DNA of 55,481 nt, taken from NCBI GenBank assembly GCA_018662825.1, contig JABJFI010000081.1, positions 1-55,481 of the forward strand, written 5' to 3'. How positions within the stretch are numbered: position 1 is the stretch's first letter; the number at the start of each line of letters is the position of its first letter. The notes under the pieces were generated by a model. It worked only from the letters and a program-made list of their open reading frames with translations, was not told the DNA's origin and made no database searches. The stretch comes from Methanobacteriota archaeon. Lineage in GTDB: Archaea > Thermoplasmatota > Poseidoniia > Poseidoniales > Poseidoniaceae. The position numbers and the translations under genes were made by a program. This document shows positions 1 through 55,481 of this stretch, piece by piece.

Positions 1-1
1 C

Positions 2-352
2 AAATCGCTTCTGTTTCTTCCAGACCACGATACATGGGATGAGACACTTGCAGTTCACAACAGTTCCTCAATTCGAGAATGGTTGGCAACGATGAATGTA
101 GATATTGCGTTGGTCGATGGAACATTTTGGTCTGAAGATGAACTCGGTGGACGTAATCAATCTCAGGTCCCACATCCACCGGTTATGCAAACTCTCAAAA
201 TGCTTGGTGAGAAGAATCAAGACGACCCCGAAATTTTGTTCACACACCTGAATCATACCAACCCGTTATACAATCGCAACAGCGAGCAAAGAAATGAAGT
301 TGAACGGCTTGGATGGAGCATTGCTTACCAAGGTCAACGTTTCACGCTGTGA
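2..352 (+). CDS. PqqB-like metallo-beta-lactamase-fold hydrolase, C-terminal part (5' truncated by window)
   Basis: Frame is open from position 2 (KSLLFLPDHD...). Carries DGTFW, PHP and FTHLNHTNP motifs typical of PqqB-like MBL proteins. Confidence 0.75.
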   Translation, partial: KSLLFLPDHDTWDETLAVHNSSSIREWLATMNVDIALVDGTFWSEDELGGRNQSQVPHPPVMQTLKMLGEKNQDDPEILFTHLNHTNPLYNRNSEQRNEVERLGWSIAYQGQRFTL

Positions 353-2441
353 TTTCTTGAATTTCATAGTCTAATACGATAACTTCGATAGAATAGTCAA
401 CGTTTTCTCCATCATCAGTATGTTGGCATCCGGCTCCGCCGCCAACACCAACATCAACGGAAATATCAATGGAATATTCGCCAAGTCCTGCGCCATCAGA
501 ATCCAAACCAGCAATAATTTCATTTCTTGTGACATCTGAAACATTTCCGATCATTGAAGCATTATACCATTCAACGAGTGTTTCATGTGAAGCAGGAGCC
601 CCTTCTTGGTTTTGGCCGCTTTCAGAGCCGTTGAATTCGTTATGCACCAGCATTCCTGTGATGGAATCGGGTTCTGCCGCTCCCCCGCTTACAAAACAAC
701 CAATTCCAACACTGTTTTCATCCTCTGAATATGTCATGGTAATCTTTGCACCAACGATGTTTAATGTATTGTCGTTCAAAGAATCGGTTGATAAGTTTAG
801 AGAAAATGTCTCTCCGTCGGAGATGTATTCTCCTCCGTTGTCAAGCATCAATATCCGGAAATTTGCAGTCACATCGTAGTTTCCGGATACACCCGCCTCT
901 TCGGACTCTTCGGGTGCAAAGGCGAAATATGAAACCTCAACACATGCTGCAAGAACAAGCACGACAGCCACACCAATACCCATTGACCTGTCTTTTGGAA
1001 CGGAAAATCTACCAAATGGATTGTCGGGCGATTCATTGCGGAATTGGCAGAATGCGAAGTGGGTTGCGAATGCAGCCCCCATTCCAGGAACTGAAGGAAA
1101 GATATCGTCGCCAAGACCAAGAATCGTCCAAACGATAACACCAGTCATGGCAGCAATCATCATGGAGATTGTATGTTTTGAATCGGGCTCATAACCCACC
1201 ATTCTGACTAACAACAATGGAACAAAGATGCCTCCAAGGCCATAGACGGCGAGGACTACGAGCTTGAATACCGAATCTCCGAATCCAGGCAATTGTTGAC
1301 CTACCAATGAAATGGCAGTGGCAAAGATTGCAACGCCAAGCGTCACTTTCTTTGTGGTTTTATGGTCTTGACTCCATTCTGGTTTTACGTCGTCGGTAAT
1401 CGCTGCGGTGCAGGCAAGGACTTGACTATCAGCAGTCGACATAGTTGCTGCAAAAATAGAAGCGAGAATCAAGCCCCCGAGGAAAGGACTCAATTGTTCC
1501 ATAGCGAGTTTTGGCAACCCGGTTTCAGCACCAGACGAACCGAGTTCTGGCAACAATACTCTGCAGGCAAGACCAATGAGGAACATGATGACGATAAAAG
1601 GAGTCTGCCAAACGAAAAACCACACCATCGCTTCTTTTCGAGCCTTGTCATCCTTCAGAGTCATGACTCGTGAAACTACTTGTGGTTGGCCAGCAACACC
1701 AAGCCCTCCAAGGAAGAAGGCAGCAATCCAAAGAGTTGCACCAAACTTCAATCCAGAGGGAAAAATATTGACCATTCCTGGGTCAAGAGCCTTCAGTTCA
1801 GTATGGAGGCCCGAGAATCCACCAGAGCCTTTTATTGCAACGAAACACAAGATTGCTGAGCCAATAATCATGACACATGACTGGGCAGCATCGGTCCAAA
1901 TCGATGCGCGTATTCCACCTGCATAGCAATATGCGACAACAAGAACAAAGCCGATGAGAATACCAATAGTCGGGGACCAATTGAGCATGACTTCGAGTGC
2001 GACCCCGCCAGCAGTCAATTGTGCAGCAGCATATATTGAGAGGAATACAACAGAAAGGATTGCAGCTACCCGTGCTTCGGGGGACCCTGTAGTGTTTGAA
2101 ACGAGAGAGGACAATGAACGGATACCGCGCTCCTCACCTTGTTTCTGAATGTATTTGTAGAGCCAAATCCATGCTACTAGTTGGCCAATGGTCGAGACAA
2201 CAGCAATCCAAATTGCGGAATAGCCGTTGATGAATATGAATCCAATAAATCCGATGAACATGTATCCGGAATTCCAAGTGCTGACCGCAGATAGGGCGGC
2301 TAGAGCCGGATGCATTCCCCTGCCAGCAACCAGATAGTCATCGGTAGTGTCTTCCTTGACACGCATTGATGCAAGGCCGACCCCCGCAAAGAACAGCATG
2401 AATAGCAAGAAAGAGCCCAAGAGAAGTATACTGTCTGCCAT
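342..2441 (-). CDS. Sodium:solute (proline, PutP-like) symporter with C-terminal extracellular extension
   Basis: DYLVAGR, YCYAGGIRASIWTD, GQPQVVSR and AATMSTADSQ SSS-family motifs; many TM helices. Likely start MADS at 2441. Confidence 0.85.
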   Translation of the reverse strand: MADSILLLGSFLLFMLFFAGVGLASMRVKEDTTDDYLVAGRGMHPALAALSAVSTWNSGYMFIGFIGFIFINGYSAIWIAVVSTIGQLVAWIWLYKYIQKQGEERGIRSLSSLVSNTTGSPEARVAAILSVVFLSIYAAAQLTAGGVALEVMLNWSPTIGILIGFVLVVAYCYAGGIRASIWTDAAQSCVMIIGSAILCFVAIKGSGGFSGLHTELKALDPGMVNIFPSGLKFGATLWIAAFFLGGLGVAGQPQVVSRVMTLKDDKARKEAMVWFFVWQTPFIVIMFLIGLACRVLLPELGSSGAETGLPKLAMEQLSPFLGGLILASIFAATMSTADSQVLACTAAITDDVKPEWSQDHKTTKKVTLGVAIFATAISLVGQQLPGFGDSVFKLVVLAVYGLGGIFVPLLLVRMVGYEPDSKHTISMMIAAMTGVIVWTILGLGDDIFPSVPGMGAAFATHFAFCQFRNESPDNPFGRFSVPKDRSMGIGVAVVLVLAACVEVSYFAFAPEESEEAGVSGNYDVTANFRILMLDNGGEYISDGETFSLNLSTDSLNDNTLNIVGAKITMTYSEDENSVGIGCFVSGGAAEPDSITGMLVHNEFNGSESGQNQEGAPASHETLVEWYNASMIGNVSDVTRNEIIAGLDSDGAGLGEYSIDISVDVGVGGGAGCQHTDDGENVDYSIEVIVLDYEIQEITA

Positions 2442-2449
2442 ACAATCAA

Positions 2450-3346
2450 TCACTCCAGTTTCCAACGAAGAAGGGCTTTGTCTTCAACTTCACTTGTCCA
2501 TGCAGGCACAATAAGGCAGTTTAAGCGCCCCCCTTCCAAAGTTTCAAGCCCCCCAAGGGTCGTAAATACGATGTTTTGTTCCCGAGTCCCCATATCAGAA
2601 CACAAAACTACCGGCAATTCATCCATTTCTTGGAGCAAAAATGCCTTGAAAGTCGCCTCTTGTACTGCAATAAGGGTTGATTCTGGCGGAGTTGTAAATT
2701 GCTTTAACCGCTCATCTAAGGTTGACCACATCAAATCCATTGAACGCTTTGCATCATTCGGTTTCATTGGCCGTTGGTCGCCAGTACCTTGGCCAGTGGG
2801 GTCAAGGTCGAAAAGCACCAATGAATGAAGGCCCCGAAATTTGTTGACAGCAATCATCTCAAGGGGTGATGTAGCAATCCAATCACCGTAAGGGTAAGTC
2901 AGTGTCGTCTGGCGTCCAAATCGATAATTGGATAGTCCAACCGCTCCTGTGACAATGGTCGTGATTGAGACGCCATGGAAAACATGACAGTCAATCCCAT
3001 TTTCAATGGCTTGTAGTTGGAGGTCAACGTGTGTTGTTGCTTGTAGTGGGTCACCAACAACTAGTAAGGCGACAAGTGATGTTTTTGCCAAAGCAAACAA
3101 TTCATCTGGATTCTCAACCTCAGGCCGCATAATACGTTTAATTTCACCAATATTTTCTTCAAGTAAAGCAAGCTCATCTTCAGGCCAAAGAGCAGTGTAT
3201 GCTTCATAGCGACGATGTGACGCTGCCTTTGCCGCCTCCCTCGCTTCAATCGTCATTCCAGCAACGGTTCCAGGCCCCATTCCAATCAATAACAGTCCTG
3301 TTTCGGGTAGGTTTTCCAAAACAGTCATTTTCTCCGCCATGCTCAA
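2450..3346 (-). CDS. dph5: Diphthine synthase
   Basis: LLIGMGP, YEAYTA, LVVGDPLQATTH, GLSNYRFGRQTTL and GLHSLVLFDL motifs. Confidence 0.9.
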   Translation of the reverse strand: MSMAEKMTVLENLPETGLLLIGMGPGTVAGMTIEAREAAKAASHRRYEAYTALWPEDELALLEENIGEIKRIMRPEVENPDELFALAKTSLVALLVVGDPLQATTHVDLQLQAIENGIDCHVFHGVSITTIVTGAVGLSNYRFGRQTTLTYPYGDWIATSPLEMIAVNKFRGLHSLVLFDLDPTGQGTGDQRPMKPNDAKRSMDLMWSTLDERLKQFTTPPESTLIAVQEATFKAFLLQEMDELPVVLCSDMGTREQNIVFTTLGGLETLEGGRLNCLIVPAWTSEVEDKALLRWKLE

Positions 3347-3377
3347 ACCTCAGACTCGCTTGGATGGAGCGAGTGTC

Positions 3378-4496
3378 ATGCGTCATTTGAGTGTGCCGAG
3401 CGCGCAAACCCAACATTGGTTGGACCTATGCCGCACTCAAAAATGGTCCAGCAATGAGGCCGGAGTCACTCGTCTTGACAATGGAAGAAACGCCATACCA
3501 ATCAACGACTCAGCCCCCGGTGAAGAAGATGAAGTGTGGTGTAATAATCCACATATCGAAATTGAAGTTCAACAAAAAGGACCCACCCATTGGCTCGACC
3601 ACATCGATGAAGAATTAGCAGAAACTTATCGCGAAGATTGGCCGCACTCGTATGAAATTCAGGGCGATATTCTCATCGTTAAAATCGAAGAAACAGTTTG
3701 GATTTATGGTGAAATGATTGCCGATGCAATGCTTACTCAACTGCCAAACATTCGCTTGGTATGTGCAGATTTAGGCGTCAAAGGCGAATTCAGAGTTCGA
3801 GAATTACACCCTCTCGCTAGTCGAGATGGAACACTTGAGACACGGACACGGATACGCGAAAATGGCTACTTGCTTTGGGTCGACCCGACAGCAGTATACT
3901 TTTCATCCAGATTATCAAACGAAAGAGTCGAAACACTCGCAACAGCAAAACAACTTCGAAATCAATTGAAACGCCCTCTAGTCGTTTGCGACCCTTATGC
4001 CGGTGTGGGTCCAAGTCTCGGCGCTTTACTCTCTGAGCCTGACCTTGTTTCAGGTTATTATGTTGGAGACCTAAATCCCGATGCAACTGAATTACTTGCA
4101 CTCAATATCGAATACCTCGACTCGCGCCGGAAAAACGCACAAGGGGGCCAAGTTGCACCTCTCTATCCTGCCGAACTTCATTGCCGCGATGCACTTGAAT
4201 GGGCTAAAGATTCTGGAAATCACAATCAAATAGATCTGCTTCTGGTTAACCTCCCGCACCAAAGCATAAGCCATATTGAAGCGCTTCTTCCCTTGTTAAA
4301 ACGTAATCAGACCAGCGTTCTACGCGGGTGGGCAATCATTGAACGTTTAGAATCCGATGAGAACGAAGAGGCGATACGCTGTGCGATTTCTTCAGCCAAC
4401 GGCAATCTTGAGAAATTTACTTTCAAGGAAGTTAAAGGCTTCTCAACAACCAAGAGTTTCATGTGTTTTGAAGCATGGTTAAACCTGTCCGTTTGA
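3378..4496 (+). CDS. trm5: Trm5/Taw2-family tRNA methyltransferase
   Basis: YEIQGDILIV, GEFRVR, RENG..VD..VYFSSRL..ER, DPYAGVGP, DLNP and VNLP motifs. Likely start at MRHL. Confidence 0.75.
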   Translation: MRHLSVPSAQTQHWLDLCRTQKWSSNEAGVTRLDNGRNAIPINDSAPGEEDEVWCNNPHIEIEVQQKGPTHWLDHIDEELAETYREDWPHSYEIQGDILIVKIEETVWIYGEMIADAMLTQLPNIRLVCADLGVKGEFRVRELHPLASRDGTLETRTRIRENGYLLWVDPTAVYFSSRLSNERVETLATAKQLRNQLKRPLVVCDPYAGVGPSLGALLSEPDLVSGYYVGDLNPDATELLALNIEYLDSRRKNAQGGQVAPLYPAELHCRDALEWAKDSGNHNQIDLLLVNLPHQSISHIEALLPLLKRNQTSVLRGWAIIERLESDENEEAIRCAISSANGNLEKFTFKEVKGFSTTKSFMCFEAWLNLSV

Positions 4497-4534
4497 GCGT
4501 TGAGTTCATCAAGCGGAACGACTTCGGGTCAATC

Positions 4535-4660
4535 ATGGAGAACACCGTTACATGCGTTTGCGGCGTAAAAATTGATGTTGCTGGAGCAACACCGAGAAAG
4601 GACGGAACCAAAGTTTGGTGCAAAGTTTGTGGAACGGTTTCTGTCCACCATCGAATGTGA
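4535..4660 (+). CDS. Small (41 aa) zinc-ribbon protein
   Basis: MENTVTCVCG...VWCKVCG contains two Cys pairs and fills the intergenic gap. Confidence 0.6.
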   Translation: MENTVTCVCGVKIDVAGATPRKDGTKVWCKVCGTVSVHHRM

Positions 4661-4670
4661 ATTATATTGT

Positions 4671-5570
4671 TCATTCTTCTTGTTCATCTATTCGATTTTC
4701 CTGTAATGCCGAAGTTCCAGGCTTTGCAGGGAAGAAAAACCACAGGACTGGAACAATGAACATAGCCGGAATATTTTTCCCATATTTTAAATCTAAATGT
4801 GAGTGGAATTCGACGAATGAACGTGCATCTGTATCATTTTCATCTGGAACATTCTCACGTAGCGCCGAATAATTTCCAGGTTCAACCAACCCTAAATCAT
4901 AGCCACTAAACATCATTTCAAAACGAACACCGGGCCAGATAATCGAATTTTCAACATTAGTTTTTTGATGTGCTATTGCTCCTTGTTCGGTTTTTACTAC
5001 AAACGTTTCATCGGCAAGAGAGTCTTGGTTCTCGGCGTTTTCCTCATCTACACCCCCTAAGTCAAGCACATAAGTCGCTGGTACAACAACAAGAAAACAC
5101 ACTACAACGCCTGCCAATATAGCAGCTCGAAAAGTTGTATGAAATGGAATTCCGGCGATGACCAAACATTCACTAATACAGAGAAAAACCAAAGCAGACA
5201 ATGTCAGTAACCTTCCGTTTTGCAACCAATCAAAATCTTCTTCAAGTTCCGAAGAGGGTTGTTGGGCGCCATTATTGGATGATGGAACACTTGAATTAGA
5301 TTGAGATGAATTAACCGGCTCATCATAATCACGGAATGCCATATACAATAAAAAAGAGGTAGAATTTTCCATTTCAACATCGATAAGCGTTTGTTCTTTA
5401 TCGATAGCAACAAGAGCCTTCACCTTAGTTGGTGCTGGTTGACCTTCTGTATATTGTCCTTCAAACTGAACAACAAGCCATGCTGAGAGAAATAGATGAA
5501 CAGCAATTAGTACAGTGCCAAGTAACCTGCAACCATCCCCTACACGGCTGTGTTGTGGTCGTAGGGCCAT
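4671..5570 (-). CDS. Hypothetical membrane protein
   Basis: 299-aa ORF with 3-4 hydrophobic segments. Confidence 0.65.
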   Translation of the reverse strand: MALRPQHSRVGDGCRLLGTVLIAVHLFLSAWLVVQFEGQYTEGQPAPTKVKALVAIDKEQTLIDVEMENSTSFLLYMAFRDYDEPVNSSQSNSSVPSSNNGAQQPSSELEEDFDWLQNGRLLTLSALVFLCISECLVIAGIPFHTTFRAAILAGVVVCFLVVVPATYVLDLGGVDEENAENQDSLADETFVVKTEQGAIAHQKTNVENSIIWPGVRFEMMFSGYDLGLVEPGNYSALRENVPDENDTDARSFVEFHSHLDLKYGKNIPAMFIVPVLWFFFPAKPGTSALQENRIDEQEE

Positions 5571-5607
5571 ATCTTGCCCCCAGTGCCATTTGTACTTGAG
5601 TATTCAA

Positions 5608-8592
5608 TCATTCTTCGTCTTTATGTCGACTTCCAGCAACAACACCAGCAAGTGCGATGACAGCAATCATTGAGATTGGAGAAAGGAATGGCAATAAGCC
5701 GGATTCTTCTGCTAATTCTTCGGCAGTTGGCGGAGGTGTCGTTGTTGGGCCATCAGTTGAAGATTCAGGGAGGTCCAATCCACTAGTATCAACGCCAGCC
5801 TCTTCGAGGTCTTCAAGAATATCATCTAAGTCGTGGCTTTCTACATCAACAATTTCATTGATTGTTGTTGCATCTTCCATGCCGTTTGTTGCAGTGTTTG
5901 CATCAAGGCCGGTCAAGTATCGAATACTGAGTTTCGCCGGAGCATCATCCATGTAACCTTCAGTATCAGGGCCAGCCAAGGTATAGGCTCCATCATCATT
6001 CATGACGTAAACACCAACACCAACCATTGCAGCGTGTTCGTTGCTCCACAAAGGAGCCCATATACCATCGTTGTAAGGGAATTCTTCGAATGGTTCAACC
6101 GTTTCAAGCCGGTCTTCAAGGTTCATTCCGAACTGTTCAAGCACATCTTCAAGTCCCGATTCTGCGATTGCACCGAAAACAGTTTCAATACGTTCGCTTA
6201 CATCTGGTCCATTATCTTCAACAAATGTGCATTCGTTTTGCGAGGCATACGGGGCAGTCTCTCCCTCTTCAACAAGTGCGAAAGTTACACAATAATCGCC
6301 TTCTTCAAGAACAGAAACCGATTCCTCAAGTGAATACCATGATTCAGTTCCATTAATGGCCACAGAGTCAGAATAGATTTGAGCTTGATTTGGGTCAACA
6401 ACCGAGATAGTCATTGTTGCACCCCCTTCATTATTCCAATCCTTAAATGCTCCATAGAAAGTAACTTCAAGACCATCCGACCAAATGGCGGGGTGTTCGT
6501 CTAATTCGGGTCCAGTCCAGTATGTGTCACAGGTCTGAGGCAATTCGAGGAGTGGTGAAGCGGCGCCAGTTTCACTGATTGTTGCAGTCATACACATAGT
6601 CGCCTCGCCGTATTCAGTAGGAGCAGAAATACCAGTGTCTTCCGACCAAGAAGTTTGCCATTCTTGGTTCGAATCACACGTACTTTCACAGATTGTCGAT
6701 TCACTTGATGAAAGTGGATTTCCAACATCATCAAAAAGCGTCATTTGTAAAGTGTAATGATGTTGGACTCCTTCATCTTCAGCAGTTGTGCAATCTGCAG
6801 TATAGTCGTTCACCCACGACCAATCAATAGTACTACCGTCGTTGCAAGTGAAAAGGTTTGTTCCATCGGACTCATCTTCCCCGCCTGTACAATCATTGTT
6901 GCCATCATTGACATGCACCCAGTCGAGTATCGCCCCATCATCACATGTAAATTTGGCTAAGTCGCCAACTTCTGCTAGTGGCGTTCCGCCGACAATAGAG
7001 GTTTGAACGGTCATAGTTGCACCCCATGAATGAATATCGCCAACAAGTTTCCCTGTTGAACCGGCAGGACTGTGGCCTGTAGCATAGAGGTATTGCTGAG
7101 CAAGAACATTCCCATTCCTATTATCGATAATCATAATTGAAATAGAACACGATTGCCCTGATGCACATAGGTCACCGTCATCGACAATATTCACGACCCC
7201 TCCAACCTGCCAATACGTATTGGGTGTTGAGGAGACTTCAACAAGACTACAGAGTCCATTTGAAGACTCCCCTTGATTGGTGCATGTGGCTTGCACATCA
7301 TCACCGATCGAAACCTTCACCAGAACATCGTCCCAGTTCAAGTCCTCACCAGAATACATTGTTATTTTAGCTAAGTTGTCACTATATTCATCGTTCATAG
7401 CCTCTTCAGGATTGAATTGATACAGAAACAATTGACCCTCAGTATTTGCACAACCGAAACAGAACCAATCCTCCAACGCATCTGTAAGTCCGTCGCCGAG
7501 GTCTTCGCCAATTTGTTCAGCGAATGCTTCCCCAGAGCCTGCTAACACGTAACCCATCATCATAAACATCAATGGGTTGCCAGGTGGGCAGGATTCACAA
7601 CTTTCGACCGAGGTAGTCAAACCCTCACCATCGCCGAGGTCAACAGTAAACGTATCTCCCTTGTTGAAATCCCATTCGCCAAAAACTTCCATGTCAAAGT
7701 TTCCAGAATCGGTCAAGGAATCTGAAACTTCAAGGTCGAATGCACCAGCATCCATTCCGAAGTCTTCCGTTGGAATGCCTTCTACAGAGAAACTATAGTC
7801 GACAGCGCCGGTATAGTCTCCTTCCAAGTCCCCACATTGTTCGTCTCCACATTCCCAATAATAGTGGTCATTAGATGAGATCTCGACATATACTGGGTCG
7901 GGGGAGCCTAAGCGCCATTCGGATGTGGAATCAGTAATTGAATAGCCTATGGTAAGTTCTGCATCAAAATCAACAGGGAAAGAATCTCCTCCTCCTTCGA
8001 ATAATGCATCGATGTTTAATCCGACATCAGCTGAAACTTCCATACTAAATTCCATGTCCGCACCGATAAGGTTGGAATTATCATCAAGATATTCTGTGTA
8101 AGTCATATCAACGGTCAAAACCTGCTCGAGACTTTGAACAACATCGATATCAAAACTTGTTTCATCGGAACCGAAAGTAGTTTCCGACCAATCAGTTTGT
8201 AGAATTGAATCGGCAAGAACGCCGTGCCGGAGTGTGACATCATCGGTTCGACTCCAAACAGAAACATCGTTTCCATTATTGTCTTGGATGGTTTGAGGGG
8301 TAATATCTTCGGTATGGTGAACATAAACGTTTGAAGCACCGGTTTGTAATTGTCCGATAATGAGATTGAATCCAGCATCATCCGCCGCACCCATGACTTC
8401 ACCGAGAATTTCAGGAATATCGAGGCCAGTGAAGTTTTCAAGGTCAGTATCAACACTGTTCCAATCATATTCAACTCCGTAGTAGAATTCAGATGCTTCT
8501 GTGGGCACAGCAGCAACGCTACTTAGCGGCGCAAGAGACGCAAGAAGAAGGGCGGTCATCAGCAAGCTTGGTAAGGAACTACGGGCGTTCAT
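5608..8592 (-). CDS. Large acidic secreted surface protein with pilin-like module, two LDL-receptor-A-like repeats and a PGF-CTERM-like anchor
   Basis: Signal peptide MNARSS...AA. Repeats FTCDDG..VNDGNNDC..GEDE and FTCNDG..VND..DC..AEDE. Thr/Pro linker then LPFLSP, a TM helix and a basic tail. Confidence 0.75.
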   Translation of the reverse strand: MNARSSLPSLLMTALLLASLAPLSSVAAVPTEASEFYYGVEYDWNSVDTDLENFTGLDIPEILGEVMGAADDAGFNLIIGQLQTGASNVYVHHTEDITPQTIQDNNGNDVSVWSRTDDVTLRHGVLADSILQTDWSETTFGSDETSFDIDVVQSLEQVLTVDMTYTEYLDDNSNLIGADMEFSMEVSADVGLNIDALFEGGGDSFPVDFDAELTIGYSITDSTSEWRLGSPDPVYVEISSNDHYYWECGDEQCGDLEGDYTGAVDYSFSVEGIPTEDFGMDAGAFDLEVSDSLTDSGNFDMEVFGEWDFNKGDTFTVDLGDGEGLTTSVESCESCPPGNPLMFMMMGYVLAGSGEAFAEQIGEDLGDGLTDALEDWFCFGCANTEGQLFLYQFNPEEAMNDEYSDNLAKITMYSGEDLNWDDVLVKVSIGDDVQATCTNQGESSNGLCSLVEVSSTPNTYWQVGGVVNIVDDGDLCASGQSCSISIMIIDNRNGNVLAQQYLYATGHSPAGSTGKLVGDIHSWGATMTVQTSIVGGTPLAEVGDLAKFTCDDGAILDWVHVNDGNNDCTGGEDESDGTNLFTCNDGSTIDWSWVNDYTADCTTAEDEGVQHHYTLQMTLFDDVGNPLSSSESTICESTCDSNQEWQTSWSEDTGISAPTEYGEATMCMTATISETGAASPLLELPQTCDTYWTGPELDEHPAIWSDGLEVTFYGAFKDWNNEGGATMTISVVDPNQAQIYSDSVAINGTESWYSLEESVSVLEEGDYCVTFALVEEGETAPYASQNECTFVEDNGPDVSERIETVFGAIAESGLEDVLEQFGMNLEDRLETVEPFEEFPYNDGIWAPLWSNEHAAMVGVGVYVMNDDGAYTLAGPDTEGYMDDAPAKLSIRYLTGLDANTATNGMEDATTINEIVDVESHDLDDILEDLEEAGVDTSGLDLPESSTDGPTTTPPPTAEELAEESGLLPFLSPISMIAVIALAGVVAGSRHKDEE

Positions 8593-8665
8593 GGTGAAAA
8601 GGACCCCCATCAACAATATCAAAGTTTTGGGGGGGCCAGATTGATAAAAAAGCGACTAACCCTCT

Positions 8666-9259
8666 TTATTTTGAAGCCTTTGCCTTTCGACAAACTTCGA
8701 CAAAATTCTCAAACATTTCCTTTCCGAATTCTGAATCATTTACTTCGGGGTGAAACTGTAAACCAAATCGGGTCCCTTGTTGGTTCTCCATGCCTTGAAC
8801 TTTACATGAAGGGCTACTTGCAGTGATGAAAAAGTCTTCAGGAACGGCATGAACTTCATCGTTATGCGATTCCCAAACAGTTTGAGATTGCGCGGTATTG
8901 GCAAATATTACGCCACCACCGTTTTGCAATTCTATTTGCATTGCACCAAATTCAGGTTCAGGCGATTCACGGGCATCGCCACCGTAAAAGCGGGCCATGA
9001 ATTGGTGTCCTGCACAAATACCGAGAACGGGCACATCAAGTTCAAGATAAGCCCCACAGTTACCCAACTCGCCTGTAAGGCCAACACGGGCGGCCCCACC
9101 AGAGAGAATGATTCCGTCTACTTCTCTCATTTCCTCAACGGGTGTTGTATTTTCGATAATTTTTGTATCGACCTTGAGATATCGAAGCATTCTCCATTCT
9201 CTGTGGGTCCATTGGCCGCCGTTATCTACGACGTCGATGATAAGTGGTTGTTCATCCAT
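8666..9259 (-). CDS. guaAA: GMP synthase, glutamine amidotransferase subunit A
   Basis: VVDNGGQWTHR, ILSGG, LGICAGHQ, SHNDEV and QFHPEV motifs. SD-like AGGTGA upstream of ATG 9259. Confidence 0.92.
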   Translation of the reverse strand: MDEQPLIIDVVDNGGQWTHREWRMLRYLKVDTKIIENTTPVEEMREVDGIILSGGAARVGLTGELGNCGAYLELDVPVLGICAGHQFMARFYGGDARESPEPEFGAMQIELQNGGGVIFANTAQSQTVWESHNDEVHAVPEDFFITASSPSCKVQGMENQQGTRFGLQFHPEVNDSEFGKEMFENFVEVCRKAKASK

Positions 9260-9344
9260 ATATTCACCTGTGTTAGTCGAATAACCTTGAACATGCCGCA
9301 CCAAAAGCGTAGAAGAATGGTTTGATGGAGCAGAACAGTGACCG

Positions 9345-10487
9345 ATGGGCATGGTGCGAGTACTTGTAGTCGGTGCAGGCCTCGCAGGCCTATCTTGCGC
9401 TCTTGAAGCAACTATTGCAGGCCATCATGTGGTGGTGCTCGAACGCTCAACACGAATTGGAGGGCGAGGCACAACTCAGAACCTTGAATCGTTTCCAGTG
9501 GGATACGGCCCCCATCTTTTCCTCAAAAAGGGCCCCTTCCATAACCTTGTTCGAAAACTCAGTCGCGTCAAACTCGCCACTTCCCCTCTTCGCCTTCATC
9601 GAACCGAACTTATCGGACAAGGCATTATTAGGCCCCTTGAAGATGTTAAAACCTCAATTGTGAACAAGCGAATTTTACGCGACCCAAGTAGCACTCATCC
9701 TTTGGCAGAAGGATGCCATTTTCTTTCGTCTTGGGGCGGCCAAACCAATACGTTCCGTTACACAGGTCTTCAAAAGAACAATCTCTTGGTTTCAAATGAA
9801 GGGTGGGCTGGAATGGTGGGTCGGCTTGCAGCAGCTTTAGACGAAGTAGGTGTTTTTGTCGAATGCGGGCCGAATGTACAACGCATTGAACAGGGCAAAG
9901 CATTTCTTGTAGATGGCAGAGAGATCGAAACAGATGTTATTGTTCTCGCTTGCGGCCCTTCTGCAGCCAAAAAACTCGTTGGTACTATGGACGAGCAACG
10001 TTCCATCGATTTATTTTCACCCCTAAAGCGCATTTCAGCAAGTTTTCTTGAAGTGGGTTTGGATTCAAAATCACTTTCCGGTAAACACGCAGTTATCGAC
10101 TTACAGAGCCAATGTGCAATCCTCGATTATCGTGCCATACAACCGCGTCTTGGGCGTGAAGGAAGCCACCTTTCTGCTCTTGCCGTGGGCGGTCTTGATT
10201 CTGACCCTGGCGAAACAAGGTACGCTTCATCCGAAGAACGCCTTGCAACTCTCAAAACCTTTCTCGACCAAAGAGCCAGTGGTTGGCAAGAACATATCAT
10301 ACACCAATCCGAACAATCGAAAATCACTCTTCATGACGCGGGCCAATACCGTATCCCGCAACAGGCATTGGCCAATTCAGGCATACTTTTTGCAGGCCCT
10401 TGGGTTGAAGGGGACCACATCCTTGCAGACGCAGCCGTCGCTTCTGGCCGTTTAGCAGGGAGGAGTATTTCTTCAGTCAATACTTGA
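9345..10487 (+). CDS. FAD-dependent oxidoreductase (phytoene dehydrogenase/amine oxidase-like)
   Basis: N-terminal VVGAGLAG...LE..IGGR Rossmann motif; C-terminal AG.W...LADAAVASG. Confidence 0.8.
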   Translation: MGMVRVLVVGAGLAGLSCALEATIAGHHVVVLERSTRIGGRGTTQNLESFPVGYGPHLFLKKGPFHNLVRKLSRVKLATSPLRLHRTELIGQGIIRPLEDVKTSIVNKRILRDPSSTHPLAEGCHFLSSWGGQTNTFRYTGLQKNNLLVSNEGWAGMVGRLAAALDEVGVFVECGPNVQRIEQGKAFLVDGREIETDVIVLACGPSAAKKLVGTMDEQRSIDLFSPLKRISASFLEVGLDSKSLSGKHAVIDLQSQCAILDYRAIQPRLGREGSHLSALAVGGLDSDPGETRYASSEERLATLKTFLDQRASGWQEHIIHQSEQSKITLHDAGQYRIPQQALANSGILFAGPWVEGDHILADAAVASGRLAGRSISSVNT

Positions 10488-10519
10488 AGACTTATCCACT
10501 TCCGACTTTTGGCCAAACC

Positions 10520-11299
10520 ATGCGCTTCGTTTCATGGAATGTCAACGGCATCCGCGCTGCAATCCGAAAAGGCATTGACGGATATTTCTCAGCCTTTGAT
10601 GCAGACATAATCATGCTTCAGGAAGTACGGGCACTACCCGAGCAATTGCCGAAAGATTGGGGTTGGCCCAATGGATACCATGTTCATCTTCATTGTGCTG
10701 AGAAAAAGGGCTATTCTGGTGTAGCCACACTTTCCCGACTAGAATTTCTAAGTGTTGAAACAGGAATGAACGGTACCCAAGATGTTGGCGATACCGAGGG
10801 GCGTATTTTGGTGACAGAACACCAAGGAATAACATGCATCAATACCTATTTGCCAAGCGGCTCCAATAAACAAGAACGTCAGGAATTCAAAGAAGCATGG
10901 ATGGATGAATGGCGCACATTTCTCAAACCATACCTTTCTTCCAAGCAGCCAGTTATCGTATGTGGTGACTTGAATATCGCCCATACCGAAGATGACATTT
11001 GGAATCCGAAAGGAAACGCAAAGTCCAGCGGATTTCTTCCACATGAACGGGAATGGTTCTCCAATCTTCTTGGTGATGGATGGGTGGATGCATTCCGAGA
11101 ACATGTTGGCGATGGTGAAAAAATCTATTCTTGGTGGTCAAATCGTGGACAAGCCAGAGCACTCAATCGTGGATGGAGAATCGACTATTTCCTCTTGAAT
11201 GCAGCAGCAGCCTCGGCAGTAGAAAACGTCACCATCGAACGTCAAGGGGGGCTTGATGTTTCAGACCATGCCCCAGTTATCTTGGATTTGAAACTCTAG
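10520..11299 (+). CDS. xth: Exodeoxyribonuclease III / AP endonuclease
   Basis: SWNVNGIRA, LQE, GYSGVA, CGDLNIAH, YSWWS.R, GWRIDY and SDHAP motifs. Confidence 0.93.
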   Translation: MRFVSWNVNGIRAAIRKGIDGYFSAFDADIIMLQEVRALPEQLPKDWGWPNGYHVHLHCAEKKGYSGVATLSRLEFLSVETGMNGTQDVGDTEGRILVTEHQGITCINTYLPSGSNKQERQEFKEAWMDEWRTFLKPYLSSKQPVIVCGDLNIAHTEDDIWNPKGNAKSSGFLPHEREWFSNLLGDGWVDAFREHVGDGEKIYSWWSNRGQARALNRGWRIDYFLLNAAAASAVENVTIERQGGLDVSDHAPVILDLKL

Positions 11300-11517
11300 C
11301 GGCCTTCTTCAATGTCGGCAAAAGCAACCAGCAAAGCATCCACATCGTCTCGTAAGGATTGCAGGTTAGTATGTGTGAATTTAATTGTAAGATGGACCTC
11401 ACCACCTTCTTCAACTGAAGTTGCCACACAATTTGGTCGTTTGGATGCAGCAAGAAATAGAGAAGCCAGTTCAAGTTCTCCGACCCATTCAATTGTCGCT
11501 TCATGTACCTCGCTCAT
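11296..11517 (-). CDS. Small protein, possibly KEOPS subunit Pcc1-like
   Basis: 73 aa. C-terminal L-x-I-x-F...L-x-x-LR-x-x-V-D-x-LL pattern resembles Pcc1. Confidence 0.45.
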   Translation of the reverse strand: MSEVHEATIEWVGELELASLFLAASKRPNCVATSVEEGGEVHLTIKFTHTNLQSLRDDVDALLVAFADIEEGR

Positions 11518-11565
11518 GTCAACTGGTAGAGGTGGGCTATTATGAGGATGACTCGTCGCAGAACC

Positions 11566-12975
11566 ATGGCGAAGGGAAGTGAAGAGTTCCCCGTTCTTGC
11601 CGGTACTGGTGGTGTCGCTCTTGGCGAGGCACGAACAAATCATGAGGGGAGGAAGGCAATTTTGTTGGTTCGTGGCAATGAAGATATTTTGGAATTTACC
11701 ACATTAGTTGCAACAATGGGAATTACGATTGTAGAAACTCTGCATCAGCCAGGCCATATCGACCCTCGCGGTTATTTTGGAAAAGGTCGATTACAAGATG
11801 TAGCAGACGACCTCAATTCGCGCACAGTACCTTCTCATCCATGGCAAAATGTGGATTTGGTTTTGTTGCATACAAACGCCTCGCCTCGACAACTGGTCGG
11901 GGTCAGCGAGGCGGTTGGAATCGAGGTTTGGGACCGAGTAAGATTGTTGCTTTCCCTATTCACATCTCACGCATCTTCTCTCGAAGCCAGAACTCAAGTT
12001 CGTATCGCACGCATGCAAAGTGACCGAACTGTTCTGCGTGAACTTGCAAACCAAGAGACAACCGGCGAAAGAGCAGGTTATGGTGGCGGCGGAAGTACTG
12101 CATTACAAGCAATTATCGACAACATGAATCGCGAACTTGTCCACTTACGAAAACGCCAGAAAAAGCATGCAGTGGCGCAATCCGAACGAAGAAAACAACG
12201 TTCACGCGGTGGCGCGATGACCGTTGGTTTAGCAGGATATACCAATGCAGGGAAGTCTAGTCTTTTTCTTTCACTTTCAGGCAAAGAAGTACTTGTCAAA
12301 GACAAATTATTCTCAACATTAGAGACGACTATTGGACGCATGGAGCATAGCCCCCGTGTACTTTTAGCCGACACCATCGGTTTCATCGACCACCTACCAA
12401 GTTCAACACTCGATGCTTTTCGGGCTACATTGGCAGAAGCATTAGAAAGCGATTTATTGTTAATATTGGCTGATGTAAGTGACAAACCGGAAGAATTAGA
12501 ACGGAAATTATTTACTTCTCGCAGTGAAGTATTCACCAGATTCTATGGCGAAGAAATCGATGAAGAGTTTCCATGGAAATCCGTTGACACCTCGGTAGTG
12601 AATCATGTTTTGACTGTCTTGACCAAATGCGACCAGGCAACTGAGGCACAGAAGGAAGAAGGAATTGCGACAGTAGCGGCACTTGGACTGCCTCAGCCCA
12701 TTCTGATTTCTTCACATACAGGAGAGGGGATGGAGAAATTGAAAGATACAATACTTTTCCATCTTTTTGGCCCTCCTGTGGATTTGTTATTGCTCCCCGT
12801 TCCAGCGGAAGGAGGTAGAGCGGTCGAAGGTCTTGTTTCTGATGTATATGATGCTGGCTTGGTTGCCGAACGCACCAATCATGATGATGGCATTGTAGAA
12901 TTACGGGTGTGGATTCATGAACATGCTTTGGCAAGGCTTCTTTCACATTCGAAACACCGCATTGAAGTGAAGTAG
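11566..12975 (+). CDS. hflX: GTPase HflX
   Basis: YFGKGRL, DRVRLLL.LF, EARTQV, G1 GYTNAGKSS, LFSTL.T, G3 DTIGFI, AFRATL and G4 TKCD motifs. Confidence 0.9.
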   Translation: MAKGSEEFPVLAGTGGVALGEARTNHEGRKAILLVRGNEDILEFTTLVATMGITIVETLHQPGHIDPRGYFGKGRLQDVADDLNSRTVPSHPWQNVDLVLLHTNASPRQLVGVSEAVGIEVWDRVRLLLSLFTSHASSLEARTQVRIARMQSDRTVLRELANQETTGERAGYGGGGSTALQAIIDNMNRELVHLRKRQKKHAVAQSERRKQRSRGGAMTVGLAGYTNAGKSSLFLSLSGKEVLVKDKLFSTLETTIGRMEHSPRVLLADTIGFIDHLPSSTLDAFRATLAEALESDLLLILADVSDKPEELERKLFTSRSEVFTRFYGEEIDEEFPWKSVDTSVVNHVLTVLTKCDQATEAQKEEGIATVAALGLPQPILISSHTGEGMEKLKDTILFHLFGPPVDLLLLPVPAEGGRAVEGLVSDVYDAGLVAERTNHDDGIVELRVWIHEHALARLLSHSKHRIEVK

Positions 12976-12995
12976 GACCGTGTTCTACGCAAAGC

Positions 12996-13913
12996 ATGGC
13001 CGAACTAGAAGAAGCAGCTTCTGAGATTGAGCCACCGATAGAATCAGTCGATTACATCGATGAATTAACGGGGTTGCCACAACCGAAAGGAACACTCATG
13101 TTTTCTTCATCAAATACCGTTCTAACAAAGCTCGACCCAAGAATGCATTCAATGGGCCAAGCAATTGCTATATCCTTACTGTTCATCTGTTTACTCGGGT
13201 TTCTCAATGGCTTAGATTATGCATCACCCGAATCAGGACTTGTTCGCCCCGATGAATTTGTCTACCGCCTTTCCCATACTGCTCCCGATGAAACCGCCAC
13301 CTTCAGAGGCGTTGTTTTTGACCATGAAAACCAACCGATTGAAAATGCCACCGTTCGGGTTTCATGGGATGATGGAACTTTATGGAATATGACTGCAACC
13401 CAAACTGGAAAAGATGGCTCATTTTCATTTGAAAGACTCGACCCGGGACTGGCCAGTGTCGATATTCTCGTTGAAAGGGGCGATTACATTGACCTATTCA
13501 CCAATCGAGTATTGTTTTCACCACCCGCATTAATCGAACCAATTGGATTTACAACTATTGATTTCACACTCCCTCCGACAGAAGAGTTTGCTGCACAACC
13601 TTGCGAAAATGGAGATGAAGAATGCAAGGTGCGCCATATTGACCTTACATCGCTACAAATGGAACACCCGCTTATGGATTCAGGAGCTTCAAGCATTTAC
13701 GTTGCAGTTGGATTTGGCTTTATGGGACTTGCACTGATTGCGACCGGCTTCACTTTGTGGGCGATGAAGACTGGTTCAATCGCTATTTTACGGACTGCTG
13801 CGGCGATTTCTTTTTTTGGAATTGGCCATTATTATACGGCATGTTGCTTTGGTATGGTTGCATTCCTCCTTACTTTTGCTGTCCCAAAAGAATACATTCC
13901 GGTGGAACAATAA
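12996..13913 (+). CDS. Membrane protein with carboxypeptidase-regulatory-like (Ig-fold) domain
   Basis: GVVFD...PIENATVRV...T..DGSFSF..L.PG pattern flanked by TM helices. Confidence 0.65.
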   Translation: MAELEEAASEIEPPIESVDYIDELTGLPQPKGTLMFSSSNTVLTKLDPRMHSMGQAIAISLLFICLLGFLNGLDYASPESGLVRPDEFVYRLSHTAPDETATFRGVVFDHENQPIENATVRVSWDDGTLWNMTATQTGKDGSFSFERLDPGLASVDILVERGDYIDLFTNRVLFSPPALIEPIGFTTIDFTLPPTEEFAAQPCENGDEECKVRHIDLTSLQMEHPLMDSGASSIYVAVGFGFMGLALIATGFTLWAMKTGSIAILRTAAAISFFGIGHYYTACCFGMVAFLLTFAVPKEYIPVEQ

Positions 13914-13984
13914 ACTCTGCCAAGCGGTCAGTTATGATGCAACCACCCCGTCCAACTTAAGGGGGCTCAGCCTAACAGGCTTGC

Positions 13985-15055
13985 ATGGACCTCTTCGCAT
14001 CGGCATGGATGACGCGGTCTTTGGGGGAGCCTGTTTCAGCACTCCATCTTGAGCAAGGAGGCGGAATTTTTGCAGGGGGTTGGAATGGACAACTCAAGCA
14101 CTGGGATGCAGAAGGTGAACTGATTTGGACGATTACTTTGCCCGACCGCATCACCATTCTCGCTCTTCATGGTGGCAATGTATTTGCTACAGCGGGACTG
14201 CATGTGGTTTGTCTAGAGGCCACTACTGGAGAGCAACGCTGGAGTCACGCCTTGGAAGGCAGTGCAGACTCGCTCTATGTTTTCGAGAACCATTTGTACG
14301 CGGTTTCCTCAGTCTACGATATTGAGCATAATGACTTTCTTGAATCAGCAGTTTGGAATTTTTCATTCGATGGCACAATGAATTGGATACAACGAATGGA
14401 TGAGCGACCATGGACGATTTTGGAACATGACTCTAAACTGTGGATAGGTTTGGGCAGGCCAAAATGTGGTTTTTCTGCAGTTGATAAAAAGGGTAATCTT
14501 TCGCATAATTCAACAGACACCGACTCACCAATTACGTGCGGCTCAACGACCAAATCTTCCATGCTTTTCGGCCATGCTAACGGAGTGGTTTCGAACGAGA
14601 AGGGAGAAACCATTTTTGGGGAACAATGTTCGATTGAAACTCTTTATGCAACCTCTGAAGGATATATTGCGGCACTTGAAGATGGAACACTTCTCTATCG
14701 AATGGTAGAAACTGAGGTTTGGGCGCAGAGCGGCAATCCCATCACTACCCAAACTGGCGGTTTTATGTTTCAAGATCAACAAACACACTGGTCTGGGCGC
14801 TGGTCAGGAACTCAAGGGGAAATAGAGGTTCGAAACCTCAAAACGGGCGAACTGTTGACCTCTTGCCAAAGCGAGCGATGTGAATCGAGCGCCTCTGATT
14901 CGACACGTATCGCACTTGGATTTGAAGACGGGCAAATTCGTGTATGGGATTGTGTAATGTTCGAACGTAGGATGCTAGATGGTCACGAGGTCGAAAAGAA
15001 GGATGAGCGCAAATCAGCGCTTCAAGACAAACTTCGAGCATTGAGAAATCGATGA
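13985..15055 (+). CDS. PQQ/WD40-like beta-propeller protein
   Basis: Repeated 'W..G...W' and 'G.EDG.IRVW' blade motifs. Confidence 0.7.
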   Translation: MDLFASAWMTRSLGEPVSALHLEQGGGIFAGGWNGQLKHWDAEGELIWTITLPDRITILALHGGNVFATAGLHVVCLEATTGEQRWSHALEGSADSLYVFENHLYAVSSVYDIEHNDFLESAVWNFSFDGTMNWIQRMDERPWTILEHDSKLWIGLGRPKCGFSAVDKKGNLSHNSTDTDSPITCGSTTKSSMLFGHANGVVSNEKGETIFGEQCSIETLYATSEGYIAALEDGTLLYRMVETEVWAQSGNPITTQTGGFMFQDQQTHWSGRWSGTQGEIEVRNLKTGELLTSCQSERCESSASDSTRIALGFEDGQIRVWDCVMFERRMLDGHEVEKKDERKSALQDKLRALRNR

Positions 15056-15068
15056 AACGTTCTTTGCA

Positions 15069-15380
15069 TCAGTAATCCCCAACAGTAATTGGGGTGTCTG
15101 CAACTTTGCTTGAATCAATATCGGCGCCAACTGTATACTGTTGTTGAGGCGGCTCACCCATCGGTTGATTCCCTTGAACAGGGGCCATCATGCCAGGAGC
15201 CATGCCTTGTTGTGGCATTTGTTCAATCATTGGTGCAGATTTCCCGCCGGCGAATAATCCGACGAGAATAAGAATTCCACCAAACCCACTCACAAGCAAA
15301 CCTTCCTGGGTGATTCCAAAAGAGGTTAGTGCAAGGGCGACACATATTCCGCCAACGATGAGAATAGACATTTTTGCCAT
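15069..15380 (-). CDS. Small two-TM membrane protein with Q/P/M-rich tail
   Basis: Two hydrophobic helices followed by a low-complexity tail; divergent from the SPFH gene. Confidence 0.6.
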   Translation of the reverse strand: MAKMSILIVGGICVALALTSFGITQEGLLVSGFGGILILVGLFAGGKSAPMIEQMPQQGMAPGMMAPVQGNQPMGEPPQQQYTVGADIDSSKVADTPITVGDY

Positions 15381-15474
15381 GATTTGAGGTTTCAATAGAG
15401 GTATTTAAGGCATTTGTACCCAAATATACGATATCTTTATGATATCACTATGATAGCAGGTGCCGAGGAGTAAC

Positions 15475-16476
15475 ATGCAACCAGCCCCAGCCCCAGCCCC
15501 AGCCCCAATACCGGTGTCTAACCCAAACCCATTCCCGACCCAGATATCGGCGCCACCTTCGGCACCAACGCCAAATCCGGAAGAAATTATGTTTCGAGAC
15601 ATCGATATTGGCACCATTAATGGTTTTATAGGAATCGCCATTCACTGGATTGCCGTCCCATTAATTTTGATCTTACTTCTCCCTCTGTATTTTTCACCCA
15701 TCACCGCCATTTTAGCGGGCCTCCTCCAATTGGCAATCGCCATACTTTGGTTCCTCCAATGGAATAGTTATCTTATCATCAATCCAAACGAGGCTCAAGC
15801 CCTGCAATTTTTCGGGAAGTATGCTGGAACTGTTCAGAAAGAAGGATTTCACTTTCTTATCAACCCACTTTATCAAAAGCAAAAGATTTCCTTCAGAATC
15901 CGTAACTTTGAATCTGCAAAACTCAAGGTCAATGATGTCAACGCCAATCCAATCGAAATCGCTGCAGTCGTTGTTTGGAAAGTCGTCGATGCTGCGGAAG
16001 CCCTGTTTGAAGTTGACAACTATCACGGTTATGTCCAAATCCAGAGTGAGGCGGCTTTGCGTGCAATGGCGACAAAATACCCTTACGATATTATCGAAGA
16101 TAAAGACATTGGCGGCGTCGCCCTTTCAAGCCATCAAGAAGTCATCGCCCAAGAGTTACAACTTTCAGTCGAGGCTCGCTTGAAGCGCGCTGGAATCGAA
16201 GTTCTTGAAGCACGAATAAGCCACCTTGCATACTCGCAAGAAATCGCCCAAGCTATGCTTCGACGTCAGCAAGCAAGTGCGGTTGTTGCCGCACGAAGTG
16301 AAATTGTCAAAGGAGCAGTTGGAATGGTTGAGTTGGCCCTTGAACAACTCAGCGTCAAGAACATTATCGAACTCGATGAGGACAAGAAAGCAACCATGGT
16401 GAGCAATCTCCTGGTGGTCCTATGTTCAGAAACCGATACAACACCGGTGATCAACACAGGAACGCTATATCAATGA
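15475..16476 (+). CDS. SPFH/band-7 domain protein
   Basis: FFGKYAGTV, KVND.NANPIEIAAVVVW, QSEAALR, EARISHLAY..EIA.AML.RQQA and MVSNLLVVLC motifs. Confidence 0.9.
   Translation: MQPAPAPAPAPIPVSNPNPFPTQISAPPSAPTPNPEEIMFRDIDIGTINGFIGIAIHWIAVPLILILLLPLYFSPITAILAGLLQLAIAILWFLQWNSYLIINPNEAQALQFFGKYAGTVQKEGFHFLINPLYQKQKISFRIRNFESAKLKVNDVNANPIEIAAVVVWKVVDAAEALFEVDNYHGYVQIQSEAALRAMATKYPYDIIEDKDIGGVALSSHQEVIAQELQLSVEARLKRAGIEVLEARISHLAYSQEIAQAMLRRQQASAVVAARSEIVKGAVGMVELALEQLSVKNIIELDEDKKATMVSNLLVVLCSETDTTPVINTGTLYQ
15481..15507 (+). repeat. (CCAGCC)n microsatellite encoding PAPAPAPAP
   Basis: ccagccccagccccagccccagcccca at the SPFH N-terminus. Confidence 0.8.
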
Positions 16477-16485
16477 TGTGAGATT

Positions 16486-16707
16486 TTGAAAGTTGAAATA
16501 TTGACTAACATAATCCTACCAATAATCATTGCAATTCTCTTATTTGCATATGTTGGTTATTGCTGGATATCTCAAAAAGTCCATGTCCGAGGCCAAGGTT
16601 GGAAATCCAAAGAAGAAGCCCCGAAAACGTTCTATTTCATGGTGGTATTTCTGACTTTAATAGCAATATTTCAACTCTTTAGTCTCTACTTTTGGAGATT
16701 GAAATAA
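16486..16707 (+). CDS. Small two-TM membrane protein
   Basis: 73 aa with a TTG start; two hydrophobic helices around the loop VHVRGQGWKSKEEAPKTF. Confidence 0.6.
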   Translation: MKVEILTNIILPIIIAILLFAYVGYCWISQKVHVRGQGWKSKEEAPKTFYFMVVFLTLIAIFQLFSLYFWRLK

Positions 16708-16725
16708 TCACTGGAGGACAAGTGT

Positions 16726-16869
16726 TTGGCAAAGAAGAAAATACTCTTGCGTCTGGACCCAGAACTGCATGAACAAATTCGGTTGTGGGCTGAACGCGAT
16801 TTCCGTTCATTAAACGCCCATATTGAATTTTTACTCAGGAAGGCACTAAACAAACAAAACGAGGACTAA
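16726..16869 (+). CDS. Arc-family ribbon-helix-helix DNA-binding protein (47 aa; missing from ORF track)
   Basis: TTG start with GGAGG SD at 16713-16717. Translates as MAKKKILLRLDPELHEQIRLWAERDFRSLNAHIEFLLRKALNKQNED, which fits the Arc pattern LRL.....WA....RS.N..I..LL. Confidence 0.85.
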   Translation: MAKKKILLRLDPELHEQIRLWAERDFRSLNAHIEFLLRKALNKQNED

Positions 16870-16871
16870 AA

Positions 16872-17153
16872 ATGAGTCCCGAACAAAAACCTTTACCCAC
16901 TAAATCAGAGCCTGGGTTTTTTTCAAAATGGTTTGGTTTTTCAGGATGGCGTGCAATGTCGGCTAAAGCACGAATTTTCACGCAAATCACCTATCGTGTT
17001 TTCTTTTTGCTTGGTTTGGGCGCTCTTATCATTGGGTATGGTTTAATTACAGATTCAGACCCAGGGGGCTTACCGTTAATTGGAATGATTGTTGGATGGT
17101 TTTTCATCTTTCAAGCCATGGTCAATTTCATCTTTGTCGAAGGGTCCCGCTAA
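16872..17153 (+). CDS. Small two-TM membrane protein
   Basis: 93 aa, starting 2 nt after the Arc gene stop. Confidence 0.65.
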   Translation: MSPEQKPLPTKSEPGFFSKWFGFSGWRAMSAKARIFTQITYRVFFLLGLGALIIGYGLITDSDPGGLPLIGMIVGWFFIFQAMVNFIFVEGSR

Positions 17154-17161
17154 CCGCAGAT

Positions 17162-18562
17162 TCATTCCGGAGAACGCGGACCAGTCATATCTTCTGGACG
17201 AACCCAAGCATCGAATTCTTCATTGGTCAAATAACCTAATTCTACAGCAGACTCTCTGAGCGTCGTGCCCTTTTCGTGCGCGTTTTTCGCGATTTTCGCG
17301 GCTTTATCATAACCGATGTGATTGTTGAGTGCTGTGACAAGCATCAATGAATTCTCAAGATGTGATGCAATGTTTTCCTTAACAGGCTCTAATCCTTCGA
17401 CGCATTTTGTTCGAAATGCTGTGCATGAATCGCTGAGTAGTTGAATCGAATGAAGGAGATTGTGAATCATCATTGGTTTGAACACGTTTAATTCGAAATT
17501 ACCCTGACTTCCACCAACGGTAATTGCAGTGTTATTGCCCATGACTTGACAACAAACCATGGTCATTGCTTCGGCTTGAGTTGGATTCACTTTACCGGGC
17601 ATAATCGAAGAACCAGGCTCATTCGCAGGCAAAGCCAACTCGCCAAATCCACACCGCGGTCCCGAGCCGAGCCAGCGAATATCATTGGCGATTTTCATTA
17701 ACGACACTGCAAGAGTGTTGAGTGCTCCAGATGCTGCGACAATGGCATCATGAGCAGCAAGTTGGGCGAATTTATTTTCTGCAGAGCAGAAGGTTAGGCC
17801 TGTAATGTTGGCAATTTCATCCGCAACCATTTGTGCAAACAATGGGTGTGTATTGAGTCCTGTTCCTACGGCAGTGCCGCCAAGAGCCAGTTCAAACAAA
17901 TCATCCAAGGCGAAATCAAGACGCCTTAAATCCGCATCCAGTTGAGCAACCCACCCAGAGACTTCTTGTCCAAGTGTAAGAGGCACAGCATCCATCAAAT
18001 GTGTTCGGCCAATTTTAACAATATCCTTCCATGCTTCAGATTTTTCTGCCAAAGCGTTTCGCAGAGCACGAACACTTGGGAGCAACGAATGTGTAATTGC
18101 TTCCGCCGCAGAAATATGCATTGCAGTTGGGAAAGTGTCATTTGAAGATTGAGCGCGATTGACGTGATCGTTTGGATGAACGGGGTCTTTTGAACCAAGA
18201 ACGCCACCTGCAAGTTCTATTGCTCGATTTGCAATCACTTCATTTGCATTCATATTTGTTTGAGTTCCACTGCCGGTTTGCCAAACTCGAAGCGGAAAAT
18301 GCTCATCTAGGCAATTGTCCAATACTTCTTGAGAGGCTGCAATAATGAGGTCGCCAACTTCAGGGTCAAGTTGCTTCAAGGCCACATTTGTTTTAGCAGC
18401 AGCTTGTTTGAGAATTCCAAAAGCACGGATGACGCCAGCAGGCATAGTATCTGCGCCAATATCGAAATTAATTAGCGAACGAGCGGTCTGACAACCATAA
18501 TATTTGTCTGCAGGAACTTCCAGTTCCCCCATGGTATCGGCTTCGATACGAACATCGGCCAT
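17162..18562 (-). CDS. fumC: Class II fumarate hydratase
   Basis: [36 protein letters not shown] and [11 protein letters not shown] signatures. Confidence 0.97.
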
Positions 18563-18740
18563 GCTCAACCCTCGGGGCTGAACTTCTTCACAGTTCGCAC
18601 AGATATCCCGTTGCAAGTCAAAACGGCTTGAAATTCCAGATTATACTTCGCAGTGTGACGGTACAGGCCACCATACTAACATCTTATGCACTTGGAATGA
18701 AACCCAACCCAAAACGAGTAAAATGCAATTTACAAGTTGC

Positions 18741-18763
18741 AAAAAGGCCTACTGGGGGCCTTT
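18741..18763 (-). terminator. Putative hairpin plus U-tract terminator after the cyclophilin gene
   Basis: Minus strand reads AAAGGCCCCCAGTAGGCCTTTTT, about 20 nt after the stop at 18786. Confidence 0.45.
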
Positions 18764-18785
18764 GTAGCGGATGAAGAATTTTCAA

Positions 18786-19265
18786 TCACTGAAGAGTAAC
18801 CCGAATGATTTGTTGTGGAACTCGAGGGCGGTCGCCAGGGAGTTTATCACACATTTCGATGGATTTGACAACATCCATTCCATCGACCACTTCGCCAAAG
18901 ACTGCATGGTTCCCATTTAGGTGTGGCGTAGGTACGGTTGTGAGGAAAAATTGCGACCCACCAGTATTTGGCCCAGCATTTGCCATAGAGAAGATACCAG
19001 GCCTGTCGTGCTTGAGGGCGAGAGCAGATGGCTCACAGGGGATTTCCCAGCCCGGGCCGCCTTGTCCAGCTCGGCGCGACCTTGGATCACTGGAATGAGG
19101 GCAACCGCCTTGAATCATGAAATTTTCAATTACACGGTGAAAGTGGAGTCCATTGTAATGCCCAGCCTTGACTAATTTAACAAAATTTGCAACAGTATCT
19201 GGTGCTTTTTCGTTGTAGAGATTAATGGTAATATTTCCTGCACTGGTTTCCATAAGGGCTTGCAT
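18786..19265 (-). CDS. Cyclophilin-type peptidyl-prolyl isomerase
   Basis: FHRVIENFMIQGG, SMANAGPNTGGSQFF and HLNGNHAVFG motifs. Confidence 0.95.
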   Translation of the reverse strand: MQALMETSAGNITINLYNEKAPDTVANFVKLVKAGHYNGLHFHRVIENFMIQGGCPHSSDPRSRRAGQGGPGWEIPCEPSALALKHDRPGIFSMANAGPNTGGSQFFLTTVPTPHLNGNHAVFGEVVDGMDVVKSIEMCDKLPGDRPRVPQQIIRVTLQ

Positions 19266-19331
19266 AATACTCTCCAGCCAGCGGAGGGTCATGAGCATTC
19301 GCCTGCTTACCTTTCTATCGAATTTGAACAA

Positions 19332-22300
19332 TCAGACCTTCAACCAAGGGCGGAAGTGCTGGTCTGCATATGTTCTGGCATAATCCGCAGGGTATCCTGC
19401 CGCAATCAATTGCTGTTCGTAAGCGATTTGTTCAGGCGTGATGGTTGGGTCAGTTGTAGGTACGCCTGTTACTGAGGCATAGGCCATTTGTTGTTGACTA
19501 AACATTTTGTCCTCATCATTACTCTTTCGTCCACGAACAACCAATACAAGTGAAAGTAAGAGAATCAAAACAGCGGCTAATATTATTCCAAGAGTCGTAT
19601 TTGAAAATCCTAGAACACCCGAATCAGATTGGGCACCATCGTCTTCATTCGTACCATCGTCGCCTTCATTGGAAGTCGAGTCATCATTGCCGCCATCAGT
19701 AATATTGCCATCTATTGTTTCATTACTGTCAATGGTTGTGTTGTCGCCTGGGTTGTTTTGTTCATCTTCAGACTCACAGCCATCAGCTCCGACGACTGTT
19801 CCAGCAGGAGTGTTTGGGCATTGGTCATCGATATCATCGACCCCATCATCATCAGCATCGGTGTCTGCTGGAGGGCAACCATTGCCCCCAACCCCATTTG
19901 CCACTCCCGGCACAACAGGACATGCATCTCCATCAATTCCTTCGGGATTATCTCCATATGAATCGCCATCACTATCGAGTGCCTGACTATCATCGAAAGG
20001 CCATAAATCATTGAGATTGGAGACGCCATCACCATCAAGGTCGGCACATCCAACACGGTCGATTGTAGAATCTCCGTAGGTCGTAGGGCAATCATCGACG
20101 ACCCCATCGCCACCATCTGAGGTGTTGAAACCGTCTCGGTCGACATCATTGGCCCACAATTCCTCTTCATTTTGGATAAAGAACGGCGTTCCGATTTCTT
20201 GGTTATTCGTCTCATCTGATTCCATTAAGACATCATTGACATCAATGGTAAGTCGGCAGTTGTAGAATCCTGTGGCTTGCTCATCAACAGTTGAATAGTA
20301 TTCAGCGCCAGAGCCAAAGGTCGTGTTGTATTCACCATACACAACGACTGTTTTCGTCGCCATTCGTGCCACATCATCGCCATTCGAATCAATAAGGTCG
20401 AGATGAAGAGTAATACTGATTGAATTAGCATCACCGCGTAAACTTACCAAATCCCATGTGATTTGGACCTCTGAACCAGAGGTATGATTGGTCGGGCACA
20501 CAAGAGAAGAGATACCAACATCAGCAGGGGCCGAATCCAAATTTTCAATCGATAGATTGTAGAATCCAGCACCACCAGTAGAATCAATGATGAGAACGTA
20601 ATCCTTGCTCACCCCCTCATATTCAGTATCATAAGAAGTGAAAAGGATGCCAAAGCTGGTGTTGTCAGCATAGGCGATTAAATTACCACTAATATCTTGC
20701 AATGTTGCAGAAAACGGCACAGCAGGGTCTGCAGAAAATTCAATTTCGAAATTCTTTCCATCATTCACGGTGAATGAAAATACATCAGATTCATCGAGGC
20801 CGCTGAAGCATCCTTCTCCTACGAGGGTAGGGTTTTGCCCAACATTGATTCCATTGCCAGCCGGAGCATCTTGCCCCAAGCCCAAGTCATCTTGTTGGCC
20901 GCAGTTGAATGCATTCGGGTCCACACCTTCGGTTTCGATGATTAATGTATAGACGCCAAGACTTAGCCAAGACTCGACACTGATGTAGAATGTACCGCCA
21001 ACACCGCCGAAGTCGTCATCGTCAACTGTGGTAACTTCTTCATCAATAGAAGAGGAAAAGAACCCTCGGTCAAACCACTCGCCTTGGTCATCACGTAGGT
21101 ATAAATCAGCATCTTGGTCGGGAGAATTGACAAGTGTAACTGTGACATTGAGACCTGGGGAGACATCGATTTCAAACCAATCGACATCATCAACATCTTT
21201 GTGAATACATCCATTGAGCGTCATTGAAACATCTATTCCGAGATAGATGGAGTTGGCAGCATCTGCCCCTGCATCGCCGCCAGACAATGCATCATCTTGA
21301 ACAGGGCAAGATGTTGCTTTTGAATCAACAAGCAATTCATTGTATGAATTTTCTGTGTTATCCGTATCACTTTTCTCACTGATTTGTTCATCGGAGTCAA
21401 CCATGGCAATGATTGTGTAATTTCCACCTTGGGTATTCGATGGGATTGTAACCATGAGTTGGAAAATCCCCGTTTCATTTATGTCCAAGGACGAGATACT
21501 CATGTTACCAATTTCAACATCGTGGTCGGCAAGCCCGCTATCAACCGAAAGCCATGCGGTGAGTAGAGAGGCTGGAGCAAGTTGAGTTCCCGTATTGTTT
21601 ACTTCCACATCGTATGTTATGCTGTCTCCAGCATTTGCAGAGAGAGGTCCTGAGAGATTTTCAATAACCAAGTTTGGTGCAGGTGTCGAGTAATTCGTCC
21701 AAACATCAAGTGTCCAATTGACCCCCGTTCCCGAGCGTGAGAGGTTGACATAATAGGTGCCACCGATTCCATCAAAAGCAGTTCCAAGGGATGAAACAGC
21801 CCCCTCGTTTCCAGAGAATGAAACCGACATATCAACATCAGAAGCACCATATGTTAGATCGATAAAGGCAGTCACTGGCTGGTCAAGGGTGAGTGTGACA
21901 TCAATCGAATGGTTTGCGGGAACATCAAATGCAAAGACGTCATTTTTATCGACACCATCGATACATCCAGTGTACGAGGCTGTCACATTGGTTCCCATAG
22001 AGGTCGCATTAGTTTGGTTACTTGTAGCATCATTCCCCAAACCAGCATCATCTTGACCGTTTGGATGAAGGTCTTCACACGATTCTCCTACCAGCATTAC
22101 ACCAGTTGATGCTAAGAAATTATTCGACTCGTTTTTTTCGGTTACGTTATCGTACCCATCGACAAAGAGCAACCAGTAATAGGTACCGTTTGCTAAATTT
22201 GACGGAAGAACAACTTGTGCGGTTGTCGTACGACTTGTATTTTCATTGAGAGCAGCTTCTGGTTCAGATGCATCAATGAGGTCATCTCCGAAGTCAGATA

Positions 22301-23045
22301 TTTGGTCGGTTGAAAGGATAAATTGAACATCAAAAGGGTCTGAAGTTGCATTGTAAATATTCTCGACGACGTATTCGACGTTTACTGTTGCACCCGGTTG
22401 TCCCGAGGCAGGCTCGTTAATCGAAGTTAACGTCAAATCGGGTTGAGGTGGTGTATCATTGGTCCATGTTCGGAGTGAATACTGACCATCGCCACTGTAA
22501 ACAAATACCTCAATGAAGAAATTTCCTGCATTGCCGGAAATAGAAGTTCCCGAAGTACTAACTTTTTCCAAAGCAGTAATCGATCGAGAGGAATCCACAT
22601 ATGTGCCAGATGAATCGATGAGATATAGGTCAAAGTCAGCATTGCTTGGAACCGTCAATTCAACATCCACATCTTTACCGGCAGTGATGGTGACTTCATA
22701 CCAGTCTTCGGTATCGGTTGAATCCATACATCCTTGGGTACCGGTTTGACCACTGTTTGGATTTGTTCCAAGACTTCGAGATGTATTGGCATCCCCTCCT
22801 GCATCACCGGGTGTACCAGCATCTGATTGAGTTACACACGCGGCACGCCCTCCAGTCGTGGACTTTTGATTAGGTTCTTTGAACAAGAGTTGATTTGGTT
22901 GTTTTATCAAGTCCATTTCCATGTGTTCTTTAGACAAATTAGTTTCTACATCTATCTGTTCTTCAAGGGCGGATACCATGGGGACCATGGCAGCAAAAAA
23001 GAATAGAAATGTAAGGCCAATAGCGCTGAGACGCACATTCTGCAT
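19332..23045 (-). CDS. Large membrane-anchored surface protein with alternating PPC-like and CARDB domains and TSP3-type Ca-binding repeats
   Basis: Signal peptide. Four Q(S/D)DxG..GxDA-led modules with 'DW(Y/F)E....DxDLYL'. CARDB-type 'PDL...VD....E..E.NN' segments, DxDxDG repeats and a C-terminal TM helix. Confidence 0.8.
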   Translation of the reverse strand: MQNVRLSAIGLTFLFFFAAMVPMVSALEEQIDVETNLSKEHMEMDLIKQPNQLLFKEPNQKSTTGGRAACVTQSDAGTPGDAGGDANTSRSLGTNPNSGQTGTQGCMDSTDTEDWYEVTITAGKDVDVELTVPSNADFDLYLIDSSGTYVDSSRSITALEKVSTSGTSISGNAGNFFIEVFVYSGDGQYSLRTWTNDTPPQPDLTLTSINEPASGQPGATVNVEYVVENIYNATSDPFDVQFILSTDQISDFGDDLIDASEPEAALNENTSRTTTAQVVLPSNLANGTYYWLLFVDGYDNVTEKNESNNFLASTGVMLVGESCEDLHPNGQDDAGLGNDATSNQTNATSMGTNVTASYTGCIDGVDKNDVFAFDVPANHSIDVTLTLDQPVTAFIDLTYGASDVDMSVSFSGNEGAVSSLGTAFDGIGGTYYVNLSRSGTGVNWTLDVWTNYSTPAPNLVIENLSGPLSANAGDSITYDVEVNNTGTQLAPASLLTAWLSVDSGLADHDVEIGNMSISSLDINETGIFQLMVTIPSNTQGGNYTIIAMVDSDEQISEKSDTDNTENSYNELLVDSKATSCPVQDDALSGGDAGADAANSIYLGIDVSMTLNGCIHKDVDDVDWFEIDVSPGLNVTVTLVNSPDQDADLYLRDDQGEWFDRGFFSSSIDEEVTTVDDDDFGGVGGTFYISVESWLSLGVYTLIIETEGVDPNAFNCGQQDDLGLGQDAPAGNGINVGQNPTLVGEGCFSGLDESDVFSFTVNDGKNFEIEFSADPAVPFSATLQDISGNLIAYADNTSFGILFTSYDTEYEGVSKDYVLIIDSTGGAGFYNLSIENLDSAPADVGISSLVCPTNHTSGSEVQITWDLVSLRGDANSISITLHLDLIDSNGDDVARMATKTVVVYGEYNTTFGSGAEYYSTVDEQATGFYNCRLTIDVNDVLMESDETNNQEIGTPFFIQNEEELWANDVDRDGFNTSDGGDGVVDDCPTTYGDSTIDRVGCADLDGDGVSNLNDLWPFDDSQALDSDGDSYGDNPEGIDGDACPVVPGVANGVGGNGCPPADTDADDDGVDDIDDQCPNTPAGTVVGADGCESEDEQNNPGDNTTIDSNETIDGNITDGGNDDSTSNEGDDGTNEDDGAQSDSGVLGFSNTTLGIILAAVLILLLSLVLVVRGRKSNDEDKMFSQQQMAYASVTGVPTTDPTITPEQIAYEQQLIAAGYPADYARTYADQHFRPWLKV

Positions 23046-23090
23046 AGCCTTACGGCTACTTACACCATTATCAAACCTCGGATAATTAAA

Positions 23091-24023
23091 TCAAGCAAAT
23101 GCTTGCTCGATTTCGCTTGATAAGTTGTCAAAGCGTCCTTGCAGTTCCTTCATTGCACCGTTGAAAGCCTGTTCTGGAGTAAGACTTCCATCAGTTTCGT
23201 AATTGAAAACGTATGCTCCTTCAACAGGTTCCATAGTGATTGCATCGTCGAAGTCGCCATCACGATTTGTGCCAGGACCGACTTGGTGAAGTGCATTTTC
23301 AAGATCAAGCAGATGATTGACATCTGTTAATTTCTTGTCTTTACCGAAAAGTTTCGCATCGATTGGCTTACCGTCAGAAGTTGTTAGGCCAAGGTCAAAC
23401 AAAACCTTCGCCTTCTTTGGTTTGTTGAGAGTTGCAACATTGTGTTGACGGAATCCGACAGCGGCAACTGGAGACCACTTTGCGTGGTCTCGGCCACGGC
23501 CAAGGGTTGCAAATGCGTAGAATTCGAGGTATTGGCCCTTTGAAAGAATTGTCAAAGGAATGCGCTTATGTTCTTCTCGAATGTCAAACATTTGGTCAGA
23601 AATAGTGGTTAGGTCACCAGCATAAACAGTACGGTATTCTTCATCAGAATCTTCAGAAGGTCCTTCTTTTCGGACGTGATAAAGAACTTGACAGGTCATG
23701 CAACCTTTGGATTCTTCAGCCATATCCTTGCAAGTAGGGCAATCGTCAGGGAATGCGATGCCTTCTTCAGGGAATGTAGGGACTGGAATCATTGCAAGTC
23801 GGTGAGCGATTGTTTCGTCAGGTAAAACGTTGACAGATTCGAAAACCTGTCCTTTGTTATCTTGATGAGTTCCTTGGTCGAAATTGACTCGATCGATTGC
23901 CAATTTGGGGACATCCGCAATCAGTGCACGGCGAATAGCATTCACTTGTGCAGCATCAGTGTTTGTCAAAAGAATTCTAATTGCATTGCCTTTTGGCCAG
24001 CCATCAACGATTTGTACATCCAT
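23091..24023 (-). CDS. rpo3: DNA-directed RNA polymerase subunit D (Rpo3)
   Basis: NAIRRALIADVP.LAI, DE.IAHRL..IP, G.G.DHAKWSP and ETDGSL motifs; follows rps11. Confidence 0.93.
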   Translation of the reverse strand: MDVQIVDGWPKGNAIRILLTNTDAAQVNAIRRALIADVPKLAIDRVNFDQGTHQDNKGQVFESVNVLPDETIAHRLAMIPVPTFPEEGIAFPDDCPTCKDMAEESKGCMTCQVLYHVRKEGPSEDSDEEYRTVYAGDLTTISDQMFDIREEHKRIPLTILSKGQYLEFYAFATLGRGRDHAKWSPVAAVGFRQHNVATLNKPKKAKVLFDLGLTTSDGKPIDAKLFGKDKKLTDVNHLLDLENALHQVGPGTNRDGDFDDAITMEPVEGAYVFNYETDGSLTPEQAFNGAMKELQGRFDNLSSEIEQAFA

Positions 24024-24040
24024 TTTTTCCACCTCAAAAA

Positions 24041-24424
24041 TCAAACACGACGGCCACGACGGCCACCCTTCTTCTTAGTACCATCGTGAGCAATTGGCGT
24101 CACGTCTTCGATACGAGTGATTGTCATTCCAGCACGGGTAAGTGCACGAATTGCAGCTTGTGCGCCAGGTCCAGTATTGTTGGAGAGGTTGCCACCAGGT
24201 GCTCGGTATTTGATAATAAGTTGTGTGAATTCCTTGTCCTTAAGGTCGTCTGCCATCTTTTCAGCAGCACGAGTTGCAGCGAATTGGCCACCACTGTCTT
24301 TGGATGATTTGACAACTTGTCCACCTGAACAGGTCGTGATTGTTTCAGCACCGGTTAAGTCCGTTGCAGTCAGTAGAATGTTGTTGTATGAACTGAAAAT
24401 ATTGATAATTGCACGTCGTGTCAT
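24041..24424 (-). CDS. rps11: 30S ribosomal protein S11
   Basis: SYNN...[19 protein letters not shown] and [21 protein letters not shown] motifs. Confidence 0.96.
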
Positions 24425-25086
24425 CACTCGTCACCTCCAGTTTCTTTTGCCGAAGGGGCTTCTTCAGCAGCAGAGACCACTTCTTCAGCGAACTCTTTGC
24501 TTGCTTCTGGATCCACTTCTTCTTCTTCAACACCGTATTCAGCAGAAGATGCTCGTCCGTCAATTGCTTTTCGGATTGGATGCTCTGGGTTATCAATCCA
24601 CGGGCAACTTGGATGCCAGGTGAGTTGTTCTTCTTCATCTCGAGAAAGTGGATAGGATGGGATAGTAACTTTTTGACTTCCAATCACAATTTTACCGTGG
24701 GTGACAAATTGTCGTGCTTGCTTCATTGAGATTGCAAGACCCTTGTAGTAGACTTGTGCTTGAAGGCGGCGGTTGAGAATATCTTCAGTGCTCAAAGAGA
24801 GGATATCGTCAAGTTTGGCGTCAGAAGCAATCAATCCTTTGTTGTGTAGCGAATGAAGCAAATCGTCCATTTCTCGCTTGCCATGAGCCTCACTAGTATC
24901 AACCATACCAATCAAGCGCATTGCTTGACGTCGATGTCGTCGAAGTTGAGACTTAGCCTTCCAAATCTCTCGCATGTTTTTCAAACCGTGATTAGCTTGA
25001 ATCGCATGCTCTTCTTCGATACGTGCAGCCTTCCAAGGATGGGAAGGCGTGTCAAACTTAGGTCGTGCAAACTTTGGTTCTCCCAT
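24424..25086 (-). CDS. rps4: 30S ribosomal protein S4
   Basis: MGEPK...TP.HPW, GLKN.REIW, RRLQ..V..KGLA and QARQ.VTHG motifs. Confidence 0.96.
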
Positions 25087-25102
25087 TCATTATCCCTCCA
25101 AA

Positions 25103-25570
25103 TCATTTCTTTCGGCTTACACCAAGTGTAAGTCCACCACGGCCATTTGAACGACCGCGTTGTCCACGAACTTTGTTTCCGCTTGCGTGGCGAACACCAC
25201 GGTAGCACTTCATGGTTCGAAGACGGTTAATGTCGTCTTCAAGAGTAAGGGTTACTTGTTGGCCTGTGAGGTGTAATTCATCACCGGTTTCAAGGTCACG
25301 TTGCCGGTTAAGCATCCAAAGAGGGACGGTTTCTGCATAGCCTTCAATGGCAACACGGAGTGTTTCTTGTTCATCAGCCGAGAGGTGGCCGGCGAGTGAA
25401 GCAGGGTCGAATCCGGTGTTCTTGCAAATCTGGATGGCGGTTCGTGGACCAACACCCCGAACAGCAGTCAAGGCTGTTGCTAGCGTTTTCTGTCCATCCA
25501 TGTCAGTATCTGCCATACGCAAGATGTAAGAGAAATCGTCTCCTAAATCTTCTTCCTTTGGTCGTGCCAT
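25103..25570 (-). CDS. rps13: 30S ribosomal protein S13
   Basis: ALT.VRGVG, P.WMLNRQRD.ETG and YRG.RH....VRGQR motifs. Confidence 0.96.
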   Translation of the reverse strand: MARPKEEDLGDDFSYILRMADTDMDGQKTLATALTAVRGVGPRTAIQICKNTGFDPASLAGHLSADEQETLRVAIEGYAETVPLWMLNRQRDLETGDELHLTGQQVTLTLEDDINRLRTMKCYRGVRHASGNKVRGQRGRSNGRGGLTLGVSRKK

Positions 25571-25725
25571 TGTGTTCACCTCTCCTTAACACGCAGTGTC
25601 AAGCAAGTTCCCGACCAACCCCCCCTATATCAAGACCGCGATACGCCTTCGCGGTACTGAGCACTGAAAACCATAGATTTTAGAGCGATTTTCTCCATGG
25701 ATTCGTGGTGCTAAAAGGATGCCAA

Positions 25726-27021
25726 TTATTCCGCAATACAAATGAGTAGCATTTCATCTCCTGGTTGTTGAACGAGAAAAGCCTCTCTCCGGCCGTGCCT
25801 CCGAGCAAGTTGACGGTCAATCGCACCCTGTATTTTGGGTTGAATTTCGGGAGCGAGCGGAACGCGAACGGTCATTTTTGAAACATCATGTTCTAGGATT
25901 AATTCCACTAATTGGTCGACGGTATCAAGGCCGAGATTAATTCGAGCCAATGCCACAACTCTCCCAGTAGCCTGAACCAGCATGCGGTCCATTTCATTCT
26001 CAAGGCGCAATGGATGTTGATGATGTATTTGGGGGCGGCGCCCTTCAACGACTCCCCATGTGATCTGCTCAGATTTTGTAACACTTTTCAACCACTCTTC
26101 GGCCAACCCACTCTCAACAAGCGCCGCATCGAGAATACTAATTCGTTCTCCACGCCTTGGTGGTTGGCGAAGGGGTGTTGGCAAACCATTGCCTGCGGCC
26201 AGAATTTCTCCGCCAGAAATCACATACGCTTCTTCGGTAATAGATGGAGGGATGCGAACAAAACGCCGTGCTACGCCTGTAGTAGAAGCACTACCAAGCC
26301 ACAAAGCCAAGCGGTCAACGCGACCTCTGCCCCGAGAAGTCCATACCCATGTCCGAGAGATTCCATTCCACACCTCATCGACCATTCTTTCGACGCCAAG
26401 ACGTTGGTCGTGGGTGAGTCTAGGTGATAAATCGAGAAGTAAGGCCGGACCGTTTTCACCTTCAGCTAAAAACGGCGCCCATCCCTTGAACACTTCATCA
26501 AGTCGAGGGGCCATCTCTTCAAGGCCGTGAGTACGACTATTCCGGGGCCGTGCAGGGTCTAGGTGAAGTAAGGCAATTGGTGGAAATTGTTCTAATTTTA
26601 GATGTTCAGCAATCATAGAACAAACGCCCTCACCATCTCGCCCATCCCCAGCAATAATACGGGTGTTTTGCATGCGCAAGGAATCCATTTCATTCCGGTA
26701 TTCAGCGATGGATTGTAGATTTACAGCGCTCGCTTGAGCGCGCAACACATCCAACTCCACACCTATTCCTGGGCGTTGAAGGAGTGCCATATGAGCGCCG
26801 AGTTGAATGCCACTTCCACAAGCACAATCCAGAATATATCCCTCGGGAAGAGTGAGTTGTGTTAAGAGATTTGAACGTGCTAAAGCAACCTGCCAAGGAG
26901 TGGCCAATGGTTTTCCTTGACTTGCATGATAGAATACCAAAGTTCCAGCGGCAGTTGAATCAGGTGCGAATTCAGTCAAACCAGTCGAATCAACTGTATT
27001 GGGGTTGAAAATATCAAGCAT
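25726..27021 (-). CDS. SAM-dependent methyltransferase with THUMP-like C-terminal region
   Basis: ILDCACGSG, GVELD, LDPARP and LSP motifs. Confidence 0.65.
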   Translation of the reverse strand: MLDIFNPNTVDSTGLTEFAPDSTAAGTLVFYHASQGKPLATPWQVALARSNLLTQLTLPEGYILDCACGSGIQLGAHMALLQRPGIGVELDVLRAQASAVNLQSIAEYRNEMDSLRMQNTRIIAGDGRDGEGVCSMIAEHLKLEQFPPIALLHLDPARPRNSRTHGLEEMAPRLDEVFKGWAPFLAEGENGPALLLDLSPRLTHDQRLGVERMVDEVWNGISRTWVWTSRGRGRVDRLALWLGSASTTGVARRFVRIPPSITEEAYVISGGEILAAGNGLPTPLRQPPRRGERISILDAALVESGLAEEWLKSVTKSEQITWGVVEGRRPQIHHQHPLRLENEMDRMLVQATGRVVALARINLGLDTVDQLVELILEHDVSKMTVRVPLAPEIQPKIQGAIDRQLARRHGRREAFLVQQPGDEMLLICIAE

Positions 27022-27030
27022 ATTTCTGCC

Positions 27031-27630
27031 TCATTGGCCTGCTACATCACTTCGCGTCATGATGCTCTCAAAGTGTATTCCCGCCGCTGCAAACGCCTCT
27101 TTGGCCCCCTCTTCTCGGTCTACGATGCTGATGACAGCAACGACTTCACATTCGGTATTTTGGTGAATGCGTTCAACAGCCTTAATCGCCGACCCACCAG
27201 TCGTTGTTACATCTTCGACGATGACGATGGTTCCACCGCCTTCAAGCGATGAACCTTCTATGCCAGGAGGATTGTTTGTTTTTCTTCCACCGCGCCCCTT
27301 TGCTTCTTTGCGAACCATGAATCCAAGACGCGGCGTATCAGCGGATGATGTAGCAACAGCAATTGCGGTTAAAGGCACAGCACCAAGCTCCAACCCTCCG
27401 ACGAAATCGACTTCCAAAGCATCCATTCGGAGATTGAAAAGAGCACCGAGGATGTGTGTTGACTCGGGATGCATCATGACAGGTTTAGTATCAAAAAACC
27501 ATCGAGAATTACGCCCACTCGCCAAGGTGAAAGCATCATCGCTCCCGCCATCGATGAAAGCTAAATCTCGCACAAGTTCAACAAGTCGGGGCCAACTTGA
27601 ATGAGTTCGAACGCTCGGATGGACGGACAT
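27031..27630 (-). CDS. pyrE: Orotate phosphoribosyltransferase
   Basis: FTLASG, GGLELGAVP, VRKEAK and the PRPP-binding loop VEDVTTTGGS. Confidence 0.93.
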   Translation of the reverse strand: MSVHPSVRTHSSWPRLVELVRDLAFIDGGSDDAFTLASGRNSRWFFDTKPVMMHPESTHILGALFNLRMDALEVDFVGGLELGAVPLTAIAVATSSADTPRLGFMVRKEAKGRGGRKTNNPPGIEGSSLEGGGTIVIVEDVTTTGGSAIKAVERIHQNTECEVVAVISIVDREEGAKEAFAAAGIHFESIMTRSDVAGQ

Positions 27631-27747
27631 CAAACTGTGGTTTTGCCCCGCATCAATGAACTTTGCTTCTCATGGCCGTGAAACACAAGCCATGTTATTC
27701 TAACGCGGCACTCATAAACGGTCGCCCCCAAGAGCCAAAGGAATCAC

Positions 27748-30700
27748 ATGCCTCCGTCAGATGAATCAGGTATAAAACGAGGGCATAACCCGCTTCTCGG
27801 CCTTGATATTGAACGGTTAGAGGCCGAAATGAAAACCTATCACCAGTGGCTCGATGAGCATGCTGATGAAGCATATATAATTGCAGAAAAAGCAAGAAAA
27901 CTTGGATACGACCTCAAAGAACACGTCGAGATACCAAGGGCGGCAGACCTTGCAGGGCGAACAGAAAAACTTCTTGTCGAATATTTGGATGGTTACGAAG
28001 TAGCAGAAGATATTAGAAAACTATTGTCCGAACACGACCGAGAAACAACTTCGATTATGATGGCGCAAAGCGTTGCCCGCGGTTTTCGAGAACAAGGCCA
28101 CGACCTCATTACAGCCATCGACGTAGGTTTACGAGTTGGCTTGGCCGTGTTGACTGAAGCAGTACTCGTGGCCCCACTTGAAGGAATCAGTGAAGTCCGT
28201 CTCCTCAACAATATTGATGGTTCTCAGTTTGTTTCTGTGCATTTTGCAGGACCAATTCGGGCAGCAGGTGGTACAGCCCAAGCACTTGCTGTTTTGATTG
28301 CTGATATGATTCGGAGAGAACTCAACATTGGACATTATCAGCCAACAGACCCAGAAGTAGAACGGGTCAAAGAAGAATTTGGGTTGTATCGGGGCAATTT
28401 ACAGTATCGCCCCTCTCCCGCTGAAATTGATGAAATTGTGCGTGCGTGCCCGATAATGATTAACGGCGAATCTACAGAGCGCATAGAATGCTCGGGATAT
28501 GGGCGGGTGCGCAACATCGACGAGGCCCGAATTCGCGGCGGTGTTTTACTTGTTATCGGTGAAGGAATGTGTTTGAAAGCACCAAAAATTCAGAAACACA
28601 CCGAACGTCTTCAAGTTCCTGGATGGGACTTCATATCCAAATTCGCCTCCAAAGGCAAATCCGAAGACAATGGCGAGAGCGAATCGCAATTTAAGTCACG
28701 CAAGGTTCCAATGATTACAAAATTTATGAAAGACATTATCGCAGGCAGGCCTGTTTTCGGCGCCCCTCTTCAACCAGGGGGTTTCCGATTGCGGTATGGG
28801 CGCGCCCGTCCATCAGGACTTGCAGCTGCTTCAACCAACACCGCCTCAATGTTAGCGATGGACGACTTCATCACGATTGGAACACAGATGAAAATCGAAC
28901 GACCGGGCAAGGCGTGCGCCATCACCCCTTCCGATGACACGGATGGCCCTTGGGTCGTCTTACGAGATGGGCGTTTCCTACGCCTTGATGATGCTAAAAG
29001 CTATGCTGCAATCGGTTCGAAAGTTGGTACAGTATGGGATAATGGAGAACTTGTTCTCGGTTATGGCGAATTCATGGAGAACAACAAGAAATTGGTCCCA
29101 GCCGGTTACTCAAATGATTGGTGGGCCAGTGACCTCCTTGAAGAGTTGAATTCCGAAGATGCGGTGGTAGAATTTTCAAACATCATTGAACAATCCCGGG
29201 ATACTTTCCCCGCCGGCACCCCAGGCATCCACCCTGAAGATGCTGAAAATCCAGGGGAACAACATCTAATTCGGCGTAAGTGGCATGCAATTTTGGCTGC
29301 TTGTAATGTGAATTGGGACCAATGCAAACTCCTCGCTCGACGCTTCAAAACTTCTATTCCCGCCCCTCATAATCCATGGTTCCTCGATTTGCCGATTGAG
29401 TGGGTACCTGCCGTATTGGGGCTAATCGACCAAGCAATAATCGAACCATTTGGGACATCGAATACCCCAATTCCAAAAATAGAAGAAAATCTCAAAGCCA
29501 TGCCTTTACCTGAAAAACGGCAATTGCGCATACGCGGTGGCGTTAGCAATTGGTCACCACAAGTCATGGACAAATTGCGACCAGAAAGCCTCGACAATTT
29601 TGATGAATTCGAAATACCCGGGCCCGATATCCAACCCCTGGCGCCGATTTTCACAAAAGAATTGCCAGAAGTGTGGGCGTATATTCAACACGGCTTACCC
29701 AAAGGTGCGGCGATGATTTTGGGGTTACGCCATCACCACGATGGTGATGATTTGGTAATCACAGCCGGCTGGCCAGCCTTACTCGAAGGGTTTGGATATA
29801 GTTTCGAAGATGAAAAACCACTTCGAATTGTCGATGCAAAAACACGTTTTGAAGAACGCATTAACCAATTGAGGCAATCCCAAATCACGTTGACTGAAGA
29901 GCGAGAACGACTCGAAGTTCTTCGACAGGCTCGCGCAACGGTTCGAATTGCTGCCGAAACCAGCGCCCGCCAGCGCGGGCTTGGTATTGCCGAAACAGAC
30001 GAAGTTGGGCGTCAAGCAGCAGCCCAAGTTCCCGACCCCGGCCCCTTGGATCCAAAATTGTTTTTGGCAGCCCAAATCCATGAAGATGACCATGACGTGG
30101 ATGGTATCCTTTTGCAAGTTCGGAAAATTTCAGATTTACGATGGGAGCATGCTGCCCCTGTTAGAATCGGATGCCGAATGGGTAGGCCCGAAAAAGCAGC
30201 ACCGCGCGTCATGAATCCAATGACACACGCCCTGTTCCCCATCGATTTGAATGGGGGCAATCAACGGTTGCTTGCGAATGCCGCAAGCAAACAAAGTATA
30301 CGGGTGCAAATGGGTCGCCGAATATGCAAGAAGTGTGGCAAAGAATCGCCCTTTATCCTCTGCCATCACCGTCTTGTAGATTCAGATGGCCTTGAACGAG
30401 TTGGAGAAACATGTGGCGGCCGTACGAATATGAGAGATTCGCAAAACACAAAACGACGGCGTAGGGGCGAGATTCAAACTGTTCGTTTGGATACCATGAT
30501 TGAAGATGCCCGAATTCGCCTAGGCATTGACCGCATTCCACGCCAAGTCAAATGTATGAAGCAAATTGCAAGTCGTGACCAAACACCTGAAGCGATTGAA
30601 AAGGGCCTATTGAGGGCCAAACACAAGTTGCCCGTGTTCCGCGATGGGACCGTCCGATTCGACATGAGCGATGTCCCAATAACGCACTTCACTCCAAGGG

Positions 30701-31869
30701 AGGTTAGTGTTCCATGGCAGACACTCCAATCACTGGGCTATGAGAATGATTGTGAAGGCAATCCGCTTCAAAACGATGAACAAATGCTGGAGATATTCCC
30801 ACAAGATTTCATCGTCAGCAAAAACGCATGTGAGTTCTTTGTTCGCACTGCCCAATTTATCGATGAATTATTGGTTCGTTATTACGGGATGGAACCTTAC
30901 TACAATGTCAATACAGCAGATGATTTAGTTGGCCATTTGATTTGCGCTTTAGCCCCACACACATCCGGAGGTGTCCTGAGCCGAATCATTGGTTGGGCTG
31001 ATTGTTCAGGTGGATATGCTCACCCCTTATTCCATGCAGCGAAGCGAAGAAATTGTGATGGCGACGAAGACGCCATCATGCTCTTGATGGATGGCTTGCT
31101 CAACTTCAGCCGAGAAATATTGCCGGCAAATCGAGGCGGACTTATGGATGCACCTCTTGTCCTTACCACGCGGCTGAATCCTACTGAAGTTGACAAGGAA
31201 GCCCTCAATGTCGACTCGGGATGGTTTTACAGCCGAGATTTTTACGAAACAACTCTTTCCCAACCCCACCCAAAAGAATGTGCTGAGAGGATGGACTTTG
31301 TTGAAAGGCGTCTTGGTTCAGTGGCAGCAGTTCGCGGATATGGCTATACGCACGATTGCCACTCAATCGATCAAGGGCCGGCTTTATGCGCCTACAAAAC
31401 ACTCGATACGATGATTGACAAAATGAATGGCCAATTAGACCTTGGGCACCGTTTACGCGCCGTCGATGTCCGCACCGTCGCATCGAGCGTTGTTCGTTCA
31501 CACTTCCTTCCCGATTTACGTGGCAACCTCAATGCATATGCTCGTCAAAAAATCCGTTGCCTCAAATGCGCTCATTCATATCGCCGCATGCCCGTGGCTG
31601 GCAATTGTATTCAACCCAAAAAAGAAACAGGAAGAGGGCTTACAAGTGTTGGAGTGCAAAAATCCGAAGGCGGATTATGCGGCGGAAATTTGGCTTTGAC
31701 AGTTTCAGAAGGAGCAGTTCGAAAATACATCAAAGTCACCAAGCACGTTATGGCAAAATATGGTGTCGATGTATATACGAAGCAGAATGTGGAATGGTTG
31801 TCTGATAGCGCCGATTCTTTATTCAATAACGACCGCGCCAAACAATTGTCTTTGGCAGACTTCCTCTGA
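27748..31869 (+). CDS. polC: DNA polymerase D large subunit (DP2)
   Basis: FAGPIRAAGGT, FRLRYGRAR, GTQMKIERPGK, RMGRPEK, HAAKRRNCDGDED, Zn motifs and a C-terminal PIP box QLSLADFL. Confidence 0.97.
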   Translation: MPPSDESGIKRGHNPLLGLDIERLEAEMKTYHQWLDEHADEAYIIAEKARKLGYDLKEHVEIPRAADLAGRTEKLLVEYLDGYEVAEDIRKLLSEHDRETTSIMMAQSVARGFREQGHDLITAIDVGLRVGLAVLTEAVLVAPLEGISEVRLLNNIDGSQFVSVHFAGPIRAAGGTAQALAVLIADMIRRELNIGHYQPTDPEVERVKEEFGLYRGNLQYRPSPAEIDEIVRACPIMINGESTERIECSGYGRVRNIDEARIRGGVLLVIGEGMCLKAPKIQKHTERLQVPGWDFISKFASKGKSEDNGESESQFKSRKVPMITKFMKDIIAGRPVFGAPLQPGGFRLRYGRARPSGLAAASTNTASMLAMDDFITIGTQMKIERPGKACAITPSDDTDGPWVVLRDGRFLRLDDAKSYAAIGSKVGTVWDNGELVLGYGEFMENNKKLVPAGYSNDWWASDLLEELNSEDAVVEFSNIIEQSRDTFPAGTPGIHPEDAENPGEQHLIRRKWHAILAACNVNWDQCKLLARRFKTSIPAPHNPWFLDLPIEWVPAVLGLIDQAIIEPFGTSNTPIPKIEENLKAMPLPEKRQLRIRGGVSNWSPQVMDKLRPESLDNFDEFEIPGPDIQPLAPIFTKELPEVWAYIQHGLPKGAAMILGLRHHHDGDDLVITAGWPALLEGFGYSFEDEKPLRIVDAKTRFEERINQLRQSQITLTEERERLEVLRQARATVRIAAETSARQRGLGIAETDEVGRQAAAQVPDPGPLDPKLFLAAQIHEDDHDVDGILLQVRKISDLRWEHAAPVRIGCRMGRPEKAAPRVMNPMTHALFPIDLNGGNQRLLANAASKQSIRVQMGRRICKKCGKESPFILCHHRLVDSDGLERVGETCGGRTNMRDSQNTKRRRRGEIQTVRLDTMIEDARIRLGIDRIPRQVKCMKQIASRDQTPEAIEKGLLRAKHKLPVFRDGTVRFDMSDVPITHFTPREVSVPWQTLQSLGYENDCEGNPLQNDEQMLEIFPQDFIVSKNACEFFVRTAQFIDELLVRYYGMEPYYNVNTADDLVGHLICALAPHTSGGVLSRIIGWADCSGGYAHPLFHAAKRRNCDGDEDAIMLLMDGLLNFSREILPANRGGLMDAPLVLTTRLNPTEVDKEALNVDSGWFYSRDFYETTLSQPHPKECAERMDFVERRLGSVAAVRGYGYTHDCHSIDQGPALCAYKTLDTMIDKMNGQLDLGHRLRAVDVRTVASSVVRSHFLPDLRGNLNAYARQKIRCLKCAHSYRRMPVAGNCIQPKKETGRGLTSVGVQKSEGGLCGGNLALTVSEGAVRKYIKVTKHVMAKYGVDVYTKQNVEWLSDSADSLFNNDRAKQLSLADFL

Positions 31870-31954
31870 GTTCAATAATGGGACTTTAATGCCTGATTTT
31901 CCGGAATCGACTTTTTATCAAATGAACAGTAGAATGGGTTGAGGGGGAAACGGT

Positions 31955-32530
31955 TTGGACGAAGCAACACTCGTACTCAATGTGATACTCTATGTATTGC
32001 TTCCACTTTGGGGCATTGCAAGTATGCTTGATTGGTGGTGCCACAAACAAACCGACATCGAGGCGACATCAGGTCTACACGAAGCGAATATTCATTGTTT
32101 GATGGGCGCTCAAATCGGCCTTCCTTTGGTTTTGTCACTGGTTTTTGAAGTCAATGTTCTCATTCTCCTTCTTTGCTTTGCAGCACTCATCGCTCACGAA
32201 TTCATTGCACATTACGATGTTCACTATACCACGGGAAAACGTGAAATCAGCATTTGGGAGGTACATGCGCACAACTACTTGGCAACCTTGCCTTTTTTCC
32301 TCATACTCTTGATTATCGTCCGTAAATGGGAAGTTTTTCTCGATTTAATCACCCTTGATTGGGCTGGTGGCTTTTCTTTTCAATTGCGCCAAGAGCCTTT
32401 AGGCGCTTCTGGTAATTATGCAGCAATATATATTGCTACAATGTCCATTTTAGTCGTAGGCCCCTATATGCAAGAATGGTGGCGCTGTTGGTCGTTTGAA
32501 CGCAATCAAGAAGAGGAGGCTACAGAATGA
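31955..32530 (+). CDS. His-rich multi-pass membrane protein of unknown function
   Basis: DWWCH, H, HE..H.D and E.HAH motifs within about 5 TM helices; first gene of an overlapping operon. Confidence 0.7.
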   Translation: MDEATLVLNVILYVLLPLWGIASMLDWWCHKQTDIEATSGLHEANIHCLMGAQIGLPLVLSLVFEVNVLILLLCFAALIAHEFIAHYDVHYTTGKREISIWEVHAHNYLATLPFFLILLIIVRKWEVFLDLITLDWAGGFSFQLRQEPLGASGNYAAIYIATMSILVVGPYMQEWWRCWSFERNQEEEATE

Positions 32531-33663
32531 CCGTCTACATCACTAGCACTGGGTCCTTTTTTCCAGGACCGGCAATTTCAATCGACCAAGTTGAAAGCAT
32601 ACTGGGGGCAGTTCACGACAAACCTTCTTCACTTCGGGTTCAAATCCAAAAAGCAAACAAGATTCAAACTCGCCATTATGCGATTGATGAAAATCAACAG
32701 ACTACTCACAGCAATACAGAAATGGCAACAAACGCGGCTGAACAATGCCTTGAACGCGCCTTTCTCAATCGTGAAAAAGTCGGCATGTTGGCCGTAGCCT
32801 CGACACAAGGGGACCTACCCGCCCCAGGTATGGCGAGTATGGTACAGGCTGAATTGGAATTACCAGAAATAGAGATTCTCACCACACATGGAATCTGTTC
32901 TTCATCCATCATGGCACTTAAAGCGGCTTGGAACAGCCTACGTCTTGAAGAGCATGAAGCGGCTTTGGTTTTGTCGAGTGAATTAGCCAGCCGACTTCTA
33001 AAAAAACAACGCTATGAAGCTGCAACAACCTCAACCTTTGCTGCAAAACGTATCGACTTTAGCACAGAATTTCTGCGATGGATGCTTTCCGATGGTGCAG
33101 GCGCACTATTATTACAAAACAAACCAGCGCCAAAAGGCCTCAGTTTACGAATTGATTGGATTAGAGGGTTTTCACACGCCCACGCCCTTCCTACATGCAT
33201 GAGTGTTGGTTCAGCCGGCCGCCCAACAGATTCACGAACATGGCAAGATTATGACACCTATGCTGAGGCAGAACAAGACGGAGCACTCCTTCTTCGCCAA
33301 GATGTTCGCTTGCTCGATAACTTGATGCGAATGGGCGTGGATGGCTATTTGCGATTGGTTGAAGAAGGCGTAAGTAAACCCAGCGAAGTTGACCACTTTT
33401 TGTGCCATTACTCAAGCCACCATTTTAGAAATAAAATTCTTGAAATGCTTGACACAGCCGGTGTTGGAATACCTGAAGAACGATGGTGGACAAACCTCTA
33501 CTCTAGAGGGAATACTGGCGCAGCATCACTTTTCATAATGCTTGATGAATTCTTACGCACAGATGAAGTATCGGTAAATGTTGGTGACAGAGTACTCTGT
33601 TTCGTTCCAGAGAGTGGGCGTTTCAATACGACATATCTCCAACTCACGGTGGTGGAAAAATGA
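32527..33663 (+). CDS. KAS III-type ketosynthase, DarB/StlD-like
   Basis: Catalytic triad motifs GICSS (Cys), LCHYSS (His) and GNTGAAS (Asn). FLRWMLSDGAGA and VPESGRF are typical of the DarB-like clade. Confidence 0.85.
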   Translation: MTVYITSTGSFFPGPAISIDQVESILGAVHDKPSSLRVQIQKANKIQTRHYAIDENQQTTHSNTEMATNAAEQCLERAFLNREKVGMLAVASTQGDLPAPGMASMVQAELELPEIEILTTHGICSSSIMALKAAWNSLRLEEHEAALVLSSELASRLLKKQRYEAATTSTFAAKRIDFSTEFLRWMLSDGAGALLLQNKPAPKGLSLRIDWIRGFSHAHALPTCMSVGSAGRPTDSRTWQDYDTYAEAEQDGALLLRQDVRLLDNLMRMGVDGYLRLVEEGVSKPSEVDHFLCHYSSHHFRNKILEMLDTAGVGIPEERWWTNLYSRGNTGAASLFIMLDEFLRTDEVSVNVGDRVLCFVPESGRFNTTYLQLTVVEK

Positions 33664-34409
33664 GCGATGGTGAAATTTCAATCGAAGGCGGAGAGTCTTC
33701 TTCAGTTCAAGAGAATGTACCCGAAGGAGTCGTGCTGAATCCACATGCACAGGTTTGCCTTCAACAATTGCTTCGTGTTTGGCTTGGTTTTGAACGTGAT
33801 TTGTCCAAAGTACCGCTATTGCGGCGAATTGATTTAGGCACGTTTACAGTTGAAGACCACCAAGTGTTTTTGCGAAATATTCGCCAACAAGTCATTGAAG
33901 GCTCTCGCTGGATAGCCCGAACAGCCAGTAGTTTTGACCGCAATCATTCAGAAATCCGTTCGACCATCATTAGCCACGCTGTTGATGAGCACCGAGATTA
34001 CCAGATGCTTGAGAAAGATTATGTCGCATCGGGAGGTAGGCTTGAAGATATTTTGAATATGGAGCGCAATGTAGGTTCTGAGGCTTTACATGGTTTCCTT
34101 ATGCATCGTTCTTCACTCCCAAATCCTATTGATTTACTCGGCGCGATGTGGATTATTGAAGGGCTTGGAGAAAAGATGGCTCATTCATGGGCCGAACGAA
34201 TACAAGAACTCACAGGACTTTCGGAAGAATCAACCCGATTTATGACCTATCATGGCCACAACGACAGCGAACATATGCAGCGATTTTATGCAACACTTGA
34301 CCGAGTTTGCAACAATGAAGAAAGCATCACAAGCATTGTCAAAACAGCAAAAGTGGTCGCTCGCCTATATCGATTACAATTGGAGGAAATAGAGTATGAC
34401 ATCCAGTGA
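33660..34409 (+). CDS. Heme-oxygenase-like (TenA/PqqC fold) putative diiron redox enzyme
   Basis: Candidate metal ligands in H..DEH, IIEG and YHG.ND.EH; all-helical character. Confidence 0.75.
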   Translation: MSDGEISIEGGESSSVQENVPEGVVLNPHAQVCLQQLLRVWLGFERDLSKVPLLRRIDLGTFTVEDHQVFLRNIRQQVIEGSRWIARTASSFDRNHSEIRSTIISHAVDEHRDYQMLEKDYVASGGRLEDILNMERNVGSEALHGFLMHRSSLPNPIDLLGAMWIIEGLGEKMAHSWAERIQELTGLSEESTRFMTYHGHNDSEHMQRFYATLDRVCNNEESITSIVKTAKVVARLYRLQLEEIEYDIQ

Positions 34410-35319
34410 ACCTGCATTATCTAGAAAAGAACGCCGAGCCAAACGCCGCCTTGAGAAAGCATTGGCAAAAAACCACGGGCGAATGCCAGCATCACTCAGC
34501 GATTCATTGAGGGGAGATGATAGTTTACCCTTGGATTCCGAGGCTAAAGAATACTGGCTTAAGGATTTGCAAAACCCATTGCGCGTGATTATTCTACCTA
34601 CGTTGAAAATACTTCTCAGCATAACTCTTCACATCACCTATTACCTCAAGCGCCTTTCACCAATTCAATGGAGGGCACACAGATTCCTTCAATGGCAAAT
34701 TTGCTTTTTCATGAAACATTTTGTTCGCCCCGAAGCAAATATACTGATTCTACGACATTTCCAAGCCGAGAGCAACCTATTGAATTTCGTGATTGATAAT
34801 ACTGGAAAAGAAGGCGTCGAACCTGTACTTATTTATCCAAAAGTTATCCAAGATTTGATGGTTCAGACTTTTGTCCACCACGACCAAGGAGTATTGATGA
34901 CAATGCGCGACCTTGGTGAAGTAAAAGGTGAGAATTGGCCTATCGCTGAAGAGGATTTACAATGGACCAATTGGAAGCCTGTTGACATACAATATTCACT
35001 TTCCCAAAAGAGATGGACTCAATTCCTTGATTTTGAAACAGCACATGAATTATTCAAAACGACATTCTGTTTCTGGCTTACTGCCAAGGAATACGAAGCA
35101 GCAATAAATTCGTTTCAATTCGATCATTCCGTCGGTCTGCGTATCGACGAGATTATTGGTGCAGCCCATTTTGCTGACCTCGCTCACAACAGGTTCCCTA
35201 TGATTCTGGTTGGCCCGACAGGCCTTTCATATCGATTCCTCATGCATGGATTCTTTGTCGAACACGCGCATGCACATCTCGAACGAATGCGCTCAAACTT
35301 AGGGTTGGCTAACCGGTGA
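34396..35319 (+). CDS. Conserved hypothetical protein (DUF6999-like)
   Basis: FVRPEAN.LILRHF..ES..LNF, FV.HD, LD.ETA and NS.QFD motifs; overlaps the upstream gene by 14 nt. Family name recalled, not verified. Confidence 0.55.
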   Translation: MTSSEPALSRKERRAKRRLEKALAKNHGRMPASLSDSLRGDDSLPLDSEAKEYWLKDLQNPLRVIILPTLKILLSITLHITYYLKRLSPIQWRAHRFLQWQICFFMKHFVRPEANILILRHFQAESNLLNFVIDNTGKEGVEPVLIYPKVIQDLMVQTFVHHDQGVLMTMRDLGEVKGENWPIAEEDLQWTNWKPVDIQYSLSQKRWTQFLDFETAHELFKTTFCFWLTAKEYEAAINSFQFDHSVGLRIDEIIGAAHFADLAHNRFPMILVGPTGLSYRFLMHGFFVEHAHAHLERMRSNLGLANR

Positions 35320-35439
35320 CATACCCATTCCCCCAGCCTCTTCTTAACCAGCCTTGATGTATCACTTGCTTCAATAAATTAGTAGTTGTGATTGTCTTTG
35401 AAAGTGATAATTGATAACCATGAGTCTACAGGGGCTGCC

Positions 35440-35706
35440 ATGTCTGAGAAGCGCGTTATACGCAAGATGAAAAAACTCGCCGCTCGCATCAGTGACAAAA
35501 TGGAGTCCATACACGATGTTATGGAGGACCTTGAAATTGAGTTTGAAATGCTCCAAAAACAAATCCAAAAGTTGGAGTCTAAAAAGGGCTCGAACAAAAT
35601 TTCCGATGCTGAAGAAGCCGAAACAACCTCCTCAGAACAGGATGATGAAGACGAAGTTGTGGATTTGGAAAACACATCCGTAGTTACTCTAAAGCCGAAG
35701 TTTTGA
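35440..35706 (+). CDS. Small coiled-coil protein with acidic tail
   Basis: Heptad-like K/E-rich helix. Confidence 0.55.
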   Translation: MSEKRVIRKMKKLAARISDKMESIHDVMEDLEIEFEMLQKQIQKLESKKGSNKISDAEEAETTSSEQDDEDEVVDLENTSVVTLKPKF

Positions 35707-35797
35707 CTTCACATTCAGAAAAACGGATAATATCACCATGCGTTATTGTTCTAGATAGGGGCAATCTAAACTCATGCCCTTGGGCACACCTGAACAG

Positions 35798-35871
35798 TGG
35801 GCGATGCAGGATTCGAACCCGCGTCGACGGGTTCGAAGCCCGTCAGGATATCCAGGCTACCCTAATCGCCC
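35798..35871 (-). tRNA. tRNA-Arg (anticodon TCG), no intron, CCA not encoded
   Basis: Reverse complement is GGGCGATTAGGGTAGCCTGGATATCCTGACGGGCTTCGAACCCGTCGACGCGGGTTCGAATCCTGCATCGCCCA. Acceptor stem GGGCGAT/ATCGCCC, anticodon loop CTTCGAA, T-loop TTCGAAT. Confidence 0.93.
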
Positions 35872-35926
35872 TTGACCTTGCCAGATGCCCCCCCTTCTTG
35901 AAGAAGGCGGAAGGATTGGCTCGTCT

Positions 35927-36331
35927 ATGACGCGCTCGCTTCCGTGTATTCCAATGGGATGCTCAGCTTGTTGTCGAGAGACAACCATGCCTCTAACCAA
36001 GGCTGAAGCAGCACTCCTCACTCGTAGAACTGGAATGGCAATCGAAAATTTCACCTGGAGGAATAACGGCATACTCACTCTTCTCAACGATGAAAAAACT
36101 CGTGCATGTGTCTTTTTGTTGACTGCCTCTTCAGATGCTAATGCTGAAGGAATGTGTTCAGTATACGAAGTTCGACCTCAAGGATGTCGAACCTATCCTA
36201 ATGTTTTGAATCATCACGATGAGGTCATTCTTGATGAAGGATGCCCCCATAAGGCTCAATTTCCTGAACCAACAGAAGAAGATGCGATTGTTCTTCTCAA
36301 TCTCGAGGAACAATTGTTGCGTGAAGGATGA
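35927..36331 (+). CDS. YkgJ-family cysteine-cluster protein
   Basis: C..GCSACC, CVFL and C.VYE.RP.GCR.YP motifs. Confidence 0.85.
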   Translation: MTRSLPCIPMGCSACCRETTMPLTKAEAALLTRRTGMAIENFTWRNNGILTLLNDEKTRACVFLLTASSDANAEGMCSVYEVRPQGCRTYPNVLNHHDEVILDEGCPHKAQFPEPTEEDAIVLLNLEEQLLREG

Positions 36332-37436
36332 GGCGCCCAAGGCTGGCATGAACGTGCTCAACCCACCGTTGGTTAATACGCCATCCTGTTTGAGAAAAAG
36401 TAGTTTCAATTTCATGCCATTGCCCATGCAAGAGTTCTACAGCCACATCATCCATGAGCGCTTCATCAGAGAGTTCCCCAAAAGGATGCATTGGTAAGAT
36501 CAAGACCAAATCGGCAGTTTCTGCAGCCACATCCCGGGCACTATTGAGAACTGATTGAATCAATTCAGCATGGTCAAGAGAACCTTGCGAGTTTCGACCA
36601 TATGGCGGGTCGAGAACAAAGCCACTGATACGCTGATGCGCATGTTGTGGAAGAACATTGGGCAATTGAGTAGCATCGCCCAAGAGTAGTTTCGCATCAG
36701 AATGAGGCATTGCCCAATCGAGGTTTTTCTGAGCGCCTTCAATCATTAGAGGGTCGAGGTCAACGCCAAATGTTTCACGACCTGAAAGCGCTGCTTCGAG
36801 AACAAACCCACCAGTGCCAGTCATGAGGTCTAATGTCGCTCCTTTGTCACGAGGACCTGATGCTACATTTACCGCTAAACGTGCCAGTCGGGGGTCAAGG
36901 CTGACTGGTTTGAAGAATGGGCGGTCGGTTGCACGACGAGAAGTGATACCATCCGAATCGTCTCCTGAGCCAACCATCCAGCCACATGCGATTATTCCAG
37001 CGCTTGCATCAAGCACCATCCCAAGTCGATGGTCGGGGGATTCAAGGTCAATATCATAGCCTTGAGATGACATCATACCACCAATTTTCCCAGCAAATTC
37101 GCGACTGCTAATACCTGCCATTTTACCTTCATGCTTCATAGAACGGACCGCAACTGAACCATTACGAGGATGATTTGTGAGATATGCTTGAATTTGCTCA
37201 AAGAATACTGAAGAATCTTCTTCTCTATTCCAAACTACAGCATGGCAGAGCAAGGCTTGGCATCCACTTGCACATTCAACCGCAGATTGCATTTCTTGTA
37301 GAGAGATATCTCCATCAAGTTCGACTAATCTTCGAGAAGAAAGTCGAGTCAGTGTTGCATGTGGGAGCAATGCTGAGATTTCCGCACGTGCCAATGCCGG
37401 ATGCCAGCCACGCAAACTCGCAACATGACTCGCCAT
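36297..37436 (-). CDS. trm11: tRNA (guanine-10-N2)-methyltransferase (Trm11/TrmG10), THUMP plus methyltransferase domain
   Basis: IDLESPD, RPFFKPVSL.PRLAR, LD.M.GTGG..LEA, DPPYGR and VH.SL.R motifs. Confidence 0.8.
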   Translation of the reverse strand: MASHVASLRGWHPALARAEISALLPHATLTRLSSRRLVELDGDISLQEMQSAVECASGCQALLCHAVVWNREEDSSVFFEQIQAYLTNHPRNGSVAVRSMKHEGKMAGISSREFAGKIGGMMSSQGYDIDLESPDHRLGMVLDASAGIIACGWMVGSGDDSDGITSRRATDRPFFKPVSLDPRLARLAVNVASGPRDKGATLDLMTGTGGFVLEAALSGRETFGVDLDPLMIEGAQKNLDWAMPHSDAKLLLGDATQLPNVLPQHAHQRISGFVLDPPYGRNSQGSLDHAELIQSVLNSARDVAAETADLVLILPMHPFGELSDEALMDDVAVELLHGQWHEIETTFSQTGWRINQRWVEHVHASLGRLILHATIVPRD

Positions 37437-37511
37437 GGTGGGCGCTTGCGCCTCGACTTCTTGACGGATTCGGATGCGAATATACACATACTGTCGCCCC
37501 GTATTCCCTCC

Positions 37512-38540
37512 ATGGGCTGCAATCTTCGAGACCTTGCCACGCCCGAAAACATCGACTTAGCAACCCTTTCGGGAAAGAGAGTTGGCATAGACGCCTTCCT
37601 AACTGCGTTTCAATTTTTGACAACAATGCGAGACCGTTCACCTCAAGGAGATGGAGGACCCCTTCGTGCAGATAATGGGAAGGTTGTTTCTCACTTGATG
37701 GGTTTTCTCAATCGTACTGCGACATTATTGAATCTCGGCATCAAGCCCGTGTACATTTTTGATGGCAAATCACCAGAATTGAAAGCCGATGAATTAGCAT
37801 CGCGCCGTGCTCGACGAGAAGAAGCGGAGCGCGTGCACAAAGAAGCGTTGGCTGCGGGAGATTTTGCATTGGCTCAAAAGATGGCCCCCCGCATCATGAA
37901 TTATACCCAAGAGATGGTTGATGAAACCAAGCAATTACTCGATTTACTTGGCGTGCCTTGGGTTGTGGCAAAAGCCGAAGGTGAAGGACAAGCGGCAGTT
38001 ATGGCTGCCAGAGGGCAACTCGATGTTGTTGCAACCCAAGATTGGGATGCCTTGCTCTATGGCACACCCCACCTCGTTCGCAACCTAATGAGCGATGGTT
38101 CAAAGCAACATGGGCGTGTTGTAAGAGCGCAGATGATTGACTTGGAGGCCATGCTAAAAACCCATGATTTGAGTAAAGCGCAATTGATTGATTTGGCAAT
38201 CATGATTGGTACAGACTTCCACCCCGGCATCCGTGGCATTGGTCCAAAGACTGGAATCAAACTCATCAAAGAACATGGTTGTATTGAAATGATTTGCCAA
38301 GTGAAGAACAAGGAAATCCCCCAACGTCTAAGCGAAATCCGTGAAATATTTCATCATCATCCTGCTGTTGATGTTGCAGATGAAGATTTGCTCCCAGGAC
38401 AAATTGATGTCAAAGGACTTATCCAATTCTTGCAAGTTGAACGACAATTTAGCCAGCGTCGAATGGACAATGCATTTGACAAGTTACGAGAAATTGGATT
38501 GATTCGCGAAGGTGGCCAAACCTCGTTATTCTCGTTTTGA
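37512..38540 (+). CDS. fen1: Flap endonuclease 1
   Basis: QFL, SHL.G, P.YIFDG, EGEGQAA, QDWD.LLYG, GTDF.PGI.GIGPK motifs and PIP box QTSLFSF. Confidence 0.96.
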   Translation: MGCNLRDLATPENIDLATLSGKRVGIDAFLTAFQFLTTMRDRSPQGDGGPLRADNGKVVSHLMGFLNRTATLLNLGIKPVYIFDGKSPELKADELASRRARREEAERVHKEALAAGDFALAQKMAPRIMNYTQEMVDETKQLLDLLGVPWVVAKAEGEGQAAVMAARGQLDVVATQDWDALLYGTPHLVRNLMSDGSKQHGRVVRAQMIDLEAMLKTHDLSKAQLIDLAIMIGTDFHPGIRGIGPKTGIKLIKEHGCIEMICQVKNKEIPQRLSEIREIFHHHPAVDVADEDLLPGQIDVKGLIQFLQVERQFSQRRMDNAFDKLREIGLIREGGQTSLFSF

Positions 38541-39569
38541 AGGTTGCATAAAACGCAAAGGACTTGCCAGAACATCAACGCCTTGAAAATCAGTTACGGC
38601 CTGTCTCGCTACACTTTGGGGGTCATGAAGCGCCTCAAGTACTGTATTGACAGGAGCACACGGAACACCAATCAATTTTTGTTCGAGTTCACCACGATTG
38701 TAATTTAATACAGCGTTTTCCACACAACTCTCCACCGCTTTTCGTGAATTAACACGACCTTCGTTGGTAGCCCAACTCTCTTGATTCTCAAGCGCTAATG
38801 CTTCAACCAAAGTGAGCCATTGATTATCAGAACCGACACCAATGACAAACCAACCATCTTTTGCTTCAAAGGCACGATATGGTACCAAGTTCGGATGAGC
38901 AGACCCCATCGGAGTTGGATTTTTCCCACTGGCCATAGCGTTGTGGGCTTGATTCACCAATGCGGCAATAGCACAATCCCATAGAGACAAATCAATCCGC
39001 ATGATTTCACCCGTCCTTTCTTTGTGCAATAATGCAGCAAGAATTGCATTGCCAGCGTTGAGCCCAGTGATGACATCTATCCACGCTACGCCAACCTTGA
39101 CTGGGGCTCCACCTGCTTGGCCGGTTATTCCCATAATACCGCTTCGAGCTTGTAAGGCGACATCATACCCCGGCTCATCTCGTCGAGGTCCTGTTGCACC
39201 ATAGGCTGAAATCGAACAGAGAATAATATCATTCGGCAAAGGGCCCACAAGCCGCTCAAGTGTACCAGGCCGGAAGTTTTCAACTACAACATCAGCCGTT
39301 TCAATTAACGCTCGCACATCGTTTTTTTCACGTTTGAGATCAAATGTCACGATTTCTTTGCCTCGGTTGCACGATAAGAAGTAGGCCGCAACCTGCTTCC
39401 CATCGAATCCGGTGGTGAATGGTGGGCCCCAATATCGGGTATCATCGCCCCATGGCGCTTCAATTTTGATGACTTCAGCGCCAAGGTCAGACAACATTTG
39501 GGTCGCATAAGGGCCTGCTAATATTCGAGAGACATCGACGATTCGAATACCCTCTAAAATTCCGCCCAT
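38526..39569 (-). CDS. CaiB/BaiF family III CoA-transferase
   Basis: LAGPYATQ.L.DLGAEVIKIE, NRGK, ADVVVENFRPG and PGYD motifs. Confidence 0.92.
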   Translation of the reverse strand: MGGILEGIRIVDVSRILAGPYATQMLSDLGAEVIKIEAPWGDDTRYWGPPFTTGFDGKQVAAYFLSCNRGKEIVTFDLKREKNDVRALIETADVVVENFRPGTLERLVGPLPNDIILCSISAYGATGPRRDEPGYDVALQARSGIMGITGQAGGAPVKVGVAWIDVITGLNAGNAILAALLHKERTGEIMRIDLSLWDCAIAALVNQAHNAMASGKNPTPMGSAHPNLVPYRAFEAKDGWFVIGVGSDNQWLTLVEALALENQESWATNEGRVNSRKAVESCVENAVLNYNRGELEQKLIGVPCAPVNTVLEALHDPQSVARQAVTDFQGVDVLASPLRFMQPSKRE

Positions 39570-39621
39570 GTACCCCCTAAGTGTCCGAAAGGGTTGAACC
39601 TCTCCCCCCGAACCGTTGGCT

Positions 39622-41091
39622 ATGGAGCGGTTGGATTTCGAGGACGACCGTTTATGGTCCCGTCTACTGATCTTGGGCATTCTGCTCAATGTCATCGTAT
39701 GTTTCACTAGCGACTTGGGACTAGACACACAGGTCAAAATGGCTGTCGATGAAAACGGAACATTACCATGGGGAGACCTTCGGCCTGAAATTGCAGGTGA
39801 AAGCGACCCTACTGATGGCGGTCAGCGAATTGTATTGCCTCTGTATGAGATGTCAGAATTTGGCATCAAAACAGTAGCCCTTCTCACCTTTGTTGGCATG
39901 GTTGCCTGTTTGTATCGTTGGAGCGGTGTGCGTTCAGCCGCCATTCTTTCGCTTTCGCCAGCGTTTATTTTTTCAGTTGGCCGAGGTTATGAAGAAGTAT
40001 ATTTAGCAATGTTTTGCGCCGCAGCCTTCATACTTTTTACCGGATTGCTCTCATCAAAATACAGACCCCTACAATCATTCCTTGGTGGACTTTCTTTCAT
40101 GTTGATGCCTTATGCTAAGGGGTTCACTGACGGGTTTGGGGTGTTAATCGGCGCTCTTGTATTGGCTACCTTTTCCACCGTTTGGAGTGAGATATCAAGG
40201 CGAGGTGGTGAGAAGACCAAGTGGATGTCGAAACCTCATGTTGTTGGAATTGTTGTTTCCGCTGTCGTATCAATGTCCATGGTCATACTTGGGATACTTG
40301 GCTATAACAGCACGCTGTCAATATTGGCAGAAAGCCCAGTTAGATACACGACAGCGTTCGCCTTTTCGATTCTAGATGTCATCATAATCTTCACCTTCTT
40401 CGGCATGGCCTTGTGGCCGTTTGTGGGTTCATTATTCCGTGGATTCAGTTCTGTTGAAGATACCAAAATCGCCATGATGACCGGCTATATTGTTGGCCTC
40501 ATGACTGCAATCGTGTTCTATGTCGCAGCTCTTTGGACATATGAAGCGAGTATATGGGGGGCTGATTGGCCAGGCGTAATTTGGACGATGGGGAACAATG
40601 GGCGATATGCGACTTTACTGTTCATCCCAATGGTACTCTTGCTTCAAGAACTTCGTCAGCATATTGAGGTTCCAACGTTTGACTCCCCGCTTTCAAAAGC
40701 CAAGGGCATGGGTTTGGTTGTTCTCCTCTTGTTGCCTCTCTCTCTTCTAGCATCATTCCACGGACAAACCATGTGGACTGATGATGCTGCAAGTACAATG
40801 GAACTTGAAAGGGGTGAAGAGTTCCTCTTTGTTTCAGAAGATACACTTGGCATGCATTGGCTCTATACATTCTATGCTCCACTTGATGCAGAGGAAAAAG
40901 CGATTACTGGCCATTGGAGGTCAATAGATTCGAATTGGGAATCTGATTTGAATTCCTCCTTATTACAAGTAACAACGCTCGTTGTTTCACCCGATGTAAA
41001 GTATACACCTAATGGGTGGATTGTTGAATCAAGTGGAGAAGTAGACCTTCTCAACGGTAAAGGAGAATGGCGCGTATTAACGCGCTCCTAA
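39622..41091 (+). CDS. Polytopic membrane protein (possibly GT-C-like)
   Basis: About 11-12 TM helices, a RGYEE loop, an RY motif and a soluble C-terminal domain. Confidence 0.6.
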   Translation: MERLDFEDDRLWSRLLILGILLNVIVCFTSDLGLDTQVKMAVDENGTLPWGDLRPEIAGESDPTDGGQRIVLPLYEMSEFGIKTVALLTFVGMVACLYRWSGVRSAAILSLSPAFIFSVGRGYEEVYLAMFCAAAFILFTGLLSSKYRPLQSFLGGLSFMLMPYAKGFTDGFGVLIGALVLATFSTVWSEISRRGGEKTKWMSKPHVVGIVVSAVVSMSMVILGILGYNSTLSILAESPVRYTTAFAFSILDVIIIFTFFGMALWPFVGSLFRGFSSVEDTKIAMMTGYIVGLMTAIVFYVAALWTYEASIWGADWPGVIWTMGNNGRYATLLFIPMVLLLQELRQHIEVPTFDSPLSKAKGMGLVVLLLLPLSLLASFHGQTMWTDDAASTMELERGEEFLFVSEDTLGMHWLYTFYAPLDAEEKAITGHWRSIDSNWESDLNSSLLQVTTLVVSPDVKYTPNGWIVESSGEVDLLNGKGEWRVLTRS

Positions 41092-41093
41092 CC

Positions 41094-41273
41094 TCAAGCG
41101 TTCTTATCAGCTTGGACTTGTGTGCGGACTGCTTGAGCAGCGGACTTTGCACCTTGCATAGCCTTGCGCACACGGGTACCAGCAGCAGCGTTACCCTTGT
41201 CGTGCTTGACAGCATCAGCAAGAGCGGCAGTTAAATCATCAATCATCGTTTGAACCATAGCCTCGACGGACAT
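41094..41273 (-). CDS. Histone H1-like (Hc1-type) small protein
   Basis: 59 aa. D..K..KGN.AAGTRVRK.MQ..K..AQ..R signature. Confidence 0.8.
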   Translation of the reverse strand: MSVEAMVQTMIDDLTAALADAVKHDKGNAAAGTRVRKAMQGAKSAAQAVRTQVQADKNA

Positions 41274-41465
41274 AACCTGTTCGCTGAGTAATCGGCTTTT
41301 ATTGATTGCTCCGGAAAAACATGAAAACCGTAAACTAAATTCGATGAATAGAGCACCGAGTTCATCATCTCGTGCCAAAATGACAGTTTGATAAAATAAT
41401 ATCGGGATTTCAAGCGAGGGGTTGAAAACCCCACGGTTGGAGGGTCGAGCAAGGAGGAGTAAGAC

Positions 41466-44138
41466 ATGCGCTTCGGTGTTCGAGGAACTTTGCCGGACCC
41501 AGACCCTGTTGCAACACAGGAATGGGTCGATTCAATCCTTGCTGTTCGTGACCAACTTGGTGATGAAGAGGCTCGCCGCCTATTACTTTCTACCGTTGAT
41601 GCAGCCCGCCATGCCGGTGTCGAAATCGATGTCGTCAATACCCCTTACCTCAATTCCATACACCCAGATAATCAAGGCACATATCCGGGTGATTTGGAAA
41701 TGGAAAAACGCCTCCATGGAATCATAAGATGGAATGCGATGATGGTTGTCACACGCGGCAACAAAAACTTCGATGGCATTGGAGGCCACATCTCGACTTA
41801 TGCTTCAGCATCTCATGCTTGGGAGATTGGCTTCAATCATTTCTTTCGAGGCAAAGATGGGTCTGGACAAGGCGACCATCTCTATTGGCAAGGTCACGCA
41901 TCTCCAGGAATTTACGCTCGAGCCTGGCTCGAAGGTCGTTTGACCCATGAGCAAATGGAAGCCTTTCGTCAAGAAACTGGCGGCAAGGGCTTGTCTTCAT
42001 ACCCACACCCCCGCCTCATGCCTGACTTCTGGGAATTTCCAACCGTCAGTATGGGGCTTGGCGCAATGACGGCCATTCATCAAGCTCGTTTCAATCGCTA
42101 TCTCGAGGACAGAGGTTTAGTTTCAACTGCAAACTCCCGTGTATGGTATACGATGGGTGATGGCGAATCTGACGAACCAGAATCACTGTCTCAACTTTCT
42201 CTTGCAGGACGTGAAGGACTTGACAACATTGTCATGACTCTAAACTGCAATTTACAACGCCTTGATGGGCCTGTTCGTGGCAACTCAAAGATTGTCCAAG
42301 AACTCGAAGGGCGGTTCCGTGGAGCAGGCTGGAATGTCATCAAAGTTCTCTGGGGCAGCAGTTGGGATGATTTGTTTGCTCGAGATTCCGCCGGCATTCT
42401 TGCTGCTCGTCTTGACGAATTGGTCGATGGCGATGAGCAGAGAATCGTAACTGCTGATGGAGCAACTATCCGCAAAGATTTGTTTAACTCTGATGGATTA
42501 CAAGCCCTCGTAGCCCACCTAAGTGATGATGAATTGGTCGATTTATGTGCTGATGTTGGAGGACATGATTTTGTTAAACTTCATGCTGCCTACGCTCAGG
42601 CGACAGCTCACAAAGGGCAACCAACTGTAGTTTTGATGCGCACCATCAAGGGATTTGGCCTTGGGCCAGCATTTGCAGGCCGCAATACAACCCATCAAAA
42701 GAAGAAGGCAGGAATGGAAAGCATGCAATACATGCGCGATGATTTAGGACTCGATTTTTCAGATAAAGATTTGGAAAAATATCCATACATCATGCCCGAA
42801 GATGTCCCTGAATTAGTTGCCTATGCTAAACAACGCCGCGCCGCCATGGATGGATTCATGCCATGCCGTGTTGTGCCAAAATTTGATTTGCCACTTCCAG
42901 AAGAAGCAACATATGCTGAATTTGATGAAGGCACCAAAGGAAAAATGCAAGTCTCAACCACCATGGCCTTTGTTCGAATTCTACGCGCTTTGATGAAAGA
43001 CAAAGAATTCGGCAAACGAATCGTACCAATCATCCCCGACGAAGCCCGAACTTTCGGAATGGACCCATTATTTGCTGAATTTGGAATCTACCATCCCGAG
43101 GGCCAACTCTACAAACCGGTTGACCACAAAGTGCTGATGAAGTACAAGGAATCAGCAAAAGGCCAACTCCTAGAAGAAGGCATTAACGAAGCCGGTGCCA
43201 CTTCAACGTTCATAGCCGCAGCAACCTCTTTTGCCACTCACCACTACCCAACCATCCCCTTCTATACCTTCTATTCGATGTTCGGATTCCAACGCGTGGC
43301 AGACCTCATTTGGTCTGCGGCCGACCAACGTGCTCGAGGTTTCCTAATGGGTGCAACCTCTGGACGAACCACGCTCAACGGTGAAGGATTGCAACATCAA
43401 GATGGCCACTCACTTCTGATGGCTCACACCAATCCAGCTGTTCGCGCCTGGGACCCGGCTTTTGCTTACGAATTAGCAACCATCATTCGGCATGGCATCG
43501 ATGAAATGTATGGGCAAGACAAGGATGTCATCCACTATATTGCCGTTTACAATGAGAATTATCCTATGCCTCCAAAGCCACAAGGTGTTGACCAAGGCAT
43601 TATTCGCGGCATGTATTTGCTACGGGGTGCGCCAAAGGGAGATGGACCAATCGTTCGCCTAATAGGGTCAGGGCCAATTATGGTTCAAGTATTGGATGCA
43701 GTCGAGAAACTCGAAACTTACGGAGTTCGTTCTGAAATTTATTCAGCCACTTCCTATGGAGAATTACGTAGAGAAGGTATGGAATGCGACCGATGGAATC
43801 GATTGCATCCAACAAAAACAGCCAAGCAACCATGGGTTGAACAAATGCTTGGAAATGCAGAAGTTCCAGTCATTGCCGTCAGCGATAACATGGCAGCAGT
43901 CCCTGATATGATCCGTCAATGGGTCACAGGCCACTATACTGTCTTAGGAACTGATGGATTTGGCCGCTCTGATACTCGAGAAGCACTTCGCAGGTTCTTT
44001 GAAATCGATGGGGCAGCAGTTGCACTTGCAGCGCTCTCCTCCCTTGTAAGAGATGGTTCAATTGAGGCAAGTATATACGAGAAGGCTGAGAAAGAATTCG
44101 GAATTTCTTCTGAACGTAAAGACATTACTGCACTTTGA
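41466..44138 (+). CDS. aceE: Pyruvate dehydrogenase E1, homodimeric AceE type
   Basis: GGHISTYAS, QGHASPG, FPTVSMGLG, TPP motif GDGESDEPES and EGLQHQDG. SD GGAGGAG upstream. Confidence 0.95.
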   Translation: MRFGVRGTLPDPDPVATQEWVDSILAVRDQLGDEEARRLLLSTVDAARHAGVEIDVVNTPYLNSIHPDNQGTYPGDLEMEKRLHGIIRWNAMMVVTRGNKNFDGIGGHISTYASASHAWEIGFNHFFRGKDGSGQGDHLYWQGHASPGIYARAWLEGRLTHEQMEAFRQETGGKGLSSYPHPRLMPDFWEFPTVSMGLGAMTAIHQARFNRYLEDRGLVSTANSRVWYTMGDGESDEPESLSQLSLAGREGLDNIVMTLNCNLQRLDGPVRGNSKIVQELEGRFRGAGWNVIKVLWGSSWDDLFARDSAGILAARLDELVDGDEQRIVTADGATIRKDLFNSDGLQALVAHLSDDELVDLCADVGGHDFVKLHAAYAQATAHKGQPTVVLMRTIKGFGLGPAFAGRNTTHQKKKAGMESMQYMRDDLGLDFSDKDLEKYPYIMPEDVPELVAYAKQRRAAMDGFMPCRVVPKFDLPLPEEATYAEFDEGTKGKMQVSTTMAFVRILRALMKDKEFGKRIVPIIPDEARTFGMDPLFAEFGIYHPEGQLYKPVDHKVLMKYKESAKGQLLEEGINEAGATSTFIAAATSFATHHYPTIPFYTFYSMFGFQRVADLIWSAADQRARGFLMGATSGRTTLNGEGLQHQDGHSLLMAHTNPAVRAWDPAFAYELATIIRHGIDEMYGQDKDVIHYIAVYNENYPMPPKPQGVDQGIIRGMYLLRGAPKGDGPIVRLIGSGPIMVQVLDAVEKLETYGVRSEIYSATSYGELRREGMECDRWNRLHPTKTAKQPWVEQMLGNAEVPVIAVSDNMAAVPDMIRQWVTGHYTVLGTDGFGRSDTREALRRFFEIDGAAVALAALSSLVRDGSIEASIYEKAEKEFGISSERKDITAL

Positions 44139-44276
44139 TACTGAGGCCATTCACACGACCTCCGTTGTTTCAAATGAGGGTCCTTGAAATGTACAGCAGT
44201 TGAGATAGAACAATCCAATTCAAGTCAATTTAGGGGTGGAGTTCTTGAAGGGGCCGCGCTTGGATTAACTGATACC

Positions 44277-44876
44277 ATGTCTGAATCGCCAGCGAAGAAA
44301 TCATTTCTCCGAATGTGGGTAATGAGGCAATATTGGCGAATGCAACAATCACAAGCAATTGTAAGTCTGTTACTTTGGGGGACTACAATCACACTATTGG
44401 TATGGCCATTGATTTCTTGGAGATTCTCAGCAAGCTGTAATTCGGAACTTTGCTTTTCGGACCATATAGCAGGTATTCCAAGCGCTTACATTGGACTTAC
44501 TGTGATTTTCTTTTCAGTTATGTTTGTGGTATTATCTATAGGTTTTCTTTATGATCAAGTATTTTCCCTATGGACTGAGTGGCGAAATGTCGATATGGAA
44601 CGCAACCCCTTTGCGACCTACGCTCTTGCCCCGATATGGGTTATGTCTATCGCTTTGCAAGCAGAAATTTTGAAACGAACTTCTTCACAAGATGAGGAAA
44701 TCATTGAGCAAGCAAACTGGTGCCTTAAGTGGTGTGAAACATATACAGAAGGTGAAATGTTTGCACGTGCGGTACAAAAATGGGACAAAGACCTTGGAGA
44801 AACCCCAACCTTTTGGTTTACTTCTGATGAAGCAATGCAGCGGGCACGAGAAGTAATAATTTCCGATGAAGCTTGA
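44277..44876 (+). CDS. Hypothetical two-TM membrane protein
   Basis: QYWR.QQSQ and G..YD....LW......ERNPF patterns. Confidence 0.65.
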   Translation: MSESPAKKSFLRMWVMRQYWRMQQSQAIVSLLLWGTTITLLVWPLISWRFSASCNSELCFSDHIAGIPSAYIGLTVIFFSVMFVVLSIGFLYDQVFSLWTEWRNVDMERNPFATYALAPIWVMSIALQAEILKRTSSQDEEIIEQANWCLKWCETYTEGEMFARAVQKWDKDLGETPTFWFTSDEAMQRAREVIISDEA

Positions 44877-44898
44877 ATCCATAGCCGCTCAAATTGGC

Positions 44899-45750
44899 TT
44901 ATTGCGCAAAACCTAATTTATGCATAAGCATTTTTTGTTTTCTTCGCAATCGTTGGAAGAAGCTTCCAGCGATATACTTCTTCCATTCTTTGGGAACAGC
45001 ATCGCGACTCTTTTGAAGGTCTTTGGTTTCTAGCCAAACACCATAATCCAAGTAAATATTTTCTCGCCCATTGACACAAACTGCATGTAATGGAACATGT
45101 GTATTGCTAAATGTTTGTAAAGAAGGGATTTGAGATGGGTCTATCAAATCTTCACGAATAAAAAACGCATCATGATGTTTAGCAGTGGAATAGCATCCAG
45201 CATACACCAATGAATATCCGTGATTTTCGGCCATCATCGTTAGTGCTTTGAGTGAAGAACCCATTACACGGTCCATATGCCAAAACTCATCCTTATCGTT
45301 TGGGAAGGCCATCGCTGCATCAATTGGGAAATTAGGATTAAATTCAACGCTGAAGAAACTCGGGCGATAATTTTTCAACAGTGCATCGGTTACCCAAATA
45401 TCGGTTGAGTCTAAGTCGATGGAAATATATCCCGGTTCAATCGGGACATTATATTGCTGAAAAAGTTCACAGATATTTTCACTTGTAATGAAATGGCGGT
45501 ACAAATTAATGTCTGGATTATGGCAGTTTCCATCCATAAGGAGATAGTCCCATTTTCGTTGATGAACCAAGTATTTGGTGTTTGGTTGGCAATCATCCCA
45601 ACTGGTTGAATCATAACCAAATTCAATACAATATTTGTTACTGATTTCAATATTTTCACAGATGAAATCAACCACGCCGTCTTGCATCCCTTGGGATGAA
45701 TGGCGTGCTTCATGCTCTGATATCATCGAAATCCAATTCTGTTGAGTCAT
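44899..45750 (-). CDS. FkbM-like methyltransferase
   Basis: SQ..QDG, IEFG, IT.ENI, SIDLD..D.W, VEFN and G.SL.AL....GY.LV motifs. Confidence 0.7.
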   Translation of the reverse strand: MTQQNWISMISEHEARHSSQGMQDGVVDFICENIEISNKYCIEFGYDSTSWDDCQPNTKYLVHQRKWDYLLMDGNCHNPDINLYRHFITSENICELFQQYNVPIEPGYISIDLDSTDIWVTDALLKNYRPSFFSVEFNPNFPIDAAMAFPNDKDEFWHMDRVMGSSLKALTMMAENHGYSLVYAGCYSTAKHHDAFFIREDLIDPSQIPSLQTFSNTHVPLHAVCVNGRENIYLDYGVWLETKDLQKSRDAVPKEWKKYIAGSFFQRLRRKQKMLMHKLGFAQ

Positions 45751-45887
45751 AATCTCACCCCATTTGTAAAGGTGTATGGTTTATGAAATATATGTTCGCA
45801 TTGTGCGAGTCTTGTATGGGCTGACAAACAAATCACCAATATGTATGAGTCCTATTCATTATTGTCTAATAATGCTTGAAGCAACTA

Positions 45888-46775
45888 TTATGTTCGATAT
45901 CCCGCGAGTCGTTCTAATTCAACAATTCGTCTTAGTGTCGAAGGTTGGAACGTTGCTTTGATCTGCTGGTCGTTTTGCCCCTCAAAAACATTGGTTGCAT
46001 TCAAGGAGGTTGTTTGGGTGCCTGGAATGACATCGAAATGTAAACTCTCTTGAGCAACTTGGGAAATTGGAATTTTATTTTCAATTGCAAGGTAAGTCAA
46101 CCAAAGGTCATCATTTCGTGGACACGTTTCTCGAAATCCTTGGCCAACTTCGCGCATTAGTTGAAGAAATTCTGGTGGGAAAAGAACACCTGAGACACAT
46201 GTTGCAAAATTGAGATTGCTGGGGCCTCCCAAACCAGGTGGCCATGAATCGTATGGGGTCAAACTCATTTCATCATCTGCAACAACCATCCGGTGAGCCC
46301 GATAAGCGTGGATACTTGTTGAGTCAGAGGTAAAGCACGCGTTCAGACGCTTTAGCCACCAGCGCGGGTAAAGTATGTCATCATCGGCAACAACGTGGGG
46401 GGCTGAAAATGAAGGAGCATTGACAATCCAAGGTTGAATCTTAGTGTGGGGGCCGAGATTTTCTGAAAGGTGTATTTCCAAACCTCTTTTTTGTAGTCGT
46501 TGTAGAGTTTTCAGCGGATTAATGACATGGTCTTCCACATCCAGGTGAAGCATTAAACGCGATGGTTTGAGGGTGCCTCGTGCAATGCTTTCTATTGCTA
46601 AGAATACACCCTTGAGGCGGTGGCCATGTGTTGTCAATGAAAGAGTTGGACCGCCTTCCTCAATAATCGAAGTGCGTGAATAACGGTTGCGAAGGCGTAG
46701 ACGAAAAATGGAGAGATGTATTGGAATATTCCGAACAATATTTGCCGCGAAAGCCAAAGGATTGATTCGTGCCAT
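45888..46775 (-). CDS. GT-A fold glycosyltransferase
   Basis: SLTT...RL, GPHTK, ADDDILYP (DxD), GVLFPP and DDLW motifs. Confidence 0.75.
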   Translation of the reverse strand: MARINPLAFAANIVRNIPIHLSIFRLRLRNRYSRTSIIEEGGPTLSLTTHGHRLKGVFLAIESIARGTLKPSRLMLHLDVEDHVINPLKTLQRLQKRGLEIHLSENLGPHTKIQPWIVNAPSFSAPHVVADDDILYPRWWLKRLNACFTSDSTSIHAYRAHRMVVADDEMSLTPYDSWPPGLGGPSNLNFATCVSGVLFPPEFLQLMREVGQGFRETCPRNDDLWLTYLAIENKIPISQVAQESLHFDVIPGTQTTSLNATNVFEGQNDQQIKATFQPSTLRRIVELERLAGYRT

Positions 46776-46870
46776 TATTCCACCGTAAAATCAAACCTAA
46801 TCATTATGCCCTTCGACAAGACCGGCTCTGCTGTGATTCGTGCTATGGGTTTGGCTTAACGAATACTTCG

Positions 46871-46916
46871 GTCTGCTCCAATACCCTTTGTGTATTCTTA
46901 ACAGTTGTAAAGGGTA
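46871..46916. repeat. Intergenic element copy 1 (inverted 11-bp arms, 13-bp spacer)
   Basis: TACCCTTTGTG (46882-46892), N13, TGTAAAGGGTA (46906-46916). Confidence 0.7.
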
Positions 46917-46955
46917 GTCACAATGACGCATACATGCATATGGGGGCCCTTGCGT

Positions 46956-47110
46956 TCAAAATTTTCCATCCTTCTTGCGTTTACTCTTGTATTGCATCAT
47001 CAGACCACAATCACGGCACATCCAGTGTTCAATCCGCATCAATCCAAGCATTTGCATTGGGATTTGACAAACGACATTAGGGGATTACATTCAGGACAGG
47101 CCTTACTCAT
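46956..47110 (-). pseudogene. Possible frameshifted small zinc-ribbon gene
   Basis: MSKACPECNP in one frame and ...EHWMCRDCG...KF* in another; one extra C in the CCCC run would join them. Confidence 0.35.
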
Positions 47111-47199
47111 TCTCATAAACAAGCGATTCCTTTCAAATGCATAAACCGATCTATCCAATTACCATATACAGATAATTTGCAGGGTCTATACGAATAGAT

Positions 47200-47298
47200 T
47201 CACTCTTCTTTGAGTACTTTCCAAATGAAATAGGCTCCAATGAAAACTCCCACAAGTAAACCCAACACGGCGCCGATTGAAATGCTAGGTGCTGCCAT
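47200..47298 (-). CDS. 32-aa single-TM microprotein (missing from ORF track)
   Basis: MAAPSISIGAVLGLLVGVFIGAYFIWKVLKEE, with a TTATAC TATA-like box just over 20 nt upstream. Confidence 0.6.
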   Translation of the reverse strand: MAAPSISIGAVLGLLVGVFIGAYFIWKVLKEE

Positions 47299-47386
47299 GA
47301 TTCTTCGATGGATGAATTCGGTATAACATTATTGTTCACTATTCGGGCAGGGGCCCTATTTATCGCCTGCATTATATTCGCTAGGG

Positions 47387-47422
47387 ACTGCCAACCCGTC
47401 TTGGCAGTGGGGCCCCCTTTGC
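47387..47422. repeat. Hairpin plus back-to-back copies of the intergenic motif
   Basis: Perfect 8-bp stem ACTGCCAA-cccgtc-TTGGCAGT, overlapping GCAGTGGGG-CCCCCTTTGC. Confidence 0.5.
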
Positions 47423-47466
47423 TCTAGCACCGAAGGATTGGTTAAATTGAACTGATACGAGAGAGT

Positions 47467-48630
47467 ATGTCTGACCCATCTATTAGTTCGGATGGATACT
47501 GGAAATTTATTGATGGGGAATGGACTGCAACTGAAAAACAAATCTCTGCTTTGGAGAAAGGAGCCAGACCTCATGATTTTGTTGAAATCTCAAAAAGGAA
47601 TCCTGAGGTATTTCAAATTATATCACTTAGATTGAAGCAGATCGCTCTAAACTCCAGAAATAAATGTGGAGAGTTCAGTCTAGTTCTCAAAAATAAATAT
47701 TCAAATCTCCAGCGAGACCAAAAATTACAGCTTCTTACCGGCGTTGGTGTGGTTTCTGTTGCTTTGATCGTAATACTAATAATCGCATCTCTTTCTATTG
47801 TCATGAATAATCAGACTCCACCGCTAAACTGTTCGTCAGAAAATCGTGATGATAGAGATGATACATGTCCAATTGAAATTGCATCATGGAATCTAAATCG
47901 GTTTGGTCGTTCCTCGGCAGAAAATGATACGATACGAGGTGAAATGGCCGAGAAGATTAGTAATTACGATATTATTGCGGTCCAAGAAATCAAAGATAAT
48001 CAGTATATAGCCCCCTATCTCTTGCAAGAAGAAATTTCTGAAATTTCTGAATATGGTATGATTCTGTCTAACCGTACTGGAAGTTTTTGCGAGGAAAAGT
48101 CAAGTTCTCAAATCTCAGAACAGTACGCCTTTTATTATGATATTTCAATTTTAAAACCCCTCGGGAACTATCAACATTATCCAAATACAGACTGCGATTT
48201 TGCAAGAGAACCATTCGCAGGACAATTTCAATCATTAAAATCAGATTATACTTTTGTGCTTATTACATTACATGTGAAGCCAGACGACGCATTGAATGAG
48301 ATTTCATCATTGGAGAAAGTTTTCGAGTGGGCTAAATTTCAATATCCAAATGAGGATGATTTCATTTTACTCGGTGATTTGAATGCTGGTTGTGATTATG
48401 CAACATCTTCAGACCTCGATGAACTTGATATTAGAAATGAAGATTATATTTGGATTATACCTGATAATATCAAGACAAATACTGCCGAATCACGTTCATG
48501 TGCTTATGATCGAATAATATTGGAAGATATTGAATCTAGTGAGTATCTGAAATCTTACTCAACCGATTGTCAAATCGCAGTCTCTGATCATTGTATTATT
48601 TCAGCGGAATTCTCTAAGTCGGAGTCTTGA
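47467..48630 (+). CDS. Membrane-anchored DNase I-like (EEP superfamily) nuclease
   Basis: TM helix followed by IASWNL..FG, YDIIAVQEIKD, EQYAF.Y, FAREPF, LH..P, LGDLNAGC.Y, CAYDRI and SDH motifs. Confidence 0.88.
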   Translation: MSDPSISSDGYWKFIDGEWTATEKQISALEKGARPHDFVEISKRNPEVFQIISLRLKQIALNSRNKCGEFSLVLKNKYSNLQRDQKLQLLTGVGVVSVALIVILIIASLSIVMNNQTPPLNCSSENRDDRDDTCPIEIASWNLNRFGRSSAENDTIRGEMAEKISNYDIIAVQEIKDNQYIAPYLLQEEISEISEYGMILSNRTGSFCEEKSSSQISEQYAFYYDISILKPLGNYQHYPNTDCDFAREPFAGQFQSLKSDYTFVLITLHVKPDDALNEISSLEKVFEWAKFQYPNEDDFILLGDLNAGCDYATSSDLDELDIRNEDYIWIIPDNIKTNTAESRSCAYDRIILEDIESSEYLKSYSTDCQIAVSDHCIISAEFSKSES

Positions 48631-48685
48631 TGTTTAGTAGACATCATTTTCGACTAATCGATGATATAATCGTTTTAGGGACTTA

Positions 48686-48803
48686 TCAAAGGGTCTATCC
48701 GAATACCCATTGTTCAGAAGTTGGTAAATTAGAGGGCTCGCAGTGGGTCTTGTCAGACACTACCCTCGGTATGGACGGGTATACAGTGGGAATACAGAGG
48801 GTC
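48686..48803. repeat. Intergenic element copy 2
   Basis: TACCCATTGTT, N13, ATTAGAGGGCT, then CGCAGTGGGTC. Also TACCCTCGGTA, N10, TACAGTGGGAA, TACAGAGGGTC. Confidence 0.8.
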
Positions 48804-48873
48804 TCCTAACAATTCAAATCATACCACTCGTGCCGGGCTAAGGATTATACATAGCTAATTCTCGCTGAGAAAT

Positions 48874-49527
48874 ATGGTCGAGGTTGAGTGCCCGTTATGC
48901 TCCGAGACAGTAGACCTAGGCAGTGATTCAACAGGGACTTATGAGTGTCCATACTGTGAGGGCGATTTTGAGTATGAAAGTTCAACTAGCCTGGCCTTAA
49001 ATGACACAAATCTAAAACGAGGATTGTTAAAACAAATGAATAACCCAAGGGAAACTAGTCAACGTTTGACTCAAAAAAAATTAGAAAAAATAGTACTACC
49101 TATATTCATGGTGATTTTCACTGTAGCTTTTCTTGTACTGGTTTTCGTCTACATGGGAGTGAGTGGTTGGGAGGAAACCGAAGGTGAGATTATTTCTTCA
49201 TATTCTACTGATTCGGAACTAACTGAATATCAATACACATTCAAGGTAGATGGTGAAACATTTAACGGAAGCGATGAATGTCATTCCCGCGGTGGAGGAG
49301 GGGATGAACAAAACTGTGAAAGTTATGACATTGGTGATGCTGTAATGATCTCATATAATCCTGGAAATCCAAATGAAAACGAGATGGTAGATAATCAATT
49401 ACCATCAATCTTCTTATGTTTCTTTTCATTACCAGTTATACTATTGGGTTTGACTTTATATTCAAAATTTAGAGATAGTAGCAACCTTGAAGGCACCCAT
49501 GTACAAATCGACTCGGATAAGTTGTAA
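48874..49527 (+). CDS. Membrane protein with N-terminal zinc ribbon and DUF3592-like domain
   Basis: CPLC...CPYC, a TM helix, W.ETEGEII, YQYTFKVDG, G..V.I.YNP.NP and a second TM helix. Confidence 0.75.
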   Translation: MVEVECPLCSETVDLGSDSTGTYECPYCEGDFEYESSTSLALNDTNLKRGLLKQMNNPRETSQRLTQKKLEKIVLPIFMVIFTVAFLVLVFVYMGVSGWEETEGEIISSYSTDSELTEYQYTFKVDGETFNGSDECHSRGGGGDEQNCESYDIGDAVMISYNPGNPNENEMVDNQLPSIFLCFFSLPVILLGLTLYSKFRDSSNLEGTHVQIDSDKL

Positions 49528-49694
49528 GGGGTCATCCGAAACCCCTTTGCATTTTTCTTTCCGGTACAAAGGGGATCCAGTGGGTCGATACAGACGCTAG
49601 CGAGTGTATTGGGGGACTAAACACCCATTGTACTCCTTCACAATGTCTTGAGGGGTCTGAGGAAACCCACGCAACTTCATGGAAATGATATGTC
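49528..49694. repeat. Intergenic element copy 3 (symmetric double element)
   Basis: ACCCCTTTGCA-N13-TACAAAGGGGA and CACCCATTGTA-N13-TCTTGAGGGGT lie symmetrically about CGCTAGCG (49595-49602). Confidence 0.85.
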
Positions 49695-49767
49695 GTTAGT
49701 ATGTACTGGAAAGGCCGTTTTGCTCCTTTTCCGATTATATTTTATGGCCAGTCAACAACCGACCTAC

Positions 49768-52700
49768 ATGAAGGCTAAATTAGCGACAGGTATGATTTTG
49801 ATTTTCCTATTTCAAATAGCGTCAGTTTTACCAGAAGTTGATCGATTAAGTGACTTTCAAACAGAGAGTAGATCTCAGATAAATAGCCCACAGGGGGTAA
49901 ATGATACATCCTTTGTATCTATGTCAGCACGTTCTTTTCAGTATGAGGATCATAAAGGAGATAGTAAAGAATTTGGAAATTCTTTGATTGTTATGCAACA
50001 GACAATATGGAATGGAGGGGCAGGTCCGCAATTCAACGGAAATCAGGTTTGCCCTTCTTCACTTACTTATGCACAATGTACTCATAGTTTATTGATAATT
50101 AATTACTCATCTAACACTTTAATAGCCCATATTTATGCAACTACAGAATTACATTTTGATACCTTTGAGAATTCATTGCATATATCTACACTAACTGCTG
50201 GGACAGGACAAAATGCAATGAACGTAATTTGGCCAATTCAGAGCCCTGTTAGAAATTATAGTGGACCTGGAGTCTATGTTTTTAATCAAGACGGCATTTT
50301 GTCTTCAAACACAACGAATACTATTTCCAATAAGTGGCCAGGTTATTTCACCCCTTCAACAGTTATGGGAGACACTTCTACATACACCTGTAAGCTCAAT
50401 TCGATAGTTGCTGTATCTGATTATAGTAATATATTACAACGAACATGTTGGTTTCAAGGTGGGATTGTTGCAGGACCTAGTGCAGGAACAAAACATTTCA
50501 ATTTCACAAATTCTACAGACTTTCAAAACATCACCGTTATCGGTGATAGAAGTCATGGCTATACAACAACATATCTTTTAGTAATTACACAAAAATTCAC
50601 TAATGATACAATAGAATGGACACATCCTCGCTTGTTAATGCAAGGCGCTTCAACGGCCTGTTCAACAGGATATCATAGTAGTAACAGTCCTTTATCAACC
50701 CCATATTCCATATCAACTGGGAACAACAACACATATGTATCCACATTTTGGAGCACAATATCTAGTTGTGGTTGGATTGGTACTGTGGACGTAAATAATG
50801 CCACTGAGTTTTACAGATATTCGAGTTCCTATTCTTTCGGTCAATCAGCCTTGACAATGTCTCTGAATATTTCAACAGGGCAAGAGAATTGGAAAAAAAG
50901 AATGGGTTTTTATCCTATTGACGGAAATGAAATATTACTTACAGATAATGATTTGATATTCTGTGGATCAACTCATTCCTATAGTCAAGGTTTTGTTTTG
51001 AATCAAGCAAGTTTGAACATGGGGTCGATAGGAATAGTTAGAATTAACTCAAGCACTGGAGATTATATCAGCCATGCATCGCTTCTTGGTTCTGGAACAG
51101 TTCATGGGTGTGGTAATTCTGATTCTAGCGGCAATGACGCTTTTTTAGTGATGCAAGGAGTATCGTACTTGAATGGACAATATTCTGCTTCTACTGCAAT
51201 CACATTAGTTAAATTAGATAGGCAGAATAATTTCAATCATGTTTACACTATATCGAATGCCGATTTCGGTGATTTCAATATAGATGAAAGAGCTATAATC
51301 ATTACAAATCCAGAAAATGTAAATTATGGTTCAGGTTCAATGGCAGGTGGAGATGGTCTTGGAATATTTTACTTACAAGATGATTATGACCAAGATAATC
51401 AAGCAGACAATATTGATTCTGATGACGACAATGACGGTTATCTCGATGTCAACGATAACTGCCCCAGAGGAATGATGGACTGGACACCAGGTTCTTCTAC
51501 AGACGGCGATTCTGATGGTTGTCACTTTAGTGAGGATTTAGACAATGACAATGATGGAATAGACGACTCATTAGATAATTGCGATTCTCCTGCAAACTCA
51601 TTCACTTCTACACCCATTACAGATTATGATGGAGACGGATGTAGAGATTCCACTGAAGACTACGATGATGACAATGATAACATTCTAGACATAAACGATA
51701 ATTGTATTAAGAGTGTGAATAATTCTGATGTTGCAACAAATGATACAGATTCTGATGGCTGTGGAGATTCCGTTGAGGACTCTGATGATGATAATGATGG
51801 CGTATTTGATGTGAATGACCAGTGTCAAACCTATCCAAATACCTGGCAATCTTCATCCAATACAGACCACGATAGCGATGGTTGTAAGGATTCGATAGAA
51901 GACGATGATGATGACAACGATGGCATCAATGACAATTTGGATAGTTGCTCTACTGGTAAGATTGGGTGGATACCTACTACTGAAAATGACGGTGATTCTG
52001 ATGGTTGTTACGATGCTAATGAAGACATAGATGACGACAATGATGGAGTTACTGACAGCGCAGATGCTTGTCCAAAACAAGCGGGAGATTCTTCGTTTGG
52101 CTCTTTACTAGGTTGCCCAGATACAGATCAAGATGGTTATGGAGACAATATCGATTCCTGTCAATCTGAATATGGTACAAGCTTTAGAGACGTATATGGT
52201 TGCCCAGATTCAGATGGTGATGGATACAGTGATTCTGGCGATGATTTCCCTAACGATGCATCTGCTCATTCAGACAGCGATAGCGATGGGGTTGAGGATT
52301 CAATAGATGAATTCCCGTTCCTTCCAGGCCAATGGTTGGATAATGACGGCGACGGATATGGTGATAATCCAACTGGTCCTACCCCAGATTCTTGTGTTGA
52401 AACATATGGAAATTCAACTAGAGATATTTACGGGTGTCTTGATTCTGATGGCGACGGATATAGCGACATAAATGACAAATTCCCTAATGACAAATCAAAA
52501 TGGCTAGATACTGATAATGATGGAGTTGAGGATTCTGATGATGATTTCCCATTAGATCCATCACAGCAAACAGATTCTGATGGCGATGGCTCAGGCGATA
52601 ACCCAACAGGAGTTGGGGCAGACAAGTTCCCCAATGACAGCACTCAATGGTCAGATATCGATGGAGATAGTTACGGCGATAACCCCAATGGTACAAATCC

Positions 52701-53658
52701 TGATGCATTCATTACTGATTCAACCCAGTGGTCTGATGCAGATGGTGATGGTTATGGAGATAATCCAACTGGAAGGTTGTATGACCAATTCCCGCAAAAC
52801 CCTACTCAATGGGTAGACGATGACGGTGACGGATTGGGTGACAATCTGAACGGTACTGACGCAGATCCATACCTCAATGACTTCGACAATGATGGATACA
52901 ATGACAGCATCGACATCTTACCGAAACTACCATCTCCTGGTGATTTAGATGCCGATGGTTGTCTGGATGAAGACGATGCTTTCCCTTCCAACTCTCAAGA
53001 GTGTTTGGACAATGACGGTGATGGCGAAGGCGACAATGCTGACGTTGATGATGACAATGATGGTTGGGCGGATACTGATGAAATTCGGCTAGGTACTGAC
53101 CCATTCAATTCTGCTGAAGAGCCAGTGGAATCATTCGAGATTGTGATTCCCGGAACTTCTGTTGGTCTAGGTGCTTGGGATTTGATTGGAATGTTTGGTG
53201 GTATTCCGCTATTCGTTTGGATTGGATTTGGATTTGTAACTCGCAATACTCGATGTGCAAAATACGAAACAATGCTTCGTGAAGCGAACACTCGAGACGA
53301 GTTAGAATCAGTGGCTTACAAATGGGAATACTCGCTTATGCTTCGAATGCTAGGTCCTCACCAAGGAATTCGATTAGAACGCTTACGAGCTGAATTAGAT
53401 GATAAGTTTGAGGCTATGGCCCAACCACTCTCTTCTATTGACAATCATGAATTCGACCAGACCCAAATGGTGGTTGAAGAAATGAATGATACAGAAAAAC
53501 AAGTTCCAGAATTAGTTACACAGAGTGATTACCCTTCAATCGAAGATACAGCGCAGAAAACAGACGATAATGGATATGAATGGTTCACCGCTCAAGATGG
53601 GACTAATTTCTACAGAACAATTGGCTCTCAAGCAGATTGGATAAAGTTAGAAAATTGA
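49768..53658 (+). CDS. Large membrane-anchored protein with many thrombospondin type-3-like (DxDxDG) Ca-binding repeats
   Basis: Signal peptide MKAKLA..., an S/T/N-rich N-terminal domain, many DxDxDG repeats, a TM helix and a Trp-containing C-terminal module. TATA-like TTATATTTTAT upstream of ATG 49768. Confidence 0.85.
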   Translation: MKAKLATGMILIFLFQIASVLPEVDRLSDFQTESRSQINSPQGVNDTSFVSMSARSFQYEDHKGDSKEFGNSLIVMQQTIWNGGAGPQFNGNQVCPSSLTYAQCTHSLLIINYSSNTLIAHIYATTELHFDTFENSLHISTLTAGTGQNAMNVIWPIQSPVRNYSGPGVYVFNQDGILSSNTTNTISNKWPGYFTPSTVMGDTSTYTCKLNSIVAVSDYSNILQRTCWFQGGIVAGPSAGTKHFNFTNSTDFQNITVIGDRSHGYTTTYLLVITQKFTNDTIEWTHPRLLMQGASTACSTGYHSSNSPLSTPYSISTGNNNTYVSTFWSTISSCGWIGTVDVNNATEFYRYSSSYSFGQSALTMSLNISTGQENWKKRMGFYPIDGNEILLTDNDLIFCGSTHSYSQGFVLNQASLNMGSIGIVRINSSTGDYISHASLLGSGTVHGCGNSDSSGNDAFLVMQGVSYLNGQYSASTAITLVKLDRQNNFNHVYTISNADFGDFNIDERAIIITNPENVNYGSGSMAGGDGLGIFYLQDDYDQDNQADNIDSDDDNDGYLDVNDNCPRGMMDWTPGSSTDGDSDGCHFSEDLDNDNDGIDDSLDNCDSPANSFTSTPITDYDGDGCRDSTEDYDDDNDNILDINDNCIKSVNNSDVATNDTDSDGCGDSVEDSDDDNDGVFDVNDQCQTYPNTWQSSSNTDHDSDGCKDSIEDDDDDNDGINDNLDSCSTGKIGWIPTTENDGDSDGCYDANEDIDDDNDGVTDSADACPKQAGDSSFGSLLGCPDTDQDGYGDNIDSCQSEYGTSFRDVYGCPDSDGDGYSDSGDDFPNDASAHSDSDSDGVEDSIDEFPFLPGQWLDNDGDGYGDNPTGPTPDSCVETYGNSTRDIYGCLDSDGDGYSDINDKFPNDKSKWLDTDNDGVEDSDDDFPLDPSQQTDSDGDGSGDNPTGVGADKFPNDSTQWSDIDGDSYGDNPNGTNPDAFITDSTQWSDADGDGYGDNPTGRLYDQFPQNPTQWVDDDGDGLGDNLNGTDADPYLNDFDNDGYNDSIDILPKLPSPGDLDADGCLDEDDAFPSNSQECLDNDGDGEGDNADVDDDNDGWADTDEIRLGTDPFNSAEEPVESFEIVIPGTSVGLGAWDLIGMFGGIPLFVWIGFGFVTRNTRCAKYETMLREANTRDELESVAYKWEYSLMLRMLGPHQGIRLERLRAELDDKFEAMAQPLSSIDNHEFDQTQMVVEEMNDTEKQVPELVTQSDYPSIEDTAQKTDDNGYEWFTAQDGTNFYRTIGSQADWIKLEN

Positions 53659-53670
53659 TTCAGAGCCCTA

Positions 53671-53750
53671 GCGATACCCTCTGTATAGGCGTATCATGAG
53701 TGGGTACCGACGCGTGGAATGTCGGTACAAAGGGTATCGCGTGGGGTGAT
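53671..53750. repeat. Intergenic element copy 4
   Basis: GCGATACCCTCTGTA and TACAAAGGGTATCGC are 14/15 complementary; inner hairpin GTACCGAC/GTCGGTAC. Confidence 0.85.
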
Positions 53751-53806
53751 TTTAGGCATTAGTATTTGATGTAAGCACTATTGGGAAGAATAGAGAGAGA
53801 CGTATT

Positions 53807-54097
53807 ATGACAAAGACAACGAAGAAGAAAATCATCTCATTCTCATTGATAATATTTGGAATACTTGTACTCATTACAGGGATTATGATGATTCAAACTG
53901 GATTCGCAACCTTTGATGACGACGAACCTAGAGTTTGGCTCTACATTGGAGGTATTTTTACAATAATTGGAGGCGTTTTCTTGACAGTTGGTGGAATGAT
54001 ATATCTTAACTTCGAGCGTTTGAAAAAGAAGGCACTTAGTACAGCTGGCAAGATTGCTGATGCTGTTGAAGAAGAGAGAATACAAGACAAAAAGTGA
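53807..54097 (+). CDS. Small two-TM membrane protein
   Basis: 96 aa with two hydrophobic helices and charged termini. Confidence 0.7.
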   Translation: MTKTTKKKIISFSLIIFGILVLITGIMMIQTGFATFDDDEPRVWLYIGGIFTIIGGVFLTVGGMIYLNFERLKKKALSTAGKIADAVEEERIQDKK

Positions 54098-54148
54098 TGC
54101 CTTCGTTAGAAGATAATACAACTCAAGTAGGGTCTCATACAGTCAACT

Positions 54149-54280
54149 GACATATCATTTCCACGAAATCGCAAGGGTTCTTCCAAACCCCTCAAGACAT
54201 TATGGATGAGTACAGTGGGTGTTCAGTCCACCAGTATACTGCCTACCGTTTGAAACTATGGTGTGTGGAAGGGCCCTTTG
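54149..54280. repeat. Intergenic element copy 5 (inverted copy of 49603-49694)
   Basis: ACCCCTCAAGA-N13-TACAGTGGGTG. 74/92 identity to the reverse complement of 49603-49694. AAGGGCCCTT palindrome at 54269-54278. Confidence 0.85.
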
Positions 54281-54408
54281 AAACGGAATCTAATTTGATT
54301 CGATTTCTGTTCGAAACGCTTCGATAATCAACACACTCAATCATCTTACCTTTTCCAATACTGAATGTCGGAGTTCAAAATATATACTTAACAACATTAC
54401 GAGAAAAC

Positions 54409-55481
54409 ATGGCAGCCACTGATCTTGGATTGATTGGTGCAATTTTGATGATTGCAGTAGGCGCAATGACGCTTTATTTTGTAAGGAATAATAAAAAATT
54501 GATGTGGAATCAACGTCTCGGCGCACATATTATTTGTTGGTTATTTCTTGCCAAGGGAATCGGTAGTGCCGCTGCTTCATTCTTGATTGCAGATGGTGTT
54601 TTGTTCGATTCTGGAGGATATTGGCAATTTACTTTCTCCTTACTTTGGCTGATGGACATCCTCTTCACTACCGGAATGCTTGGATTATGTTTGGTATTCC
54701 CCATACCGATTCTGCGTAATAAGAAACATCTAAAAATAGCATTTACCGCAATAGCAGTATTCACCGCCTATAGGATAATACTCTTCATGGTAGGCTTTGG
54801 AGTTACAATACTGGAATTGAGCGGAATTACATATCTTATTTGTGGTATTGTTTGGGGCACTGTGTATATTCGATTCCGTTTAGCGCCAGTGGAAAAAAGA
54901 AACCAGAGTACTGAGAATATCGCCTTGGCTGCTGGTCTATTATTGATTTTCCATCTTGGACACATCTGGTTTTCATGGCCAGGATTAATATTGCGTGCCG
55001 AATATTTCTATAACTTAGACCTCATGGATGGAATTTCTCATCGTTCAGTTGAATATTTTTGGCAAGCTTGTTATGCATTTTCGATTGGACTTGGGATGAT
55101 GCTATGCGCTATTGAAGTCAAACAATTAGTCAATGGTAGGGCAAATCAGTTTACATATGCAATGATTACATATTTCACACTTGGATTCATTGGATATACC
55201 ATCTTATCGTCTGCTTCCGACGCTTTCTGGTGGGCTTCTGGAGAACAAACACTTGCACAGATTTGGATTACCCTTACTTCATCGATGCACTTTACAATCC
55301 TTCGACCACTAATTGGAATGTATGTACTGTTAAGGTTTGGATTATTTGATACAAGTGAAGATATGAAACCGAAAGCAAAGATGATGGTAATTATATTGAT
55401 TGTAATAGCAACATCTGCCCTGCTTGAATTAGTTCAAGCCATTGTTCCAATGAATGAAATGCTTTCAGCCGCACTTCTTGG
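54409..55481 (+). CDS. Polytopic membrane protein, 3' truncated by window (missing from ORF track)
   Basis: Open frame MAATDLGLIGAILMIAVG... to the window end, about 10 TM helices. AAAATATATA TATA-like box at 54377-54386. Confidence 0.8.
   Translation, partial: MAATDLGLIGAILMIAVGAMTLYFVRNNKKLMWNQRLGAHIICWLFLAKGIGSAAASFLIADGVLFDSGGYWQFTFSLLWLMDILFTTGMLGLCLVFPIPILRNKKHLKIAFTAIAVFTAYRIILFMVGFGVTILELSGITYLICGIVWGTVYIRFRLAPVEKRNQSTENIALAAGLLLIFHLGHIWFSWPGLILRAEYFYNLDLMDGISHRSVEYFWQACYAFSIGLGMMLCAIEVKQLVNGRANQFTYAMITYFTLGFIGYTILSSASDAFWWASGEQTLAQIWITLTSSMHFTILRPLIGMYVLLRFGLFDTSEDMKPKAKMMVIILIVIATSALLELVQAIVPMNEMLSAALL

Follow-up and report, generated by a model that had tools for sequence, protein, structure and literature searches.

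The DNA analysed here (the window, 55,481 nt in full) comprised a core part that was syntenic with six relatives at 78-79% identity up to position 44139, where synteny ended and a variable island began. The GC content was 0.44-0.49 up to 44 kb and 0.375-0.43 beyond, in agreement with the AT-richer composition reported for the accessory stretch in an earlier note on this DNA. The island carried the features listed below, in which the gene coordinates are crude ORF calls and R1 denotes the model of a repeated intergenic element of ~105 nt.

44139..46881, no strand: three-gene block opening the variable island, with no R1 element inside; genes at 44184-44876 (+), 44899-45750 (-), and 45888-46775 (-), all three without a Pfam family
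46871..46919, + strand: short weak element copy (R1 13.9 bits, E 0.0047, model positions 26-74)
47467..48630, + strand: cargo gene for a 387-aa protein of the DNase I-like endonuclease/exonuclease/phosphatase family (PF03372, E 4.7e-09)
48669..48762, + strand: cassette-end element of a third subfamily (R1 68.2 bits, E 5.8e-20)
48763..48806, + strand: 5' half-site of the next cassette, CCCTCGGTA...TACAGTGGGAA TACAGAGGGTC, with three motif matches
48874..49527, + strand: cargo gene for a 217-aa Zn-ribbon/DUF3592 membrane protein (PF12158, E 4.6e-08)
49505..49599, + strand: cassette-end element of subfamily S1 (R1 78.9 bits, E 2.6e-23), ending ...GACGCTA
49598..49691, - strand: inverted element of subfamily S2 (R1 54.7 bits)
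49745..53658, + strand: cargo gene for a large surface protein with thrombospondin type 3 (TSP3) repeats (PF02412, E 3.1e-4; PF18884, E 3.6e-3)
53666..53745, no strand: short palindromic junction, GATACCCTCTGTA...GGTACC...TACAAAGGGTATC, a 40+40-nt inverted repeat (fold z = -5.55)
53807..54097, + strand: cargo gene for a small 96-aa DUF308-like membrane protein (PF03729, E 9.3e-06)
54152..54245, + strand: cassette-end element of subfamily S2 (R1 56.7 bits, E 2.2e-16), ending ...CTGCCTA
54246..54290, + strand: 5' half of the next unit, CCGTTTG..., then the palindrome GGAAGGGCCCTTTG
54409..55481, + strand: multi-pass membrane protein gene cut by the contig end (ORF open 3', no Pfam family)

The gene descriptions given in that note were matched by the Pfam families Exo_endo_phos, DUF3592, TSP_3, and DUF308, the scores of PF02412 and PF18884 in the TSP3 gene both lying under Pfam's cut-off. 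The ORF of this gene was open from 49648, with the ATG at 49745 being a guessed start, and its paralogues adjoined elements on contigs C11, C90, and C122. The last ~23 nt and the stop codon of the DUF3592 gene (48874..49527) fell within the element at 49505..49599.

Searching the whole window for TACCCWYTGTA with at most one mismatch gave 11 matches, 10 of them at 46882-54221 and the sole match beyond the accessory stretch at 14485. The motif was present at least once in each of the five intergenic gaps in the stretch. Shuffled windows averaged 1.89 matches and never exceeded 5 (0 of 100 shuffles gave 11), and the genome total was 108 matches in 1.96 Mb, so the group in the window is the densest motif cluster. 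The claims that the motif occupied every gap and that its arrangement was special to this stretch, and not to the preceding 45 kb, were thus upheld, and the counts do not fit a motif equally common in core intergenic regions or shuffles. The motif had also been described as forming inverted pairs with 13 nt between the 11-mers. The coordinates of these pairs were reproduced, the first being TACCCTTTGTG-13 nt-TGTAAAGGGTA at 46882-46916 inside the weak copy, but the arms at 48728-48738 and 49646-49656 were weak (~5/11 complementary by eye). The fixed spacer was likewise present, but not as a property of independent sites, because the pairs are homologous copies of the one ~105-nt element, of which the 11-bp motif is a single block. 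The GGGTC-ATCCGAA leader noted beside the pairs corresponded to the first conserved block of the same element.

Iterated nhmmer searches retrieved ~20 intergenic copies of the element from the source genome. The profile scan of this and related genomes that had been suggested yielded 26 R1 matches in the source genome and at least one in 37 of 41 genomes of the order Poseidoniales (24/24 other genomes of the genus, 1/2 of family f2, and 11/14 of family f3), and database records with an exact 22-mer from the element were almost all from Poseidoniales. Between species, the elements were 77-93% identical, in contrast to 66-79% for adjoining core DNA. The copies were grouped at gene-sized intervals in both orientations within arrays, usually just past a stop codon (median 18-26 nt), and a co-oriented ORF lay upstream of 36 of 59 elements (73 of 127 in a second count). 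Their conserved sequence fell in blocks 9-17 nt apart, not in base pairing.

The position downstream of co-oriented genes would suit a structured RNA (small RNA, 3' UTR element, or terminator hairpin) transcribed with the upstream gene, as would the IGR4 junction (z = -5.55) and the S1-subfamily loop, which is rich in T. The folding analyses spoke against it. Rfam 15 covariance models gave no match to 44000-55481 at E up to 1, RNAalifold found only 7 pairs (-2.6 kcal/mol) in the element copies, and |z| was below 1 in five of six folds. The hairpin reading of the inverted pairs failed as well, as 476 of 500 shuffles paired as well as or better than the helices and covariation of the arms across copies was absent (62.2% of cells paired vs 64.5 +/- 1.6 when shuffled). 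The element also occurs in both orientations relative to genes, and we consider a structured RNA very unlikely.

Comparison with other genomes placed the ends of homology within the island at the elements. The three-gene block was found elsewhere (G007:C165, 87%; G068:C94), and the G068 homology stopped at 46881/46882, immediately 5' of ACCC, coinciding with the weak element copy. The following gene (47467..48630) had 69% nucleotide matches in G001, G062, and G072. The element behind it terminates in ...GACACTA (cut coordinate 48762), and homology to G063:C18 (89%) began exactly at 48763; the cassette at 48763-49584 was 89% identical to G063:C18:9307-10128, with contexts differing on both sides. 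The S1 and S2 elements at 49505..49599 and 49598..49691 stand tail to tail and share the central TA at 49598-49599 (cut coordinates 49599 on the + strand and 49598 on the - strand). Together with 54138-54252, this S2 copy makes up an inverted repeat of 115 nt (77% complementary), of which it is the left arm. The next cassette begins at ~53701 within the palindromic junction, where homology to G014:C34 and G007:C259 started at GGTACC (~53697-53703); the DNA of the DUF308-like gene was 89-98% identical in G014 and G007, and this homology stopped at the element at 54152..54245. The half at 54246..54290 is of the CC...ACAWGGGG-CCCCWTGT type, which came after many elements elsewhere. The proposed check of relatives was thus met, with gene content differing and breaks falling at the elements. 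In our reading, the window contains four or more cassettes in an array that lacks the enzyme.

The position of the join was examined in a between-genome segment set (n = 29, each at least 300 nt and at least 88% identical). Of the ends of segments shared between species at 88-99.6% identity, 32 of 108 lay within 25 nt of the element CTA at its 3' end (...GCTA|CC), whereas 1.1 were expected by chance and at most 7 were obtained in 1000 randomisations; only 4 of 108 were near the element 5' end. In metagenome contigs, 29 element pairs shared at least 93% identity across the 100 nt that lead up to CTA, and 22 of these dropped under 50% identity directly past it. The identity of the 22 diverging pairs was 98.4% over the last 20 nt vs 34% at +4 to +24, and in 21 of them high identity stopped within 0-4 nt of one position. 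The sequence common to cassette ends ran through CTA plus 0-4 nt, and cassette starts opened with (GG)(TA)CCC. Boundaries without an R1 element lay at ACC[CG] in both partners in 8 of 33 cases, compared with ~4% of random positions. The dinucleotide TA is contained in the cassette ends and also in several cassette starts; without cleavage data, a crossover at TA is inferred from these alignments. The crossover mapped to the element 3' end at ...CTA|CC and not to the 13-bp spacers of the listed pairs, which departs from the earlier account. Many of the cassette junctions were asymmetric and not all were dyad-symmetric, while the tail-to-tail dimers were palindromes centred on TA.

A REP-, BIME-, or MITE-like selfish repeat could spread alone, with homologous recombination between its copies reshuffling the neighbouring genes. 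The element resembles such a repeat in being dispersed, low-copy, and intergenic, in its imperfect dyad symmetry, and in its mixed orientation, often near gene 3' ends; many copies are at contig ends, and the summed depth was 10-50x higher over element bins. Independent mobility, however, predicts breaks at both ends, and the segments passed through the 5' end and stopped at the 3' end (32 vs 4). The sequences past CTA were unrelated in the partners, so there is no homology at that point for homologous recombination. Subfamilies were kept across species, with near-identical S1-subfamily copies present in many of them, yet diverged inside one genome, the reverse of what a recent within-genome burst predicts. 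No terminal inverted repeats were seen when the element ends were compared by eye, and the ends were not inverted copies of each other. The TnpB TNB domain was not found in the one genome searched (0/1), and the Y1 transposase was not found in six (0/6), the controls of the latter search being positive in 6 of 14 genomes. We judge a selfish repeat to be unlikely. Two specific candidates were rejected: a MITE, for the lack of terminal inverted repeats by eye and the breaks at the 3' end (32) and not the 5' end (4), and a REP/RAYT system, for the absence of the Y1 (IS200/IS605-like) transposase PF01797 (0/1 + 0/5 genomes).

Most of the compared sequences are metagenome assemblies, in which repeats can produce false joins, and joints in contigs aligned to the window were repeat copies or TSP3 repeats. 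The breakpoints might be an assembly or binning artefact if repeats of co-occurring species made assemblers fuse unrelated DNA; nearly all sequences are of this origin, and the ~100-nt repeat is 90-100% identical between species and often terminates contigs. False joins would nevertheless be predicted at both repeat edges, against the 32 vs 4 seen. The junctions at 48669-48772 and 54152-54255 were bridged by contigs of other studies with 0-1 differences; independent contigs covered 48304-48892 (X13 record 11) and 53965-55273 (X10 record 8) with 1 difference each. The same pattern was seen in genomes of 1-10 contigs and in 80 contigs of another collection. An artefact of this kind is hard to credit.

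The cassettes were far more similar between species than one conserved core gene, which was 79-83% identical across cassette-sharing genome pairs. For G016 and G020, the cassettes were 99.4-99.55% identical vs 83.4% for the core gene, and the corresponding values for G003 and G018 were 98.5% and 82.5%. The cargo was unrelated, as genes upstream of the same element subfamily bore no relationship to one another and 69 cargo proteins fell into diverse Pfam families.

The window contained no tyrosine recombinase (PF00589), and no type II element-linked recombinase was present in the source genome (92% complete), whose resolvase-family gene is of a different kind (type I, C30) with no element beside it. 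The earlier note had placed the recombinase elsewhere, and such a gene was found coupled to the element in other contigs; of the two classes it had left possible, the candidate is a serine and not a tyrosine recombinase. Genes for ~262-aa type II serine recombinases of the resolvase family adjoined elements three times in G014 and also in G009. At 64 independent metagenome loci, a type II recombinase gene was preceded by at least 300 nt of sequence. A divergent element adjoined the gene in 33 of them, at spacings of 63 nt (6 loci), 169-176 nt (23), and 288-306 nt (4), and none had one in the opposite orientation; in the other 31, the 320 nt nearest the gene start were free of elements. The nearest upstream elements were divergent in 52 of 52 cases, and the contigs carried 101 elements per 317 kb. 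Near-identical recombinase-element units parted exactly after CTA, where they were joined to different DNA. The proteins matched PF00239 (E 2e-30 to 3e-32) and contained the start of the 'Recombinase' domain; AY.RVSS..Q and DR.FR were invariant across the family, with the catalytic serine motif kept. The closest solved structures in the PDB were the TP901-1 integrase, Gin invertase, and the catalytic domains of gamma-delta/Tn3 resolvases. At least 501 protein clusters of the family, on short contigs, were found in marine metagenomes. PF00239 was found in 11 of the 41 genomes but in none of the 16 genomes of other families, though 12 of the 16 have elements.

The fixed distance between the element and the recombinase promoter is also what autoregulation predicts, and the conservation in sequence blocks without pairing and the location soon after stop codons would be expected of a regulatory protein-binding site (operator or terminator), the protein being the recombinase-like one or some other factor. 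The cassettes would then move by other means, and the breakpoints would merely reflect conserved intergenic punctuation. Such a site leaves unexplained why identity ends so sharply in 21 of 22 pairs and why identical recombinase-element units are joined to different DNA, and the neighbouring protein retains its catalytic serine motif. A purely regulatory role is, in our assessment, improbable.

A classical integron array (attC without integrase) or Xer/dif-type modules would share the cassette-like units with a site at the 3' end, each genome has one Xer-like tyrosine recombinase, and integrons have been reported in archaeal MAGs (PMC9668308). The main text of that paper, as far as it was available, contained no mention of Poseidoniales or Thermoplasmatota. 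The join is CTA|CC and not G|TTRRRY, sites lie on both strands within arrays, and the ~105-nt multi-block sites are not of the 11-6-11 dif-like form. The only tyrosine recombinases (PF00589; G000:C118 and five relatives) are encoded far from the arrays. Either system is extremely unlikely here.

We consider it probable, though well short of certain, that mobile gene cassettes carry the ~105-nt element at their 3' end as a recombination site and that the serine recombinase is the likely enzyme, a reading that rests on sequence comparison. No recombination event, excised circle, or empty site was seen, and recombination itself is inferred. Also weighing against this reading are the missing type II gene in the source genome, the lack of PF00239 matches in the 16 genomes of other families, the 31 recombinase loci without a nearby element, and the limited share of elements that follow a co-oriented ORF. 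In the proposed scheme, the 11-bp motif would be a half-site-like block of the element, and a cassette would consist of a ~45-nt 5' half-site beginning CC(C)..., a promoter, one to a few cargo genes, and the element ending in ...GCTA. Adjacent cassettes would meet at CTA|CC, and tail-to-tail joining of elements would produce a palindrome with a TA centre. The likely enzyme would be the family of ~262-aa serine recombinases, whose gene, where present, would be divergent and border one element on its 5' side, leaving the crossover end distal to the gene. Cutting of the element by the recombinase with a 2-bp TA stagger, excision of circles, and autoregulation of the recombinase gene are all inferred, as are binding and recombination of the element by the enzyme, for which no binding or recombination assay exists. 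Our judgement is evenly divided on the broader proposal that this is an archaeal counterpart of the integron made from different parts, in which the serine recombinase would insert, excise, and invert cassettes at CTA|CC within res-like sites and species, even families, would share a pool of cassettes with surface, defence, and metabolic genes. The window, having no recombinase gene, may be comparable to integron cassette arrays without integrase. The suggestion of an undescribed, integron-analogous cassette system with non-attC sites is supported to this extent.

Like integrons, the proposed system has short cassettes arranged in arrays, mostly with a single gene and unrelated to one another, and each has a terminal recombination site; the joining point is a constant base of the site, so that every cassette opens with the tail of a site. 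Further likenesses are the recombinase gene, which diverges from a primary site whose attached first cassette varies, the many arrays without the enzyme (as in CALINs), and cassettes common to several species. Unlike integrons with their IntI tyrosine recombinase and structure-defined attC, the Poseidoniales system has a serine recombinase as the candidate enzyme and a ~105-nt block-conserved element as the site, which occurs in both orientations and as tail-to-tail dimers; the cassettes appear to have their own promoters, and the hosts are archaea of one order.

In Tn3 and gamma-delta, the gene for a small serine recombinase is the immediate neighbour of a multi-part res site of ~100-120 bp, the crossover end of which is likewise distal to the recombinase gene (tnpR) in Tn3. 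The Poseidoniales arrangement is similar in having the gene beside a multi-part site with the inferred crossover end distal to it, several inverted half-site-like blocks at differing spacings, and a TA centre in the symmetric form. Unlike in Tn3, there is no transposase or transposon, the sites are scattered as cassette ends, and the protein (~262 aa) is longer than the resolvase, with the start of the 'Recombinase' domain. REP/BIME elements, which are associated with RAYT transposases, are also intergenic, imperfectly palindromic, near gene 3' ends, and often of alternating orientation, but the Poseidoniales element differs in its low copy number, asymmetric breakpoints, coupling to a serine recombinase, and lack of a Y1/RAYT gene in six of six genomes. 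Acinetobacter dif modules (pdif sites, XerC/XerD; PMC6449649, PMC13141974) are similarly reported to consist of discrete accessory-gene modules between short sites, which vary in order and orientation and pass from one replicon to another although their arrays do not each have an enzyme gene of their own. Those sites, as described there, are 28-bp, plasmid-borne, and served by host tyrosine recombinases, whereas the Poseidoniales sites are ~105 nt and chromosomal, with a serine recombinase as the linked enzyme.

The still uncultured archaea of Marine Group II belong to the most abundant microbes in the surface ocean. A dedicated cassette system, if true, would account for the breaking of assemblies at their variable islands, for the passage of surface and defence genes from one species to another, and for the presence in marine metagenomes of a very large recombinase family on short contigs. 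The integron principle would then have been invented a second time, independently, and to our knowledge no other multi-cassette platform is known to be driven by a serine recombinase. Both the site and the enzyme are of small size and could serve as a recombination tool. No published description of a Poseidoniales cassette system was found in the literature searched, although supplementary tables may hold relevant data.

The island was nearly whole in 14 DNA runs (nine named studies and three rows naming none), and shuffling is therefore not fast. Contigs from RNA runs matched the TSP3 gene (49745..53658) and the membrane protein gene at the contig end (54409..55481).

The earlier note had described an 11-bp motif, TACCCWYTGTA, recurring between the genes of an AT-richer stretch of the window. 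When up to one mismatch was allowed, the window contained 11 matches, 10 of which lay at 46882-54221, confirming the clustering; 100 shuffled windows gave a mean of 1.89 and a maximum of 5 matches, and the genome-wide frequency was 108 matches per 1.96 Mb. All intergenic gaps of the 46.9-54.2 kb stretch contained at least one match, the GC content beyond 44 kb (0.375-0.43) was lower than before it, and the gene descriptions offered were consistent with Pfam. The five inverted motif pairs were correctly placed, although by eye the second arm was weak in two of them. The 13-bp spacing between the arms had been regarded as a fixed feature of recombinase or dimeric-protein sites. As BLAST and iterated nhmmer searches identified the contents of the gaps as copies of a single repeat of approximately 105 nt (hereafter, the element), this spacing is not a property of independent sites and was inherited from a common ancestor copy.

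The consensus of the element begins with caAGGGTyt-aTCCgAA-aCCCctttg and 13-17 variable bases and continues with tACAAaGGG-ttgCAGTGGGTC, approximately 10 variable bases, and CTAcc. About 20 copies were retrieved from the source genome by iterated nhmmer, every one outside the ORFs and many close to the end of a contig. In the window, the elements at 49591-49705 and 54138-54252 constitute a 115-nt inverted pair enclosing the TSP3 and small membrane-protein genes. A sequence-only model built from the copies (R1) matched 37 of the 41 genomes of the order. The 24 remaining members of the genus all had matches, as did one of two genomes from a second family and 11 of 14 from a third; copies per genome ranged from 1 to 26, the latter in the source genome. 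Where a genome was assembled in few contigs, its copies were clustered at gene-sized spacing (e.g., seven copies in 10 kb of contig C3 of genome G020), and tail-to-tail pairs were recurrent. A search of 185,579 species genomes with an exact 22-mer of the element gave 89 stretches, and nearly all of the matches listed were titled Poseidoniales, Poseidoniaceae, Thalassarchaeaceae, or older names for such MAGs. The only clearly non-archaeal carrier among the matches listed was a 2-kb contig of an Opitutia bacterium MAG (L127), which is most likely a mis-binned Poseidoniales contig.

Subfamilies of the element were approximately 90% identical across species and much more diverged from one another inside one genome. 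Between species, the elements were 77-93% identical, compared with 66-79% for the flanking core DNA. The trinucleotide following CTA in 119 distinct elements was most often CCC (45), CCG (22), or GCG (18), and the GCG class mostly represented the tail-to-tail form, a palindrome centred on TA.

The cassette at 48763-49584, which carries the DUF3592 gene, starts just past the CTA of an element and extends almost to the end of the following one; it was 89% identical to part of contig C18 of genome G063 with differing context on both sides, and the flanking core region of G063 was approximately 71% identical. The segment at 53697-54250, carrying a small DUF308 gene, shared 89-98% identity with parts of G014 and G007, starting at GGTACC within the palindromic junction at 53666-53745 (IGR4) and ending at the CTACC of the element. 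Cassettes of G016 and G020 were 99.4% and 99.55% identical, and those of G003 and G018 were 98.5% identical; one conserved core gene was 83.4% identical in the former comparison and 82.5% in the latter. The arrays of G003 and G020 had outer cassettes in common and different inner content.

For a systematic comparison, 66 loci from 25 genomes (677 kb) were searched for shared segments of at least 300 nt and at least 88% identity, which yielded 29 segments with 108 ends away from locus edges. Thirty-two of these ends were located within 25 nt of an element CTA (1.1 expected by chance and never more than 7 across 1000 randomisations), and only four were near an element 5' end. The ends are not independent and correspond to roughly 12 separate boundaries; the remaining 76 were elsewhere, and several long segments of 88-89% identity look like ordinary conserved genes. 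For boundaries off R1 elements, 8 of 33 fell at ACC[CG] in both partners, compared with approximately 4% of random positions. Base by base, identity at cassette ends extended through CTA and 0-4 further bases, and cassettes started with (GG)(TA)CCC. Most of the data are assemblies. Wrong joins at repeats may have produced such junctions in single cases; they cannot account for the 32-to-4 asymmetry of the ends, nor for the independent contigs bridging two of the window junctions. The element is best interpreted as a recombination site that forms the end of a mobile cassette, with no reaction having been shown.

Each genome searched contained one Xer-like tyrosine recombinase, distant from the arrays. 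Resolvase-family genes were found in 11 of the 41 genomes and belonged to two types, of which the source genome carries type I:

G000:C30:1136-1987 (source genome, locus L186), reverse strand: type I resolvase-family gene, 283 aa

The type I gene was 86-98% identical in four species (G000, G019, G008, and G005) and had no adjacent element. As its upstream DNA was unrelated in all four beyond approximately 20 shared bases before the start codon, the gene may itself be mobile, with a site of its own.

The type II protein (approximately 262 aa) has kept the serine-recombinase motifs, and its nearest solved relatives are the catalytic domains of TP901-1 integrase, Gin, and gamma-delta/Tn3 resolvase. 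Genes for it are divergent beside the element 5' end at three places in G014 and also in G009, and G020 and G004 have weaker copies; the type II gene is absent from the source genome, and no resolvase was detected in the other families, though elements are present there. Public data contain at least 501 protein clusters of the family, for the most part from contigs of 1-5 kb, which would explain its under-representation in binned genomes. The 80 type II metagenome loci contained 101 R1 matches in a total of 317 kb. In the 64 loci where the sequence upstream of the gene was 300 nt or longer, a divergent element was beside the gene in 33 and an oppositely oriented one in none, and all 52 nearest upstream elements were divergent from the gene. 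The distance from the element 5' end to the start codon was 63 nt (6 loci), 169-176 nt (23 loci), or 288-306 nt (4 loci), the gap being filled by a second, degenerate element-like copy in the 171-nt class and by a small ORF in the ~300-nt class. This ORF (L212, L216, L221, and L248) is conserved, encodes approximately 75 aa, is transcribed away from the recombinase gene, and could be an accessory factor.

In groups of contigs with a near-identical recombinase and element, the sequences parted right after CTA. Element pairs with at least 93% identity across the 100 nt ending in CTA numbered 29, and in 22 of them identity dropped below 50% just beyond it. For these 22, it was 98.4% across the final 20 nt and 34% at +4 to +24, and all but one (21 of 22) had an identical run of 0-4 bases after CTA. 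The type II serine recombinase is likely the enzyme of the element, cutting being inferred, and we read the window as a cassette array without the enzyme gene. The res site sits beside tnpR, and the type II gene is likewise beside the element. The arrangement also resembles attI/intI, in that an element beside a recombinase gene is joined to varying first cassettes. No prior description of the system was found in the literature (supplements not covered), and neither Poseidoniales nor Thermoplasmatota is mentioned in the main text of an article on archaeal integrons (PMC9668308).

Genes upstream of elements of the same subfamily were mutually unrelated. Using crude ORFs as gene calls, a co-oriented ORF preceded the element in 73 of 127 cases, ending a median of 26 nt away (36 of 59 in a cruder count). 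Pfam matches in 69 cargo proteins included HxlR regulators, PhoU, TSP3, DUF3592, DUF308, pentapeptide, aldo-keto reductase, MBOAT, and others, with any single family found in few of them; no recombinase family was present within the 25 families listed. GmrSD/HNH nuclease and zinc dehydrogenase genes were further members of arrays. A two-gene module of a zinc alcohol dehydrogenase and an HxlR-type regulator, with an element of subfamily S2 after it, was found in nine genomes at 91-99.6% identity, twice in G020. The loci are as follows:

L030 (G020:C3), 3838-5109, reverse strand: GmrSD-like DUF262 and HNH nuclease
L030, 9567-10517, reverse strand: DUF4357 protein
L030, 5895-7676: zinc alcohol dehydrogenase/HxlR module
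L031, L057, L081, and L073: the same module

The nuclease and DUF4357 cargo of L030 shows that defence genes travel in arrays.

Several other readings were rejected. An RNA reading was dropped as Rfam gave no match to the element region, five of six folds were no better than shuffles (the exception being IGR4), RNAalifold on the element copies gave seven pairs, and the two helices proposed in the earlier note had 62.2% of cells paired compared with 64.5% in shuffles. Tan1, an abundant MGII non-coding RNA, is 229 nt long, with no multi-copy description in the part of the article available (PMC5069720). The sole tRNA of the window (35797-35871) is 8 kb ahead of the island, against tRNA-linked integration, and Charybdis elements, 4.6-kb circles integrating beside tRNA genes according to the portion available, are unrelated to the element system (PMC12324425). 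For a transposase-driven reading, Y1_Tnp was absent from six genomes and the TnpB TNB domain from one; Y2_Tnp and Helitron_like_N were found in none of five genomes, but the search controls were silent, giving this little weight. Viral carriage was set aside, with no matches in viral contigs for two exact element patterns and the closest viral relatives of the recombinase at most 42% identical. No conserved array-flanking gene emerged, the commonest ORF clusters near elements matching cargo already annotated here (Zn-ADH, HxlR, TSP3-like, and DUF3592), with Pfam annotation covering only part of the clusters.

Synteny with the closest relatives (78-79% identity) ends at 44139, at the end of an 890-aa gene (41466-44138). 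Five of the seven relatives' contigs fetched past this gene terminate 0.5-1.5 kb after the synteny end (G018:C3, G003:C8, G045:C12, G061:C1, and G068:C61), and thus several species seem to carry, at this chromosomal position, a variable island that is difficult to assemble. Downstream of the orthologue, 71 kb of relatives' sequence contained no element, five of the seven contigs ending early. The three genes after 44139 were found again, elsewhere, in G007 and G068, and the G068 homology stops at 46881/46882, directly before the ACCC of the first motif. The stretch separating the first, weak element from the DNase-like gene holds two ORFs and several palindromes, which could be genes or decayed junctions:

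46923-47144, forward strand: 73-aa ORF, no Pfam match
47151-47372, reverse strand: 73-aa ORF, no Pfam match
approximately 46942-46952, 47351-47357, and 47409-47418: GGGGCCC-type (G4-C3) palindromes

The island was stable across 14 DNA runs from nine named studies. In metagenome contigs aligned to the window, no circle junction was seen, an apparent skip from 48712 to 49567 was another element copy with its own loop, and the remaining alternative joints were inside the TSP3 repeats. Contigs from RNA runs partly covered both the TSP3 gene and the final gene and were uninformative about the elements. In the TSP3 repeat region (51500-53100), contigs from four runs contained many skips and alternative joins, which suggests that this surface protein varies in repeat number or allele within natural populations.

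Follow-up and report, generated by a model that had tools for sequence, protein, structure and literature searches.

Organization of the locus and of its inverted repeats

The region described here belongs to a 55,481-nucleotide stretch of DNA from a marine Group II archaeon of the Poseidoniaceae (contig JABJFI010000081.1), which was analysed as a whole and is called the window below. It carries a gene for a large TSP3-like protein and a small membrane protein gene, bracketed by two inverted arms. Aligned ungapped, 49603-49694 and the reverse-complemented 54149-54240 agree at 74/92 positions, and of the 18 mismatches 15 are transitions, exactly as claimed in the initial annotation, whereas the best 92-nt inverted match in five shuffles of the surrounding 7.5 kb reached 48-50/92. 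A repeat search extends the arms to 49591-49705 and 54138-54252 (115 nt, 77% complementary, spacing 4432 nt). The reported absence of a transposase between them was borne out by a Pfam scan of the ORFs, which returned only TSP3-like repeats and a DUF308-like membrane protein. On the other hand, the statement that there is no obvious target-site duplication needs qualifying: a TA dinucleotide lies on the outer side of each arm (49598-49599 and 54244-54245), and this outer TA is the exact break-point of homology in relatives.

Each arm is a copy of a core family, type A, that forms one end (the R end, about 100-140 nt) of a gene cassette; the opposite end is a short L end. Three cassettes, all devoid of a recombinase gene, adjoin one another in the window, and the arms are conserved ends that belong to two different, adjacent cassettes. 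The array comprises the following features.

46880-46916, + strand: possible L end with TA, possible start of the cassette array in the window (junction site 46915, +)
48763-49597, core on - strand: cassette 0, head to head with cassette 1 at TA 49598-9
48763-48806, - strand: L end of cassette 0 (junction site 48762, -; boundary of the block shared with G066)
48874-49527, + strand: cassette 0 cargo, DUF3592-like membrane protein of 217 aa (Pfam PF12158, E 4.6e-8)
49503-49597, - strand: type B core, R end of cassette 0 (alignment; 88% identity to the C100 copy)
49598-49599, no strand: TA junction, type B core (-) and type A core (+) head to head (sequence context)
49600-53704, + strand: cassette 1 with the TSP3-like gene, tail to tail with cassette 2
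49600-49695, + strand: type A core, R end of cassette 1 and left repeat arm (nhmmer, 104-copy profile, E 1.7e-28)
49744-53658, + strand: cassette 1 cargo, large Asp-rich TSP3-like repeat protein (within ORF 49648-53658)
53671-53704, + strand: L end of cassette 1 (junction site 53705, +; similar to the left flank of the G009 copy)
53705-53706, no strand: TA junction of cassettes 1 and 2, tail to tail (L-TA-L'; 40-nt arms, 70% complementary)
53707-54243, - strand: cassette 2 with the small membrane gene, meeting cassette 1 at TA 53705-6
53707-53745, - strand: L end of cassette 2 (homology with G073, G014 and G007 starts here)
53807-54097, + strand: cassette 2 cargo, membrane protein of 96 aa (DUF308, E 9.3e-6)
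54148-54243, - strand: type A core, R end of cassette 2 and right repeat arm, followed by TA 54244-5 (nhmmer, E 1.5e-32)

At the left of the array, homology of the gene preceding the possible L end with G007, G077 and G088 ends at 46842-46876. The L end of cassette 0 is followed, in its - strand orientation, by TA 48761-2 and, further left, by the diverged core of the next cassette (about 48640-48760, - strand); the homology block starting at about 48763 (48763-49584) is 89% identical to G066:C18. The inner part of the type B core of cassette 0 overlaps the stop and last codons of its cargo gene. On the + strand the sequence of the head-to-head junction is GACGC TA GCGAGTG, the - strand giving CTCGC TA GCGTCTG, and such A/B junctions make up 16 of the 143 unique sites. 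The type A core of cassette 1 starts directly after this TA, and a gap of 48 nt separates it from the downstream position 49744, the likely start codon of the TSP3 gene. The encoded protein has a hydrophobic N-terminal segment and many D-rich repeats, with weak TSP_3 and TSP3_bac matches under the Pfam cut-off. Parts of its gene are covered by RNA-library contigs with 0 differences, and for 49.7-52.4 kb of the window there is no match among those listed from 71 other genomes of the genus.

The arms of the tail-to-tail junction between cassettes 1 and 2 span 53666-53705 and 53706-53745. The same L-TA-L' junction is found between inverted A copies at G058:C17 and G014:C45, and at both places one of the two cassettes contains a recombinase gene. 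Since the two cassettes of the window lie tail to tail, their R cores form an inverted repeat 4.4 kb apart. An ORF antisense to the cassette 2 cargo gene looks non-protein-like.

A conserved core family in Poseidoniales

The cassette family is widespread in Poseidoniaceae. Among 61 related Poseidoniales genomes, including that of the window (G000, three full type A copies), type A occurs in 24 and its sister, type B, in 29. Furthermore, a 36-nt pattern search of a species-genome collection returned 72 stretches, nearly all of them titled Poseidoniales or Poseidoniaceae. The core directly follows a TA dinucleotide in each copy, and a CA-N-W-S-S-S half-site is present on both sides of this TA (108 A sites, 33 B sites). 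These shared half-sites constitute an imperfect dyad, as expected of the crossover site of a serine recombinase (PMC4058570).

The next gene is convergent with the core in 71 of 91 cases, in which the bulk of the site is located 3' of the cargo gene. The cargo itself is very diverse: 112 first-cargo proteins fall into 76 clusters, and each of the 25 Pfam families displayed (of 40) was matched by one cluster only. At one orthologous locus (28 pairs), the core is 89% identical and the neighbouring gene 69%; such higher conservation of the core would likewise agree with selection for a role unrelated to mobility.

The mobile unit is bounded by TA and has two unlike ends

Comparison with relatives defined the mobile unit as TA, core, cargo gene or genes, an L end of about 40 nt and a second TA. 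This definition relies on one pair of filled and empty sites and on at least five cassettes, each found in two to four contexts. The empty site (G020:C3) reads AGAGGG-TA-TGCTCC; at the filled site, on a UBA255 contig, two TAs enclose an insert of 1768 nt whose first part is a type A core and whose last part is an L end. Their left flanks are 99% identical over 1071 nt and their right flanks identical at 56/56 nt, as far as the contig end. Cassette 2 was found in four contexts. At least four further cassettes of 1.25-2.0 kb (L043/L120, L047/L054, L039/L047 and L039/L086), drawn from 33 listed HSPs with both ends inside both loci, are TA-bounded on both sides.

The ends of homology blocks cluster at the TA, as seen from 222 endpoints counted within 200 nt of it. 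For core-side blocks, 82 endpoints fall in the bin -10 to -1 and 31 in the bin 0 to 9; for L-side blocks, 18 fall in 0 to 9, nine of these exactly at +1. In 25 pairs of loci, flanks that are 80-99% identical over 0.4-3.9 kb diverge exactly after the TA, beyond which one partner has a core and the other something else. Some junctions occupy secondary positions within the core instead of the canonical TA (L054, L107). Assembly chimeras at repeats could occur in metagenome-assembled genomes (MAGs); the L-TA-L' junctions and the filled/empty pair, however, are not producible in this way.

Empty-site alleles, which the initial annotation had suggested looking for, and alternative-junction alleles are present in relatives and in a 99.9%-identical strain from a public DNA run. 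A contig of the DNA run X3 is collinear with 48800-53706 of the window, with 6 differences, after which the start of a type A core replaces the window sequence, so that the TSP3 cassette has a different right-hand neighbour there.

These junctions bear on the initial annotation's reading of the arms, namely that they are the terminal inverted repeats of one non-autonomous 4.6-kb transposon, or the sites of one invertible segment, with both genes inside. The inverted order of the arms and the TA outside each agree with it, other genomes likewise contain inverted pairs of A copies, spaced 2.6-9 kb, and a palindromic crossover dinucleotide would permit inversion between the arms. However, the segment is split by the L-TA-L' junction at 53705-6, its right-hand part exists alone in G073, G014 and G007, and its left-hand part has another neighbour in X3. 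The ends of the unit in the filled/empty pair are unlike each other, and the inverted pairs of G058 and G014 contain the same internal tail-to-tail junction. No inversion of the whole segment was found among the listed joints from contigs of two DNA runs; contigs drop rare variants, and inversion may nevertheless occur. That the segment is a single unit is highly improbable. The earlier proposal of mobile DNA stands insofar as the elements are non-autonomous and mobilised in trans, since repeats in mobile DNA whose stretch lacks its own recombinase require it; the arms, by contrast, are not the two ends of one unit but the same end, R, of two cassettes joined tail to tail.

A transposon or MITE with terminal inverted repeats was also considered and rejected: such repeats are absent from the unit as delimited by the filled/empty pair and by cassettes in different contexts, where a core at one end faces an unrelated L end of about 40 nt at the other.

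A small serine recombinase is linked to the core

Proteins with the PF00239 domain are encoded in 14 of the 61 relatives. At 14 loci the protein, a serine recombinase of about 260 aa, reaches 56% identity to the query or more. Ten of them have an A or B core 47-212 nt upstream of its gene on the same strand, and none of the 14 has such a core on the opposite one. The core is diverged at an eleventh locus, L209, and at L198 the available upstream sequence is only 161 nt. No core was found near the homologues of at most 47% identity (0/14 loci). Furthermore, the recombinase clades follow the core type, A-linked recombinases forming a clade with support 1.0.

These recombinases are 239-262 aa long, with the Resolvase domain at the N-terminus (residues 14-167 of 261). 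The match to PF07508 (Recombinase) is limited to profile positions 3-52 of 102, and HTH_7 gave no match. The protein is thus unlike a typical resolvase, which has HTH_7, and unlike a large serine integrase, of which it has the start of the Recombinase domain only. The closest solved structures are the gamma-delta and Tn3 resolvases and a serine integrase.

Counting against this link, many genomes have cores but no recombinase match: by our own tally, a core is present in 25 of the 47 genomes without such a match, and three genomes (G002, G004, G033) have a match without a core. In the genome of the window, which is 92% complete, we found no A- or B-linked recombinase; it has one relative of 36% identity, on contig C30, with no core nearby.

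This absence would suit a variant in which the cassettes are real but moved by another enzyme, such as the single conserved, Xer-like tyrosine recombinase, in the manner of Xer-dependent modules, or an unrecognised transposase, the serine recombinase being then no more than frequent cargo. A tyrosine recombinase is encoded in 58 of the 61 relatives, including the genome of the window. However, a universal enzyme does not track the patchy cores, whereas the serine recombinase gene is placed and oriented uniformly relative to the core, and the enzyme's clades correspond to core type. A two-base crossover, moreover, suits serine and not tyrosine recombinases (PMC4058570). Y1 transposase and TnpB domains were absent from the window's genome, and IS110-type genes (PF01548, PF02371) from the five genomes searched (G000, G020, G003, G018, G016). 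Movement by another enzyme is consequently quite unlikely. An IS110 or bridge-RNA element, examined as a separate candidate, was rejected, as the DEDD and Tnp recombinase families were missing from all five.

A proposed cassette system with crossover at TA

We consider, with a probability of roughly 0.7, that the arms are R-end cores of TA-bounded mobile cassettes that move by crossover at the TA, most likely through the serine recombinase of about 260 aa. The enzyme would be encoded just downstream of the core in autonomous copies and would mobilise recombinase-less cassettes in trans. Site-specific recombination probably proceeds via a circular intermediate with joined L and R ends; neither a circular form nor an excision event was observed in our data. 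Since TA is its own reverse complement, cassettes should be joinable in either orientation, which would yield head-to-tail (L-TA-R), tail-to-tail (L-TA-L') and head-to-head (R'-TA-R) junctions. Ghosh et al. reportedly found in 2003 that the central dinucleotide determines the orientation of serine-integrase reactions.

Several known systems share parts of this organization. As in the IS607 family, the unit lacks inverted repeats and is flanked by a fixed overlap dinucleotide, here a TA at either end of the insert and one TA at the empty site. On the other hand, the IS607 dinucleotide is GG, and in IS607 transposases the DNA-binding domain precedes the catalytic one, whereas the Resolvase domain of the present protein is N-terminal. 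A TnpB partner was not seen, and most cassettes, unlike IS607, have no recombinase, carry unrelated cargo and form arrays. The Tn3-type res site resembles the core in its length of about 100 nt, its position directly upstream of the recombinase gene and its strand, and the several inverted-repeat sub-sites may have putative counterparts in the core; crossover would likewise take place at a central dinucleotide, here a TA within an imperfect dyad. Resolvases, however, only resolve cointegrates and have a C-terminal HTH. Large serine recombinases (phage integrases, Tn4451-like) have 400-700 aa and a zinc-ribbon and coiled-coil part, while the protein described here has only the Resolvase domain and the first half of the Recombinase domain.

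Integrons share the arrays of very diverse, promoter-poor single-gene cassettes common to several genomes, a site lying mostly 3' of the cargo gene, a precise crossover point and an enzyme acting in trans. They differ in using the tyrosine recombinase IntI, whereas the linked enzyme is here a serine recombinase, and in a single cassette orientation per array, which is here mixed, with head-to-head and tail-to-tail junctions. Their attC sites are folded, with conserved R''/L''/L'/R' boxes and crossover in GTTRRRY; inspection by eye shows crossover at TA and no GTTRRRY box in our family. No IntI-like gene lies beside the arrays, the one universal tyrosine recombinase per genome being encoded elsewhere. 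The archaeal-integron paper, as far as consulted, does not mention Poseidoniales (PMC9668308), and our literature searches found no description of this cassette family or of a serine-recombinase cassette system.

More tentatively, with odds somewhat short of even, marine Group II archaea may have a cassette platform comparable to integrons but operated by a small serine recombinase in place of the tyrosine integrase. Its single-gene cassettes, each having one long R site and one short L site, would pass from species to species and be stacked either way at a palindromic TA crossover. If so, much of the flexible gene content of these abundant ocean archaea, for surface proteins, membrane proteins and restriction-modification, would come from this platform. 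Poseidoniales rank with the most abundant surface-ocean archaea; we know of no cultured member, and to our knowledge the build-up of their variable genome regions is largely unknown. A cassette system with exact boundaries would allow flexible genes to be delimited in MAGs and would account for assembly breaks at these places. It would also highlight a compact archaeal serine recombinase (about 260 aa) with a defined site of about 150 nt, amenable to bench tests, and give the integron idea a serine-recombinase counterpart.

Folding of the core

The core could instead encode a structured RNA, or act in cis as part of one, with transcription from the strand that is + for the left arm. Such an RNA might be a cofactor or the leader of an mRNA for the recombinase or the cargo; the conservation of the core would then reflect RNA function, the DNA break-points being secondary. 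The location of the core ahead of the recombinase gene, in the same orientation, and its conservation above that of the neighbouring gene would suit such a role. On ungapped columns, alifold gave -38.9 for the forward and -32.4 for the reverse strand, and the share of pairing cells is 94% on the forward strand and 81% when the reverse is read. Wobble pairing accommodates six polymorphic columns (A/G opposite U, C/U opposite G) on the forward strand only, 1-nt insertions and deletions are located in loops, and a long hairpin, judged by eye, is kept in types A and B with different letters. However, the RNAalifold consensus energy is only -1.64 kcal/mol, single copies fold no better than shuffles (z -1.2 to +0.9), and in 104 copies 53 to 157 of 500 shuffles reach the observed covariation values, that is, there is no excess. 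No consistent promoter-like motif was found upstream of the core, and since the next gene is mostly convergent (71/91), the core is no general 5' leader. A dimeric DNA-binding protein would need inverted repeats with variable spacers just as much. An RNA as the primary product is thus unlikely. As an addition to the recombination model, a core that is also made into a structured RNA participating in the reaction appears rather improbable as well. No family of Rfam 15 matches the core, the C69 copy remaining without a match even at E up to 10; the sole Rfam match in the window is a tRNA-Arg at 35797-35871.

Inverted repeats and the core families

The initial annotation had proposed that inverted repeats at 49603-49694 and 54149-54240 bracket one unit, either invertible or excisable or non-autonomous; we read the region as two tail-to-tail cassettes. 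The repeat itself is confirmed: 49603-49694 matches the reverse complement of 54149-54240 at 74 of 92 positions, with transitions making up 15 of the 18 differences, and in a repeat search of the window the arms reach 115 nt with 77% complementarity. In five shuffles of the surrounding 7.5 kb, the best inverted match was 48-50/92. The arms enclose a 1336-codon ORF with weak TSP3-type matches and a gene for a 96-aa DUF308-like membrane protein, and a Pfam scan of the ORFs found no transposase there, as had been claimed.

Both arms are copies of a conserved core of about 100 nt, termed type A. A third full copy is carried by contig C69 of the same genome, and type A is present in 24 of 61 related genomes, a draw that includes the window's own (21/36 in the same genus, 0/2 in family f2 and 2/22 in family f3), with up to 8 copies per genome, often clustered. 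A 36-nt pattern recovered 72 stretches from the species-genome collection, whose titles name Candidatus Poseidoniales, Poseidoniaceae, Poseidonia or unclassified euryarchaeal MAGs, two being labelled as bacteria; on this basis the organism belongs to the marine Group II archaea. In an alignment of 104 distinct type A copies, conservation reaches 90% or more in most columns. A second, related family, type B, has the overall layout and several blocks in common with type A; it is found in the window's genome as well and in 29/61 relatives. One type B copy, at 49503-49597 on the minus strand, stands head to head with the left arm, which accounts for the weaker similarity reported outward of the arms.

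G/C-rich hairpins of the form AAGGGG-loop-CCCCTT are seen at gene ends in many loci and at 49527-49552 in the window. The latter is the type B core's inner hairpin seen from the opposite strand, so that some of the apparent terminators in this region belong to cores. A type A core also lies near 500-600 in locus L064, taken from CM001443.1, the first assembled MG-II genome. Elsewhere in the same record N runs follow a TA-bounded flank, which indicates that assemblies are prone to breaking at such sites.

Cassette array at the end of the contig

A cassette consists of a core at one end (the R end), cargo and an L end of about 40 nt, with TA on both sides. The following elements were delineated in the window.

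Cassettes and TA junctions of the window
48761-2: TA junction
48763-49597, minus strand: cassette 0, with type B core, DUF3592-like gene and L end
49598-9: TA junction, head to head
49600-53704, plus strand: cassette 1, with type A core, TSP3-like gene and L end
53705-6: TA junction, tail to tail
53707-54243, minus strand: cassette 2, with L end, small membrane gene and type A core
54244-5: TA junction

The cassette-site pattern occurs six times in the window, always within 47.3-54.3 kb, compared with an average of 0.7 sites in shuffles; the last 8 kb of the contig thus form a cassette array. The tail-to-tail junction at TA 53705-6 coincides with a 40-nt quasi-palindrome (I2), and the same arrangement between inverted type A cores is found in two related genomes (G058:C17 and G014:C45). 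Over window positions 49.7-52.4 kb, in the TSP3-like gene, there was no match among those listed (71 other genomes of the genus; 267 further matches lie outside the list).

A diverged third type of core was noted at 48640-48760 on the minus strand, after TA 48761-2, together with a further candidate site at 47382, which suggests that core families beyond A and B exist. The sole RNA gene found in the window is a tRNA-Arg (anticodon TCG) at 35797-35871 on the minus strand.

Filled and empty sites

Direct comparison of an empty and a filled site shows the extent of one cassette. Contig C3 of genome G020 reads ..AGAGGG-TA-TGCTCC.., and at the same place a Ca. Poseidonia alphae contig carries TA, 1768 nt and TA. 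The flanks of the two sites are 99% identical over 1071 nt on the left and fully identical on the right for 56 nt, where the contig ends. A type A core opens the insert and an L-end motif of about 40 nt closes it; many cores have a motif of this kind on their left. Core and L end do not form an inverted repeat with each other. Similarly, cassette 2 (53707-54243) recurs in G073, G014 and G007 at 89-92% identity, with TA on both sides and unrelated flanks, and among the 33 HSPs listed at least four other cassettes, 1.25-2.0 kb long, show the same pattern (locus pairs L043/L120, L047/L054, L039/L047 and L039/L086). Furthermore, a DNA contig from the public run X3 follows the window over 48800-53706 with 6 differences and then, unlike the window, enters the start of a type A core after TA 53705-6.

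Against the cassette model, no circular form or excision event was seen in the material compared. Among the joints listed for contigs of two DNA runs none changes strand, a result that neither supports nor counters the proposed inversion. One DNA contig from run X5 joins 53737 to 54137, skipping 53738-54136 and with them the small membrane gene; this joint, which links the interior of the L end with the core's inner edge, may represent a cargo-less form. RNA-library contigs cover parts of the TSP3 gene, where uncovered stretches are uninformative and strand and transcript ends are unreadable from the contigs, and one such contig, 90% identical, spans 54025-54225.

Other results also run counter to the model. 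At a locus orthologous in 8 genomes, mean identity amounts to 89% in the core, 69% in the adjacent gene and 33% in the other flank. The higher identity of the core than of the gene points to selection or copy-to-copy correction and not to the simple decay of a dead insert. In two pairs of near-identical genomes the core marks the start of the high-identity block, and it has diverged more than the adjacent gene. Blocks starting exactly at a type A core were also noted between genomes of different species, over 3.8 kb for L051 (G019:C3)/L053 (G003:C5) and 1.0 kb for L044 (G018:C11)/L045 (G032:C25). Their identity of 98.6-99.4% suggests a recent exchange of cassettes between species, or else a binning mix-up.

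TA as the break-point

TA immediately precedes every core. Homology blocks were compared all against all among 135 non-redundant loci, which gave 222 block endpoints within 200 nt of TA. On the core side, 82 endpoints fall in the bin -10 to -1 and 31 in the bin 0 to 9 relative to TA; since the conserved core begins at this place, part of that pile-up is trivial. The pile-up on the L side is not trivial: 18 endpoints fall in the bin 0 to 9, nine of them exactly at +1. Moreover, in 25 locus pairs the flanks are 80-99% identical over 0.4-3.9 kb and the match ends exactly after TA; past this point a core follows in one genome, and the other continues with a different flank in reverse complement, with a truncated core or with unrelated DNA. 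Counter to the model, certain junctions fall at secondary positions within a core instead of at the canonical TA.

Both sides of TA have in common a half-site, CA-N-W-S-S-S, and 16 of 143 unique sites are arranged head to head. In serine integrases, the central dinucleotide alone sets orientation. TA, being its own reverse complement, would set no polarity at the crossover, and this inability of a palindromic dinucleotide would explain why the junctions L-TA-R, L-TA-L' and R'-TA-R all occur. Cleavage at a central dinucleotide inside an imperfect dyad is described for serine recombinases (PMC4058570).

A candidate serine recombinase

Resolvase-domain genes are present in 14 of the 61 relatives. 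On contigs G058:C17, G014:C45 and G009:C3, a gene for a protein of about 260 aa begins a short distance downstream of a core, of type A or B, and shares its strand. Residues 14-167 of this protein form a Resolvase domain, after which comes the first half of a Recombinase domain, and its best solved relatives are the gamma-delta and Tn3 resolvases and a serine integrase. The next gene in G058 encodes a C5 DNA methylase. Homologues occur in 32 of 301 genomes drawn from the order. At an identity to the query of 56% or more, a core lies 47-212 nt upstream on the same strand in 10 of 14 loci and on the opposite strand in none; one more of these loci has a diverged core and another has too little upstream sequence. 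No core accompanies the more distant homologues (0/14 loci). Recombinases linked to type A form one clade (support 1.0), separate from those linked to type B. From this association we infer that a small serine recombinase likely moves the cassettes. The closest protein in the window's own genome is only 36% identical with no core nearby, and many genomes with cores show no match to the recombinase, both of which count against the model.

The sole serine recombinase gene of the window's genome (locus L192, on G000:C30) encodes 283 aa. Just upstream of its start codon lies a copy, about 40 nt long, of a segment of its own coding sequence (about 2015-2045 versus 1385-1412), which may be a trace of insertion into, or recombination with, a related gene.

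Other enzymes and origins were also considered. A tyrosine recombinase was rejected as the driver, being a single universal copy per genome (58/61) unlinked to cores. An additional weak tyrosine-integrase-like gene of 430-450 aa in G020, G016 and G003 belongs to a different conserved element, a near-identical block at contig ends in L180 (G020:C5:1-9000), L181 (G016:C5) and L182 (G003:C2). This block, which also encodes a P-loop protein and others, has the look of an integrated element of its own, and neither core type lies near it. Y1 transposase and TnpB domains were not found in the window's own genome, nor IS110-type families in 5 genomes. A viral origin was set aside, as the collection of viral contigs gave 0 matches to the A or B pattern. 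The Charybdis elements of Poseidoniales, described as 4.6-kb multi-gene circles whose integrated forms have an annotated integrase/recombinase gene, with several of them located beside tRNA genes (10.1101/2025.08.03.668216), are different from the cassettes.

Dinucleotide crossover and unlike ends are features found in IS607-type and large-serine-recombinase elements, and arrays of diverse recombinase-less cassettes with a site 3' of the gene recall integrons. The cassettes nevertheless differ from these families in defining features, namely domain order, protein size, recombinase class and array orientation. No prior description of this cassette system was found in the literature searched; the main text of a paper on archaeal integrons makes no mention of Poseidoniales (PMC9668308).

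The core as protein or RNA

A reverse-strand frame is open in all three type A copies of the window's own genome. A small protein encoded there was rejected: 1-nt insertions and deletions across the 104 copies break the frame, copies reading CCCTTACGA contain an in-frame TAA, and third-codon positions are no less invariant than the others.

No tRNA or Rfam family was found at the arms. There is a thin case for the core as a structured RNA, since alifold on ungapped columns gives -38.9 for the forward strand versus -32.4 for the reverse, 94% of cells pair on the forward strand, and six polymorphic columns are wobble-compatible on that strand only. However, single copies fold no better than shuffles, a separate consensus fold is weak (-1.64 kcal/mol), and covariation is not significant, with 53 to 157 of 500 shuffles reaching the observed values. 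The same inverted repeats with variable spacers would, moreover, be used by a dimeric DNA-binding protein.

Gene position and cargo

With genes predicted by a simple ORF call, the core and its 3' neighbour are convergent in 71 of 91 cases. Most of the element therefore tends to sit directly behind a gene's stop codon, on the strand opposite to that gene. At the 5' side no orientation bias was observed (56 vs 43, same call). The 112 distinct first-cargo proteins, some of which may be neighbours and not cargo, fall into 76 clusters. Of 40 Pfam families, the 25 shown each match a single cluster; among them are transporters, reductases, a Macro domain, a glycosyltransferase and PLD-like and GIY-YIG nucleases, as well as collagen-like and TSP3-like repeats.
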